A DNA stretch of 54,679 bases, from IMG/VR virus record IMGVR_UViG_3300037466_003757, positions 1-54,679 of that record; one strand, given 5' to 3'. The position numbers and the translations under genes were made by a program. Positions 1 to 54,679 of this stretch are shown here, piece by piece. A model generated the notes under the pieces. The model ran no database searches and was not told the DNA's origin. It saw nothing but the letters and a program-made list of their open reading frames with translations. Numbering within the stretch: the first letter of the stretch is position 1; every line of letters begins with the position of its first letter. This DNA comes from a virus. Taxonomy: Duplodnaviria; Heunggongvirae; Uroviricota; Caudoviricetes.

Positions 1-2
1 AC

Positions 3-2549
3 GACCGGTGGAAGCACTTCGGCACCCAAGTGAATGAGTGCTTGTACGTACGGTTTGATGGCGTCCAGGAACGCTTTGATCGTGTCGACCAGCGGCGGAA
101 TGATTCCGCCGAGATCGGTGAAGATTTTCTTGAGATCCGGTCCGGCCGCGACGACCATGTCGCCGATTTTCGCAGCGATCTGCGCGATGCCGTCTTCGAG
201 CGGTTTGAGAACTGGCGTGAGTACGTCGATAATAACTGCGGCGATACGACCGAATTGCTCGAGCAGTTTACCAGCGAGCGCAAGAATTCCGCCGAGATCG
301 TCACCAAGCGTCCCGGCGACTGGTTGCAGAGCGCGCAAACCCCCAGTCAAACCATTGAACAACGCGGTGACGCCGGGCGCAGCGCGTTCGGCGAGCGTAA
401 GAAGTTCAGGTCCAAGAATCTTGATGCCATCTACGATCGCCGTGAGTGGGCCACGCAGTGCAGTTGCGGCGTCGGCTACCGTCTTGAAGAAGTTGGCGAG
501 GTCTTGCTTGCCCTCCGCGCTCTTCAAAAATTCGTTGGCGCGTCCGGTGAGATCCTTGAAGGTTGTCAGCAGTTGCGTACCGTATTGAACTCCCGCGCCA
601 AACACGGATTTGAGAATTCCGGCGATATTTCCGAGAATTCCGAACAGCAGTTTGAGCGTGTCGATCGCCGTCTGAATAAAACGGTTCAACGATCCGGTCT
701 GCGCAGCGTTCTGGACGAATTTGTTGACCGATTCAGCGACGTTCGAAAATCCCGTGGCGAGCTGCGGCAGAAACGCGGATCCATAACTGACGAGCGTCGT
801 GAACATTTGCGTCAGCTGCAAGATACCGGGTCGCATGTTGGCGAATGCGATTCCGATATTGTTAAGAATCTGACCCATCTGCTGCGCGGCTTGAGGGGTC
901 GAGAACATACCGGCAATATCTTTGATAATGCTATTCATCTGCGTGGCGATACCGCCGAGTCCGGTCTTGAGAACCGGAAGCTGCACATTCGCCAACGTGA
1001 CGATCGATTGACCCAGTCCAGCGAAGAAATTGTCCTGGATCGTCGTTTTGACGTCTTTCCAGGCGTTACTCAGACCACGAACTTGCGTGACGAAATCGCG
1101 CGCGTTCGGCGACAGTTTGGCCATTGCTTCATTGACGGCCTTCATTGCCGGATCGCCCTGTTGCAGCGTATGGTTCAGCTGCTCCTGGGCTTTCGCCGCG
1201 TTTTCGATCGCGTTTGTCAGCGCTTGCTGAGATTGCTGAACGTTGTATTGTGAATCAGCGACACCCTTATTGGCCGATTCGACGGCCCTTTGCGCTGATA
1301 CGACCTGCTGGGATCCTTCGATACCCTTTTGATTTGCAGTCTGAACCTGATCTTGAAGCTGTTTATTGTGCTCTTTGACCTCGTCCAGATGCTGCAACGA
1401 CTGCCGATAGTTGAGATCGGCTTCCTTACGTTGCAGATCGGTCGATCCGGGCGTGGACATGACCTTGTCCAGATTTTGTTTCGCCCGAATGATCGCAAGG
1501 TTGGCTTCTTCCTCGGTGAGCGCTGAACCCTTGAGTTGCAGATTCAGATCTTCGAGGGAATACCGTGCGTCCTTGTACGCTTGCGTAAGGCTTTCTTGCG
1601 CATCCTTTGCGCGTTGAACGGCTTGAGTCTGATTGTACTGCGCTTCAGACACGTTATGAATTGCAGATGCGACGCCTTGATTCGCTTGTTTGACGGCGTC
1701 CTGCATGCTTTTTACTTGTTGCTGATACTGATATGCGCTATTCGCGGCATCCTTCTGTTGCGCAGAGTAAGCCTTGAATGCATCAGCGACACCACTGGTA
1801 GCAATTTTGACCGTGGCTATTCCAGCACCAGCCGCTGCAGCTACAGCTGGTATCAGAGCCAGCGCGCCGCTGATTTGTGACAGTACGCCGACAACGCCGA
1901 TCAGCTGACCCGATACAGCTACAGCAGCGAGAGGCGCCAGTGCTGCAGCAGCGGCGATACCAATCGCTTGCAGCATTCCGAGAACGCCGCCAAGCGCGCC
2001 ACCTGCGCTACTGAGCGCCGAAATCGATTGACGCGCAGCGTCTGCCGCGGCCTTGGTTTTATTCGCATCATCAGACGATCTAGAACCGGTGAAACGACCG
2101 CCGGAGTCACGCGTGACTTTCGACTCGTCCCAACCACTGGACGAGCTGGCTCGAAGCGGCGTTTGCGGAAGATTACGTGCACGGGAACTGCGTCGCTGTT
2201 CAGCGGCCTGCTCGACCGCTTCAGTTTCGCGAATCGCGGAACGCACTTCGCTGTTGAGCTGTTCACGATATTGGCGACCGTATTGCGTACCGGCGTCTCT
2301 ACCGGAATTACTCGCTTTATTGCCGAGATCGTTGAACGCATTGTCCAACGCGGTATCGATGCCGCCGCCCTTGAGACCTGTCTTGAATCCCTCGGCGTAT
2401 CGTCGCCCGGCTTTCGCGCCAGCAAGAAGCGCTAACGGTTCGACTTCATCGAATGCGTCCGTAATCGCGTCGCGAATGTCTTGCCGCAGCTGTTCTGTAA
2501 CAGCGCGGAGGACGACATACGCAGAACCAACCTTGTTCGGCGCAGTCAC
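3..2549 (-). CDS. Tape measure protein, N-terminal part (3' end beyond window; absent from ORF track)
   Basis: GTG at 2549 with GGAGG RBS; MTAPNKVGSAYVVLRAVTEQLRQDIRDAI...; same frame reads as Ala/Gly/Leu-rich helical sequence at spot checks down to position 3; follows tail assembly chaperones. Confidence 0.9.
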   Translation of the reverse strand, partial: MTAPNKVGSAYVVLRAVTEQLRQDIRDAITDAFDEVEPLALLAGAKAGRRYAEGFKTGLKGGGIDTALDNAFNDLGNKASNSGRDAGTQYGRQYREQLNSEVRSAIRETEAVEQAAEQRRSSRARNLPQTPLRASSSSGWDESKVTRDSGGRFTGSRSSDDANKTKAAADAARQSISALSSAGGALGGVLGMLQAIGIAAAAALAPLAAVAVSGQLIGVVGVLSQISGALALIPAVAAAAGAGIATVKIATSGVADAFKAYSAQQKDAANSAYQYQQQVKSMQDAVKQANQGVASAIHNVSEAQYNQTQAVQRAKDAQESLTQAYKDARYSLEDLNLQLKGSALTEEEANLAIIRAKQNLDKVMSTPGSTDLQRKEADLNYRQSLQHLDEVKEHNKQLQDQVQTANQKGIEGSQQVVSAQRAVESANKGVADSQYNVQQSQQALTNAIENAAKAQEQLNHTLQQGDPAMKAVNEAMAKLSPNARDFVTQVRGLSNAWKDVKTTIQDNFFAGLGQSIVTLANVQLPVLKTGLGGIATQMNSIIKDIAGMFSTPQAAQQMGQILNNIGIAFANMRPGILQLTQMFTTLVSYGSAFLPQLATGFSNVAESVNKFVQNAAQTGSLNRFIQTAIDTLKLLFGILGNIAGILKSVFGAGVQYGTQLLTTFKDLTGRANEFLKSAEGKQDLANFFKTVADAATALRGPLTAIVDGIKILGPELLTLAERAAPGVTALFNGLTGGLRALQPVAGTLGDDLGGILALAGKLLEQFGRIAAVIIDVLTPVLKPLEDGIAQIAAKIGDMVVAAGPDLKKIFTDLGGIIPPLVDTIKAFLDAIKPYVQALIHLGAEVLPPV

Positions 2550-2575
2550 TGTCGTCCTCCCTCGCTATATCCACG

Positions 2576-2880
2576 CTATCCGCGTGGCATTTCCTTCAAC
2601 CCCGGGATTGCCGGCTGAACTTCTCCCGCGGCCTCCATCTCCATGACTTGTTCGTCAGTGAGATCGAGTTCTTCGATTTTCTCCTTGAACGATTTTTCGG
2701 CGTCGATTTCTTCGCGAGTCATGGTGACTGAGCGCGAAATTAGTGCGTAGCAGACGGATACGAGGGCGGCGGCGTCCAATTCGTCTGAGGCGAGGTCGAC
2801 TCCTGAGAGAAGGGCCCGACCGTACTCCCAGAACCAGTTGGCGTTAAGCCACCCGAGGAGGGTTCGGGTGACTCGATAGG
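2576..2880 (-). CDS. Tail assembly chaperone, -1 frameshift extension (gpGT-like)
   Basis: -1 frame after GGGAAAA reads TYRVTRTLLGWLNANWFWEYGRALLSG...KEMPRG*, open to 2576. Confidence 0.8.
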
Positions 2881-3198
2881 TTTTCCCGAGTACTCTCCGA
2901 TCAGCCAGGTGATGATCTCTGTCAGAGTTGTGAGCGGAACCGGCGGATCCGACTCCAACAAATAGTTCATCAAACGATCGCGGTCTTCGGTGAGCGCCGC
3001 GAATTCGATGAACTTGATCATTTCCGTGGCAGAATCAGTGTCGTCCGATGATCCGTCCATCGCCTTGATCAGCATGAGCAAGCGAAGTCCGGAGATACTT
3101 CCCCGTACACGGAATTGCTGATCATTGATAGTCATGATCATCGGAGGAACACCACCGGGGATCGGAGATCCACCGAACGCCTTTTCCTTGATTGTCAT
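2740..3198 (-). CDS. Tail assembly chaperone (gpG-like)
   Basis: 152 aa, position before tape measure, slippery site. Confidence 0.8.
   Translation of the reverse strand: MTIKEKAFGGSPIPGGVPPMIMTINDQQFRVRGSISGLRLLMLIKAMDGSSDDTDSATEMIKFIEFAALTEDRDRLMNYLLESDPPVPLTTLTEIITWLIGEYSGKPIESPEPSSGGLTPTGSGSTVGPFSQESTSPQTNWTPPPSYPSATH
2881..2887 (-). promoter_or_regulatory. Programmed -1 frameshift slippery heptamer G GGA AAA
   Basis: XXXYYYZ heptamer in phase with chaperone ORF (YSGK), just upstream of tape measure. Confidence 0.8.
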
Positions 3199-3257
3199 TT
3201 CTGTCTGCCTCTCAGTCAGTTACTCGCTGTCTTGTCTGTCTGTGTCGTAAATCTTTG

Positions 3258-3965
3258 TCAAGGCAGCGGAGTAAATCCGGTGATGCCTTGAGTCGCCGCA
3301 TCGGCAAGAATGTTTTGAATCGCCGAAAAACGCGTTGGGAACTGCGCGCTTGTAACTCCGATCAAACCCACATTCGCTTGATTCGGACCAGAAGCGTTGT
3401 ATGCCGGCCCACCCGAATCGCCGGGCATGATCGGCGCAGTTGCACCGAACGGCGAACCGGTGAAATTCACCCATCCGCATGTTTCCTGCGTTACCTGACC
3501 GAATTTGCACATATGCTGAAGAAGCACCGGTGCAGAGCCAATCGAATTGACGTGTGTACCGTTCGGCAATTGATTAGATACGGTCAATCCAGAATTGATT
3601 TCGAAAAATGCTCCGTCGTGACTCAAGTCTTGCGGAGAATTGGTGTAAATCGTTGGAAAACCAGTGGGAGCGGTGATCCAATGCCCAATAACCGGACCGT
3701 TTCCATCGATTCCCGCGCTCTTGACGTCCGAATTGGAGTTCGGTGGAATGCAATGACCGGCAGCAAGACCGAGAAGACGGCCAGCAGAATCATGACCTAC
3801 AGCAGTGAGTGTGCACCACGATCCGCCATTGAGCGGTCCTCCGTTCGTCGCAATTGACATTCCCGGATGAACGTCTGCGATACTGTCTGCGTTCGCTGTA
3901 TCAGCTACGGCAAATGGCGCAATCACGATCGCCGCTACGGCGATGAATCGTGCGAGATGCTTCAT
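3258..3965 (-). CDS. Secreted S1 (chymotrypsin-like) serine protease
   Basis: Start moved to MKHLARF (GGAG RBS); signal peptide ending TANA-D; AAGHC, HDGAFF, GDSGGP catalytic motifs. Confidence 0.85.
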   Translation of the reverse strand: MKHLARFIAVAAIVIAPFAVADTANADSIADVHPGMSIATNGGPLNGGSWCTLTAVGHDSAGRLLGLAAGHCIPPNSNSDVKSAGIDGNGPVIGHWITAPTGFPTIYTNSPQDLSHDGAFFEINSGLTVSNQLPNGTHVNSIGSAPVLLQHMCKFGQVTQETCGWVNFTGSPFGATAPIMPGDSGGPAYNASGPNQANVGLIGVTSAQFPTRFSAIQNILADAATQGITGFTPLP

Positions 3966-3984
3966 TGAACGATCTCCGATTACG

Positions 3985-4971
3985 TCAGGGAAGTGGGGTG
4001 AAACCGTAGCCGACGGTCGACGGTCCACGCGCAGTCAGATCGTCCATAACACCGATCATGCTAGTGAACTGACTTGTCGGATTGATGAATGGATTGATGG
4101 CAGAGTTGATACCAGCGAATCCGCCATCGATAATGACGCCGCCTCCGGAATCACCGGGAATGATCGTCGCTCCCGAATGAATTGTGTTGTTCGAAAACGA
4201 TGCGATCGAAGCGCACGTGTAACCGGAAACCTGACCGTATTTGCACATCTGCTGTCCGACCTGCGGAACGTTCAGATTCAGATGATCGAATTTCGTACCG
4301 TTCGGAGCGACGTTCGTCAATTGCACGACGTTCGGATCCAGTTTGATTATTGAGTAATCGAGTCGAGAATCAACTGGCAGCGTGGTTTGACCTTGCGGAT
4401 AACTCGTCAACGTCTCATACGTGCCGATCTGCTGACCGGTTCCGTTCACCGTATCGCTGAGGCGAACCGGAAGATGCGCGATGCTCTGCGGAGCGTAGCA
4501 GTGACCTGCGGTGATCGCAACCATGTTGCCGGCCGCGTCGTTACCGACAGCCGCTACAGTGCACCAGGATCCACCGCCGTCGAGCGGACCGTTTTGCGTT
4601 TCGATGGACGTGCCCGGTCCGACAGTGACCTTGGTCCCGGGCGGAGGAAGCGGCTGACCGTACGTAAAGTTGATCGCATTGCTGGTACCGTCGGGTGTTG
4701 TGACAGTAACCGCGACAGTTCCGGATCCCGCAGGAATCGCGGCGACGAGTTGGGTAGCGGTGCCCGAATAGGATGTCGATGTGCTACCGAATTTGACAGT
4801 GGAGAACGGATAGAGATTTGTGCCATTGATCGTCACATTGCCTGGAGGATTCGCCTGAGTTGGCGAAATCGAGTCAATGTGCGGCGGCGTACCAGCATGC
4901 GCACTTGTTGCTGGCATTAAAAACGCGAACCCAAGAACCGCTAGAGTCGCGATGACTCTGGTTTTGATCAC
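3985..4971 (-). CDS. Secreted S1 serine protease with N-terminal IPT/TIG-like Ig domain
   Basis: Signal peptide ending SAHA-G; PHIDSISP...VTINGTNL...V.FG...VTVTTPDGTSNAINFTY; TAGHC, LDYSII, GDSGG. Confidence 0.85.
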   Translation of the reverse strand: MIKTRVIATLAVLGFAFLMPATSAHAGTPPHIDSISPTQANPPGNVTINGTNLYPFSTVKFGSTSTSYSGTATQLVAAIPAGSGTVAVTVTTPDGTSNAINFTYGQPLPPPGTKVTVGPGTSIETQNGPLDGGGSWCTVAAVGNDAAGNMVAITAGHCYAPQSIAHLPVRLSDTVNGTGQQIGTYETLTSYPQGQTTLPVDSRLDYSIIKLDPNVVQLTNVAPNGTKFDHLNLNVPQVGQQMCKYGQVSGYTCASIASFSNNTIHSGATIIPGDSGGGVIIDGGFAGINSAINPFINPTSQFTSMIGVMDDLTARGPSTVGYGFTPLP

Positions 4972-4995
4972 GCTCTTCCCTTCGGTTTCTCTCAC

Positions 4996-5418
4996 TCAGT
5001 TCACTGCTTGTGTAAGCCAGCGAGTCAGATATGGACGTGGTCTCGTACCGGGATGATTGACTTTTGCAGCGTAGACAATCTGGCCGTTGACCCTGAACCG
5101 GAGCGCTTTCGCACGCACCGGACGAATAACGTGAGGACGTGAACCCTCATGCATGATGTAGCCGTATCCACGCTTTGCGGCGGGCGGTGCGGGATTCGCG
5201 CCAATACGCGCTTCCAATTCACCAGCAGCTTTTCCATACCACGTGTCAATCGAGCGAACCAGTGCGCCAGTACGAATCGGTGCATCGGCTTTACCATTCA
5301 CCTTGACGAATTCGGCACGTCGTTTCATGTCTTTACCAACAAGACCATTCCACGACTTGAATACGTCATCGAATCCGTCGAGATTGACGTTGACATTGGA
5401 AAATCGAATCGTCGTCAT
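4996..5418 (-). CDS. HK97 gp10-like tail completion/neck protein
   Basis: APIRTGALVRSI and HPGTRPRPYL motifs; position. Confidence 0.7.
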   Translation of the reverse strand: MTTIRFSNVNVNLDGFDDVFKSWNGLVGKDMKRRAEFVKVNGKADAPIRTGALVRSIDTWYGKAAGELEARIGANPAPPAAKRGYGYIMHEGSRPHVIRPVRAKALRFRVNGQIVYAAKVNHPGTRPRPYLTRWLTQAVN

Positions 5419-5942
5419 GGAAGCGCCGCCGTAATCGCCATGGTCGTTGCGTTCATTCCGCCTTCGGAAGGCGCAAATGTAATCGACGCGATGATATTTC
5501 CGAATAAGTGTACAGCAGCCAGTTTGTCGGCGGCTACTAAAAGCACCGCAGCATCAGACGATGATGTTTTGAACGCCGAATCGAGATCATCGACTGAAAC
5601 GGTTCCATTTCGCTGTACTCCCGGTCCGCAACGTACGATTGCAGCTTCGAGATTAACCGACCATACGGGCATACATGTCACCGATGGCGTAAGCATTCCT
5701 GCTTGTTCCGCTCCCGGCAAACCCATCGTCAAACTCGTCACTGTGACCGATGTTTGTTCGCAGTCGTAGACCGCTTGACCGGACGTCACAAATTTTCTCG
5801 ACGGAATATCGACGATAAGTTCCATCGCGGCTTCATTGACAAAATCCAGAAGTTCATTCGCGAACGTATAGACACGCGAAATTCCAGCAGAGTCGGTACC
5901 ATCGCTCTGCATTCCTACGTCGATAGGAGTTGGATCCGTCAT
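5415..5942 (-). CDS. Head-tail connector / tail terminator-like protein
   Basis: Start MTDPTPIDV; stop overlaps next start; position in neck module. Confidence 0.55.
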   Translation of the reverse strand: MTDPTPIDVGMQSDGTDSAGISRVYTFANELLDFVNEAAMELIVDIPSRKFVTSGQAVYDCEQTSVTVTSLTMGLPGAEQAGMLTPSVTCMPVWSVNLEAAIVRCGPGVQRNGTVSVDDLDSAFKTSSSDAAVLLVAADKLAAVHLFGNIIASITFAPSEGGMNATTMAITAALP

Positions 5943-6200
5943 GTCGCCACTTTCACTGGACTGCTGTTTTCGGTCGCCGTTTAGAATGGCCCGACCGCGC
6001 ATGTCGCGCGGGTACTGCGTCCAAGTGTTTTATTGTGGCTGGCGAGGCCGAAGAACGGCACGTCGCTCGTTGTAATTGTACGCATAGCGTGAGTAGCGTT
6101 GCGACTCGTCATTAAATTCGACAGGTAAACGCAGCAACGTACGCTGAGTGCGCTTCTCATTCGTCAGACCGGTAAGTCGATAATTTTTATCGTCATAGAC

Positions 6201-6239
6201 GAAAACGGACGTCCAGAGCGAATCTAGACGTCCGTTTTC
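6201..6239 (-). terminator. Intrinsic terminator-like hairpin
   Basis: 17-bp stem GAAAACGGACGTCTAGA/TCTGGACGTCCGTTTTC (one G-U), 5-nt loop, just after stop at 6250. Confidence 0.7.
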
Positions 6240-6249
6240 TCCAGTTATC

Positions 6250-6873
6250 TCACTCGACAGTGACGTCCGAACGGGAACGACGCTTCGGCTTGCTGTCTTC
6301 GACAGCATTCGCAGTTTCGGTCGCGTTTTCTTCCGTCGTCTCGGCGGATTGATCGCCGGCGTCCTCTTCACCCATCTGTTCTGCAGTTGCGCCCGGCATG
6401 CCGACACTCGGATCGCGTTCCTCTTGCGCTTCGGCGCTCGTCGTCTCGTATTCCGGTACAAGACCAGCGTTGATCTCCGACCAAGTCGGCTGTTCGAGAA
6501 CCGGACCGGTGTCTTCCGGTACATCGCCGTCTGGAAGCGTTCCTTCTTCGCGTCGCTGTTGCACCAGTTCAGCGTGAGTCCGCGGGACGCTTTCGAACAA
6601 TGCGGGATCAGTCAGATCCGGCGATTCGATACCGTGACCGGTGTCCGGCGGATAGACATCGAAGTCGAACGCAAGCTGACCGTCCGGTTCGGAGATCAGA
6701 TTCTGCGTCTCGTTGTTCGGAACGTTCTCGTGCGGGAACGGCCACTGTTCCGGATCAGCGAACGGTCGTGGACTACTTTCGCTCTCGGTATTGTCTTCGA
6801 CCGTAGTGTTTTTCTCGACCGTAGCGTTTTCCTCGACTACGTTCTCGTTTTCGGTCGTGCTATCTGTCGCCAT
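6250..6873 (-). CDS. Acidic low-complexity hypothetical protein
   Basis: 207 aa, E/D/T-rich, RBS AAAGGA. Confidence 0.7.
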   Translation of the reverse strand: MATDSTTENENVVEENATVEKNTTVEDNTESESSPRPFADPEQWPFPHENVPNNETQNLISEPDGQLAFDFDVYPPDTGHGIESPDLTDPALFESVPRTHAELVQQRREEGTLPDGDVPEDTGPVLEQPTWSEINAGLVPEYETTSAEAQEERDPSVGMPGATAEQMGEEDAGDQSAETTEENATETANAVEDSKPKRRSRSDVTVE

Positions 6874-6899
6874 CATCGTGTCCTTTCCCGGATTGACGT

Positions 6900-7550
6900 C
6901 TACTGGTTTGCCTGTGTCGTGCCGTGTCGACGTGGCGGCGGAAGGACCTGGCTGATCACCCTAGCCGGACGTCGCGCTTTCGACGGATTGAACGCCATCA
7001 GCACCTCGTCTACTTCGGCGATTCCCGTGCGTCCGTCGTTCAAGAAGTCCATCGGTGAAACGATGTCCATCGAAATTCCCTGACGTGAAATACTCTTGAC
7101 ACGTTCGGGAAGTTTGCATTCGTCGGAACCGTCCAGCAGAAGCCGGAATTGATCCGCCAAGAAATCGATTGCGAGACCGACGCTCGCCGGAGGCGGCGAA
7201 CCGTACGTATACGTGACGACAATACGTTTCGGCATCGTGCATGGCGGAAGAAATGGAAACGGCGACCAATACGGTCCGTTGTCACCGGTCCATGTTCCCG
7301 CGAGTTTCATCTCGAGACGATAGCCATTGACAAGAGTATAGTCGATCTGTGTTGTCGGATCCACGTCCGACGTGACTGATGTAATCGTACTGACGGGACG
7401 TCCGGACAAATAGACGAAACTTTGTCCAGGTGGAAGTGCGATTTCTTCAGTCGTCGTGACAGCAGGCCAAACCCAACGTCGCCCTAACAACTCGTACATA
7501 ATACGAGATGCGATGACTTCGACGTTCGAAATATAGTCTTGGGTAGCCAT
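6900..7550 (-). CDS. Head-to-tail adaptor
   Basis: YTYGSPPP, CKLPERVKSISRQGISM, GRTGIAEVD motifs typical of actinophage adaptors. Confidence 0.75.
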   Translation of the reverse strand: MATQDYISNVEVIASRIMYELLGRRWVWPAVTTTEEIALPPGQSFVYLSGRPVSTITSVTSDVDPTTQIDYTLVNGYRLEMKLAGTWTGDNGPYWSPFPFLPPCTMPKRIVVTYTYGSPPPASVGLAIDFLADQFRLLLDGSDECKLPERVKSISRQGISMDIVSPMDFLNDGRTGIAEVDEVLMAFNPSKARRPARVISQVLPPPRRHGTTQANQ

Positions 7551-7643
7551 TTGCTGTCTCCGTTTCCCGTACTGCTACGGTCGCTCGCTGTGCAGTCGAT
7601 TCGTAATGAACAGACGGCATGGTCAGCGAGCGACCGTGACAGA

Positions 7644-8936
7644 CTAAACGATACCCTGCTGGATAATCTGCGCAGTTACGGACGGCGACGTTCCACCGGT
7701 GAGGGCGGTACTGTCGGCGGTCATAACCGGCAGCGGAGTTCCAGCCAGCGTTCCGGTGAAGGAAGCCTCGAACGGGCTGTTGTCCTTACGCGGCGAATCA
7801 GTAGTACCAGCGGTACCGGTGTCCGTGTAAGTGGTTACAGCGCCGACCGTGGAGATCAGCTTGTTTTCTCCGCCAGCGGTCGTTCCACGGTAGATCTTGT
7901 ACGCGGTCGCTCCGGTGACTGCCGACCAGTTGATCGGCTGTTCCTGGTTCGACGTGAGCGTAGCGGTGAGCTCGTTCGACGCAACGCTCTCGATTCCGTC
8001 AGCGTCGACTGCAGCGATCACCCAGTAGTACGAACCGGCCGTAAACGTTCCGCCAGTTGTCGCAGTACCGAGCGTGATGACCGGCGCGGTAGGTCCGGTG
8101 CTTGCTACGGTGACGTTGCCGGCACCGATCGAGCTGAGCGCGGTCAGCGCAGACTGAACGTCGGTCGCAGTCGCGTTGTATGCGATCGGCGACGTCAATG
8201 CACCCTGGAAATTGAGCTTGAACGTGCCACCGGTCGGCTTGCCGTTGATTACGATTCGCTGAATCTCATCAACCGGTGCCGGAGGCGGTCCCACCAGTAC
8301 GTAGTCGTTGACGCCGGTCGGTGCAGTTGCGGTACGCGCATATTGGAACGCACGATCGGTCTCATACACCCAGTCGCCGCGTGCGCCAGCGCCGTACTGA
8401 ACGTTACCTACGCCCCAGCCCTGGAACTGGTTGGCGAGCATGCCATTTTCCATCTTGCGCTCACCGGACAGATACATCTTGCAGTACGGGAACACCCAAC
8501 GCCAGAACGGATTGACCGGCGCGGGACGACCCGCCACGATCGCCCGGGACCAAACTTCGATGGCACAACCGTTCGGGTTCGCATCGACACCGGAAACCGG
8601 AGCCGCGTAACCGATCGGAACGTTGCTATCGGTCGGTACGAGAACGTCACCGCCAATGACCAGAGCGTGAAGCTCCGGCGAAGGCGAGCAGATCTCGAGA
8701 GTCAGGGTGACGCGCTTGAGAACGTCGGGAGCCTGGTAGTATACGCAGACGGAACCGTCGGCGCCCTTCTCCTCGATTTCCTGACCCTTGGTGTATTCGG
8801 GGGTGAATCCGAGAGTCATGAATGCGTTCGTCACGAATGACGAGTTGGGACCCTGCATCGGGGTACCGTCTGCGTTCAGCCGCGTGACCTGGATGGCGAC
8901 ACCCTGGACACTGGCTGCGTGGTCGGAATTAGCCAT
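7644..8936 (-). CDS. Major tail protein with C-terminal Ig/FN3-like extensions
   Basis: N-terminal TRLNADG...GQEIEEKGADGSVCV tail-tube signature; Thr/Gly-rich beta domains C-terminally. Confidence 0.85.
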   Translation of the reverse strand: MANSDHAASVQGVAIQVTRLNADGTPMQGPNSSFVTNAFMTLGFTPEYTKGQEIEEKGADGSVCVYYQAPDVLKRVTLTLEICSPSPELHALVIGGDVLVPTDSNVPIGYAAPVSGVDANPNGCAIEVWSRAIVAGRPAPVNPFWRWVFPYCKMYLSGERKMENGMLANQFQGWGVGNVQYGAGARGDWVYETDRAFQYARTATAPTGVNDYVLVGPPPAPVDEIQRIVINGKPTGGTFKLNFQGALTSPIAYNATATDVQSALTALSSIGAGNVTVASTGPTAPVITLGTATTGGTFTAGSYYWVIAAVDADGIESVASNELTATLTSNQEQPINWSAVTGATAYKIYRGTTAGGENKLISTVGAVTTYTDTGTAGTTDSPRKDNSPFEASFTGTLAGTPLPVMTADSTALTGGTSPSVTAQIIQQGIV

Positions 8937-8965
8937 GTCTCCTTGCTCCTAACTCGGGCCGCTCA

Positions 8966-9961
8966 TCACGAGTCGGCGACTCTGACCGCGATGCCCGGGT
9001 CGAACTCGATTGACGCCAGGCGCGAGACTTCGTAGTAGTGTCGGTTCAAATCCATGTCAAATGTCTCGATCATATTTATCGAGCCGAGCCGAATCGTGAC
9101 TGGACCGGTCACGGCGATGGCGTTTGCCGGATAGCCGTGAGGCACTACGAACGGAAGTTGCAAACTGGACAGGCCCAGCTGCAACGACATCGCCGACTGC
9201 CACCCGAGATGAATGACCGGTTGCAATGCTGGCCATTTTGCGTATGCGCGTTCAAGAGCCGCACCGACGATCGTGTATGGATCGCCAGTTCGTGTGATAA
9301 CTTCCACATCAGGATGCTCGAGGTACATGTCCCCGGTCACACCGTCGTATCCGTTCCACAACGCATTCGAGATTTGCCATTCGGACGCCGAAGCCAGTGC
9401 TTGCTCCATGAAATCGGCGTAATCTTCAGGCTCGCACATCGGCGGTACGATTCCGTACGCTGTGCATGCGAACGGTTCCGTATCGCGTCCGAGCGCATAC
9501 GATGCGGGAGCCAACGCATTGCTGCCGTGGGTGGTGATAGACGCAGTTGCGTTCGGCGATGTTCCACCGGTAAGTCCGGTGTTATCGGCCGTCATAACCG
9601 CTTCATCAACGCCGGACAGCGATCCGCCGAATGTAACGACCCAAGGCCCGCCGTCGGGTCCCATGACAGTTACGGTCGCGTTCGGCGGGGCGATAGCCTG
9701 CAAGGCCGACTGTACACTTGCTGCTGAAGCGTTGTACGCCAACGGTGTTGTCGTACGGTTATTGAATTCCAGCGTGAACGTTCCACCCGTAGGCGTACCG
9801 TTCATTGTGACAGTCTGCTGTTGATTGGTCGGGGTCGGCGGGTTGCAGATGCTTTGGGTCTGCAGGCTGATACCACGAGCGAATGTGTCGATTGGCCTCG
9901 GACCGCTGGTCCAGGTGCCGTCGCCTTCGATGACGTCGAACGTTTCGAAGAATTTCGCCAT
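8966..9961 (-). CDS. Capsid pentamer-type / minor capsid protein with inserted Ig-like domain
   Basis: Between major capsid and major tail as in cluster-B-like phages; GGTFTL...LAYNASAASVQSAL insert. Confidence 0.65.
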   Translation of the reverse strand: MAKFFETFDVIEGDGTWTSGPRPIDTFARGISLQTQSICNPPTPTNQQQTVTMNGTPTGGTFTLEFNNRTTTPLAYNASAASVQSALQAIAPPNATVTVMGPDGGPWVVTFGGSLSGVDEAVMTADNTGLTGGTSPNATASITTHGSNALAPASYALGRDTEPFACTAYGIVPPMCEPEDYADFMEQALASASEWQISNALWNGYDGVTGDMYLEHPDVEVITRTGDPYTIVGAALERAYAKWPALQPVIHLGWQSAMSLQLGLSSLQLPFVVPHGYPANAIAVTGPVTIRLGSINMIETFDMDLNRHYYEVSRLASIEFDPGIAVRVADS

Positions 9962-10060
9962 GCTCCTGCTACCCTCCTCTCCGCTTGTTCGGATATCGAT
10001 CTTGTTCCGTTGGTTACACGCCCGGGCAGCGAAGAGACAGCTGCCCGGGCGGCGCCCTTA

Positions 10061-11713
10061 CTACGGAGCGAAGATTGTCGATCCGGAGACGTTCGCGACC
10101 GGAGCGAGACCGATCTGCGAGGTCGTGGTGATCTGGAGAGATTCGGTACCGACCTTGGCGATACCCTCGAAGGTCTCAACGAACGTACGGTAGTCGTTCG
10201 TGTCGATCAGCGAGGAATCGCGGACGACGCCGAGATCCAGAATGCCACCATCGAGGAAGAGGAACGTGCCCTCCGCGAACAGCCACCACTTGATGGTCGC
10301 CGGGAAGTCGTTCAACGCGCCCGCGCTCTGGCTGGAGAACGTGTCGTCCATGTGCCAGGTGATGTTGATGTTGCGAGCGTCCAGCCACGAATTGATCGTT
10401 GCGTCGGTTTCGGCCAGTGCCTCGAAGTGAGTCGATGCCGCGATGTCCTCGCGGATCGCGTCCAGTACCCATTCCGGCATGATCGCGCGCAGCTTGACAC
10501 CACGCGGAACGCGGTTACGGTTGCGGTATGCAGCCGCAGCGCGTGCGACGGCCCGCAGAATATCGCGTCCGTAACCGGCGACGTACGAGCTGGTGACCGC
10601 GGTCGACGCAGCTGCGATCTTGTTGAGCAGCGACTGCTCCGCGAAACGAGCGTGCTGAACCAGCGCCAACTGGTTGTGACGCTGTACCAGCTCGGGGTAG
10701 GCGCGGGATACCAGGTTACCGAAGACCAGCGACAGCGTGACGGCGTCGGTAGTCGCGGTTACCTCGGAAGCGCAAGTGACCTGCAGGTGCGGCTTAACAG
10801 CCGGCGACGACGGGCTAGCGTCGTTGGCCGCAGTCCACAGCGAGATAGCGGACGTGTACGCGCCCAGTACCGGAGGCTGGATGTAACGGATACCGCCGCG
10901 GGTCGCGCCGAATGTCGGCAACGAATCGCGAACCGGCCGGATGTTCGAGCCGACACCGTAAATGTCGTAGTTCACCGGAAGCGGGGCGCAATAGCCACCG
11001 GACGCGGTGATCGCCTGTACGCTCGCGATGTTGTCGATCTTGGTCATGTTGCCGAGAACGTCGCTGCGATCCAGCTGACGCTCGTTCGGAATCGATGCCC
11101 GCAGCGAAACGACGGTACGCTTCTCACCGTCGCCGCCGTGGGATCCACGAACGCTATTGATCTTTTCGACCATGGCCTCGTCGATCGCCATAGTGGAGTC
11201 GTACTGCGCTCCTGCGATCAGGCCCTTGATGTCCGCGCCGGCGACGGGTACCGAAGCGATGGAAGCGACTACAGGAGCCTGAGCCTTTTCCACAACCTCG
11301 ACAGTATCGCCCGGGACGGTCACAGCAGATGCTGCCATCGCCAGCTCCTTGCTCTCCTCGATGTTCGCGCCCTCAGCGTCCTCGGCGCCGGGGTCGTTGT
11401 TTTTCTCGTCGCCGTCAGCTTCACCTTCGGTTTCGGTTTCGCCTTCGGTTTCGCCTTCGGTTTCGACGCCTTCATCATCACCTTGTTCGGCGAGACGAGC
11501 GGCTTCTTCCGCATCAACCGACGAATTCACGTCATTGATGAGTTCTTCGAACATTTCGATGCGCTGGACACCCATGAGTGCGTACTCCATGGTGTCGATG
11601 TCTTCGGTCTCATCGGCAGCCTCGAACGCAGCGATCAAATCAGCGCGCAGTTCTTCGCGCTCGTCTGCGGAGAGTGTCTTGAGCGAATCCAGGCGCTCTT
11701 CGAACGTCGCCAT
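10061..11713 (-). CDS. Major capsid (hexamer) protein with acidic N-terminal scaffold-like region
   Basis: Start MATFEERL with GGAGGAG RBS; ITASGGYCAP, RPVRDSLPTF, FLFLDGGILDLGVVRDS motifs. Confidence 0.9.
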   Translation of the reverse strand: MATFEERLDSLKTLSADEREELRADLIAAFEAADETEDIDTMEYALMGVQRIEMFEELINDVNSSVDAEEAARLAEQGDDEGVETEGETEGETETEGEADGDEKNNDPGAEDAEGANIEESKELAMAASAVTVPGDTVEVVEKAQAPVVASIASVPVAGADIKGLIAGAQYDSTMAIDEAMVEKINSVRGSHGGDGEKRTVVSLRASIPNERQLDRSDVLGNMTKIDNIASVQAITASGGYCAPLPVNYDIYGVGSNIRPVRDSLPTFGATRGGIRYIQPPVLGAYTSAISLWTAANDASPSSPAVKPHLQVTCASEVTATTDAVTLSLVFGNLVSRAYPELVQRHNQLALVQHARFAEQSLLNKIAAASTAVTSSYVAGYGRDILRAVARAAAAYRNRNRVPRGVKLRAIMPEWVLDAIREDIAASTHFEALAETDATINSWLDARNINITWHMDDTFSSQSAGALNDFPATIKWWLFAEGTFLFLDGGILDLGVVRDSSLIDTNDYRTFVETFEGIAKVGTESLQITTTSQIGLAPVANVSGSTIFAP

Positions 11714-11885
11714 CTTCTCCTCCGTACTCGAGAAAGTCTCGACAACTGACAATAGATAGTCTTGTCGACTTATGACTTCGATTCGAGGTACCGGAGACCG
11801 GGCGCTCTGGACAATGGTAATCACGTCTAATGAATCATTGCGACCCACCGTTAGTATTTAAATTTGTCGCGTCTGGAAAATCGCA

Positions 11886-11926
11886 CAAAAAAGCCGGAAC
11901 CCGATATTTCGAATTCCGGCTTTTTG
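11886..11926. terminator. Bidirectional terminator-like hairpin
   Basis: CAAAAAAGCCGGAA...TTCCGGCTTTTTG with A/T tracts on both sides, after protease stop. Confidence 0.7.
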
Positions 11927-11941
11927 TTTATCAGATCGCTA

Positions 11942-13510
11942 CTAAGCCGGCTTTCCCGATGCTTTTGCAGCAGTCTTCATTTTCTGCTTGTCCATCATCA
12001 TCTTCAGTCGACGGTGACGCTTCGCGTTCAGTCGTCCGCTGTCGATGTCGCGATCCACGCCACCTTCGGTATCGTTTGTCACATCCTCGCCGGTGTCGGC
12101 ATCTGTCGGAGCGGAATCGTCATTTCCGTCACGTGATCCGTTGTCGGGATCATCGACTGCGCCGGTCGAACGACTGCCCTTGGTGCCTGCCGCGGCCATC
12201 GAGGTGAGACCCTCATCCTCGTCTGCCTTGATCCGACGTCGTCCATGTGCCGGATTTGTGCAGTTCGAATCACACTGATCGATGGTGTGATTGAACTCGG
12301 GACCGCGGTCACGATCGCGTGCGTCGGTGTTGTGCACCACAGGAATGCTCGGATCAGCGTCTCCATCGAAGTCGCCGTCGCCGTCCATGCGGGATCCGTT
12401 CGGACCCTGATCCATGGTCTTCATTCCGCTATTACCGTCGCCGACATCCCGCATAACACCTTGTTCACGCAAATCCGGCTTAGGTTGACGCTTGGATTGC
12501 GTATCGATACCAAGACCGTCCTGATCGGTATCCTTCATTTCACGTGAATCGTACGAATCGTTGACCGTATCGTCCGGCGTGAGAACGAGCAGAACGTTAC
12601 GACCGTCGTCGTAGGTCACACGAAGCATGTCCGGACCGGCTGCAGGTGCAGCAGCGGTAACAGCTTCATCAGTCGATTCGGATACCCGCTCCGAATACAG
12701 ACGCGGCTTTTGATCGATAGGTGTGAGATTGTCGTACCAGTTACCGTCATCGGTCTTCTGCTCGTCGGCGACGCGTTGTCCACCGGCGACGACAGACTCA
12801 AGATCCGCGACGCGTGCAGCGACCGACTGGAGCGCCTCCATGACACCAGCCTCACGCTGCAGTTCGTACATCGCAGCAGCACCCGCAGCGACAAGTGCGG
12901 TGAGTTCGCCGGATGCGACCATCGCCCGAGCGACAGGGAAACCGGGAGTATTGACCTGACAAACCGCGACCAGTTCGAGTCCGTTATTAATCGGACGCCA
13001 GTCTCCGGACGGCGCCGAAGCTCGCAGAGACCGAATCTGCTCCTCGGATACACCTGGACGCAGACCACCGCTGACCCAAATACCGTGCTCGTCTTCACCG
13101 CACGCGACATCGGCAACTGCAGAAGCCGTATCGTCGTAGTGCTGTACCGCTGCGCCTGCATCAGCGTTCAGAGGAGCGTGCCCACCAGCGAGTGTAATTT
13201 GACCGACCGGTACCTCGTTTCCCGCATCGGTCTTGAGCATACCGGTACGGAAAAATGCGTAATTGGATTGGGAACGTGGCGGTTTAGTTCCAGGCGGTAA
13301 ACCGATATGTGAAACTTCCCACGGAGCGATATGTCCATAAATCTTTCCATCAGCCGTAATTGTAATCGGCGTCGGCCGCGACAATTTCGGATTTTGGAAC
13401 CAATCATCTGGCGGATAAAGCGGGCCGCCAGCTGCTGTTAGCGCATTGTAGACCATGGGGCTGTTGTCCACGAGTTCTTCGTACACCCCGTCTACGAGAC
13501 GCAAGGTCAT
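11942..13510 (-). CDS. Capsid maturation (prohead) protease with acidic C-terminal extension
   Basis: PPDDWFQNP, IYGHIAPW, GEDEHGIWVSG, SGDWR motifs; upstream of major capsid. Confidence 0.8.
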   Translation of the reverse strand: MTLRLVDGVYEELVDNSPMVYNALTAAGGPLYPPDDWFQNPKLSRPTPITITADGKIYGHIAPWEVSHIGLPPGTKPPRSQSNYAFFRTGMLKTDAGNEVPVGQITLAGGHAPLNADAGAAVQHYDDTASAVADVACGEDEHGIWVSGGLRPGVSEEQIRSLRASAPSGDWRPINNGLELVAVCQVNTPGFPVARAMVASGELTALVAAGAAAMYELQREAGVMEALQSVAARVADLESVVAGGQRVADEQKTDDGNWYDNLTPIDQKPRLYSERVSESTDEAVTAAAPAAGPDMLRVTYDDGRNVLLVLTPDDTVNDSYDSREMKDTDQDGLGIDTQSKRQPKPDLREQGVMRDVGDGNSGMKTMDQGPNGSRMDGDGDFDGDADPSIPVVHNTDARDRDRGPEFNHTIDQCDSNCTNPAHGRRRIKADEDEGLTSMAAAGTKGSRSTGAVDDPDNGSRDGNDDSAPTDADTGEDVTNDTEGGVDRDIDSGRLNAKRHRRLKMMMDKQKMKTAAKASGKPA

Positions 13511-13637
13511 AGTCTCGGTCCCTTCCGTTGACGACGGCGACAGTGGACGCCGCATTCGTAGCAAATTCTACGTACTTATGCGTCAACGGAGCGACTCACC
13601 GTTAGGAGACGGTGAATATAGATGAATAACTAAAGTA

Positions 13638-15242
13638 TTAGTGTTTTTTACCTGTTTGTTCTGTCGGAGCGTGTCCTGGCCAAAATCCGGTTGCACGATG
13701 GTGCAAATTGGCACAATATCCGTCTACTTCGTGTGCTGGAAGATATTTTCCAACAGCGCGACGACAACGATCGAAATCACCGGGAACGCCCCATCTAATC
13801 TTCGCAACAGCGCGCGGATTACTCGTCCAATATTGCTTGAGACGTTCGGCGCCTTCTAAATGACCTTTTGCACGATCGCTCAATGATTGACTTGCGTCGG
13901 CGATCAACGGCTCGCTATTTGCGATGAATCGCTGCTCTTCAGCGAGCAAAGCAGCCGGAAGCAAAAGCTGCATAATCGATTCAGATGCGCGTAAACTTGC
14001 AAGCAATGATAATGCGGACTTCATAGACGTCCGTCGAATGTCATATGTTCGCTGCGTGGCGTGTGTATCGGCAGCTTCGATTGCCGCGGTGAGCGACCAA
14101 CCGTTTTGTGTATCGGTACTACTCCAACGCACGTGCGCGGAATTGCATGCGCGCAAGCGTGCGGTTTGTGCAGCGCTCAATCCAGTGCAATATGCGCGAT
14201 TGAGTTGCGCTGCAGCAGTCATTCCCTTACTTGCGGTTTCTTTTCCGCCGCTGTTAGCTGCAGTCGCTTTACCGGTTTTACCCGGAACGATTTGCTGTTG
14301 CTTGACGGGTTCGTCCATCAGATTATCGCCAGCTTGTGCGTCGCCGTCGCCTGACGTCGTAACCTGTTGTGCTTGTGATGCATCGGTCTGTTGCAGAACG
14401 GAGCTCAGCGTATCGCCCTGTAATTCGACCAATGGAGGTGGGGAAACCGACATGAGCGAATCAAGCGTGGTCTGATCGAGCGTCCACGCCCCACCATTCC
14501 GAATATAGACTTGAGGACCGGGCGAAATTTTGATGACGCTCATAACCGCAGTCGTATCCGTGGGATCCACGATCGCGTAAAAATGGGAACCGTCATCGAT
14601 GTCACCAGGAGCGACTGCAGCGATCAACGGTACCTCGTCCAAGAACAGAATCGGAACTTCTTCGTGAAGCAGAACCGACTGATGACCAGATGTGAAAGCG
14701 GACGCGGTAAATGCGAGAAGATCGGCGTCGAGCGCAATACCGTCACGACCGACCAGCGAGCTTTCGACCGGTACAGACGTCCATTCACCAGCAACGGTGA
14801 GAACTTCTGCCCGCGCGAAATCGATGTCACCGTTCGGTACACGTACGACATGCTCAAGAATACGTGGCTCGTTAGCAGCTGTCAGACCGACGTAGAGAAA
14901 CGCATTATTATCGTAGCCAATACGTTCGAGTTTGACGTCTCGATCGCGCTCAGCATTTCTGATCAGTCCGGAAATAATTTTCTCAGACCATTCGCGACCT
15001 TGTTCGCCGCCGAATGCACTAGCTGTAATGGGATCGTTCGTCTTTTCCCATACGTGCAACGCTTCTGAAGCAGTGACGCGACCCAACGTGACAAGCTTGA
15101 GAACAAGATCACGATCGTGTTGAGTCATAGACGCAGTGGACGGCGCGGAATACACGCTAGCGGCCACGGTCGCCACGTCACGTGGAACCGAATACGTGCG
15201 CTCGCCCGCGCTCTCCCATACAATTACGTCCGCGTTGGTCAT
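13638..15242 (-). CDS. Head-module hypothetical protein
   Basis: 534 aa; C-terminal LKQYW...KIRWGVPGDFDRC...GYCANLH motif recalled from actinophage head proteins. Confidence 0.65.
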   Translation of the reverse strand: MTNADVIVWESAGERTYSVPRDVATVAASVYSAPSTASMTQHDRDLVLKLVTLGRVTASEALHVWEKTNDPITASAFGGEQGREWSEKIISGLIRNAERDRDVKLERIGYDNNAFLYVGLTAANEPRILEHVVRVPNGDIDFARAEVLTVAGEWTSVPVESSLVGRDGIALDADLLAFTASAFTSGHQSVLLHEEVPILFLDEVPLIAAVAPGDIDDGSHFYAIVDPTDTTAVMSVIKISPGPQVYIRNGGAWTLDQTTLDSLMSVSPPPLVELQGDTLSSVLQQTDASQAQQVTTSGDGDAQAGDNLMDEPVKQQQIVPGKTGKATAANSGGKETASKGMTAAAQLNRAYCTGLSAAQTARLRACNSAHVRWSSTDTQNGWSLTAAIEAADTHATQRTYDIRRTSMKSALSLLASLRASESIMQLLLPAALLAEEQRFIANSEPLIADASQSLSDRAKGHLEGAERLKQYWTSNPRAVAKIRWGVPGDFDRCRRAVGKYLPAHEVDGYCANLHHRATGFWPGHAPTEQTGKKH

Positions 15243-15274
15243 TTCTCGTCGCCCTTCTTCCTACGCGTCTTATC

Positions 15275-15715
15275 CTACGTTGGATTCGACGTGGACGGCT
15301 TATGAGCGCTGTCGAATCGTTTCATACGTTCGGCGTGAGATTCGTCCCTGTTCGACGCAGCCCATACGAGATCCTTGATGCTGGAGCGTCCGCCGCTGAC
15401 CGATTTGTCGGTCAAGTTGTTGGTATCGGCGTCTTCTCGAGCAACGTGACCGTCGCTTTCGAGTTGCTTGAGCAGCGGCAGAACCTTCGAGTTCGATACG
15501 CCGAACGCTTGCGCGATCTCGCTCGTATCGAGCGCTTCTCCACCGATCGTATCGAGAACGTTCCGCTGATTGAGTTGCGATTTCGGTTTGTCAGCGTTTC
15601 GTTTTTCAGCCTCGACCGTAGCGATGTCGTTAGCGAGCGCTTCGTGTTTTTTGATTAACGCTTGCTCGCTGACACGTCGCCGTTTCGCCATCATACTCTG
15701 CGTTTTACTGTTCAT
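15275..15715 (-). CDS. Winged-helix DNA-binding protein (start uncertain)
   Basis: LDTSEIAQAFGVSNSKVLPLLKQLESDGHV HTH pattern. Confidence 0.6.
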   Translation of the reverse strand: MNSKTQSMMAKRRRVSEQALIKKHEALANDIATVEAEKRNADKPKSQLNQRNVLDTIGGEALDTSEIAQAFGVSNSKVLPLLKQLESDGHVAREDADTNNLTDKSVSGGRSSIKDLVWAASNRDESHAERMKRFDSAHKPSTSNPT

Positions 15716-15867
15716 CTCACTCAGTTTGGAAAGTCCACCGGATGACAATCCACGCAGGTAATCGAGTCGATCATTCTTGTTCAGCTTAACGAGCTCACCG
15801 AGCGTACTCGGTTTCGGTTTTGAATCGCCGCCCTTGTCCGGGGCTGCTCCCGCCGGAGCAGCGGGCG

Positions 15868-18800
15868 TTACGCTTTTCCCGCTGAACCCTTTTTCTTTGC
15901 TTGCTCAGCTGCGTACGCGACTCGCATCGGGCCTTTTTCAGTGATCTTTGCGTCGCTCCAACTTTTTCCGAATTCGCGTTCGACGAAGTCATGGAAATCC
16001 TTAGACGACGTATCGACGTGCGATCCGTTGGTTGGAAGACCTCGTTTCGTTAATTCGGATCTGACCGCACCGAGTTTCTTCGATGCGTCCGACAATTCAG
16101 CATATGCCTTCGATTGCTTTTCGCCCATCACCTTGCCGGAATTTCGCGATGCTAAAGCGTCGACCTTGTTTTGGGCGTTGGTTTGCGCTGCTTGTACTCG
16201 TTGATGCGCAATATGCAATTGATCGTCCGTTAATTTGCTGTGCGGACCGTCACTAGTTGTTGTTGATTTTTGCTTCGCATTCAGTACTCGATTAACCGAC
16301 TCCAGCTGCGCATTGATCGCTGGACGCTGATGAGCGGGAGAAATCTTGTACTGATACCGCAGATGACGTTGCTTGTCCTCAAGCTCCTTATCGGAGAGCT
16401 TGCTGTGCTCGGCGTCGTATTCCTTCGCAGATTTGACTGTCACGTCAGGCGTCTTCGGTTGCGCAGTAGCCGTATTCATCGCAGTTCGATGCGCGGCTTC
16501 AGCTCGTGCAGCGCCAAAGTTTTGAGCAGCTGATTTTGATTCGACAGCTTCACGTGCTTTTTTCGCGTCAGCGTAACGATTAGCCGCTTTGTCACGTTCT
16601 GCCTCAGACGCATTACTGCGCGACTTATTCAGCCAATCTTGTTTTGTTGCGTTTTCCCAATCTTTCGCTTTGCTCACTTCATCGGTTGTTGAAACAGACT
16701 TAGCCGGTGCCGATTCGCTCGCAACGTGATGATTCAGCGTCTTGTTCGCGACCGTTTGCTTCTTGCCGGTATCGTCCCACTGAACCGCGGAGTGCGTCTG
16801 ATACGTTTGAATCAGCTTACCGGTACGTCCGTTCTCGTCACGAACCGTATCACCGATCTTGTGTTTGTGACCGTCAGCAAGGGTGGTCTTAGCTTGGAAT
16901 CGTTCTTCATCGTTGCCCTTGGCCTTGAGATTGACCTTACCGAGCTTCTGGAACTTGTCACGAATAAATACCGGTTTTGCAGTCTCAGCTGGCTTTTCAG
17001 CTGGCTTCTCAGCTGGCTTCTCAGCTGGCTTCTCAGTCGATTTCGCAGAATCGCCTGTACGTCGCTTTTGCTCATCAGTCAGAATACTATGCAACGTACT
17101 TGCGTTTTCCAGCAACTGATACGCTTTGAGACCGGGTGAAGTCTTACCGATCATACGATTATTCACCGTATGCGATTCAGCGATTTTAACTGCAGCTTCG
17201 CCCGAATTGACGCGATTCTTAGCAAGCGTGATCTGTTTTGCAAGCTCGTCATCAGTGAGTCCGCGTGCTATTTCGCGATTCTTGGTATCGTCTTTATCGC
17301 TGAATTTAACTGTTTCAGACGCAGACGGCGCAGATGATGTATCCGATTCACGAGGAATTTTCGGAATTTCAATATTGTTCTCTCGCATGTATTTCGCGAG
17401 ATCATCGATTTCCGCCCGAGCGTTTCGCGCCTTGCTGTCGTCGCCATTCTCGCGTGCGATTCGATTCGTCTTTACCGCCGCGTGATAATCAGCGAGAACA
17501 TCTTCTTTTTTGAACTTCGGCACGTTAGTCGGCGTACTAGTCGGCGCGTTGTCTTCGGCGTCGCGATGCGCCCGCTCTCTCTTCATCGCTTGAACGAGAC
17601 GCCCGGCATCCTCAGCCGCCTGACGCGCCTTCATCTCGCGCGGACTTTGCGTATTACCGCGATGTGCACGTGCCGCAGACTCGGCTTGATCTCGTTTCTT
17701 CTGGAGATCTTTGTCCGCGTTCTTCAAACGGAGATCAAGTTCCTTGTCAGACATACGTGCAGCAGTCTCCGCGTGCTTACGCATTTCCGTATCAAATCCG
17801 GACAAGTCACTACGACCAGGTGCAATACCGCGTTTGACAATTTCGTCGTTGATCGACCTGTTATGCGCCGAAGCAGCGTCGATGTCGCTTTGACCGTATT
17901 TGTCACGACCGTATGCTCGTCTGAGCTGCTTGTTGGACTCGTGAAGCTGATCACGAAGTTCGTTGTCAGACAGTTTCGAGAAATCGTTTTTACTGTTGTT
18001 AGAAGGTTTTCTCGATTGCTCTTCCGCTTTAAGAGCCGCCATCTTATCGCTGACTGCATTACGTTCATCAGCTGTCTTAGCGTTGAGATACATCTGCATC
18101 AATTGCGGCTTCGATTCCGCAAGTTGAGCATCAGTCATTCGCGAAAAGCGATCTTTGTCTGATACTTTCGCCGGAGAAGATTCTGTATCAGGTTTTTTCG
18201 GCGATTCAGTTTGCGTTCGTTTTTGAGCTTTATCGGCCACAGAACCTGGACGAATTACCTCGAAAGTATCTGCGTCTTTTGTTTTCGTTTCGGAGTCTGG
18301 TTTGGCGACGATCACGCGATGTTCGTGTTTCAGATGCGCTTGCGATCCATCTTTGAACTCAACGTGAGTACGTCCAAAGAGACGACTTGGCTTGACACTG
18401 ATAACCTCTTTAGTTGCACCAGACATGTCCGAAACGACATGATCACCGGCTTTGAGTTCGTCGCTCCGTCGTGTATTACTTTTACTCTGCAGATGCGCTA
18501 CTGCCTTCGCAGCACCTTCAGCTGCACGCGCGGCATGCGATCCATCCAGCGGAGTACCAATTGGCAATTTATAGCGTTCGACGCCGTCTTGAGACGCAAC
18601 TTTACGAACACCGGACGCGGTTACGCCTTTTTTGTCACGTCGTAATTTACGACGCAAACGTTCCGTCATCGATGGTTCATAATCTTGTTCGAGACCGCGT
18701 GCAAATGCGTCGCCGAGTGTTCGCATATTGATTGCAGTTTCGTCATCGTGGTGACGATAAAACGTTTCGTCTTCGTCAGTACGCTTATCCATACGTTCGT

Positions 18801-19713
18801 GAAGAGCTTGCGCACGCTCTTCGCGGTCCTGCAACGGACTGCTGAATCGGCTGTTTTTTTCCGGCTCGTCATCGTACGTGTGAATGTGCGCACCTTCTGG
18901 TACGCTTGTCTTGCGAATTTTTCCGTCCGGTGCGGCCGTATGCAGCGTAATGGCACCGTTGTCGTGTTCGGTGTGAAGCAATTTCTCGGAAGCGACACGT
19001 CCATCGTTATGAACGAATCGTACTTTGATACTGCCTTTCACCGATGACGGAAGTTCATGAAGTGAAGCGACTTTTTTGGCAGTATACGGACCGATCGCGT
19101 CCCGACCGAGATTGGTGATCTCGTTCTTTGCGTTACCGCCCTGACCGAGCGGAGTGCCAATCGGCAACTTGTATCGTGCGGCACCTTCAGGTGATGCTAC
19201 CTTACGACCCGATGCCACGATCGCCTCGGCGTCGTCTGGATACATACGACCCGCGTGAACGAGCTGCGTGACAGCCGATTCGAAGAGTCCGACAAACTGA
19301 TCAGCATCGATATTCGGATCACGCATCGAACGAACGACCGCGCTGGCCGCGACTGCCTCGGCGATTTCAGGAGTCGGCGCTTCGCTGACCGACGCAGCCG
19401 TTTCTTCGGCAAGTCGCTTCGCTTCATTGAAAATTTCTGACCGCGACGCGTCGTACTCACGCAACGATACGATATTGCTGGCTTCCGCGCGCCACTCTTC
19501 CGGAAGAAGAGGTTCGAGACCCATTGCTCGTGCGATGCGAATGACGTACCACTTTTGGTCCGCGTCACCGCCGAGCTTAGTGCGCTGGATTGCCGCGGCA
19601 AGCTGCTCCCTGTTCGCGATAGGGGTAATGCGTTGCACTGTCGGACTCTCCCTCCGGGCGATTGTATCGTTATGGATGGTACGTTGCGCGCCATGTAAGC
19701 AGCGAACCATCAT
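15868..19713 (-). CDS. Large repeat-rich putative internal virion protein
   Basis: 1281 aa, K/A/S/D/E-rich; duplicated RKVAS..G..RYKLPIGTPL; six SKLSDxEL-type repeats; SH3/KOW-like segments. Confidence 0.75.
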   Translation of the reverse strand: MMVRCLHGAQRTIHNDTIARRESPTVQRITPIANREQLAAAIQRTKLGGDADQKWYVIRIARAMGLEPLLPEEWRAEASNIVSLREYDASRSEIFNEAKRLAEETAASVSEAPTPEIAEAVAASAVVRSMRDPNIDADQFVGLFESAVTQLVHAGRMYPDDAEAIVASGRKVASPEGAARYKLPIGTPLGQGGNAKNEITNLGRDAIGPYTAKKVASLHELPSSVKGSIKVRFVHNDGRVASEKLLHTEHDNGAITLHTAAPDGKIRKTSVPEGAHIHTYDDEPEKNSRFSSPLQDREERAQALHERMDKRTDEDETFYRHHDDETAINMRTLGDAFARGLEQDYEPSMTERLRRKLRRDKKGVTASGVRKVASQDGVERYKLPIGTPLDGSHAARAAEGAAKAVAHLQSKSNTRRSDELKAGDHVVSDMSGATKEVISVKPSRLFGRTHVEFKDGSQAHLKHEHRVIVAKPDSETKTKDADTFEVIRPGSVADKAQKRTQTESPKKPDTESSPAKVSDKDRFSRMTDAQLAESKPQLMQMYLNAKTADERNAVSDKMAALKAEEQSRKPSNNSKNDFSKLSDNELRDQLHESNKQLRRAYGRDKYGQSDIDAASAHNRSINDEIVKRGIAPGRSDLSGFDTEMRKHAETAARMSDKELDLRLKNADKDLQKKRDQAESAARAHRGNTQSPREMKARQAAEDAGRLVQAMKRERAHRDAEDNAPTSTPTNVPKFKKEDVLADYHAAVKTNRIARENGDDSKARNARAEIDDLAKYMRENNIEIPKIPRESDTSSAPSASETVKFSDKDDTKNREIARGLTDDELAKQITLAKNRVNSGEAAVKIAESHTVNNRMIGKTSPGLKAYQLLENASTLHSILTDEQKRRTGDSAKSTEKPAEKPAEKPAEKPAETAKPVFIRDKFQKLGKVNLKAKGNDEERFQAKTTLADGHKHKIGDTVRDENGRTGKLIQTYQTHSAVQWDDTGKKQTVANKTLNHHVASESAPAKSVSTTDEVSKAKDWENATKQDWLNKSRSNASEAERDKAANRYADAKKAREAVESKSAAQNFGAARAEAAHRTAMNTATAQPKTPDVTVKSAKEYDAEHSKLSDKELEDKQRHLRYQYKISPAHQRPAINAQLESVNRVLNAKQKSTTTSDGPHSKLTDDQLHIAHQRVQAAQTNAQNKVDALASRNSGKVMGEKQSKAYAELSDASKKLGAVRSELTKRGLPTNGSHVDTSSKDFHDFVEREFGKSWSDAKITEKGPMRVAYAAEQAKKKGSAGKA
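16985..17036 (-). repeat. 12-bp tandem repeat (about 4.3 copies) encoding EKPA
   Basis: TCAGCTGGCTT(T/C) x4 on + strand. Confidence 0.9.
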
Positions 19714-19733
19714 CGGTTTCTACCTGCGGATTT

Positions 19734-20873
19734 TCACCTCTTCACTCGGTGCATCGTGCGTTGCGCGATAGCCGGATCCATTTCGGCGAGCATGTCGAGC
19801 TTGGTCCAGTACGGCGCGATGAAAACAGTTTTCGCGATCGTGCGTCCTTTACCGGTCCATACCGACTTGAAATGCGCGGCACGATGCTGCGGAAGCTGTT
19901 CGTAACCTGACCCCAGTTTGCGACGCATTTCGACGTATTGCCGGCGCAATTTACCGAGCATCGGACCCATCTTCCACCCGATCAAATCGATCTTGGGTGG
20001 CTTACGCATGTTCCACGATCGCCGTTCGATCGCTCGTCGTGGTATTGATTGTCGGTCGAGTGTGGTCGAAGCGAGGTACATGATCGATCCGAGAACGATC
20101 CGCATCAGCGAACGCATGTATCCGACTTGATCTTCGTACGATGTGGGCGCGTCCACTGCCCACTCGAATTGCGAAATCTGCCATACCGACAGATCGCTCA
20201 GACTAATTGGTTCGGATTTGATCGGAAAACTGGTTCGAATCATCTCGAAATCGGTGACATTACCGTCTCCGTCGATCACGTCACCGACGATGAGAACACC
20301 GAACCGCGGTATATCGGGATCGGACGTCGTAGTGACTATCTTGTACGCGCCGTCATGCTTGAGGTCTCTGAACTCCAATGGCACACCCGGTATTGACAAA
20401 TCTTCCAGATTTTCGCCGCGTGCAATTTCTTCGTGCGTGTTGGGCACGCCGTACGTCAGAAATCCATAGAATCGTACGCGCTCGTCTGGATTACTCGGAT
20501 TATACCGATTGATGATGAACGGTTCGGTGAATACGACCAACGGGCTGATATACGGAAGCGCACGAACGATCTCGGTTACGATCGTTTTCGTGTCCATCGC
20601 GTGCAGCTCAGTGAGCAATTCCGGATAAATTGCGACAGCTTGTCGACTTTCGCGCTTCCATACGTCGAGAATCTTACCGTCCTGTAACGAACCGCGAATC
20701 GATGTAGCGAAGCTTTGCGGTGTCATACGATATTTGATCGCCAATTCGATCGGACTGACAGGTACTCGTATAGCATTGGGATTTTTCTTATCGATGTAAT
20801 GACGCGCGGTATCAGCTTCTTGTTCAATCATCCCGATAACGCGACTCGCAGCGTCGATTTCTTTTTCGCTCAT
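19734..20873 (-). CDS. Hypothetical protein with C-terminal PQHRAAHFxxVW motif (AcrVA2/FinQ-like motif, tentative)
   Basis: 379 aa from MSEKEID; C-terminal QLPQHRAAHFKSVWTGKGR...VFIAPYW. Confidence 0.55.
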   Translation of the reverse strand: MSEKEIDAASRVIGMIEQEADTARHYIDKKNPNAIRVPVSPIELAIKYRMTPQSFATSIRGSLQDGKILDVWKRESRQAVAIYPELLTELHAMDTKTIVTEIVRALPYISPLVVFTEPFIINRYNPSNPDERVRFYGFLTYGVPNTHEEIARGENLEDLSIPGVPLEFRDLKHDGAYKIVTTTSDPDIPRFGVLIVGDVIDGDGNVTDFEMIRTSFPIKSEPISLSDLSVWQISQFEWAVDAPTSYEDQVGYMRSLMRIVLGSIMYLASTTLDRQSIPRRAIERRSWNMRKPPKIDLIGWKMGPMLGKLRRQYVEMRRKLGSGYEQLPQHRAAHFKSVWTGKGRTIAKTVFIAPYWTKLDMLAEMDPAIAQRTMHRVKR

Positions 20874-20877
20874 ACGA

Positions 20878-21543
20878 TCACATCCCCATGTCAGAAGCGC
20901 ATTTCGGTCCGATACCGGCCTCGCGACTCGACTTTTTGGTAAGAGTTCGACCGCATCGACCACAGACTTTGATCTCGTGACCGAAGCGAATCATAGCGGC
21001 GAGCGGATCAGCGGCGATTTTCTCCAGAACGGTACGTGCTGCCTTACCCGTCAATTTGATTTCGTTGTCGCTCGCCATTACGTTGACGAACAAACGACCG
21101 TGCCACCGCGACGTGTCGTCCGGCTTGTTGACCTTGTAAAACGCGAGATGGTGGTCATCATCGTCGGTTTCGACAGCGTAGCGCCCGTCCTCGATATTCG
21201 GAAATTCCGACGCCATAATTTTCCACGCGCTCGACGTTCCGCCGTTGCGATCCGCTACCATCGGTAATGTCTTGAGCGTATCGAGCAATGCACCCATTCG
21301 CTTGTAATCCAACGGATGAGCGTACTTGGGAGCCGACGTCATATCGAAAATGCCACGCTCGATCTGACCGAAAAACGTATCGATTTCGAGGCGAAGTCGC
21401 TCGATACGCACACGCCACTCATCGTTCAGTTTCGAGATATCGCGATCGTTCATCAGCCGACGAGCGAATCGATATTGCTTTTCCGACGGCACGTACGCAT
21501 TCGGTGCCGCGGGGTGGGAGGGCGTTTCGATGGTGGCGTTCAT
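20878..21543 (-). CDS. DUF6011-like zinc-ribbon protein
   Basis: C-terminal CGRCGRTLT..SREAGIGPKCA. Confidence 0.75.
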   Translation of the reverse strand: MNATIETPSHPAAPNAYVPSEKQYRFARRLMNDRDISKLNDEWRVRIERLRLEIDTFFGQIERGIFDMTSAPKYAHPLDYKRMGALLDTLKTLPMVADRNGGTSSAWKIMASEFPNIEDGRYAVETDDDDHHLAFYKVNKPDDTSRWHGRLFVNVMASDNEIKLTGKAARTVLEKIAADPLAAMIRFGHEIKVCGRCGRTLTKKSSREAGIGPKCASDMGM

Positions 21544-21574
21544 ATCGTGTCCGTTTCGTTTCGTTCTTATCGAT

Positions 21575-21603
21575 ATATTACCATAACGTGGCGATCCCGT
21601 AAA
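21575..21603 (-). promoter_or_regulatory. Sigma70/SigA-type promoter
   Basis: TTTACG-N17-TAATAT with TGG extended -10. Confidence 0.75.
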
Positions 21604-21641
21604 CCATTTCCGAATGTTGATATTCTGTCAGCGCATACGAC

Positions 21642-21675
21642 GAACGCCCCGCCACGATTACGTAGCGGGGCGCTC
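21642..21675 (-). terminator. Terminator hairpin of the ACGCCCC/GGGGCGT family
   Basis: Stem fully paired (two G-U) on minus strand after stop at 21686. Confidence 0.65.
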
Positions 21676-21685
21676 TGTCGGCGAA

Positions 21686-21943
21686 TTAGATCGCGATCGG
21701 GTGCGGCAGCGGCCACTCTTTTTCGGTCCACTCGCCTTCGGCCATCTGATCGTAGGCGATCTGCAGCTTGCTCAGTGCCTCGTCGTCGCCGTAAAAGCGA
21801 ACGAGCGGATTGTGCCCACCGGGGCCGTGCATCGTCAGTACGCGGTACCCGCTCAGCCCGTAGCGCGAAATGGCATCGAGTGCGGCGTGGCCGATGGTGG
21901 GGTACGGATCGGCGACGAAGTCGAGGTCGACGTGCTTGGCCAT
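21686..21943 (-). CDS. Small hypothetical protein
   Basis: 85 aa, ACAGGAG RBS, own promoter and terminator; GPGGHNP motif. Confidence 0.75.
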   Translation of the reverse strand: MAKHVDLDFVADPYPTIGHAALDAISRYGLSGYRVLTMHGPGGHNPLVRFYGDDEALSKLQIAYDQMAEGEWTEKEWPLPHPIAI

Positions 21944-22020
21944 AATATTCTCCTGTCGTTGCCCGGTCCGGAAGCTGGGCCGGGGCTTGCTTCGTATCGT
22001 CGTTCGATCGATACGTTCCT

Positions 22021-22049
22021 ATCGTATCGCGTATGGCGTAGCTTGTAAA
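22021..22049 (-). promoter_or_regulatory. Promoter
   Basis: TTTACA-N17-TACGAT. Confidence 0.7.
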
Positions 22050-22144
22050 CCCCCTTTACGTAAAAATATTGCCCAAGCGCCAGAACGACGCTTGAGCTCG
22101 ATGCACCCGAGAAAATGGGCGCCTAGATCGAACGGAGAGCGACT

Positions 22145-22173
22145 TTTACGTCGAGCGCGGGTATTTATATGGT
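22145..22173 (+). promoter_or_regulatory. Putative antisense promoter
   Basis: TTTACG-N17-TATGGT pointing into the 3' end of the head operon. Confidence 0.5.
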
Positions 22174-22178
22174 CGAAA

Positions 22179-22553
22179 CTACGACGCCAGGAGGTCGGAG
22201 AGGGTCATCGTACCGTCGCTGGCCTGCGCGCTGTCCCATAGCGGCACGACGTTGCTGTCTGTATCGTACGCATCGTATTGGTCGATATCGGCGTCGTCAG
22301 TATCGTTGTCAGGGTCCATCGGCACCCAATAGCCCTGATCGCGTCGATATACGCCCTGCGGAGTGAGCAGTACCATTGCGTGGACCACCTGATCGTCGTC
22401 ACACAGTCCGACCAACGATTCGCCTTGTCCGACAGTGAAATCGACGCTAGCTACGAGCACCCGAAGCGACGGATCGTCCCAGTTCGGCATGCCATCGTCG
22501 TCGAGAAAAACGCCTCCGACGAAACGATAACCGTTACCCATCTCATCGAGCAC
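22179..22553 (-). CDS. Acidic hypothetical protein
   Basis: 124 aa ORF in operon; shares motif with 534-aa protein. Confidence 0.7.
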   Translation of the reverse strand: MLDEMGNGYRFVGGVFLDDDGMPNWDDPSLRVLVASVDFTVGQGESLVGLCDDDQVVHAMVLLTPQGVYRRDQGYWVPMDPDNDTDDADIDQYDAYDTDSNVVPLWDSAQASDGTMTLSDLLAS

Positions 22554-22571
22554 TGACGTCTGCCTTTCACG

Positions 22572-23048
22572 TTAACGATCGCGGGTACTGCGTCGTGCAG
22601 TTCGCGTATCGGAATCAGTGGAGTTGTCAGTGTCGGTATCGTCGCTTGTGTTCGACTCAACTGGGGTGCTGTCATCGAACGGATCCGCTGAATCGTCTTG
22701 ATTCACCTTACTGGTTTCGTTCTGCGTACTATAACGCGCACGTTCGTCGTCAGTTGCGACGGTCGGCGTCTCGTACGAACCAGTTTTCAAGAGCTTGATG
22801 AGCATGTCTGGTACGTCGTCCATGGTCTCGACATACAGACCCTTCTCAGCGACTTCGTCCAGCCATCCGTTGACCTCGGCGCGTGCAAAGAACGAGCAAT
22901 TCTGCATCATCGATGCAAGCTCCCGAGATACCTCGGGATCGATGTATCCGCCTTCGATACGTTCATCTGATCGTCGTTCACCTGGGGACTTCATTGGCGT
23001 CGCACCTCCGCTCGTTGCCGCGATCATTCCGTAGTCGATATAGGTCAT
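22572..23048 (-). CDS. Acidic hypothetical protein
   Basis: 158 aa ORF in operon. Confidence 0.7.
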   Translation of the reverse strand: MTYIDYGMIAATSGGATPMKSPGERRSDERIEGGYIDPEVSRELASMMQNCSFFARAEVNGWLDEVAEKGLYVETMDDVPDMLIKLLKTGSYETPTVATDDERARYSTQNETSKVNQDDSADPFDDSTPVESNTSDDTDTDNSTDSDTRTARRSTRDR

Positions 23049-23066
23049 CTTACGCCCGTCCTGCTC

Positions 23067-26000
23067 TCATCGGCTCATTACGAGCGTATTGCGATGTGTG
23101 AAGACCACGAAGTCCTCGTAATTACCTTGCGGAATATCGAATCGGTCGATACCAGTAGCGAGAGCGTATCGCCCGACATCCTGGATAAACTCAAGTCGTG
23201 CGGAGATACCGAGAAGCTCGGTCAGCTCCGGATGCGTATTCATCACCTTCTCAACGAGCTGCTCCGATTCCTTTCTGTCTTTGACAGTCGCCTTGAGCGC
23301 ATCTTTCGAAAACGCAGGCAGTTCGGGAATTTTGGAATCGATAGCTCGAGCGAAATCGAGCACCTTCTTCGGTGACGAGAATCCCGACACGAACGCTTCG
23401 CCACTTGTCGATGTGTACGAAATCGATTCGTCACGTGTTTCGTTGAAACGTCTCTGACTCGCGCCAGCAAAGTCATAAACGATTCCCGATTCAATACTTC
23501 CAGCGCCGTATATACGAGATCGAGCCTTCGAACTCGTTTCTGCCTTAGTCAACGTAACTCGGTAGCGCATCTCGTCGGGGTCGAACCGATTAGAACTGCC
23601 GGGAGTCTTGAATAACAGCTTGATTTCACGTCCACCGCTATAGTATCCGTGATCGATTTCAACTTCGTCGAGTTGAAGACCTTTTTTCTCGTAGAAATTG
23701 ATCATCGATTCCGCATCACCAACCATTTGACGAATCTGAGCATCGGATGGATTCGCCAGTGACGAATGATTCGCTAAAGCGCGTTGCCACGTGGGATTCG
23801 TATTTGTCGGCTTGGTATAGAGTTCGGCGTCACTCGGTGCAAGGCCCAGTGACTGCATCAATTTGAGACGACTATCAGAACCCGATTTGACCGACTTGAT
23901 CATATCGGCGTAAAGATCACCGTACTTACGTGTTTTCGCATCGGGTCGATTAACGATACGCGTGACATTGCTGCCATTACCACCGGCGTAACTATTTTGC
24001 GCGGTCGAAAGCCGGTTACTGGCGTATGATCCCGATCCGTAGACGCCTTCACCAGCGAAATACGTGCCGGAACGGAAATCGGTAGCAGATTCCGCTGATC
24101 CGACACCGCGATAGTATACAGTGAGATTGTTTTTCGCTACGTATGCATCAAAATCGGCTTTAGGAAGTCGTACAACGCCCGCATCTCCACCAACCAATTT
24201 TGTAAACTCGTACATCAGCGGATCTTTTTGCGTGGTTCCGTCGCTGGCCATTTTGAAACTCGGCCGCGAACGTGAACCCGGACGCTTGACGCGTTCAGCT
24301 GCCTCGGGAATAACGAGTCGCGATGCGAGCAAATCGTTATCTTGTTTGCCGTCATCCAACATGGTTTTCGATGTCGGCAGCTTGTAACCGAGTGCTTGAA
24401 CCGGATTGTACCGAGTTTCAACGAACGGCGCGCGATGTCCTGGAAGTACGTCACCAGATTTCGGCTCTTGAACGTTCGGATCGGTCGCTTGAGCGATTAC
24501 GTCGATCGCCATTTTACCCGTCGATTTCGGCAACATCGCTTGCGGAGTGAGCTTACCGTCGAGAACATTCATATTAGCGGCCATACCGGATGACCCGTTT
24601 CCGCGTTCATAGGTGAGAAGTTGACGATCGTCCATATTGACGCTCTCCATCGTATCGAGCGTCTGATCGTGGTAGTAACTCACTCTAGGCGGCAGATTGA
24701 TATCTTCGCCAGCCGAATTTTTGAGCGCTTGACTTGGTCGTGGTATCGCGTTTTGCTTGTTCTGAAGGTTATGCGCATCACGCATAGTGAGATTACGCGC
24801 CGTCACAACAGTAGACTTGCTACCCGCTCCGAACGTGTATTGAGGATTCGTCGGTTCGAAATAGAAATCACGCTCTGATTGCGTAAGCTCTACCCATTTA
24901 TCGGGTGGATTGATATTTTTTTCGCGATTTGCCCAATCCGCATGCTGATCGAAATCGCCCACATAATAAATCTTGTCTTTGTCGCCGTCGAAAACGAAAA
25001 CCGGCTTGAGATGATTGATTATATTGCCGCTAGCATCTTTTTTGGGATCGGTAGGCATAACGTAGGAGCGTACGTTGTGCGACAGCCATGCCGGACGATC
25101 GATTTTCTTGATTTTTGGAGAATACCCATTCGAGCCCACTCCATCGTCTATGGGCCATTTTTTCGACAATGCAGATTGAATATCGTAAGGCTTATCATCG
25201 TTCGGTCCGTGCGTATTCGCAAGATTTGCGGCTTTCACCCAATCCGGCGACTTGCCCAGCTTTTGAGTGAGATTATTGATGTTACCGTAAGCCGATATCG
25301 CGGAACTCAAGAAACGTAAGAGTTCGTTATTCTCCGGTTTCGCTCCGTTGTAGCGTACCTCGCCTTGACGGTTTGATCCAAGATAATGCGCTTCACCATC
25401 GCGGAGCATCCAAATACCCGGATTCATGGCGGCGCCATCACGAATGTCGACCACCTGATCGCCGGGACGTAATTCACCGTATTCGCCGAGATTACCGGAC
25501 TCGTACTTGACCTTGATCGGTACCGGCTTGAGAATTTTCTTCGCGTCATCGAGCGTATTGATCTGCGGAGGACCGGGTTTTACAGCTGCTTTACCGGCAC
25601 GAGCCGCTTTGGCTGTTGCTCGCTTGTCTGCCAGCGCTTTCGCTTCCACAACCAACGCATCGTGATCGACACTGTCGAGCTGACGGAAATTGTCGGCCCG
25701 AATACGAACGGGAAGAATATCTTTCGGATTCGCCTTGTTGTGAAGCAATGCGATAATGTCACGATCACTTTCGGTTCCGTCCTTCTCGATCGCTTTCGAG
25801 AAGAACGTCACCTTGACGTTGTGCGTCAGCGAATATCCGACCGGATGCGGCGTCTTGCTGAAATCGTGATTCTTGAGATCGAATTCGATACCCTTCGGGT
25901 TAGTTGCTGGCTTAGAAACGGCAGGCGCAGTCTTCGCCGCGTCGAAGTCAACGAACTGGGTCTTGATTCGAGATTTGTCCGCCGCGCGATGATGACCGTC

Positions 26001-28040
26001 AAGCAGATAATCGACACCGTTGATACGCGCAACGATCGGACCGAGATCTTTCGCACCACGTCCGGATACACCGCTGTTCGTGTGCGCCTGATCTTGCGTT
26101 GGCATCAATTTGTCAGTGGCGAACGTCTTGTTTGTGAACTGGCCTGCGCGGATCATTGCTTCCGCTTGCTTGATGTAGTCGTTTTGAATCGTGTTGCCAT
26201 CGAACGGTGTCGTGTACAGACCGGACTTCGCGGGTGCTGCTGGCGTCACTACAGGCGCAGCCGGTACGTTGCTAGTCGGAGCAATCGTTCCCTTATCGGG
26301 CACGAGCGACAACTTCTTGACGTTGACGACCTTGCTCTTACCGTTGTCCATCTCGACACGAGCGTACATCGGAAAGAGCTCTTTGATCGTACCGTCGCCT
26401 GGATGCTTGTTCGGATCGGTTCCGGCAGGAAGATCGAGTGCGACACGATCGCCGATCGATGACTGTTCACCGGTCGCGTACACCGATTTCACGGACGACA
26501 GGTTTGACCGAAGCGGTTCGAGAGCGTCACGCTGTACGGCGAGTTTCTGACCCGCGGCGGTCTTGATTCCGATCGTATTACCATCAGCAGATACGGAATC
26601 GACAATCCACGTATCCGGATATTTCGCCCCAGTTGACTTTGGCTTTCTCTTGAGCCAAACCGGCGAACCCGGTGCGATCGGAACCGCCGTACCCGGATCA
26701 CGTTTACGAATCGCGGGAACGAGCGACGTATTTGCGACGGGTGCAGGCGATGGTGCGGGAACTGCCGGCGCTGCCGGAGTTGGCGTTCCCTGTCTTACAG
26801 CAGGTGACGGAACAGACCCACCAGAATTACTACCGCCGCTACCACCAGGATTAGCCAAATGAGCGTGCTGAGCATTGCCGCCTCCGTATTGCGCTGCCCG
26901 TGCGGCCAAAGCCGCCTTACCTGCCGGAGTCGTCTCCGGAAGCTGATAACCGTACGAAGCACCCAACCACGCACGACGTGCGACAAGCATGTCGGCGGTG
27001 GATTTGTCCATACCGGCGTCCTTGACGATTTGCTCGATCTCGTCCGGCGACAGTGCGAGAATACGTTTGACCGCGTCCTCTTCGTCCGTTTTCGTCATGC
27101 CCGCGTATGCGCTCTGCTGTCGCAAACGTGTGATCTCCGCAGTCATGTCGACGGGAAGCTTGGGCTTCGTACCGCCACGTGCGCGATATTTCAGCGCACC
27201 GCCGGTATCGACCCGAATCGGCACACCGTCTTCCGTGATGCGGATATTGTCGTTGCGCGGCGCGTCGTAGTTACCCAACCAGGCGTCAACGATGAAATTC
27301 TTCCGAATACTTTCGCGCGCGAGACGTTTCTCGGAATCGCTGAGCTGATACCAGCCCTCCGAGTTCTCGATCTTAGACAGCAATTGCTTGCCGTCCGGTG
27401 ATGTTCGAATCTCGGGTACCGCGGCGCCCGCAGCTGCGTAAAGCTTGTTCGCCGCTACCTCGTTGGCGACGTGATCTGCCGTCTGCGGCTTCTTGACGTA
27501 CCAGACGTCGCCAGTCTTCGGATCTTTATAAAATCCGCCCTGATTCGAACCGCCCTGACCCTGTACGAATTGGAAACTGGACGGCGAAAGTTTGGCGACC
27601 GGTGCAGGCGCCGAAAAGAGCTTTTTCGCGGGAATCGTTCGTTTGACGCCGTCACTACCTGTGACGTCGATATTACCGGATGCGTCGAGTTTATCGACCG
27701 TTCCACGCATCCAGAGACCAGTATCTGTTTTCCACTTTACCGATCCGCCCTTGTCGATGAAGCGTCCGTCGCCTCCACGCGGGTGGAGAATATTGAACGC
27801 GTCACTGAGAGCGTGGCGCACGACGTGGAACTGACCCGTCTGCTGGCCTGGAATCGCTGCTGCCACGGTACCCGACTGTATCACACCGCCGGTAGTCTGT
27901 AAACCACGAACGGGCGGTAGAACGGCTGCAGCGGCGAGAATCGCCCGGGTATCGATGGTTTGATAGGTGTGACCAGATGAACGCCTACGTACCGGGTACG
28001 TTACGTAGCCCGGAGTCGACGCTCCAGCTGCCGGTGCCAC
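23067..28040 (-). CDS. Polyvalent virion-associated protein: SH3-like, HipA/PI3-4-kinase-like, ParB-like and ADP-ribosyltransferase-like domains
   Basis: GSNQGG..WYVK..NEVAANKLY..VDAWLGNYD..NDNI..VDTGG; YLLDGHHR; VYYRGV..GEGVYGSGSY..; directly after portal with GGAGG RBS. Confidence 0.75.
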   Translation of the reverse strand: MAPAAGASTPGYVTYPVRRRSSGHTYQTIDTRAILAAAAVLPPVRGLQTTGGVIQSGTVAAAIPGQQTGQFHVVRHALSDAFNILHPRGGDGRFIDKGGSVKWKTDTGLWMRGTVDKLDASGNIDVTGSDGVKRTIPAKKLFSAPAPVAKLSPSSFQFVQGQGGSNQGGFYKDPKTGDVWYVKKPQTADHVANEVAANKLYAAAGAAVPEIRTSPDGKQLLSKIENSEGWYQLSDSEKRLARESIRKNFIVDAWLGNYDAPRNDNIRITEDGVPIRVDTGGALKYRARGGTKPKLPVDMTAEITRLRQQSAYAGMTKTDEEDAVKRILALSPDEIEQIVKDAGMDKSTADMLVARRAWLGASYGYQLPETTPAGKAALAARAAQYGGGNAQHAHLANPGGSGGSNSGGSVPSPAVRQGTPTPAAPAVPAPSPAPVANTSLVPAIRKRDPGTAVPIAPGSPVWLKRKPKSTGAKYPDTWIVDSVSADGNTIGIKTAAGQKLAVQRDALEPLRSNLSSVKSVYATGEQSSIGDRVALDLPAGTDPNKHPGDGTIKELFPMYARVEMDNGKSKVVNVKKLSLVPDKGTIAPTSNVPAAPVVTPAAPAKSGLYTTPFDGNTIQNDYIKQAEAMIRAGQFTNKTFATDKLMPTQDQAHTNSGVSGRGAKDLGPIVARINGVDYLLDGHHRAADKSRIKTQFVDFDAAKTAPAVSKPATNPKGIEFDLKNHDFSKTPHPVGYSLTHNVKVTFFSKAIEKDGTESDRDIIALLHNKANPKDILPVRIRADNFRQLDSVDHDALVVEAKALADKRATAKAARAGKAAVKPGPPQINTLDDAKKILKPVPIKVKYESGNLGEYGELRPGDQVVDIRDGAAMNPGIWMLRDGEAHYLGSNRQGEVRYNGAKPENNELLRFLSSAISAYGNINNLTQKLGKSPDWVKAANLANTHGPNDDKPYDIQSALSKKWPIDDGVGSNGYSPKIKKIDRPAWLSHNVRSYVMPTDPKKDASGNIINHLKPVFVFDGDKDKIYYVGDFDQHADWANREKNINPPDKWVELTQSERDFYFEPTNPQYTFGAGSKSTVVTARNLTMRDAHNLQNKQNAIPRPSQALKNSAGEDINLPPRVSYYHDQTLDTMESVNMDDRQLLTYERGNGSSGMAANMNVLDGKLTPQAMLPKSTGKMAIDVIAQATDPNVQEPKSGDVLPGHRAPFVETRYNPVQALGYKLPTSKTMLDDGKQDNDLLASRLVIPEAAERVKRPGSRSRPSFKMASDGTTQKDPLMYEFTKLVGGDAGVVRLPKADFDAYVAKNNLTVYYRGVGSAESATDFRSGTYFAGEGVYGSGSYASNRLSTAQNSYAGGNGSNVTRIVNRPDAKTRKYGDLYADMIKSVKSGSDSRLKLMQSLGLAPSDAELYTKPTNTNPTWQRALANHSSLANPSDAQIRQMVGDAESMINFYEKKGLQLDEVEIDHGYYSGGREIKLLFKTPGSSNRFDPDEMRYRVTLTKAETSSKARSRIYGAGSIESGIVYDFAGASQRRFNETRDESISYTSTSGEAFVSGFSSPKKVLDFARAIDSKIPELPAFSKDALKATVKDRKESEQLVEKVMNTHPELTELLGISARLEFIQDVGRYALATGIDRFDIPQGNYEDFVVFTHRNTLVMSR

Positions 28041-29984
28041 TCAGTACCTCCCGTAGTCCGTCGAACTCGGTACGCCGTTCCGCGTGTATCCCCCGTTGCC
28101 GAGCGACTTGTCGCGTACCATCGATGACCCACTGTCTTGGTTGTTTCGGTTATCATACGTCTGCGGACCCGTGGGAGCAGAACCTCTTGCGCTATTTCTT
28201 GCAGATCGTGCCGCGGTTTGCTGTGCGCTCTCGGGATCCATATTTCCGTCGCGAGTCGTCGCATCAGTAGGAGCGACCACTTGACCGTAGAGCAGTTCCT
28301 GTGCACTCTCCGGCATCGGTACCGGTGATGACTGGATATTCGCGGCTCGTGCCGAGTCGGTGACGTTCGGAAACGCGGTCTTGAATAACGTGCTCATCTG
28401 ATCCGGTTGCGGTACGCCCTTGTTGAGCATGTAGCGTAACGCCAGTTCGTGTTCGGACGGTGCGTCCGAATCGCTGAAACCGTTCGCACGTCGCCATGCG
28501 TCGGCACCAATGGCGAAGTTGTCGAATCCCTTGTCCGCGGCAGCCGAATCGTCGGGCTTGATCACGAGTTCGGACGGATCGTACCAGATACAGACGGCGT
28601 CGAGATCGTCATCGGTGAGCTGCGGGAACGATCGTTTGAGCATAGGTCGCAGATACATCATCGTGATCGCGTCACAGAACAGCAACGCCATCGGTTCGAT
28701 GTGTTCGCTGTACATCGCGTCCGTCATGTGCCGGGCGTTGTTGTACTTGACGTTCTCGTAACCGGTGACGACGTTTTTCGGAAGATCGAGACCCTGGAGA
28801 ATTCGGCTTAGCGTTTTGTCCAGTCGTTCGGTCAGCCATTGATCGACTTGACGATTGATCTCGATATAGCGAATGTTCTTCGACTCGTCACCGGGACCGG
28901 TCACCATCATCGGCACCACGCTCGCGGCGCTAGTTTCGTCGGTAATCGGGGTCGTGATCGAGTCGTAGATGCCCGCGACCAATGCGTCCTGTTCTTCTTC
29001 CTCGGACGCGATGTCCTCGGCGACAGATTCACCTGCGGCGCTCAAACCATCGGGAATATACAGAATACCCGCGTTCATACGAGAACGCGCGACCGTGCGA
29101 ATCATTCGCTGAAGCGTGATCAATTCGTCGCATGCCTCGCGGAGACCGAGCATACTGGATTCGGGTTCGCTCGAGTATCGCGGATGCTCGCGCCAGATTC
29201 GGGCGATGAACGTATTGGACGGCAATACGATGTCACCGTAGACGGTACCCGCAGTCGTCGTTGACGAACCGGCGCGTTGCGACCGCAGAATGATCTGGCC
29301 GCCCTGATTGACGATCAATTCGCTGGTCGATTTGATGTACCAGCGGTTCTTGATTCGTACCAGATAACACTCGCCAGCCACGCTCAGATTGAGGGCGAAC
29401 ATACGAAGTAATCCGCTGACACCGTTACCGCTTCGCAGATCACGCATGAGACGGTCGGCGTACTGCATGACTTCGGTCGTGATATTCGCAGGCAGCGGAG
29501 GAAGCGGAGCTTGATCGTCCGTCTTGTCTGGAGTTTCGTCGGCTCGTTGCCGATTCCGGATTTCTGCCATAGGAAGCGGAACTGCGTCTTCATCGAAAAC
29601 AACAGCAGGGTATAATTTCAGACGCGACATGCACGCGCCGACAATTCCGAATCCGTATTTGATTTCGCCAATCGCGTCGTAATACGCCCAGGCGTCGTTT
29701 TGCCATTCGGTATAGACGCGATTGCGAAGACCCATAATGTCGTCGGCATTACGGAGATTGATTTTCATACCGGACGCGACCAATGCGCGATTAGCGCTCC
29801 ACGAAGCCGGTTCAGGTCGTCGTTCCCAGAGTTCGAGATCGCTACTAGAAGACGCCAGATCAGACGGTGACGAACCAATGCGCGCACGATTAACGTCGCC
29901 AATACCTCGACCGGCACGACGCGTCTGTACGTCGTTGATAGAATCCACGCTTGCAGCGAGCCGGATAGTTTCTCTGAATCCCAT
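28041..29984 (-). CDS. Portal protein
   Basis: 647 aa; WQNDAWAYYDAIGEIKY, LNLSVAGECYL, RIWREHPR motifs of cluster-B-like portals. Confidence 0.85.
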   Translation of the reverse strand: MGFRETIRLAASVDSINDVQTRRAGRGIGDVNRARIGSSPSDLASSSSDLELWERRPEPASWSANRALVASGMKINLRNADDIMGLRNRVYTEWQNDAWAYYDAIGEIKYGFGIVGACMSRLKLYPAVVFDEDAVPLPMAEIRNRQRADETPDKTDDQAPLPPLPANITTEVMQYADRLMRDLRSGNGVSGLLRMFALNLSVAGECYLVRIKNRWYIKSTSELIVNQGGQIILRSQRAGSSTTTAGTVYGDIVLPSNTFIARIWREHPRYSSEPESSMLGLREACDELITLQRMIRTVARSRMNAGILYIPDGLSAAGESVAEDIASEEEEQDALVAGIYDSITTPITDETSAASVVPMMVTGPGDESKNIRYIEINRQVDQWLTERLDKTLSRILQGLDLPKNVVTGYENVKYNNARHMTDAMYSEHIEPMALLFCDAITMMYLRPMLKRSFPQLTDDDLDAVCIWYDPSELVIKPDDSAAADKGFDNFAIGADAWRRANGFSDSDAPSEHELALRYMLNKGVPQPDQMSTLFKTAFPNVTDSARAANIQSSPVPMPESAQELLYGQVVAPTDATTRDGNMDPESAQQTAARSARNSARGSAPTGPQTYDNRNNQDSGSSMVRDKSLGNGGYTRNGVPSSTDYGRY

Positions 29985-30011
29985 CCAGCCTACTCCGTTC
30001 GTCGCCGTTTA

Positions 30012-30338
30012 TTAATCGAACATGCTCGGCGGTTCCGTACGATCGCGAAGAACGTCGAGCCAGGCCGTGCACTCGCTCATTGCCAGTGTACCGACCGTGA
30101 AACGCGCGAGCGAACTGCGGCGGGAATTCAAAGCAAGCATAAGAGCGGCTGTCCAAACGCTTGTGCATTTCGGACAGGAAATAAGATATCCGATACGCGA
30201 TGATTCGATCGGAAATCGTTTCCAGATTTCTTCTCGTATTGGACGCGTAATTTCGTCACGTACGACCAGCGTAGTCAATCTGTGTGTCGCCAGTGCAGCG
30301 ATTGTCCACTTGATCGTCTGTGTTCCTGCGGTAGCCAT
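30012..30338 (-). CDS. DUF1360-like membrane protein
   Basis: LATHRLTTLVVRDEIT and LISCPKCTSVW. Confidence 0.75.
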   Translation of the reverse strand: MATAGTQTIKWTIAALATHRLTTLVVRDEITRPIREEIWKRFPIESSRIGYLISCPKCTSVWTAALMLALNSRRSSLARFTVGTLAMSECTAWLDVLRDRTEPPSMFD

Positions 30339-30412
30339 GCCGTCATCGTACGATCCGTGGCCTCACGGACACGTTCCGCGATGAGAACTCGTCACGACAT
30401 CGGGAATACACG

Positions 30413-30441
30413 TTTACGTCCTGTCGTTAATATGATACGAT
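30413..30441 (+). promoter_or_regulatory. Promoter
   Basis: TTTACG-N17-TACGAT with TGA extended -10. Confidence 0.7.
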
Positions 30442-30481
30442 AGGAACGAACGAACGAAATTGGACAGGATGGGACGAGGAC

Positions 30482-30826
30482 ATGACCAGCTTCCACACCA
30501 CCGCCACAATAGCCGACGCCGAGGCGTTCGAGCAGACCGACTTCGAGCTTCTGGTGAAGGAGTTCGCCGATAACGGTTGGATGGTGGACAGCAAGCTGAC
30601 CGATCGCTTCAGCCGGACCTGGACCCTCGACAACGTCGAGGGTTGGGACGTGAAGGTCTGGTTCGATGACGTCACCGAAGACGGGATCGAACGAGAGGAC
30701 GCACTCGTCGCGGCGGCGCTGTTCCGGCGTTTCGGAACCGCCGAGGCACACATCATCGACTACACCACCGATCTGATCGCGCTGATCCGCTGGATCGAAC
30801 ACAAGCTGCCCGAAACCGAGGAGTGA
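30482..30826 (+). CDS. Hypothetical protein
   Basis: 114 aa, GAGGA RBS. Confidence 0.75.
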   Translation: MTSFHTTATIADAEAFEQTDFELLVKEFADNGWMVDSKLTDRFSRTWTLDNVEGWDVKVWFDDVTEDGIEREDALVAAALFRRFGTAEAHIIDYTTDLIALIRWIEHKLPETEE

Positions 30827-30838
30827 GCGGAAAAGACC

Positions 30839-31000
30839 ATGAGTCAGACCGACAAGAAACTGGAGGAACGTCCGGATCTCATCGCTTGGCGTCGTCGCCA
30901 CGAAATCCGGCGTTCGTCCGCCGCATCACGGATCCCCTCCAAGAAAACATATCGGCGTTCCACGCGAACCGTCCGCGATCGTAGCCAGCGGGACGCGTAA
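30839..31000 (+). CDS. Small basic protein (not in ORF track)
   Basis: 53 aa MSQTDKKLEE...RRSSAASRIPSKKTYRRSTR... Confidence 0.6.
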   Translation: MSQTDKKLEERPDLIAWRRRHEIRRSSAASRIPSKKTYRRSTRTVRDRSQRDA

Positions 31001-31030
31001 TCGCCGATCGTACGAGAAACGAGATTGGAC

Positions 31031-31138
31031 ATGGCTTACGAATTCGAAGTGCCATTCAACGAATGGACGTCATGTGAAGTACACGGTCATATTTTCGAAA
31101 ACGGTCGATGCCGAGATTGCGGCGAACCGCAAGAATAG
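31031..31138 (+). CDS. Zn-finger microprotein (not in ORF track)
   Basis: 35 aa MAYEFEVPFNEWTSCEVHGHIFENGRCRDCGEPQE. Confidence 0.55.
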   Translation: MAYEFEVPFNEWTSCEVHGHIFENGRCRDCGEPQE

Positions 31139-31180
31139 CGTAATCGAAACCCTTCCAAGGCAACAATACCGCAACGATAG

Positions 31181-31206
31181 ACGCCCCGTCGATAACAACG
31201 GGGCGT
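31181..31206 (+). terminator. Terminator hairpin (ACGCCCC family)
   Basis: ACGCCCCGT-N8-ACGGGGCGT then TCTT. Confidence 0.6.
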
Positions 31207-31250
31207 TCTTGCGCGACATTAACAACGACAGCAGACACAGGAGATCTAAG

Positions 31251-31793
31251 GTGCAGGGGCAGGGGCAGGGTATGATGAGTAATCGCCGGACGTACACGGT
31301 CATCGTGGTAGGTCCACGCGACTTCGAAAACCGATATCCGGTATGGCAAAAGCTGTACGACGTCAAGCGAAAACTCAGAATCGGTGACGTCATGATTGTC
31401 AAGCACAGCGGTCATCGTCGCGGTGTCGATAAATCAGCAAGCACGTGGTGTCGTGATCAAGCAATGAATGCCCATTTATACGGCAATCGTGGTGCATCTG
31501 TCATCGAGGAAACGCATCCGCCACACTGGTGGGCACCGTTGCTTTTTATGAGCAAACGAAAGAGTATATTGCGTTACAAGCCGATGATCGACTCCGGTGC
31601 CGACGAAGCAATTGCTTTCCCGATCGGTGAAGCGCCGATTATTCGTGGTTCGATCAATCTGCTTCGCGACGCCGGTATCAAAGTCGATGTTGTCGAAGAG
31701 CATCACCCTCAAGCGGGTAAGCAACCACTCAACACAAGCGCTTTCCAGGCTATCGAATCGCGACGTCAAGCCCAAACGTCACAGTCGAGTTAA
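31251..31793 (+). CDS. SLOG superfamily (YspA/DUF2493-like) protein
   Basis: VIVVGPRDF, HSG..RGVD, AIAFP pattern; ACAGGAG RBS before GTG 31251. Confidence 0.65.
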   Translation: MQGQGQGMMSNRRTYTVIVVGPRDFENRYPVWQKLYDVKRKLRIGDVMIVKHSGHRRGVDKSASTWCRDQAMNAHLYGNRGASVIEETHPPHWWAPLLFMSKRKSILRYKPMIDSGADEAIAFPIGEAPIIRGSINLLRDAGIKVDVVEEHHPQAGKQPLNTSAFQAIESRRQAQTSQSS

Positions 31794-32377
31794 TTCGGGC
31801 AATTCAGATTGTCGTGAATTTGCTTTATCGTTGCGTAACCGCTCTGACGCTGTTTTAGTTCTTCCGGTGTCAGTGTCGCCGATGTTCGCGGCGATGCCTG
31901 TGCGTACAACAAGAACATATTGGTCATTGCGCACAAATTGGTTCGTGTCAATTCCGTCGATGCGTTCTGGTGATCTTGTACTGCTTGCAGCGTACTTTGA
32001 TTGTCGCTGATGAAGAAGTACGAGATCGCCAGAAAGACGGACAGAATGATGTCTAGCGTGATACTAGCGATCAACATACGTGTGACGCGGCGATCCGTAT
32101 CAGTACGCTTCTTTTGCTGCTGTAACGAGTTACGTTGCTGAACAGTTACAGTCTCAAGTGATTGTGCTCGAGCAGCAAGTCCGTTCACCGACGTTTCCAG
32201 CTTGCGAAGCATACCGACAAAATCGTCATCCGACGTGACGTTGACGTCTTCTACATGTGCAGTGTCGGGAACCGGCGGCGGAAGACTTTCATTAGTTGTG
32301 TCCGAGGTGAGCTCGGGTTCGCGAGTTGCGTCCGGCTGCTCGGGATTTGACCGCGGTTGTGGCTTTCTCCTGGTCAC
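31790..32377 (-). CDS. Single-pass membrane protein with coiled coil and two distal Cys
   Basis: TM MLIASITLDIILSVFLAISYFFI; LCAM...LNCPN. Confidence 0.7.
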   Translation of the reverse strand: MTRRKPQPRSNPEQPDATREPELTSDTTNESLPPPVPDTAHVEDVNVTSDDDFVGMLRKLETSVNGLAARAQSLETVTVQQRNSLQQQKKRTDTDRRVTRMLIASITLDIILSVFLAISYFFISDNQSTLQAVQDHQNASTELTRTNLCAMTNMFLLYAQASPRTSATLTPEELKQRQSGYATIKQIHDNLNCPN

Positions 32378-32622
32378 AATCTGCCCCTTGTATCGAATTG
32401 TCCGTTGCGAGCAGCGGCATGCGCTTTCAGTGCGGCAATCGTGTCACGCAGTCCAGCAATGGCGACATGAGTATCGTTGAGATACTCTTCGACTTCATTG
32501 ATGTATAGTCTCTGGGCGTCCTGTCGAGCCATGGCCTTTATCATTGCGTCAGCTTCGGCCCGTCGCGCACGCGCAGAAGTCTTGTCGTCACGGTCGCCGC
32601 CGATACCGAACACTCTACGCAC
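32374..32622 (-). CDS. Small coiled-coil hypothetical protein
   Basis: 82 aa, 4-bp overlap with membrane gene. Confidence 0.6.
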   Translation of the reverse strand: MRRVFGIGGDRDDKTSARARRAEADAMIKAMARQDAQRLYINEVEEYLNDTHVAIAGLRDTIAALKAHAAARNGQFDTRGRL

Positions 32623-32735
32623 AGCGTGATCATACGTTCGATCGGGTACGTCTGTCGTCTCACAATAAAAACTGCTCGGTACGTTGTAGATGATCGAGAT
32701 ATCCCGATCCAGGGGCGGGAATTACTCCCAATGGG

Positions 32736-32764
32736 TTTACGTTCTACTACATGTACGATACGAT
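32736..32764 (+). promoter_or_regulatory. Promoter
   Basis: TTTACG-N17-TACGAT. Confidence 0.65.
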
Positions 32765-32852
32765 AAGGATACGGGGCGGAACGCATAAGATCGACAACGA
32801 CGTCGGTTCGACAACGAGGTCCGTTCCACCCCACACAGTCAGGGAGATCGAA

Positions 32853-33029
32853 ATGACTCGCCGCAAGGAGCGCAAGCATCGAGAGACGTCTCTGAACGAT
32901 ATGCTCGAGGACATGCGCGGACCCACCAAGTGGAACAACGGTACGTGCCCCGACTGTCTCGAGTCTACCGAATCGCCGTACGAACGTTCGTGCGATTGGT
33001 GCGGACACGACTTCACCGAAGACAACTGA
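32853..33029 (+). CDS. Zn-ribbon protein
   Basis: 58 aa, CPDC...CDWC, GGGAG RBS. Confidence 0.7.
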   Translation: MTRRKERKHRETSLNDMLEDMRGPTKWNNGTCPDCLESTESPYERSCDWCGHDFTEDN

Positions 33030-33048
33030 TAACGAAAGCGAGAATGAC

Positions 33049-33327
33049 ATGGCTGCCAAGTTCGACAAGGCCGATCTTCCCGATTGGGTTCGTAAGAACG
33101 CTCGTGCCGAAATCGTTTCAAGCTTCGGAGCTAGCCGTTTCCCCGCCGTCAAGGTGTACATCATGCGGGTGACACCGTCTGGCCAAATCGTTACGGACTA
33201 TAACGGCGAGACCAAGTTCACCCAGGCGAACAGAATCGAGACTCGCGACGGTACCGAGTATCGTAAGCCGACCGACAAGGGCCATATGTTGACTCTTCGG
33301 CAGATCGTCGAGAAAGATTCGCAGTGA
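33049..33327 (+). CDS. Hypothetical protein
   Basis: 92 aa, operon packing. Confidence 0.7.
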   Translation: MAAKFDKADLPDWVRKNARAEIVSSFGASRFPAVKVYIMRVTPSGQIVTDYNGETKFTQANRIETRDGTEYRKPTDKGHMLTLRQIVEKDSQ

Positions 33328-33557
33328 GTCATACTCGTCATGATGTGATGGGTGCCGGAGCTAAAGTTATCGTTATTGCAGCGATGGTGGGCGCCCCGGC
33401 GGCATCCGTCTGGACAGTTACCGGTTCCGCGTCCGTCGATTCGTCGTCGGACATAGCGGCGCCATTGAATCGGATTCGCGGTTTTGCCGCAGCGCTGACG
33501 AACGAACGTACGCGCCGGGACATGCATCGCGCTGCTGAGAAAGAAGCAGGACTATGA
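33324..33557 (+). CDS. Hypothetical protein with hydrophobic N-terminus
   Basis: 77 aa, GTGA overlap. Confidence 0.55.
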   Translation: MSHTRHDVMGAGAKVIVIAAMVGAPAASVWTVTGSASVDSSSDIAAPLNRIRGFAAALTNERTRRDMHRAAEKEAGL

Positions 33558-33964
33558 CCGATCGAACCGAAGAAGAGCAATACGAAAACGTAATGCGAAT
33601 GATACGCATGCGTCGGATACCTCCCGATACGCTGAGCGACGACGATGTGCGCGTACTCGCGGACGAGCATCCCGATACTGTCGTCAGAATGGCGATGTAC
33701 GAGTTGCTCGAAAAACGATTGCTCGAGACGCCCACGGGTCATCGTTTTCTTACCCAGAGCGATCTGGACGCGCTCAATCCCGGATCGATAGTTCTCGACT
33801 ATTACGGAGACGGATGGCAGAAGAAATCGTTCGGTCCCTATCCCAAGTGGTTGAAAATGGGAAGCGTCGATATAGAACTCGATCTCTTTCGTGATCTACC
33901 TGAACGCGTTGTCTATCGGGCACCTTTGCGTACCGTCACCGTGGATTCGAAGGACGTATCATGA
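33554..33964 (+). CDS. Hypothetical protein
   Basis: 136 aa, ATGA overlap. Confidence 0.7.
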   Translation: MTDRTEEEQYENVMRMIRMRRIPPDTLSDDDVRVLADEHPDTVVRMAMYELLEKRLLETPTGHRFLTQSDLDALNPGSIVLDYYGDGWQKKSFGPYPKWLKMGSVDIELDLFRDLPERVVYRAPLRTVTVDSKDVS

Positions 33965-34278
33965 ATTGGAAGCCGTGGCGTAAAAAACCCGAAGTCGTTC
34001 AACCGATTCTCATCGGTCCAGATCGTTGTCGATGGTGCGGTAGTTTTATCGTGCTGCACCATTCCGTCGTAACATATATGTCTGCAAGAGAATCCGACGG
34101 TAAACTCGAGCATCGAAAAACGCATATTCCCACGTATACGCACACTGATCGTCCCGTTCATCAGAATGCGACAAACAAAATGCGTTGCATCGATTTCGAC
34201 GGTAACAGTCATTGGGCGTCTCCGTGGACGTCGTATCAGCTGCAGCAAATGCGCGAACAAGGCGTGCGATTCTCGTGA
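33961..34278 (+). CDS. Cys/His-containing hypothetical protein
   Basis: 105 aa, CRWC; ATGA overlap. Confidence 0.65.
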   Translation: MNWKPWRKKPEVVQPILIGPDRCRWCGSFIVLHHSVVTYMSARESDGKLEHRKTHIPTYTHTDRPVHQNATNKMRCIDFDGNSHWASPWTSYQLQQMREQGVRFS

Positions 34279-34547
34279 CTGTCACACGCGCACGATCGCT
34301 CGCGACTATGCGACTGAATCGTGATCTCTTCGAAGCTGCAGACAGGTGGCAATCTAGTCGCCGGACACTCGGACAAACCGGATGGGGCAAACTGATATCC
34401 GGTTCGTGTCATCGAGCCGATATCGATTTCGAGCGTCATTTACTCCGTACGGATGCAGCGTCCGTCGATGTCGTTTTCGTGAACGCCGTGTCAGTTATAC
34501 TGGCTGAATATTTGCGCGCGATCAGGGCAGAAAACGACGACCGGTAA
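34275..34547 (+). CDS. Hypothetical protein
   Basis: GTGA overlap start, 90 aa. Confidence 0.55.
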   Translation: MTVTRARSLATMRLNRDLFEAADRWQSSRRTLGQTGWGKLISGSCHRADIDFERHLLRTDAASVDVVFVNAVSVILAEYLRAIRAENDDR

Positions 34548-34623
34548 GCATACCGATCAGCACCAGTACGTCCAGAATCAAAACGCCGATCATCGTGATC
34601 ACGTTGACTGTGTTCGCGTCCAT
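34522..34623 (-). CDS. Small membrane peptide
   Basis: 33 aa MDANTVNVITMIGVLILDVLVLIGMLTGRRFLP with GGGAGG RBS. Confidence 0.55.
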   Translation of the reverse strand: MDANTVNVITMIGVLILDVLVLIGMLTGRRFLP

Positions 34624-34743
34624 CGGATCCTCCCGTTCCGCGGCCCGTTCGTCATCGAGCGGGCCGCTTCTCGTTTCGACGTCCAGTCTACCGAACAATA
34701 CGTCCGCACAAGACATCATGGTTGAAGCTTGTAGGAAAAAGTG

Positions 34744-34772
34744 TTTACGTGTTGTGTCATTCGTGATAAGAT
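34744..34772 (+). promoter_or_regulatory. Promoter
   Basis: TTTACG-N17-TAAGAT with TGA. Confidence 0.7.
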
Positions 34773-34812
34773 AAACGTACAAACGATAGCCACAAAAGAA
34801 TAGGAGCAACCT

Positions 34813-35256
34813 GTGACTACCGCTGTACTGCCTCGAATCGAGACATTCGAAGACCCGCCCGTACGATTCACCGCGTTCAAGGCGTACGCACAGTCGTCCG
34901 CGTTCGCACGATTGGATCGTAAGGGTCGGATCATCGAGAGCTTCACGAATCTGATCGCCACCGATCAGATCACGGTCGACATCCCGGTTCATCACACCGC
35001 GGCGCATCTCGTTGTCATGAGAGCCGACGAATATCTCAAGCGTCCCGGTTCCGCGAAACTGCTCGTCGCCGACGCACTCGGTACGTACGGTCACGAGTTC
35101 GCCGTCGTTCGCGTCACTGGAATGAAGGGTCTCATGGATCGGTTTCTTCCGACCGCGGCGAAGGTACTCGGCGATTACTATTACTCTCAGCAGCGCATCG
35201 GCGATCACTTTTTCGTCGAATCGACGCTTCTGAGCGAGATCCGTCGAGTTCGGTGA
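34813..35256 (+). CDS. Hypothetical protein
   Basis: 147 aa, AGGAG RBS. Confidence 0.75.
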   Translation: MTTAVLPRIETFEDPPVRFTAFKAYAQSSAFARLDRKGRIIESFTNLIATDQITVDIPVHHTAAHLVVMRADEYLKRPGSAKLLVADALGTYGHEFAVVRVTGMKGLMDRFLPTAAKVLGDYYYSQQRIGDHFFVESTLLSEIRRVR

Positions 35257-35412
35257 TCATTCCCGAGAAAAATTGACGCTAGGACGAACGCCAGGCGACC
35301 GTAGCCGTCGAATCCATACGTTTTATCGTCCGGGGAACGACCAACGTCAGGGCGCATTTGAGACGCAGATAGACGTAATCGTTCCCCAAAGCGTGGAATT
35401 TACGGATACCGT

Positions 35413-35441
35413 TTTACGTTCCAGAGAATGCGTGATAATAT
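35413..35441 (+). promoter_or_regulatory. Promoter
   Basis: TTTACG-N17-TAATAT with TGA. Confidence 0.7.
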
Positions 35442-35474
35442 TAACGCCGAACGAAACGCCGAAAGGTCGCCAAA

Positions 35475-35747
35475 ATGAACGACATCGACTTACCCGACGC
35501 CGTAGAGATCGATTCATCGATCACCGAGTCGGACATCGCTGCGGCACGCGACAACGTCTACTACGAAGCCGGTCTGTCATGGGCCGAATTCGAAAACGAG
35601 TCACAGCGATTGAACGATCGGTCGACTCTTGCATCGTTATCGCGAGACCAGATCCTCACCCGGTTCACGATCAAACGTCTCGCACGTCGCGCCGCTTCGC
35701 AGATCAGCAATACCCTCGCCGATCACGTGGCTTACGTTCGGGGTTGA
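35475..35747 (+). CDS. Hypothetical protein
   Basis: 90 aa, AAAGGT RBS. Confidence 0.7.
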   Translation: MNDIDLPDAVEIDSSITESDIAAARDNVYYEAGLSWAEFENESQRLNDRSTLASLSRDQILTRFTIKRLARRAASQISNTLADHVAYVRG

Positions 35748-35762
35748 ATGAAAGGATTTTCG

Positions 35763-35930
35763 ATGGGTCGTCAGCATCATCCAGGTCGCACTCACAAGGG
35801 GTGCGGCGTTTGTAAACCGCATAAGGCCCGTCGTCAAGGTCGACCAATAAAGGATCCGTTCTCCGTCGTTCGTCTGTTCGGCGGCAAACGCTACGATCGC
35901 CGATCCATCCCCGACTCCGAGCGAGAGTGA
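35763..35930 (+). CDS. Small basic CxxC protein
   Basis: 55 aa MGRQHHPGRTHKGCGVCKPHK...; AAAGGA RBS. Confidence 0.65.
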   Translation: MGRQHHPGRTHKGCGVCKPHKARRQGRPIKDPFSVVRLFGGKRYDRRSIPDSERE

Positions 35931-35933
35931 AAT

Positions 35934-36263
35934 ATGAAGATTTGGGTAGATGATCTTCGCGATCCGCCCGTTACCGGTAAGCCGTGGATCGTCGCGCGCA
36001 ATTCGGAAATCGCTCTCGAACTGTTGCGTTGCGCCGTTGTCGATCACGTAACTGTGGATGCACTGTCGCTCGATCACGATCTGGGAGGTGACGACGATCT
36101 GGGAGGTGACGACGATACACGAGCCATCGTCAACGCAATGTGCTCGGGTGAAATCCCGTGGCCGCGCAAGATTTGGATCCACTCAGCGAATGTCGTAGGT
36201 CGTGAATGGTTGCGCGGTACAATCAAACGCTATGCGCCGTACAACACACTGGCGATCCCGTAG
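35934..36263 (+). CDS. Cyclic-phosphate-processing receiver-like domain protein
   Basis: IWVDDLRDPP, LSLDHDLG, IHSANVVG. Confidence 0.75.
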   Translation: MKIWVDDLRDPPVTGKPWIVARNSEIALELLRCAVVDHVTVDALSLDHDLGGDDDLGGDDDTRAIVNAMCSGEIPWPRKIWIHSANVVGREWLRGTIKRYAPYNTLAIP

Positions 36264-36283
36264 ACAACGAGAAAGGACGACGT

Positions 36284-36361
36284 ATGTGGAATCACGTCGG
36301 TCACACTTAGGGAACCGTACCGAGACGCGGTAGAGGCGCCGCGCACGGTTCCACTAAGGTG
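36284..36361 (+). promoter_or_regulatory. uORF (MWNHVGHT*) plus structured leader sequestering the RBS of the next gene
   Basis: AGAAAGGA RBS, ATG 36284-TAG 36310; GGAACCGT/ACGGTTCC and CACTTAG/CTAAGGTG pairings. Confidence 0.5.
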
Positions 36362-36365
36362 GAAC

Positions 36366-36866
36366 ATGAGCAAGACCGACAAGACCCGTCCGATCTGGGT
36401 CAAGGTCCTGGATCCGCTGGCCGAGGGTCGGTACGAGCGTCACGATCACACCGAACGCTGGTACCCCGTTTACAGCGAGACCGAGACCGAGGTGGTGGCG
36501 CACCCCCTCATTTCCGGCGGGGTCATCCGTCGTAAACTCCTGGAATGGAAGTTCTGGGACGGTAGCTGCACCATCGATCGAGACGTTTCCGCTTATCGGC
36601 GACCCCACGAACCCCGATCGGCGTGGATCGGGCACCACTGCGGCTGGACCATCGATTACTACTACAGCTGGAACCACTGGAACTATCGCTCCCCGAAGAA
36701 GATCGACCGCAAGGTCGATTACTACGATCCCGAACGGACCCACGTCCGCAACACCCTGCGGGATATGGCCCGGGAATGGAACGCGTACGGCGATATCGAG
36801 AACGATGACGCCACCCCGATGTCCCAGCACCGCCATTCCACCTGGTACGGCGGCTGGTGGGACTGA
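36366..36866 (+). CDS. Trp/His/Tyr-rich hypothetical protein (MSKTDKTRP type)
   Basis: 166 aa, RHDH...C...HC.W. Confidence 0.75.
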   Translation: MSKTDKTRPIWVKVLDPLAEGRYERHDHTERWYPVYSETETEVVAHPLISGGVIRRKLLEWKFWDGSCTIDRDVSAYRRPHEPRSAWIGHHCGWTIDYYYSWNHWNYRSPKKIDRKVDYYDPERTHVRNTLRDMAREWNAYGDIENDDATPMSQHRHSTWYGGWWD

Positions 36867-36881
36867 CGAAAGAAGGACGGC

Positions 36882-37283
36882 ATGTCGTTGCTACGACGCG
36901 ATACCGGAATCGGAACGTGTCAGTGCGACGACTGCCGTTCTTCTTTATACGTATCACACGAAACGGCGGATCCGTTCACTTTGAGACAGTTTTCCGCCGT
37001 TTCGATATGTCCGAACTGCAGTTATATGGCCGTTCACTGGTTGGACGAGCCGAGACGGCCGAAACCGAAACCGAAACCGAAACCGAAACCAGAACCATCA
37101 CCGCGGGACGAGAAAAACCGAAAAATAAAGACATATTGGCTCGAAACGCGTTCATTCGCCAATATCGGTTGGTATGACGATTTCGAGAAAAGCGCGCCAC
37201 GACTTTCTATTGTAAAAGACGAGTCCGAATGGGTTGTGGCGCGGATTTGCCGGCAATGCGAGTATCGTTGGGGAGAAATATGA
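36882..37283 (+). CDS. Cys-rich Zn-binding protein with PK repeat
   Basis: CQCDDC, CPNC, CRQC; CCGAAA hexamer run. Confidence 0.7.
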   Translation: MSLLRRDTGIGTCQCDDCRSSLYVSHETADPFTLRQFSAVSICPNCSYMAVHWLDEPRRPKPKPKPKPKPEPSPRDEKNRKIKTYWLETRSFANIGWYDDFEKSAPRLSIVKDESEWVVARICRQCEYRWGEI

Positions 37284-37927
37284 CAGAAAGACCGCACATT
37301 CGACTCACAGATCAGCAATTCGCTGAGATAGCACACTGGATTCCGTTGACGTACCAGGGATTTTCGCTGTCCGATCCGGAAGTACCGGAATGGGTGCGGG
37401 AATGGCTTGGTGAAGACGGTGGCACGTTGTCATTGATGGAAGCGTTGCGACGTGAACGTCATCGCGCCGATTTGCTGGAAACGTTGCTCAACGCCGAAAT
37501 GACCGACTACGAGGAGAAACAGCGACAGTTCACCGCGATCCTCGACTCCGACAAACAAGACTCGCTCAAGGGCGTCAATCTCGACTTCTCGGAGTTTCAC
37601 GATCTGGCGCACTGGCCCGGTATCGGCTGTATCGGACAGTACGGCGGCGTCAAGCATCACCTGAAACTGGCGTGGGCGTATCAGTGGTCGGGCGAGATGA
37701 AGCGTCTCACGCTGTGCCGTCTCGAACGGCATGAAATGACCCAAGTTTATGACGGAGACTTCGTTCCGATCAAACGGATGTGCCGTAACTGCTGTAAGGA
37801 CGAGAAAGAGACATGCGACGAACCGACACCGATGACCGCGTTGGCGAACTCACTATCGCGTTGCAAGCGGAAACTGATCGCATACGCGCCGTCTATTCGA
37901 ACGCTGACGTCAAAATTGTTCCGCTAG
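37280..37927 (+). CDS. Hypothetical protein (coiled coil + Cys motif)
   Basis: Start MTERPH by ATGA overlap; CRNCC. Confidence 0.65.
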   Translation: MTERPHIRLTDQQFAEIAHWIPLTYQGFSLSDPEVPEWVREWLGEDGGTLSLMEALRRERHRADLLETLLNAEMTDYEEKQRQFTAILDSDKQDSLKGVNLDFSEFHDLAHWPGIGCIGQYGGVKHHLKLAWAYQWSGEMKRLTLCRLERHEMTQVYDGDFVPIKRMCRNCCKDEKETCDEPTPMTALANSLSRCKRKLIAYAPSIRTLTSKLFR

Positions 37928-38199
37928 ACGTCGATCGTTACGCCATGCGTGTCGTACTGGACAAGTGGACGTTTTTGCTGTACAACGTCGAATGCCAGGA
38001 CACGAAAACACTGGACGTCATCGACGGTCCGCCGATGGCGTGCTGGATCGGCGATATTTATTTCCATGAATGGGACGACAGTCCGATGGGTTCGTCCATG
38101 TGGGTGCACATGACCGCGCTGGACGCGCTGAACGAACACATGGACACGATCGGCAGACTGTTCGAGGCGATCATCAGTACGGTGCCGCGGCGAAAATGA
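37813..38199 (+). CDS. Hypothetical protein
   Basis: 128 aa, GAAAGAG RBS; 115-bp overlap with previous ORF. Confidence 0.6.
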   Translation: MRRTDTDDRVGELTIALQAETDRIRAVYSNADVKIVPLDVDRYAMRVVLDKWTFLLYNVECQDTKTLDVIDGPPMACWIGDIYFHEWDDSPMGSSMWVHMTALDALNEHMDTIGRLFEAIISTVPRRK

Positions 38200-38203
38200 G
38201 ATC

Positions 38204-38734
38204 GTGAAACGTGAATCGCAACCGTGCGTCGGTGACGAGTCGTGGCACGGTACTCCGTACGGCTATCGCAATCACAAGTGCCGTGGTGACGATTGTCGTC
38301 GTGCCCACAAGGAAAACCATCAGCGCAAGCGTGACGAACGTATGAACGAACGTGAGCTGATCGACGGACGTTGGACGGCGACGAATCCTAAGCTCACGCA
38401 TGGCAAACCGACGACGTACGTCAACTGGGTATGCCGTTGCGTACCGTGCACAAATGCGCACGCCGAACGGACGTATCGGAACGCGCAACGGCGAAGAGAA
38501 CGGAAACTCGCGGAGGCGCGTCGTCTGACGATGGAAACGAACGATACGTACGACATAGTCATGATCGCAACCCGCGCCGATACGGAGATCGCGATCAAGA
38601 ACGCGCTGGAACGTCTCGGCTGCACATTCGCCGATCTCGCTGAGATGTATCGGACCGGACAGTACGTTTCCGTTCATCACCGTATGGCATGGGCTGCAGT
38701 GGGACGGTACTACCCAGACTATCCGGACTGGTGA
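38204..38734 (+). CDS. Tandem HGx-Y-CRC Zn-binding protein with C-terminal extra domain
   Basis: WHGTPYGYRNHKCRGDDC and HGKPTTYVNWVCRCVPC. Confidence 0.7.
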   Translation: MKRESQPCVGDESWHGTPYGYRNHKCRGDDCRRAHKENHQRKRDERMNERELIDGRWTATNPKLTHGKPTTYVNWVCRCVPCTNAHAERTYRNAQRRRERKLAEARRLTMETNDTYDIVMIATRADTEIAIKNALERLGCTFADLAEMYRTGQYVSVHHRMAWAAVGRYYPDYPDW

Positions 38735-38768
38735 CAGATCTAACAAGTTTTTTCTGAGTCGGGAATGG

Positions 38769-38797
38769 TTTACACATTCGGTGCGTTGAGATACGAT
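38769..38797 (+). promoter_or_regulatory. Promoter
   Basis: TTTACA-N17-TACGAT. Confidence 0.7.
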
Positions 38798-38840
38798 ATA
38801 AGGGAACGAACGAATCGACCCCCGAACGACAGGATTGGAA

Positions 38841-39296
38841 ATGACCGATAACTTCGCCTCCACCGCCACCATCGACACTCTGGACCTCGTCGCTCCGAAC
38901 GCCGCCCATCCCGAACTGGTCGCCCAGGCGATGCAGTTCAACGCGCTGCTCGATCTCGACCCCGACAATTCTTTTCTGACCGAGGGTGGCCGGTACGTCA
39001 ACACGTACCAGACCATCACCAATTCGACCATCCGGTACGCCAAAAACGCGGCGCGCGTCCTCAAGGCCCTTCCCCGTCGCGCCGACGTTCCGGAGGACGA
39101 GCGCGAGGAGTTCGACGCCTACGTCAATCTGCTCCGTCTGGAGCGCGCGCAGGGCGAGTTCGCCCGGGTTCCCCGGGTGCAGTACCGCCACGGTCACATC
39201 GTCTGGAACCCTTCGACCATCGGCACCGGTTTCGGCGCCCACATGGCGATGGTGAACGCCTACGGCGACACCTTCGCCGACAATGACGGCGAGTGA
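38841..39296 (+). CDS. Hypothetical protein
   Basis: 151 aa, ACAGGA RBS, own promoter and terminator. Confidence 0.75.
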   Translation: MTDNFASTATIDTLDLVAPNAAHPELVAQAMQFNALLDLDPDNSFLTEGGRYVNTYQTITNSTIRYAKNAARVLKALPRRADVPEDEREEFDAYVNLLRLERAQGEFARVPRVQYRHGHIVWNPSTIGTGFGAHMAMVNAYGDTFADNDGE

Positions 39297-39311
39297 GAGG
39301 CGCTCGCTGAA

Positions 39312-39355
39312 GGAGGGCCGTCCCGGTTTCAGCAGCGGGGCGGCCCTCCGTTTTT
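39312..39355 (+). terminator. Intrinsic terminator
   Basis: 14-bp stem GGAGGGCCGTCCCG/CGGGGCGGCCCTCC then GTTTTT. Confidence 0.8.
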
Positions 39356-39410
39356 CGTATTCACATCTACGATGCAACAGAACAGAACAGAACAGGACAC
39401 GACAAGGAAC

Positions 39411-39959
39411 ATGGGAACCACATTCGACGCCGCCAACAAGGCGTTCAACGATGACGAAAGTCGTCGCGGACGCGTACTGATGTGGATGGCGCATCTGATT
39501 CGTCCGGTCATTTTCGTCTCGCTCATCGCGAACATTCCGTTCTATTTCGGATATGACGGTTTCTATCGGAACATCATCGCGGTAATTTTCCTCATTCCGA
39601 TGATGGTCGGCGTACTGCACATGGGATTGTCGCGGATCTGCGTACGTTGCATGAACTCCGTTCCGCTGGACGCGCCGAAACAGGCGCAACGACGGAAATC
39701 GCTGCTCTGGTTGCATCACGTGATGCAGTCCAAAATATCATGGCTCGTATTAGCTATCATAATAGCTATCGGTTTGGTGATCAAATACGGACATTTTCCG
39801 AACGCGCTTTATATCCCTCTGGATCTGTTCAGCTCCGCATATTTGTACGCACTGTGGTCGCATCACAAACTGCAGCCGTGGTGCCCGTTCTGCAAGGACT
39901 GGGGCGACGGCGGTATGCGCGAACCCTCCCCGGATCCCGTCGAGAAAGTCGAGGCCTGA
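39411..39959 (+). CDS. Multi-pass membrane protein with CxxC motifs
   Basis: About four hydrophobic segments; CVRC and CPFC. Confidence 0.7.
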   Translation: MGTTFDAANKAFNDDESRRGRVLMWMAHLIRPVIFVSLIANIPFYFGYDGFYRNIIAVIFLIPMMVGVLHMGLSRICVRCMNSVPLDAPKQAQRRKSLLWLHHVMQSKISWLVLAIIIAIGLVIKYGHFPNALYIPLDLFSSAYLYALWSHHKLQPWCPFCKDWGDGGMREPSPDPVEKVEA

Positions 39960-39964
39960 CGAGC

Positions 39965-40315
39965 ATGATGACTGAGGCGCAGATCCGGCATCTGGAGAAA
40001 TACAGCGCCGCATTCGCCCACGTCTGCGGCGACGACCGTACCGTCCGCGAATACGCGGAGCAATACAGCTACGAACCGGAGCTGTACGTCAATATCTGCA
40101 GCGATCTCGGTATCGAACCGATGCCCGAACTGACGGAGTCCGAAATAACCGGCGAACCGTTCGAAGTCCGGCGTGACCGTCTGTTCAGCGACGATATCAC
40201 GCCCGAAGAGTACGACGCGCTCGAATTCTCGCTGAGCGAGATCAAAATACTGGCTGCCGAAGTCTCCGCGCGTTGGCGGAAAGACCGTTCGGCGCATACC
40301 GAAAGCGAGTTCTGA
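39965..40315 (+). CDS. Acidic hypothetical protein
   Basis: Start MMTEAQ, 116 aa. Confidence 0.65.
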   Translation: MMTEAQIRHLEKYSAAFAHVCGDDRTVREYAEQYSYEPELYVNICSDLGIEPMPELTESEITGEPFEVRRDRLFSDDITPEEYDALEFSLSEIKILAAEVSARWRKDRSAHTESEF

Positions 40316-40317
40316 TC

Positions 40318-40710
40318 ATGCAACGATCGAAACCGTCGGAGAAATCATCGGAGAAACCGTCCCGACTCCGTGATTTCCATTTCACGATGCAACATACGCT
40401 CGCCGATACGCCGTTCTGGACGTTGAAATCGGTCACGATCGCGCCGGGCGACGAAGCGAACGACGAGGATGTCGGCGCGCAGATCGTGGCTATCTATGCC
40501 GCCGCGCGTCCCCGTGGTAAATGGACGGTACGTGTACAAGCTGATCCGTTCCCGGACGGTACGGACATCTGGCGGTGGGGTCTGTGTTCGCCGGAACCGC
40601 ACGAAATGACCAGCGGTATCGCTCCTACGGCGGATATGGCGTTGCGTGACGCGCGTCGTGCCGTTGTGGACAGCGAGCAGGCCGATGCGAAAGACTACCG
40701 GTTCGAGTGA
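40318..40710 (+). CDS. Hypothetical protein
   Basis: Start MQRSKP, 130 aa. Confidence 0.6.
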   Translation: MQRSKPSEKSSEKPSRLRDFHFTMQHTLADTPFWTLKSVTIAPGDEANDEDVGAQIVAIYAAARPRGKWTVRVQADPFPDGTDIWRWGLCSPEPHEMTSGIAPTADMALRDARRAVVDSEQADAKDYRFE

Positions 40711-41036
40711 GTTCACGTAACAGGTGCAAACCACCGGACGGCAGCGGTACCGAACCGTGGCACGGTACAGCGGGAGGATACAGCAATCACGACTGCCGAT
40801 GTGACAGATGCCGTGCAGCGCATCGCATCGAGATCAAGAAACGGCGTCAAGAACGTATGGACGCGCGTTTGCCGATACCCGGTACGGATCCGGTTCGGTA
40901 CATCACCCCGGCGAACGTCAAACACGGTAGTCCGTGGACGTACAACAATTATCGTTGCCAATGCGATCCCTGTCTACGCGCACACGCGGATTACGTGGCG
41001 CAAGTGAAAGTGAAAAAAAGGAGGCGTAAGCGATGA
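40707..41036 (+). CDS. Tandem HGx-Y-CRC Zn-binding protein
   Basis: WHGTAGGYSNHDCRCDRC and HGSPWTYNNYRCQCDPC. Confidence 0.75.
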   Translation: MSSRNRCKPPDGSGTEPWHGTAGGYSNHDCRCDRCRAAHRIEIKKRRQERMDARLPIPGTDPVRYITPANVKHGSPWTYNNYRCQCDPCLRAHADYVAQVKVKKRRRKR

Positions 41037-41629
41037 GCGATCGTCTGATTTATCTGGACGTGGACGGGCCACTGAATCCGTACGGCGCCCCGCGACATCG
41101 CCGTCCGGAGGGATACACGTCGTATCGTATGTCCCCGCCGTCGTGGATCGCCCAGCAGGAGCCGGTGCAGGTCATGCGCGGACGCGTCAAACCATTGCTG
41201 GTATGGTTGCGGCCAGACGCTGGCGAGCATCTGCTTCAGCTCGCGAACGATACCGAATCACAGCTCGTCTGGGCCACGACGTGGGAGCACGATGCCAATG
41301 ACTACATCGGTCCGCATGTCGGATTGCCGAAACTGGAGGTGGTCGAGTTCGGTGACGCACGATCGCGTTACCGGGAGTGCGGTCAGCACTGGAAACTGGA
41401 CACGTTGATCGATCACGCCGCGGGACGGTCGTTCGTCTGGCTGGACGATGAGATCACGAGTCGTGACCACGACTATCTGGATCGGCGTTACAACGGACGC
41501 GACTTCGGCGCCGCACTGGCGTTGGCCGTCTCTCCACTGACCGGTTTGCTTCCCGCACACTACGACGCGGTTCGCGCGTGGGTTCGCGAGTTCGAGAACG
41601 GCGACAGCGAGAACGGTGACGCGGCGTGA
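41033..41629 (+). CDS. HAD-superfamily phosphatase (Swiss-army-knife RNA-repair-like HAD)
   Basis: YLDVDGPLN, WATTW, FVWLDDE. Confidence 0.8.
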   Translation: MSDRLIYLDVDGPLNPYGAPRHRRPEGYTSYRMSPPSWIAQQEPVQVMRGRVKPLLVWLRPDAGEHLLQLANDTESQLVWATTWEHDANDYIGPHVGLPKLEVVEFGDARSRYRECGQHWKLDTLIDHAAGRSFVWLDDEITSRDHDYLDRRYNGRDFGAALALAVSPLTGLLPAHYDAVRAWVREFENGDSENGDAA

Positions 41630-42291
41630 AAGCGCGCGGATACGTCTTCAAAGAAAGGCACAGTCGCTGGGGCGTCTGGATGGGTATCGTCACGATACAC
41701 GCGCGAAATGACGACGGTACGGAAAGACGAAGCATCAGACAGCTCAAATGGTTCAAGACGCAGGCACAGGCGTACGGCTGGGTGCGGGATGAGACGGTGC
41801 ATTTGTGGCGGAAAAATCTGCCGTTGAGCAATAACCCGCACGCACACTGGATTCTGAAACTGCCGCAACACTGTCTGTGGTGCGGTATTCCGTTGATCGA
41901 TGTCCCGGCGTCGCAACGTTTCTGCAAGCGAACGCACGCCAACCAGTTCCGATTCAATTATCGTCCGGAACGGTGTCCGAAGCCGGACAAGAAACCGTTC
42001 GCATACCGCGGTACGGCGATCATGGTCGTATATGCGATGGGTGGCGTCGGTGACTGTTACCGCTGCGAATGTGGCGCCTATCATCTGACCCGCAAGAAGG
42101 GCATTATCAACGAACTGCGTCGTACAGAGACCGTAACCACGTTTTTGAATCACTACATGGACAGTATCGCCGTGAACGTTCCGGACGCGGTCAAGAAATT
42201 GCGTGAGAAGATCGAAAGCGAAAGCGAAAGCAAGAAAGCGGGTGAGATGTTCAGTGTGGGTCAAACGGCAACAGACCTATCATCGCTGTGA
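41626..42291 (+). CDS. Cys/His-rich hypothetical protein
   Basis: CLWC, FCKRTH, CPKPDK, YRCECGAYHLT. Confidence 0.7.
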   Translation: MKARGYVFKERHSRWGVWMGIVTIHARNDDGTERRSIRQLKWFKTQAQAYGWVRDETVHLWRKNLPLSNNPHAHWILKLPQHCLWCGIPLIDVPASQRFCKRTHANQFRFNYRPERCPKPDKKPFAYRGTAIMVVYAMGGVGDCYRCECGAYHLTRKKGIINELRRTETVTTFLNHYMDSIAVNVPDAVKKLREKIESESESKKAGEMFSVGQTATDLSSL

Positions 42292-42505
42292 ACTTCCGTG
42301 GGACATGGACTCGAAGCGGATGGGTGCGAACGGTACGGCGGGCGACATCTGGCAGTGCAATTTCTGCCTGAAGAAATGGACCATCATCACGGTCGGTCCG
42401 GACGCCGGTACGCGTTCCTGGACGGCGTATGACGTGTGGCAGCACAGCTGGTTACGTGTATTTCCGCGGACATGGCACACCGTGCGCGGTTTCATCGGAT
42501 TCTAG
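42254..42505 (+). CDS. Small Zn-ribbon protein (start uncertain)
   Basis: HRCELP...GDIWQCNFCLKKW. Confidence 0.55.
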   Translation: MWVKRQQTYHRCELPWDMDSKRMGANGTAGDIWQCNFCLKKWTIITVGPDAGTRSWTAYDVWQHSWLRVFPRTWHTVRGFIGF

Positions 42506-42514
42506 CGACAGAAA

Positions 42515-43534
42515 GTGACAGACATGAACGAAAACGACAACGACAACGAGATACCCGGTCTGAACGGTCGCCCCGTACGGATCGTGACACACAAACGGTA
42601 CATTGCGGATACGTTCCTCGCTCTCCGGGAGCCGGAACTGGGCGGCGTGGACGTCACGCACGACTTCGGCTTCGATATAGATCCGGCGACGGCCTGGGAC
42701 ACGGTCTGGTGGGCGCCGGGTGAATGGGCCGCGAGTGCTCTCGCATCCGGTGTCCGACTTCCGCTGCTGTCGCCGGGACCGTACTGGCTCACGAAACTGC
42801 CGTTCCAGCACGTGCACCGTCCGGTCGTGAACATGCGTGTCCGTGACATCGATATACGGGCTTTTCGATGGACGGGCGGTTTCCCGGTCTTCGCCAAGCT
42901 TCCCGAGACCAAGACGGACAAGTTTCCGGCGAAGGTGCGCGCCACCACGATGCAACTCCAGGATGACGTCCGACGGGCGAAATTCCCGGACGGCGCGTTG
43001 ATTCAACTGCAGGGTGCCGTCGATTTCACGATGGAGGCGCGGTTCTTCATCGCCCACGGCAAGGTCACGGCACAGTCGCTGTACCGATTCAACGACTGGG
43101 ACTGGAGCAAAGGTCCGATCGCTGAATACACGTGCAAATACACGCACGAGATAGATGGCGTACAGGAGAGTTGCGGATGCACGGCGCCGTTCTTCGGGCA
43201 ACTCGCGTTGCGAAACCTTCGCTCGTTCGCGGACGAGATCGCGCAACTGTCATCCGAGCCGTCCCCCTCCTTCGATGCCCCTCCCGGTTGGGTCCTGGAC
43301 GCGGGTATCATGAACGTGAACGGTCTGGGCGGTATGGCCGTGGTGGAGGCGAACGCCGCGTGGTCGTCCAATCCGTATGACGCGGACGTCCGCGGCGTAC
43401 TCGAGGCGGTGGTAGCCGCACACGATTTCACGCGGAACCCGCTGAACCAGAAATGGCAATGGCTACCCGGCGCCGAACTGGACGCCTGGGCAGCGGGACA
43501 TCCGTTGATCGTGAAGGCGAGGACGTCGAAATGA
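42515..43534 (+). CDS. ATP-grasp domain protein (DUF4343/R2K-like)
   Basis: VFAKLP, EARFFI, WVLDAG, VVEANAAWSS. Confidence 0.75.
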   Translation: MTDMNENDNDNEIPGLNGRPVRIVTHKRYIADTFLALREPELGGVDVTHDFGFDIDPATAWDTVWWAPGEWAASALASGVRLPLLSPGPYWLTKLPFQHVHRPVVNMRVRDIDIRAFRWTGGFPVFAKLPETKTDKFPAKVRATTMQLQDDVRRAKFPDGALIQLQGAVDFTMEARFFIAHGKVTAQSLYRFNDWDWSKGPIAEYTCKYTHEIDGVQESCGCTAPFFGQLALRNLRSFADEIAQLSSEPSPSFDAPPGWVLDAGIMNVNGLGGMAVVEANAAWSSNPYDADVRGVLEAVVAAHDFTRNPLNQKWQWLPGAELDAWAAGHPLIVKARTSK

Positions 43535-43782
43535 GCGGTTTACAGGCGTTGGGCGTGCTGGCTATCGCCGTGGTGACGTGGTTCGTCAGTATGCTCACCG
43601 CCGGTCTGACGATGGACACCGGACCGGACTGGGTCACCGCGCTGGCATGGATGACGAGCAAAGTGATGATCATAGTCGGCGTGGTCATGATCGTGTACCT
43701 GATCTACAAGGGTTCGGGCGTTCATTTCGAGATGCACGTACGTAGTCTCGATCTCGGTCTCGGTATGGACCTGCCGAAATAA
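43531..43782 (+). CDS. Small two-pass membrane protein
   Basis: Two hydrophobic segments; ATGA overlap. Confidence 0.7.
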   Translation: MSGLQALGVLAIAVVTWFVSMLTAGLTMDTGPDWVTALAWMTSKVMIIVGVVMIVYLIYKGSGVHFEMHVRSLDLGLGMDLPK

Positions 43783-43811
43783 TTTACACATCGGGGACGT
43801 TGAGATATTAT
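43783..43811 (+). promoter_or_regulatory. Promoter
   Basis: TTTACA-N17-TATTAT. Confidence 0.7.
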
Positions 43812-43844
43812 AAGTACGTCAACGACTCGAAGACAGGACCGGGT

Positions 43845-44222
43845 ATGCTCGAGCCCCAACTCATCCCCACGCACATCATCGTGGCGGAGCTGATCAACGC
43901 GGACCGCTCGTTCAAATACGTGACTCCGCGTATCACGAGCAACGAAGACCTTCTGAACTTGAAGGATCTCGCGTTCGATATCGCACAGCACCGTGCGCGT
44001 CCGGGCGACCCGGAATACTACCGCGAGAAGCTGACGTTCGATCTTTTCTACGAGACCGCGCTGTCGGTGACGGACGGACACAAGCCGAAAGCGATCAAAC
44101 TTTCGCTCATCGCCATTCAGTGGGCGGCTGCACAGCTCTACGAGGAGACGGCGCGTCGTCGGCGCGAACCTCTGTATCCGTCATCGTCCGAGGGTGCGCG
44201 CGCCTGCAACATCGATGACTGA
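43845..44222 (+). CDS. Hypothetical protein
   Basis: Start MLEPQL, ACAGGA RBS. Confidence 0.7.
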   Translation: MLEPQLIPTHIIVAELINADRSFKYVTPRITSNEDLLNLKDLAFDIAQHRARPGDPEYYREKLTFDLFYETALSVTDGHKPKAIKLSLIAIQWAAAQLYEETARRRREPLYPSSSEGARACNIDD

Positions 44223-44271
44223 CTGATCGACTGAACAACACCCCGAACTGAACAACGATTGGACCCCCGAA

Positions 44272-44592
44272 ATGTTCACTATCACACTCAACGAGCAACG
44301 TCACGCCGAGCAGGTCATCGCCAACCTCGAGCGCAGCGACGCCTTCGGTGATCGCGGCGACGTTCGCTCCGGGTTGGATCAGATGCGCGACCTCGGCGGA
44401 TTGACGTTCCCAGAATACGTCTATGCGCGCTTTGTCACGCTGCGCGAGTACGTTATCGATTCGTACGTAAGCAACGCTCAGCGAGACGCTGAGACGCGTC
44501 CCGCGCGTTCGTCCGTCTGTATCTGCTACGTGGACGGCGAGGGCAACAAGAGCTGGTCGTGGTCTTGCCCGGTGCACGGGATGAACGATTGA
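44272..44592 (+). CDS. Hypothetical protein, C-terminal CxC...CPVH
   Basis: 106 aa. Confidence 0.65.
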   Translation: MFTITLNEQRHAEQVIANLERSDAFGDRGDVRSGLDQMRDLGGLTFPEYVYARFVTLREYVIDSYVSNAQRDAETRPARSSVCICYVDGEGNKSWSWSCPVHGMND

Positions 44593-44597
44593 TCGAC

Positions 44598-44984
44598 ATG
44601 ACGACGGAAGAGAAACGTATGAACACGAACACGGACACGGACACGAACACGAACACAGCGGACATGGACCTGGAGGAGTACGTACTGCCGCTCGTCGTGA
44701 TGGTGCGCGCTCGTGGCGTTGACCGTCACGACGCCGTCAACAGGGCGACGCGGGAACTGTCACACGTCCTGAACCTGGCCGGTGACGGTGAACATCCGGA
44801 CGGTACGCTCCGTATTCCGGTGGAACGCGCATCCACGGACACGAACATGAACAGCAAGTCACGCGTACTGCCTCCGGGTTATCAGGGGTCTTTCGACTTT
44901 TGCGCGATCACCACGATCGAGGGGGCGTTCACGTCCGGACACGTTCGCGTCGAAGCGACGAACCGCAGTTTTCGCGGGTACTGA
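44598..44984 (+). CDS. Hypothetical protein with (N/D)T hexamer repeat
   Basis: ACACGR repeats encoding NTNTDTDTNTNT. Confidence 0.6.
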   Translation: MTTEEKRMNTNTDTDTNTNTADMDLEEYVLPLVVMVRARGVDRHDAVNRATRELSHVLNLAGDGEHPDGTLRIPVERASTDTNMNSKSRVLPPGYQGSFDFCAITTIEGAFTSGHVRVEATNRSFRGY

Positions 44985-45032
44985 GACACAACGCAAATAA
45001 CAGACGTATGAATACGAGAAGAAAGAGGCGAC

Positions 45033-45266
45033 ATGCCTGCGGCTAGGACCATGTCCGAGATCATCACGAACTTCGTGTCCAACACGATCGCCGATAAAAT
45101 TCCGACGGTGTGGTTCGCGGGTTACTACGCGGCTGTACGCGATCACGGTATCGAGATTCCCGGGCCTCCTGGCGACAATGGCGAGCGGTCACAGTTGGGG
45201 GCGAAGGCCGTGGCATCGTACAGCGAGTGGAAGAAGTCCAAGGAGGCTAAGCGGATTCTCGGATAG
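45033..45266 (+). CDS. Hypothetical protein
   Basis: 77 aa, GAGG RBS. Confidence 0.7.
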   Translation: MPAARTMSEIITNFVSNTIADKIPTVWFAGYYAAVRDHGIEIPGPPGDNGERSQLGAKAVASYSEWKKSKEAKRILG

Positions 45267-45379
45267 GGTACGGGCTCTCGCGCGACGGGCGGGCTTTATA
45301 TGCGGGCGGGGCATATATTGCCCGACGTGCGAGAAGCGGGGGAGAAGCCAAGGCGAAAAACGCGGTCGCGAGTGGGGCG

Positions 45380-46057
45380 CTATCCGGGGGTTCCTACGGC
45401 TTCCGCTTTTTTATTTCTTCCCTCACCTGGAGACTTCCGCGGATCCACCGCTTCGATGTCAGCCAATCGCCACAGTGCGAGGCACTTGTCAGACAGACGT
45501 CCCTGATATTCGTCCGGCGAATACTCCTTCATAAGCTCCAGGAGCTCCGGTGCGACCACGAAGTTGGTGAGATCAATTGGCTGCCACTGTCCGGTGGTGA
45601 TCTTGCGGCGGTTCTTCCGTCCCGGATATGTGGTGGTGATCAGATAAGTAGAGCCAGATCGCTTAAAGTTGGCGATGGTGCGTCGCACGTCATCACCCGA
45701 GAAGTGGACGAGCATGTCACGGCAAAAGATGGCATCCACATGCGGCAACTCGGATGAAGCAGCATCGAGCTCCAAGAAGCAGTGGCGGTCATCGGTGAAG
45801 CGGTCACGAGCCGAGGCTACGAGCTCGGGCACGATGTCCGCCCCTATGTAGCGGTCCAGGTCCAGATCCATGCTACCGAACCAATGGTAGTCACCGCATG
45901 GGATATCCAACACGGTACGGATGTTGTAGGCAGCCAACCATTGCGGCAGCTGCTCCCTCACCACTGCAGTCCGCTTCATAGTAGAACCAGGGCCGGATAC
46001 TGATTCGACGCAACCCCAGAAGTTCCGCTGGTAAATGGAGCTAAATATGTCCCGCAC
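45380..46057 (-). CDS. Class I SAM-dependent methyltransferase
   Basis: ESVSGPGS, VLDIPCGD, YIGADIV, DAIFCRDMLVHF. Confidence 0.85.
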   Translation of the reverse strand: MRDIFSSIYQRNFWGCVESVSGPGSTMKRTAVVREQLPQWLAAYNIRTVLDIPCGDYHWFGSMDLDLDRYIGADIVPELVASARDRFTDDRHCFLELDAASSELPHVDAIFCRDMLVHFSGDDVRRTIANFKRSGSTYLITTTYPGRKNRRKITTGQWQPIDLTNFVVAPELLELMKEYSPDEYQGRLSDKCLALWRLADIEAVDPRKSPGEGRNKKAEAVGTPG

Positions 46058-46184
46058 CTAGAGCCCGCCTACTCGTGTACGTATAGCTACTACGTATAGC
46101 TATCTGGCAGTGGGAATCGTACGTGGAGGCGCGCATATGCGGCGTTGCCTGGTGGGATCGTATATATGCGCAGGTCAGACCCTA

Positions 46185-46226
46185 TTTACGGAACGCAGGA
46201 TCCGTGGTAATATATACGTATGAACG
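46185..46226 (+). promoter_or_regulatory. Leaderless-type promoter A
   Basis: TTTACG-N17-TAATAT-N6-ATG. Confidence 0.8.
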
Positions 46227-46465
46227 AAACGAATCCCACCCGAAACATCGCCCGCCTCCACAATCAACTGCGGGACCTGCAGTCGGATCGCCGCCTGGCG
46301 GACGCCGGCCGGGTTTTCGGCGTAGACAAGGACACCCGAAAGCGGGCTCAGGCGGACTGGGACAAGGCCAACAACCGCATCAACGAGATCGTGGCCGACA
46401 TGACCATGGGCGAGATGCAGGATCTGCACAACTACGTGATGACCCTGCCCGAGAGCGAGCGTTGA
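46220..46465 (+). CDS. Small helical hypothetical protein
   Basis: 81 aa, leaderless start. Confidence 0.75.
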   Translation: MNETNPTRNIARLHNQLRDLQSDRRLADAGRVFGVDKDTRKRAQADWDKANNRINEIVADMTMGEMQDLHNYVMTLPESER

Positions 46466-46467
46466 TC

Positions 46468-46716
46468 ATGAGCATTCGTTGCGGTAACCGCGCCGTCCAC
46501 GGCACCGATATGGCACATCACGAAACGGTCGCTCAGGTCAAACTCTGCTTCCGTACCGGCGGTTTGCTCTCCTTGGAGGAGCGGGACGAGCAACAGGTCA
46601 TCAACGAGATCGCGGCCGCAGAGCGAGGGTACGAGCGATTCCTCGAGACGAATGATCAATACCGCGAAGAAGACGAGCGGGATCGCTACGCGGCAGAGTT
46701 CGGTTTACCCCTCTGA
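46468..46716 (+). CDS. Small hypothetical protein
   Basis: 82 aa from MSIRCG. Confidence 0.65.
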   Translation: MSIRCGNRAVHGTDMAHHETVAQVKLCFRTGGLLSLEERDEQQVINEIAAAERGYERFLETNDQYREEDERDRYAAEFGLPL

Positions 46717-46730
46717 ACCCCGCATTCTAG

Positions 46731-46782
46731 ACCCCTGGTTCGACCACCAGGGGTTTACTTTTTGAGTATGGTATGGTAATAG
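46731..46782 (+). promoter_or_regulatory. Terminator hairpin fused to promoter B
   Basis: ACCCCTGGT/ACCAGGGGT stem whose last base is the first T of TTTACT-N17-TAATAG. Confidence 0.7.
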
Positions 46783-46842
46783 TATGACGCGCACATAGTT
46801 CGTCCACAGCTCGTTCACAGCACAACGAAGAAAGGCCAGAAT

Positions 46843-47364
46843 ATGTCGCATCTCATCAGCGATGCTCGTTCGGCGCTTCAAGAAGCTGTTCGCACGCTAG
46901 CTTTGAACGAGTTCATTCGTACCGGTATCCGTTGGGCGCCGCTCGCCACGGTCGGACCAGAGACCTACGAGGACCTCTGTATCAGCGTCAAGCGGGCGCA
47001 CGAAACCGGCTATCTGCCGGTCTGGAACGTCGCCTCCGATCGTTCGATCTACGGCCAGAATGGCGTTTGCGCGTTCCGCTATTGGCACGACATGGGGCAC
47101 GTCGAGCACGGCAAGTCCTTCACCTTCGAAGACGAACTCGCCCTCCAGGTGGAGGTGTAACGTGATCAGATGTCTCGCGCGCTCGATCTTCAAGGTCTGG
47201 ACTTCGAGGTGAAGGACTTGGCTCTCAAGATGTTCTGGGCCAACACGATCGGCGAGTTGGAGTACGGTCGTACGTTCGGCGGGTTCCCAGCCGACCAGGA
47301 CCAGTTCGACATCGACTATGCACTCGGGTTGTGGGAAGGTCGCCTGACGACAACTACCCCATAA
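46843..47364 (+). pseudogene. Gene split by an in-frame TAA (47158-47160) into 105-aa and 64-aa ORFs
   Basis: Both ORFs in the same frame, ...FRYWHDMGH...EDELALQVEV*RDQMSRAL...FPADQDQF. Confidence 0.55.
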
Positions 47365-47367
47365 GGG

Positions 47368-47409
47368 TTTACAATTCTGCAGTTATGTGGTAATATAAAC
47401 GTATGAACG
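47368..47409 (+). promoter_or_regulatory. Leaderless-type promoter C
   Basis: TTTACA-N17-TAATAT-N6-ATG. Confidence 0.8.
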
Positions 47410-47693
47410 AAAAGATTACCGCTGCCGCCGAAGCCAACGACTGGATTCGCACCAACTGGATCAACAACAACCGGGAAACCGTCGTCTACATCCGTGGCCT
47501 CCAGCGACTGAAGATGGTCACGGTGGTTTCCTCCGGCAAGATCGAGATGATCGCCGCCGATGGCAAGCGCATCAACGGCCGCAGCCGCATCGCCGAGGTA
47601 ATCGCCTTTCTGAGCGGCCCCCGCCGGGACGCCGAGCCGCGGGAATACCCCGCCGAGATGATCGAGAACGACACCTGGGCAGTCGGTATCTGA
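47403..47693 (+). CDS. Small hypothetical protein
   Basis: 96 aa, leaderless start. Confidence 0.75.
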   Translation: MNEKITAAAEANDWIRTNWINNNRETVVYIRGLQRLKMVTVVSSGKIEMIAADGKRINGRSRIAEVIAFLSGPRRDAEPREYPAEMIENDTWAVGI

Positions 47694-47818
47694 GCCGTTC
47701 TGTGGTCGACCTCGCGGTAACGACCGGGGAAAGCGCGCTAGGCGAGGATCGGGCGCGAAACTTTGCGATTTTCCTCGGTGACCTGAACTCTCCCTACGAG
47801 CACGGAAGGAGGTGTCGC

Positions 47819-47893
47819 ATGCCGATCTTCGAGCAGATCATCACCACGCTCGCAACCCTGTTCATCACCATGGGCGGACACGGAAGCGCATAG
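47819..47893 (+). CDS. 24-aa hydrophobic peptide
   Basis: MPIFEQIITTLATLFITMGGHGSA with GAAGGAGGTG RBS. Confidence 0.55.
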   Translation: MPIFEQIITTLATLFITMGGHGSA

Positions 47894-47899
47894 GCGGCA

Positions 47900-47934
47900 G
47901 CGCCTCGGCACGCACGATCGCCGAGGCGCCTTTC
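47900..47934 (+). terminator. Terminator hairpin
   Basis: GCGCCTCGGC/GCCGAGGCGC then CTTT. Confidence 0.65.
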
Positions 47935-48014
47935 CGTCCCATTCGTGTCGCATTTGTCTGTTATGACGTATGTTGCTCGAGAAAAAGGGCGTCTAGATTG
48001 CGCTCAGACGCACT

Positions 48015-48043
48015 TTCACGAGAATCGAATGGCGTTATATGGT
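48015..48043 (+). promoter_or_regulatory. Putative tandem promoter
   Basis: TTCACG-N17-TATGGT, inside element shared with 22108-22175. Confidence 0.45.
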
Positions 48044-48081
48044 CGCGGAAAAGCGTCCACCATGACGCTCCTACGTAATGG

Positions 48082-48123
48082 TTTACATACCGTAGGTAGT
48101 GTGGTAATATATACGTATGAACG
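48082..48123 (+). promoter_or_regulatory. Leaderless-type promoter D
   Basis: TTTACA-N17-TAATAT-N6-ATG. Confidence 0.8.
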
Positions 48124-48500
48124 AAAACAAGACCACCGCCACGAAACTCAGCCTCTATCAGCTGCCCGAGAACGAGAAGTCGGTCGTCGCCATCGCTATC
48201 GTCCGTAACGGCTGGACCCCGCAAAACCAGGGCGGCTTGGATGGCTTCCACAAGGACATTCGCCAAATCGAGCTGGTCTGGGACTACATGGCGCAAAAGT
48301 GGACCTTGACCCTCCGCGACAAGGGCCGCAATATCATCGGCTGGCAATACCCGAAGCCGTTCGATTCGTACGACGAAGCCATCACCGAGGCCCGCGATCT
48401 GTACACCAGACTGCGGAAGGGCACCGATGAAGGTGACAGCAATGGCTGGGCGCGCCACACCGGCCCGCAGCTTCCGTTGCACCCGAATCTGCAGCGCTGA
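48117..48500 (+). CDS. Hypothetical protein
   Basis: 127 aa, leaderless start; 3' end may be frame-disrupted. Confidence 0.7.
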   Translation: MNENKTTATKLSLYQLPENEKSVVAIAIVRNGWTPQNQGGLDGFHKDIRQIELVWDYMAQKWTLTLRDKGRNIIGWQYPKPFDSYDEAITEARDLYTRLRKGTDEGDSNGWARHTGPQLPLHPNLQR

Positions 48501-48628
48501 TCCATCCGGACAACCGTTTCGAGATGGGCGCGCTGTACCGCAACATCGGTCATCAGCAGGTCGTGCTGATGCAGCAGCTCGAATGGTCGATGATCGCCAT
48601 CCTGCTGCACGACTACGCCGCCGCCTGA
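48482..48628 (+). pseudogene. Out-of-frame paralogue fragment of the 49100-49399 protein
   Basis: Reads IHPDNRFEMGALYRNIGHQQVVLMQQLEWSMIAILLHDYAAA*, aligning with FNADGTFSTGRMYWQQGEDRILIAQYIDWAMVPQWLYDYAA*. Confidence 0.6.
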
Positions 48629-48657
48629 CAACTCGAAATAACGGACAGGACACGACA

Positions 48658-48936
48658 ATGAGCACAGCAATTCTCGAGTGGGAGTTCGAAACCGACCCAG
48701 AGATTCTGGAAATCGACCAGGCTTCCGAAGAATTCGTTTCCGAGCACTCCGGATACAGCTTTCGGGTGCGGAGATGGAACAATGGTCCGCGTACGGGCGC
48801 GATCACGTTACGCATCATCCACGACCGTTGGGACGATCCCGGCTGGTACGACACCGTCAATTACGACACGATCAAAGAGGCCATGGAGGCTGCCCAAGAC
48901 ACCCTGGACGACATGCTGAAGATCGACAACCAGTAA
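48658..48936 (+). CDS. Small acidic hypothetical protein
   Basis: 92 aa from MSTAILEWE, ACAGGA RBS. Confidence 0.75.
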   Translation: MSTAILEWEFETDPEILEIDQASEEFVSEHSGYSFRVRRWNNGPRTGAITLRIIHDRWDDPGWYDTVNYDTIKEAMEAAQDTLDDMLKIDNQ

Positions 48937-48948
48937 CTTCGACGCTAT

Positions 48949-48977
48949 AACGCCCCTGGACGAACTCCGGGGGCGTT
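48949..48977 (+). terminator. Terminator hairpin (ACGCCCC family)
   Basis: AACGCCCCTGGA/TCCGGGGGCGTT. Confidence 0.7.
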
Positions 48978-49064
48978 GACGTATAAATACCCGTTTTCAA
49001 GTACGAAACGCTTAGAAACGCGCTGAGACGCCGTATTTTCGTGACACGAATCACATTCAAAGTG

Positions 49065-49106
49065 TTTACACATCACGATGAGTGTGGTAATATATACGTA
49101 TGAACG
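49065..49106 (+). promoter_or_regulatory. Leaderless-type promoter E
   Basis: TTTACA-N17-TAATAT-N6-ATG. Confidence 0.8.
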
Positions 49107-49399
49107 CAAACGGGAACATCGCCGCCAAGACCACCATCACCGATCTCGACGCCTTCCGCCACCTGGCCACCAAGGCCGATTGGGTCGACCCGGATGTGGA
49201 CACCAATGACGAGTTCGGCTGGACCGACATCGAGATCTGGAACCGCAAGCACGCCTACATGATGAAGGTCACCTTCAACGCGGACGGCACCTTCTCGACG
49301 GGCCGCATGTACTGGCAGCAGGGCGAGGACCGCATTCTCATCGCCCAGTACATCGATTGGGCGATGGTTCCCCAGTGGCTGTACGATTACGCCGCCTGA
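49100..49399 (+). CDS. Small hypothetical protein
   Basis: 99 aa, leaderless start. Confidence 0.75.
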   Translation: MNANGNIAAKTTITDLDAFRHLATKADWVDPDVDTNDEFGWTDIEIWNRKHAYMMKVTFNADGTFSTGRMYWQQGEDRILIAQYIDWAMVPQWLYDYAA

Positions 49400-49500
49400 C
49401 AACTGATCACGTGAGGGCCTGCTCAAGGAGACAATGAAGGCAGGGAGCGGGAGATATGGTACCCCGCACACAATCTCGGAATAACGGACAGGACAAGACA

Positions 49501-49812
49501 ATGGAACTCTTTCCGATGCATCTCAATCGAGCCGCCACTGCAGAAGATCTCGCCGCTCTCCGGCGCGCCGTGCTGGCGCAGTTGATCGCCATCGATGCAG
49601 CTATCGAAGATATCCCGGAGAACAGGTACATCACCTTCGAGGTGACACGGACCAACGACCGTAAAGGTTACCGCGACCCGCGACCGTTCAAAAACAACAG
49701 CCCGTATCAGGACGATCCGCGAGTGCGAGTGACCATCGAGATCGAGTTGAACGACGACCAGATCGGTAAGCCGATCATCGATACGATCGCCGATTTCGAG
49801 TCCCGATCCTAG
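49501..49812 (+). CDS. Small hypothetical protein
   Basis: 103 aa from MELFPM, ACAGGA RBS. Confidence 0.7.
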   Translation: MELFPMHLNRAATAEDLAALRRAVLAQLIAIDAAIEDIPENRYITFEVTRTNDRKGYRDPRPFKNNSPYQDDPRVRVTIEIELNDDQIGKPIIDTIADFESRS

Positions 49813-49818
49813 TTCAAT

Positions 49819-49849
49819 CAACGCCCCGGGTATCGCACCTGGGGCGTTG
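49819..49849 (+). terminator. Terminator hairpin (ACGCCCC family)
   Basis: CAACGCCCCGGGT/ACCTGGGGCGTTG. Confidence 0.7.
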
Positions 49850-49946
49850 CTATAGGCGCTGAGCGTACGTCTCCCGACCGAAATACGCGGCGACGGGTTT
49901 ACGTTCGAACTGATACCGGATACCACTACAAACGACAGGATACGAC

Positions 49947-50255
49947 ATGCGTGATGTGTTTCTCATCACCGTGTACCGCGACGGTGCGCAAGACGATGAC
50001 CGCGATCCGATCGTCCTCGACATGGAGGACAACGCCATCCAGGTGGCCAAGAACTTCTATCACACGTTCGAATCGGATTACCGGTTCGACGCCAACGATC
50101 CGAATCGCGGTTCTGAGTCGCTGATCGGCATAAAGGATCAGTCGCTCATCTGGGCACGGTTCACTGACTGGGGTGATGGTGTGGAGGTCAAGCGGCTCAA
50201 GCTGTACACGAGCCTCACCCAGTGGTACGCCGATCAGGACGCGAAGGTGGAGTGA
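49947..50255 (+). CDS. Small acidic hypothetical protein
   Basis: 102 aa, ACAGGA RBS. Confidence 0.75.
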   Translation: MRDVFLITVYRDGAQDDDRDPIVLDMEDNAIQVAKNFYHTFESDYRFDANDPNRGSESLIGIKDQSLIWARFTDWGDGVEVKRLKLYTSLTQWYADQDAKVE

Positions 50256-50257
50256 TC

Positions 50258-50476
50258 ATGCGACTCGAGTGGGAGCCCCAGGAAACATCCGGCCGCAACG
50301 GTGCGCGATACCTCGATCAAAATGGCATCCACGGTATCATCTACTACAACGATGACGACGTACATTGGAATCTCGTTCTATGGATGCCCAGCGGTCTCAT
50401 GACGCAGTCCGATGGCTTCTCCAGTGCGGACGAAGCCGAACGTGATGCCAATATGTTTATCGAACACAACGCGTAA
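50258..50476 (+). CDS. Small hypothetical protein
   Basis: 72 aa from MRLEWE. Confidence 0.7.
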   Translation: MRLEWEPQETSGRNGARYLDQNGIHGIIYYNDDDVHWNLVLWMPSGLMTQSDGFSSADEAERDANMFIEHNA

Positions 50477-50479
50477 GAG

Positions 50480-50521
50480 TTTACAAACTCGCACAAGCGT
50501 GGTAATATATACGTATGAACG
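50480..50521 (+). promoter_or_regulatory. Leaderless-type promoter F
   Basis: TTTACA-N17-TAATAT-N6-ATG. Confidence 0.8.
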
Positions 50522-50847
50522 AAAACGAAATCAACGCCATCCAGAGCTACACCGTCGCCGACCAGAGGGTCTACTACACCGTCATCACCTTCAATCCGCG
50601 CGTCGGTGGCGACCCGCACGAATTCGCGATGGAGACCGCCAAGGCCTGGGGCTTCGACGGCTATCAGATTCTCGGCGACTGGTACTACCTCACCGAGCAC
50701 GGCAACAACCTCGACATTCGGCTCATCGGCACCGACGAAGCTGCGGTCCGCGATTTCGTCACCAATCGTACCGATATCGAGGATGCGGACGACGCCATCG
50801 TCGGCGAGGATGACGAACACGACGACAGCTACCTCGCTTACAGCTGA
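50515..50847 (+). CDS. Small acidic hypothetical protein
   Basis: 110 aa, leaderless start. Confidence 0.75.
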   Translation: MNENEINAIQSYTVADQRVYYTVITFNPRVGGDPHEFAMETAKAWGFDGYQILGDWYYLTEHGNNLDIRLIGTDEAAVRDFVTNRTDIEDADDAIVGEDDEHDDSYLAYS

Positions 50848-50859
50848 CCACCCGCACGA

Positions 50860-50896
50860 CAACGCCCCGACCGTTTGGCCGGGGCGTTGTTTGTTA
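50860..50896 (+). terminator. Terminator (ACGCCCC family) at convergence of strands
   Basis: CAACGCCCCG/CGGGGCGTTG then TTTGTT. Confidence 0.75.
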
Positions 50897-50947
50897 CCCG
50901 CCAGTACGTGTCAGATTAAATGTCACGTACTCATGAGTATGCTGTAA

Positions 50948-51343
50948 TCAACTGCGTAATGCGTTCATAGCAGCGGTTGGCAGGTACACAGGTACGTGCC
51001 CATAACCCGAGCACTTTATGCACATGGAAACGCCAGGTAAACCGATCACCGAACACGAGGTACAACGTTCACCGTGCACCCACCCGGGCTGACCGGTGAT
51101 CGGGTCGCCGACCTTGATCGCCACCGCGTCCCGTATCGCGTTTTTCGTCGCTCGATCGGTGTATCCCACGGTAGACCATCCGCTATCGTCCGTATACGTG
51201 ACCTCAGTCGCTTTGAAGACCATTTCGTCCGCCGTCACCTTCGCCCAGGTGATCTCGCCGGACGGTAGGAACGGATTAGGCGAACCCAGCAGTCCACCGT
51301 TGTTGATTCTGATCGTACCTTTGTCACCTTCGGGTATCGTCAT
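50948..51343 (-). CDS. Hypothetical protein with C-terminal DnaJ-type Zn-finger-like CxxC pair
   Basis: CTSC...CIKCSGYG. Confidence 0.65.
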   Translation of the reverse strand: MTIPEGDKGTIRINNGGLLGSPNPFLPSGEITWAKVTADEMVFKATEVTYTDDSGWSTVGYTDRATKNAIRDAVAIKVGDPITGQPGWVHGERCTSCSVIGLPGVSMCIKCSGYGHVPVYLPTAAMNALRS

Positions 51344-51603
51344 GCTCGCATCGCTTTCATCGCTACTTCGGGTGTCACACTTTCGCCGTCATCGAACGTA
51401 TTCCACACACTCGGATCGAGTTTCTGAAGCAATCCCATACTCGGGTCGGAAACCCAACCGGGACGCTCACCCCATCTCATCTCGCGAGAGATGCGTGCCA
51501 TTCGCTCGATGCGCGCCTTCAAATCCGCCTCGATCGGATCCGCCGCGATCTCATCGTAGATCCATGCCTTATCGGCTTCGCTCATGTCCTCGTCCATGCT
51601 CAT
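51340..51603 (-). CDS. Small hypothetical protein
   Basis: 87 aa, ATGA overlaps at both ends. Confidence 0.65.
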   Translation of the reverse strand: MSMDEDMSEADKAWIYDEIAADPIEADLKARIERMARISREMRWGERPGWVSDPSMGLLQKLDPSVWNTFDDGESVTPEVAMKAMRA

Positions 51604-52676
51604 TCCTCGTCCTTTCCGTGTCGTTTTTCACTCTCCGGCATCCACAACAGCACGCACCGGCAGTTGATGCGGTTCTCCGGCAACGTGTCCGGATCACCCG
51701 GCCACATGATCGGTCCGAGCTCGCTCTTGAACGGCTCGCCCGCCAACACTTGCTGACCGTCGAGTATCAGATGTGCGTGCCGGGTACGGCTGTCATGGAC
51801 GGCCACCCATTGTTTCAGCAGACGCACACCTTCGCCCAGGGCTATCCTGGCCGCGACGTCCTGTGCAGAGAACAACGTATGCCGTGAAACGGCCCGAGCC
51901 ATGCGGGCAGCGACAGTGTCGAGTGCGCGGTCACCCGTCGGATCCACACCCTCACCTCGGGCGTAGTCAGTCACAGCTCCAGCCGGTGTCATGCTCGGGT
52001 ACTCGACAAGCCGTTTCGGCGTACCGCGGTCCCAGCGTGGCAACGCCGCTCCGTCTCGCTCACCACGCTCCCCACCACCGAACTCCGGCAAGCGATTCTC
52101 CTCGCTCACCTTCTGCGGCTTGTCACCCTTCACGATGCGCAACGCCTCCCGCACGGCGTCGCTCACATCGCTGTCCCCCACGTCCACCGCATTCCGGTCC
52201 CGCCCCCCGCCGCTCGACTCTCCACCGTCATCCACCCTCCGTGCGAGCGCTCCCTCCACCGTACCCTGTACCCAGTCCCGCACCCCCTCGACAATCTTCT
52301 CCGTGACCGTGTCCGCCAACCCCAACTCGCTCGCTCGATCCCGAACCACATCAGCGTTCGAGCGCCCACCCTTTTCGCCGCTCAACTGTCCCAGCCCGGT
52401 CACCGGTCGCATTCGCACAAAGCCGCTCAAAGCGAGTCCCCGCACCAGCAACCGCAGCGCTTCCCACGCCGCCCCAGCCGTCTCACTCCCCACTCGAGCC
52501 GGCGCTCCCATGACCCACCCGGCAGCCTTCGCAGCCTCCCAGACGAGCAAAGCCTTGATCACCGAACTTATCCCAGATTCAGCATTCTCCGCCATATCCA
52601 ACTGTGCAGCAGCATCTTCAGCGCCACCGAAGTCTTCTGCAATCTGAGCGTTTGTTTGATTCTCGGGTTGTGTCAT
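51600..52676 (-). CDS. MuF-like (phage head morphogenesis) domain protein
   Basis: KQWVAVHDSRTRHAH..LDGQ...EPF...WPGDP......INCRC. Confidence 0.8.
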   Translation of the reverse strand: MTQPENQTNAQIAEDFGGAEDAAAQLDMAENAESGISSVIKALLVWEAAKAAGWVMGAPARVGSETAGAAWEALRLLVRGLALSGFVRMRPVTGLGQLSGEKGGRSNADVVRDRASELGLADTVTEKIVEGVRDWVQGTVEGALARRVDDGGESSGGGRDRNAVDVGDSDVSDAVREALRIVKGDKPQKVSEENRLPEFGGGERGERDGAALPRWDRGTPKRLVEYPSMTPAGAVTDYARGEGVDPTGDRALDTVAARMARAVSRHTLFSAQDVAARIALGEGVRLLKQWVAVHDSRTRHAHLILDGQQVLAGEPFKSELGPIMWPGDPDTLPENRINCRCVLLWMPESEKRHGKDEE

Positions 52677-52697
52677 CCCGTCCTCCGATGTCCAAAG

Positions 52698-53000
52698 TTA
52701 TAACACGTTCTACCGTGATTGTGGTGTGACTTCTGGTGTGACTTTGTGGTGTGACGTTTGTGGTGTGACGTCACACCACACGAACGAAAAAACGAAAAAT
52801 CCCTATATAGGTTAAAAAAAAATCTTCTTCTTCTTCTTCTTAAATACGACGTCAAACCCGATTTTCGTATGGTATCACGTTCGGTTCGTTTCGTATACTT
52901 TACCCCATTTTTTACGTCACACCACGATTTCGTCACAGTACAAGTCACACCACAATTCACGTCACACCACAATTTTGCGCATCAATTTTTATAACACGTT
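52698..53000. repeat. Iteron-like array, putative replication origin
   Basis: GTGGTGTGAC x4 then inverted GTCACACCAC x4-5, AT-rich core, flanking TTATAACACGTT direct repeats. Confidence 0.65.
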
Positions 53001-54677
53001 TCAATTTGATTGACCCCGCTTTTTGGCGATCTGAACTTTCACCATCTTCACTCGCCGTTTCTCCGATTCCACCTCGATGTTGGAATCATCCCGTTCGATG
53101 GCGAAGTTCTTGATCTCTCCGGAATCCTTCATCTCTTCGAGCGTAATCGGAATGTATCGTCGGTGCTCCTGATTGATCGTCCGGAAACTGATCTGCATCC
53201 AGCCATCGGGCAACGGACGGTCCTTACGTCCACCGCCTCCCGCCGCGATCGACTCCCGGATCTTCGACCGTACGACCTTGATCACGTTCGACGCCACCGA
53301 ACCCTTCCGTGCGAGATCGCGCAGATTCTGTCGATTACCGTCACGAATGTCCCTTTCGTCTTCATCGGCAGCAGCTTGCGCCATCACGGTCGCGCGCGCT
53401 TCGCGATGTTTGATCATGAGGACCTCGGCCCACCGCCAGTGCTCCTCCGTGAAACCGACCTCGCCGCCGCATCCCTCGAACGAATGCAGATACGCGAGCG
53501 CGAGAGCGACCGACATCTTGATCAAGCCCTCGTGACGGTCCAGCGGATTGTATTCCTCCGGGAACGTGCGACGTCCGTGCATCTCGACGCGTGCCTCACG
53601 TGCGACGTGTTCCGGCATTTTCACGCCGATCTGCGGACGGTCCGCCATGATCTCCTCGCGGATCTGCAACTCGCGATCCACGGTCATGCCCGGAATACCG
53701 GGCAGCATGAGTGACTCGATCGTGCCGTGGTCCTCCACGAGACCCTCGAAGTCCACATACTCATCGAACGACTTCTCACCCGTTTTACCGGAAACATCGA
53801 TCAGAAAACATCGCTGCGGCAAACCGGTACCGGCGTGATCCATCAACACCTTGAGATTGGACGGCTGAATACCGATGAGCACTCCCGCCGTGTACCGGCA
53901 CGGTTCCACGACACCGTTGTACTTCTCGTCCATCGAGTCGCCGCCGAGACGTTCCTGCGAGAAAATGTGAATCAACGACATCGCAATCTCGCCGTTACCC
54001 TTGTTGATGTCCTTGATCTCGGCGAAGTCGAAGACCGCGGTCTGCCACAATTGCCGATATGCGGGACCCGGATCCTGCAGCAACATGAGATTGTTCGCCG
54101 CCGCTGCCGCAGATGTGACCGATCCCGTCGCGCCCGTCCCCGCGCCCGCGTTCGCCGCACCGGCAGCAGAACCAGTCTTGGACGGTGTCAACATCTGCAC
54201 GATGTCTTCGCGACCGTAGAATTTCGCCTCGTCCAGAAGTGTCGTTTTGTCCTTGCAATACGCCTTGATGAACGACGCGCCCGATTTCGGTTGCTTACGA
54301 CGCGGTTCGAACAACGTCTGCGGCCATTTGAACGCATCGATTCCGGCGTCCGTATTCAATCCTTTAGACGCGCCGGAGATACCGAGAAGACCGGCGATGA
54401 AACTCACCGAACCGCGGCGGCCCAATTCCGGACACAAAGCCCATCGTGGGGGAATCCGCGCGATAGCCTCCACCATCGCTACGACCAGTGTCGCCCACGG
54501 ATCCGCGTCGCGCGACATCGCAAACCGGTACACGTGTGTGAGAACGGGAGACGCCTCCCAGAACCGCTTTTCCATCGTCTTGGTGAGACGTATCGATCGG
54601 ACCTGCTTGAGTTCCTGTCGCAACGCCCGTGCTTCGGCGCGTCGCTGCGCCCTGACTTCTTCCGACGCGAATCCCGC
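53001..54677 (-). CDS. Primase-associated helicase-like protein (5' end beyond window)
   Basis: Frame open to the window edge; degenerate P-loop GISGASKG; DUF3987-like pattern; low certainty on activity. Confidence 0.6.
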   Translation of the reverse strand, partial: AGFASEEVRAQRRAEARALRQELKQVRSIRLTKTMEKRFWEASPVLTHVYRFAMSRDADPWATLVVAMVEAIARIPPRWALCPELGRRGSVSFIAGLLGISGASKGLNTDAGIDAFKWPQTLFEPRRKQPKSGASFIKAYCKDKTTLLDEAKFYGREDIVQMLTPSKTGSAAGAANAGAGTGATGSVTSAAAAANNLMLLQDPGPAYRQLWQTAVFDFAEIKDINKGNGEIAMSLIHIFSQERLGGDSMDEKYNGVVEPCRYTAGVLIGIQPSNLKVLMDHAGTGLPQRCFLIDVSGKTGEKSFDEYVDFEGLVEDHGTIESLMLPGIPGMTVDRELQIREEIMADRPQIGVKMPEHVAREARVEMHGRRTFPEEYNPLDRHEGLIKMSVALALAYLHSFEGCGGEVGFTEEHWRWAEVLMIKHREARATVMAQAAADEDERDIRDGNRQNLRDLARKGSVASNVIKVVRSKIRESIAAGGGGRKDRPLPDGWMQISFRTINQEHRRYIPITLEEMKDSGEIKNFAIERDDSNIEVESEKRRVKMVKVQIAKKRGQSN

Positions 54678-54679
54678 AT

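Follow-up and report, generated by a model that had tools for sequence, protein, structure and literature searches.

To our knowledge, few of the phage proteins that accompany the DNA into the host have been studied, the main examples being T4 Alt, N4 vRNAP, and P1 Dar. At the start of infection, T4 Alt and T7 Gp0.7 ADP-ribosylate or phosphorylate host RNA polymerase and translation factors; Alt is an ADP-ribosyltransferase (ART) of the R-S-E type that is packaged in the head and injected, and the Gp0.7 kinase is expressed and not packaged. The polyvalent proteins of phages and conjugative elements join two to fifteen effector-type domains in one polypeptide, with ART, kinase, and ParB/Srx domains in their repertoire, and are predicted to be packaged and injected (Iyer et al., 2017, PMC5512222).

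Here we describe P0001, a protein encoded in a window of 54,679 nucleotides (the whole stretch of DNA analysed) from a phage whose 173-kb viral record has terminal repeats. In our reading, to which we give roughly two chances in three, P0001 is a polyvalent effector, produced late alongside the portal and incorporated into the procapsid, that probably enters the host together with the DNA. It offers a conserved case in point, with three predicted activities, that can be tested in the cultured relatives GodonK and Phendrix.

The reading frame and its genomic setting

The first-pass annotation had placed a frame of 1657 residues directly after the portal gene, and the DNA bears this out: positions 23067-28040 hold a single, uninterrupted 1657-aa reading frame with zero internal stops, on the minus strand, as do the portal gene and all parts of P0001 given below. 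The GTG start at 28040 adjoins the portal TGA (28041-28043), and translational coupling of P0001 to the portal gene is therefore suggested; a strong ribosome-binding site, GGGAGG (28047-28052, minus strand), lies 6 nt 5′ of the start. The portal gene itself (28041-29984) matches phrog_776 at E 1e-96. The P0001 gene sits inside the head operon, with the portal on one side and the major head protein (10061-11848) on the other. This order of portal and then homologue is kept in four other phage lineages, namely, Gordonia phage Phendrix and three metagenomic phages; the portal of the P0001 phage is 50% identical to those preceding the homologues at two loci (L006 and L007), and, of 80 IMG/VR loci, about 26 have a related portal no more than 2 kb upstream. 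Both cultured relatives, GodonK (gp67) and Phendrix (gp66), are Gordonia phages.

The same phage carries a separate MuF gene (51600-52676), in which the PF04233 MuF model finds its sole match in the whole genome (51648-51839, E 6.5e-10); no MuF domain was detected in P0001 by this search. Because the phage has its own MuF gene, P0001 is no substitute for MuF. Scans of P0001 with Pfam, PHROGs, and NCBIfam, whole and in pieces, gave nothing significant, and none of the curated HMMs HipA_C, HipA_2, ParB_N, ART-PolyVal, and Phage_Mu_F matches it. A megablast search of the phage collection with the gene as query gave zero matches, and PDB sequences, searched with phmmer and three domain profiles, returned chance matches only (chloramphenicol acetyltransferase, S-layer propeller, Tic22).

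Modules of the chain

P0001 is laid out as beads on a string, with disordered Gly/Pro/Ala linkers between the modules, three of them long and with pLDDT <50. The order is an HPRGxDGRF motif with an SH3 barrel, a kinase, two SH3/KOW modules, a ParB/Srx-like domain, ~450 residues, and an ART with a nested module. Domain-wise structure prediction, Foldseek, and profiles recovered every module that the first-pass annotation had named, and the motifs it had quoted all lie where it had put them and are invariant across four full-length homologues (39-55% identity).

A variable N-terminus (aa 1-74; 27819-28040), whose conservation is limited to the closest homologues, precedes the invariant HPRGxDGRF motif and the first SH3-like barrel (aa 75-148; 27597-27818). 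The motif stands close to the N-terminus in 24 family members; the barrel is modelled with five strands, and its homologues match SH3 in Pfam weakly. This segment is a candidate capsid- or portal-targeting module. Beyond the kinase and a disordered Gly/Pro/Ala-rich linker (aa 386-445; 26706-26885; pLDDT <50), two SH3/KOW-like barrels follow in tandem (aa 455-582; 26295-26678), so that the SH3/KOW modules proposed at the outset amount to three barrels. Foldseek matched DSIF KOW tandems (E 2.8e-5), the kin17 KOW domain, and HERC2; these rows carry no model range and were assigned to aa 455-582 by their length of ~130 columns and their strand pattern.

The domain between the first barrel and this linker (aa 150-385; 26886-27593) is an atypical protein-kinase-like domain, of CtkA/CotH/PI4KII/AFK/HipA-like type by structure matches and motifs. 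It had been read as HipA/PI3-4-kinase-like; the kinase fold and motifs are indeed in place, and the nearest proteins are CtkA, CotH, PI4KII, and AFK. The AF2 model (mean pLDDT 81) has a bilobal protein-kinase-like fold, and GQGGS, WYVK183, NE194, DAWLGNYDAPRNDN252-265, and RVDTGG fall at aa 161-281. The proposed catalytic residues, assigned from sequence order and model secondary structure rather than by superposition, are the Gly loop 161-168, K183, E194, D259, N265, and D278. Of 25 representatives (37-76% identity), 24 conserve GQGGS161-165, K183, E194, D259...N265, and D278-T-G; the kinase motifs have been lost from one homologue, P0010. HipA_C reached E 0.2 at best against pieces of P0001, HipA_2 had no match on the whole genome, and the kinase piece alone had no match at E 1e-3 among 5.8 billion proteins of 138-440 aa; its nearest neighbours in a language-model atlas are viral clusters of ~223 aa.

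The kinase family is unannotated, with neither a Pfam nor a PHROG model. It occurs in at least 395 IMG/VR stretches and ranges over actinophage-like and Gram-negative phage contigs. Among the 86 kinase ORFs examined, 77 encode 820-4980 aa; the other nine (230-625 aa) are in part truncated at contig ends and in part second kinase ORFs next to a large one. At least 38 of the 86 also encode an ART, which belongs to one of two clades, and 17 have an N-terminal MuF/min_cap2. Compact homologues of the P0001 ART have Pfam MuF or minor-capsid domains at their N-terminal side, and kinase-ART cassettes too are fused to MuF/Phage_min_cap2. Gp117 of Pseudomonas phage Dolphis joins the kinase (36% identity, E 2e-25) to ADPrib_exo_Tox and has non-structural genes on its flanks. 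Since a family without a Pfam or PHROG model sits in the giant ORFs of hundreds of phage contigs, often near an ART, naming it would improve the annotation of many "hypothetical" giant phage proteins.

The ParB/Srx-like core (aa 615-705; 25926-26198) comprises an L-x-PTQ strand, a PIVA strand, a YLLDGHHR strand-helix with DGHHR at aa 681-685, and a fourth strand; the modelled strand order fits the ParB/sulfiredoxin core of four strands and two helices with a conserved Arg after the third strand. The earlier assignment of the DGHHR domain is strengthened by a profile search of 5.8 billion sequences, which matched ParB_N-annotated proteins at E 7.7e-6 and 1.2e-4, with this annotation on 13 of the 28 matches listed, and by hhalign to ParB_N proteins (94%, E 1.4e-7), in which the aligned stretch, the PIVA-YLLDGHHR-strand core, spans 36 columns only. 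The ParB_N model itself had no match on the whole genome, and neither the Phendrix nor the Dolphis record yielded a ParB_N match. A ParB domain was also absent from the best 50 matches of each structure search with the 726-residue N-terminal model; this is no evidence against ParB, because kinases took all 50 places. A small all-beta domain, confidently modelled, comes next (aa 715-797; 25650-25898), followed by a region common to the nearest homologues only (aa 800-1254; 24279-25643); this middle region had no usable match among PDB sequences. Together with the module nested in the ART domain, it makes up about 40% of the chain.

That the C-terminal domain is ART-like and split along the chain, as first claimed, holds on both counts. 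Its first half (aa 1262-1394; 23859-24257) contains R1311, Y1339, and Y1351, with the motifs YYRGV (1309-1313) and GVYGSGSY (1332-1339); the closing helices and three strands (aa 1606-1657; 23070-23225) contain D1621, R1624, D1632, E1642, and R1650, with GIDRFDI...EDFVVFTHRNTLV at 1630-1654. Nested between them is a module of helices and a four-stranded sheet (aa 1395-1605; 23226-23858). The halves are 0-58 aa apart in about 35 compact homologues and 150-270 aa apart in P0001 and its kinase-bearing relatives, the insert of P0001 measuring ~210 aa. The PatG C-terminal domain was considered for this insert and set aside, the likeness (E 0.03-0.15) being too weak.

The ART model (pLDDT 87, pTM 0.88) shows the split beta-sheet fold of the diphtheria-toxin/PARP-like branch. 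ART-fold proteins (ADP-ribosyltransferases, RES/ParT/MbcT toxins, AcrIF11) account for 23 of the 24 best VIA rows, with alignments covering both halves; an atlas shape search placed the model at TM 0.76 to a cluster with ART-PolyVal in 12% of its members, and the language-model neighbours of the region are ART-PolyVal and AcrIF11 carriers. Foldseek of the model against the PDB gave nothing at E ≤ 0.001; the nested insert probably accounts for this. ART-PolyVal (PF18760, with an H-Y-D site) had no match anywhere in the genome with E allowed up to 10, and strand 1 of the P0001 ART carries R, not H as in PF18760. Across 55 sequences, R1311, Y1339, and Y1351 hardly vary. From sequence and model, we propose E1642 as the candidate catalytic Glu; it lies where strand 5 is predicted to begin and is shared by most kinase-linked relatives, not family-wide, and some members of the wider ART family lack an acid at this position. 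The idea that the ART-like part is MuF itself was rejected, as fused relatives keep MuF N-terminal, apart from the homologous region.

Packaging, ejection, and competing explanations

We infer the packaging and injection of P0001 from the position of its gene and from the MuF fusions of its relatives; a packaged, injected takeover device would fit both the portal synteny and these fusions. P0001 would be co-produced late with the portal and assembled into the procapsid, where its N-terminal motif and SH3 module may dock it to the portal or the capsid interior. A predicted complex between aa 60-150 and the portal hints at such a contact: it scored 0.42 (best of three controls, 0.00), a weak score by the tool's own calibration, in which solved complexes reach the docking mark 58 times in 80 and mismatched pairs 2 times in 110, only 7 of the 80 and both mismatches doing so at ≤0.60. 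The runs share at least 68% of contacts, with a partner pLDDT of at least 65.

Once ejected into the host together with the phage DNA, the predicted kinase would phosphorylate host proteins and the predicted ART would ADP-ribosylate them through its putative R1311/Y1339/Y1351/E1642 site, and the ParB-like domain may act at the incoming genome by DNA binding or nicking, or by nucleotide binding. Kinase and ART may form a functional pair, because both recur together in many phages. Together, these activities would switch off or divert transcription, translation, or defence in the host during the first minutes of infection, and the recurrence of kinase with ART suggests that pairing phosphorylation with ADP-ribosylation is a common strategy for pre-early takeover or anti-defence. 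In a bolder version, which we think unlikely, the two are a coupled two-enzyme cassette, in which both might, for example, modify one host target in turn or act on the ADP-ribose adduct itself, and which phages would have assembled repeatedly with two ART clades and deliver from the capsid; if true, such cassettes would constitute a widespread class of dual modifiers, injected and so far unrecognised, present in at least 395 viral contigs.

The post-portal slot of the gene, and a ParB-like domain and SH3/KOW barrels that are typical nucleic-acid or protein binders, could also mark P0001 as an internal protein of the head that is packaged mainly for structure or assembly—as a plug near the portal, a holder of the DNA end, or scaffold-like cargo, in function like SPP1 gp7/MuF—and whose enzyme-like domains are inactive or work only inside the capsid, leaving the host untouched. 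We regard this as distinctly unlikely, even with the loss of the kinase motifs in P0010 and the variability of the acid at the catalytic position of the wider ART family: both the phage and its relatives have a MuF gene of their own, and the retention of the kinase catalytic motifs (all but one of the 25 representatives, at 37-76% identity) and of the NAD-site-like R, Y, and Y (55 sequences) amounts to a purifying selection that is hard to explain for dead domains.

Less probable again is a late cytoplasmic enzyme or toxin that stays unpackaged and might modify host or phage proteins in morphogenesis or act against co-infecting phages, its adjacency to the portal reflecting no more than shared timing. 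Such a protein would suit the kinase-ART gene of Dolphis, which lies among non-structural genes, and the presence of MuF/min_cap2 in just 17 of the 86 kinase ORFs. It is harder to reconcile with a start that adjoins the portal stop, with a gene order kept across lineages whose portals are about 50% identical, with the fusion of the MuF head protein to compact ART homologues and kinase-ART cassettes, and with a best structural match of the ART region that belongs to a packaged pre-ejectosome protein (PMC12002296). The least probable option, a polyprotein whose linkers are cut by the prohead protease into kinase, ParB, and ART products that are only partly retained in the head, draws on the three long Gly/Pro/Ala linkers (pLDDT <50) and on the precedent of phage P1 DdrB, a processed polyvalent protein, but N4 vRNAP is packaged without processing (PMC5512222), and the option would amend, and is compatible with, our reading of P0001 as a packaged effector.

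Relation to described systems

The large pre-ejectosome protein of cyanophage A4 (PDB 9k3a chain B) is a moderate match to the ART region of P0001; no ART domain is described for it in the paper (PMC12002296), and A4 is a podovirus whose head module differs from that of the P0001 phage. Helicobacter pylori CtkA, Bacillus CotH, PI4KIIα, and actin-fragmin kinase share only 10-15% identity with the P0001 kinase, without an HMM match, and unlike them it is embedded in a giant protein of a virion operon. The actinophage [quoted passage not shown] and the MuF polymorphic toxins (PMC5576092, PMC9503650), in which a head-associated carrier bears a C-terminal ART, resemble the compact ART homologues and the kinase-ART cassettes fused to MuF/Phage_min_cap2; unlike them, P0001 has no detectable MuF, and its ART is diphtheria-toxin/PARP-like, not VIP2/C3-like (R-S-E). 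With T4 Alt and T7 Gp0.7, P0001 likely shares the same job, a likeness of roles and not of ancestry.

P0001 is best read as a member of the already described polyvalent class: it unites kinase, ParB-like, and ART folds with three SH3/KOW barrels in one phage-encoded chain, adjoins the portal in conserved synteny, and has in common with the published examples (PMC5512222) a giant multi-effector chain beside portal-terminase packaging genes. The kinase of those proteins, by its description, is a truncated Ser/Thr/Tyr type found mainly in Verrucomicrobia-Chlamydia and Bacteroidetes (pro)phages, whereas that of P0001 is nearest to CtkA, CotH, PI4KII, and AFK; and ART-PolyVal has an H-Y-D site, whereas the ART of P0001 has R-Y-Y and a proposed E, with a nested module. 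Thus, the class is known, and the domain architecture of P0001 is new.

Gene context and relatives of the polyvalent protein

The 172,958-bp viral record bears direct terminal repeats, and on the minus strand of its first 54.7 kb, the window, lies a head-to-tail morphogenesis operon. The portal gene (28041-29984 (-); phrog_776, E 1e-96) is followed by the 1657-aa ORF (23067-28040 (-)), several further minus-strand genes, the major head protein (10061-11848 (-)) and the major tail proteins (7644-9961 (-)). Because the GTG start of the ORF at 28040 adjoins the portal TGA, with GGGAGG six bases 5′ of the start, the two genes are almost certainly co-translated. The first-pass annotation, which read the product as a kinase, a ParB-like domain and a split ADP-ribosyltransferase (ART) in one chain, was correct in all its coordinates and quoted motifs.

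No curated library recognizes the protein (Pfam, PHROGs and NCBIfam scans; PDB sequences). A search of 5.8 billion proteins yielded four full-length homologues, 39-55% identical to it. The Gordonia phages Phendrix and GodonK encode a 1479-aa "hypothetical protein" at the same post-portal place. An exhaustive search with aa 458-1657 retrieved 101 representatives, about 25 of which share a common plan: an HPRGxDGRF motif with an SH3 barrel, the kinase, two SH3 barrels, a variable middle and a C-terminal ART-like domain, with ParB, between the SH3 barrels and the variable middle, in only some of them.

In three metagenomic phage relatives the portal is preceded by the terminase, a small MuF gene and a small gene, in that order, and followed by the polyvalent gene; these portals are ~50% identical to that of the window. 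The portal homologue of one relative, L007 (3248-6004 (+)), has 918 aa, and its alignment to the window portal stops at about residue 375 and restarts at about 730, which suggests that ~355 aa were inserted, perhaps as an intein or an extra domain. Downstream of the polyvalent gene, the head modules of the relatives L006 and L007 hold further candidate packaged enzymes: in L006 a 488-aa ADPrib_exo_Tox protein (11369-12835), and in L007 a protein of 1037 aa bearing a Topoisom_I domain (11818-14931).

Two genes downstream of the polyvalent gene lies an acidic 124-aa ORF (22179-22553 (-)), whose C-terminal ~75 aa recur in Phendrix gp68 (45% identity, E 4e-18); the relatives L005 and L006 keep them in genes of ~80 aa at the equivalent position. 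The ORF product might serve the polyvalent protein as a chaperone or partner. The N- and C-terminal parts of a 1281-aa protein (15868-19713 (-)) match the proteins of 612-819 aa that L005, L006 and Phendrix encode at this position (E 1e-7 to 4e-21), so its centre is a lineage-specific expansion. The products of 11942-13564 (-) and 13638-15242 (-) align with parts of PHROG profiles whose labels are portal, protease or virion structural protein, and both, like that of the MuF gene of the window, match parts of phrog_21406 (1668 positions), which may be a polyvalent-type family.

Kinase, SH3/KOW and ParB-like modules

The N-terminal region (aa 75-800) was modelled with AlphaFold2 from a 27-row alignment (mean pLDDT 81). 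The HipA/PI3-4-kinase-like domain proposed at first pass is borne out: an all-against-representatives structural search placed atypical kinases on top (CotH, 13.6; PI4KIIα, 12.7; actin-fragmin kinase, 12.5; MavQ, 12.4) and Fam20, Rio and HipA (10.5) lower, consistent with a Foldseek match to CtkA (E 4.5e-5). Language-model neighbours bear HipA_2, PI3_PI4_kinase, Act-Frag_cataly and LepB_N, and the Gly-rich loop, K183, E194, the D259...N265 loop and D278-T-G are kept in 24 of 25 representatives. Since phages whose Gram-negative hosts lack phosphoinositides also encode this kinase, we favour proteins as its putative substrates. In a 1159-aa homologue (P0010) the kinase Lys, catalytic loop and D-x-G are lost and the ParB and ART parts retained, as in a putative natural kinase-dead variant.

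This kinase is a module that recurs widely in giant proteins of phages. A catalytic-loop peptide pattern located it in at least 395 IMG/VR stretches, each of which tblastn confirmed; the 80 loci kept contain 86 kinase ORFs, 77 of them 820-4980 aa long. The remaining nine are frames of 230-625 aa; some are truncated where the contig ends, and others neighbour a large kinase ORF as a second one. A Pfam scan of nine kinase ORFs revealed in six a MuF or minor-capsid domain, then the kinase, then ADPrib_exo_Tox/ART; a seventh has the ART, with no MuF domain detected. Local profiles, which give lower bounds, found a VIP2-like ART in at least 32 of the 86, the present ART family in at least 6 and MuF/min_cap2 in at least 17, and Dolphis gp117 likewise pairs the kinase with ADPrib_exo_Tox. 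The exact combination including ParB occurs in one of the 80 loci and is limited to the near family. In each of six viral contigs (L026, L040, L055, L058, L076 and L078) a large kinase-bearing ORF with a VIP2-like ART adjoins a second one, of ~510 aa, whose kinase is C-terminal.

The three SH3/KOW modules of the earlier annotation are seen in the model as barrels, one at aa ~100-145 and two at ~460-580. Foldseek gave ~130-column matches to the tandem KOW domains of DSIF (E 2.8e-5), kin17 and HERC2, which would fit the tandem pair, the match rows giving no model range; the N-terminal barrel has weak SH3 Pfam matches in two homologues. Complex prediction of aa 60-150 (motif and first SH3) with the portal scored 0.42, as against 0.00 for the best of three controls, with contacts agreeing between runs to at least 68% and a partner pLDDT of at least 65. 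Of 80 solved complexes 58 attain this mark, as do 2 of 110 mismatched pairs; scores at 0.60 or under comprise only 7 of those 80 and both mismatches. The prediction thus gives weak support for binding of the portal by this segment and would raise the odds of packaging only slightly.

Direct HMM and PDB-sequence tests gave no match for the ParB-like domain, nor was ParB listed in structure searches of the N-terminal model, whose rows were filled by kinases. A 14-sequence profile of aa 600-800 matches ParB_N-annotated proteins among 5.8 billion sequences (E 7.7e-6 and 1.2e-4), with PF02195 in 13 of the 28 listed matches. Profile-profile comparison with ParB_N proteins (94% probability, E 1.4e-7) aligns a short stretch, the PIVA / YLLDGHHR / next-strand core, and the strand-helix order of the model is consistent with a ParB/Srx core. 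On these grounds we accept the predicted DGHHR domain, as first annotated, into the ParB/Srx superfamily; DNA nicking and NTP binding are putative.

A split ART-like domain and its link to MuF

The ART was described at first pass as split, and comparison supports this. In about 35 compact homologues the counterparts of aa ~1265-1390 and ~1610-1655 are 0-58 aa apart, whereas in the 1657-aa protein and its kinase-bearing relatives the halves are 150-270 aa apart; the split is thus a nested insertion, sited at a hot spot.

A model of aa 1255-1657 from a 55-row alignment (pLDDT 87, pTM 0.88) found no match in the PDB by Foldseek. The ART-like fold is supported by a gap-tolerant aligner, whose matches include diphtheria toxin (6.8), cholix toxin (6.7), exotoxin A, several PARPs, RES/ParT/MbcT toxins and AcrIF11; by an ESM Atlas shape search, with TM 0.76 to a small cluster (ART-PolyVal in 12% of members) and TM 0.61 to another (DUF3990 in 23%); and by language-model neighbours bearing ART-PolyVal and AcrIF11. 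The Pfam ART-PolyVal model had no match in the whole genome, and the domain is not filed under PF18760.

Near-invariant across the family are R1311-G, G-x-G-x-x-G-N/S-G-T/S-Y1339 and Y1351 in the first half and D1621-x-G-R1624, G-Y/I-D1632 and N/H-R1650 in the second; in our own reading, by sequence order, they would parallel H21, Y54 and Y65 of diphtheria toxin. E1642 opens the predicted fifth strand, the place of the catalytic Glu in ARTs. Because this site is E or D in most kinase-linked relatives and missing in some compact members, enzymatic activity is plausible only.

Pfam Phage_Mu_F was found in 10 of 63 short homologues and Phage_min_cap2 in 3 of 63, N-terminal to the ART-like region in every case checked. 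The head protein MuF thus commonly carries a member of this ART family as C-terminal cargo. The Pfam MuF model, run on the genome, detects no MuF domain in the 1657-aa protein; its sole match is a 358-aa gene (51600-52676 (-); Pfam E 6.5e-10; PHROG head morphogenesis, E 5e-20). This gene lies ~22 kb from the portal, adjoining a primase/polymerase-like gene (53001-54623); the small MuF gene of the relatives lies two genes upstream of the portal.

Comparison with known polyvalent proteins

Polyvalent proteins, giant multidomain chains that phages and conjugative elements encode, often beside portal-terminase genes, are predicted to enter the virion and to be injected; among their protein-modifying domains ARTs are the commonest, and kinases and DdrB-like ParB domains occur too (Iyer et al., 2017; PMC5512222). 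Five metagenomic proteins (P0026, P0028, P0033, P0053 and P0059) with 3-6 tandem copies of the present ART-like domain recall the 12-copy ART protein described in the same study. MuF-ART fusions are likewise already known (PMC9503650). Such fusions are annotated in actinophages. The 1657-aa protein is a member of this polyvalent-protein / MuF-ART kind. What looks new is a CtkA/PI4KII-like kinase family (compared with the 2017 kinase by description only) for which neither Pfam nor PHROGs has a model and which recurs paired with ARTs, an R-Y-Y-E ART with a nested module, and the architecture of the protein.
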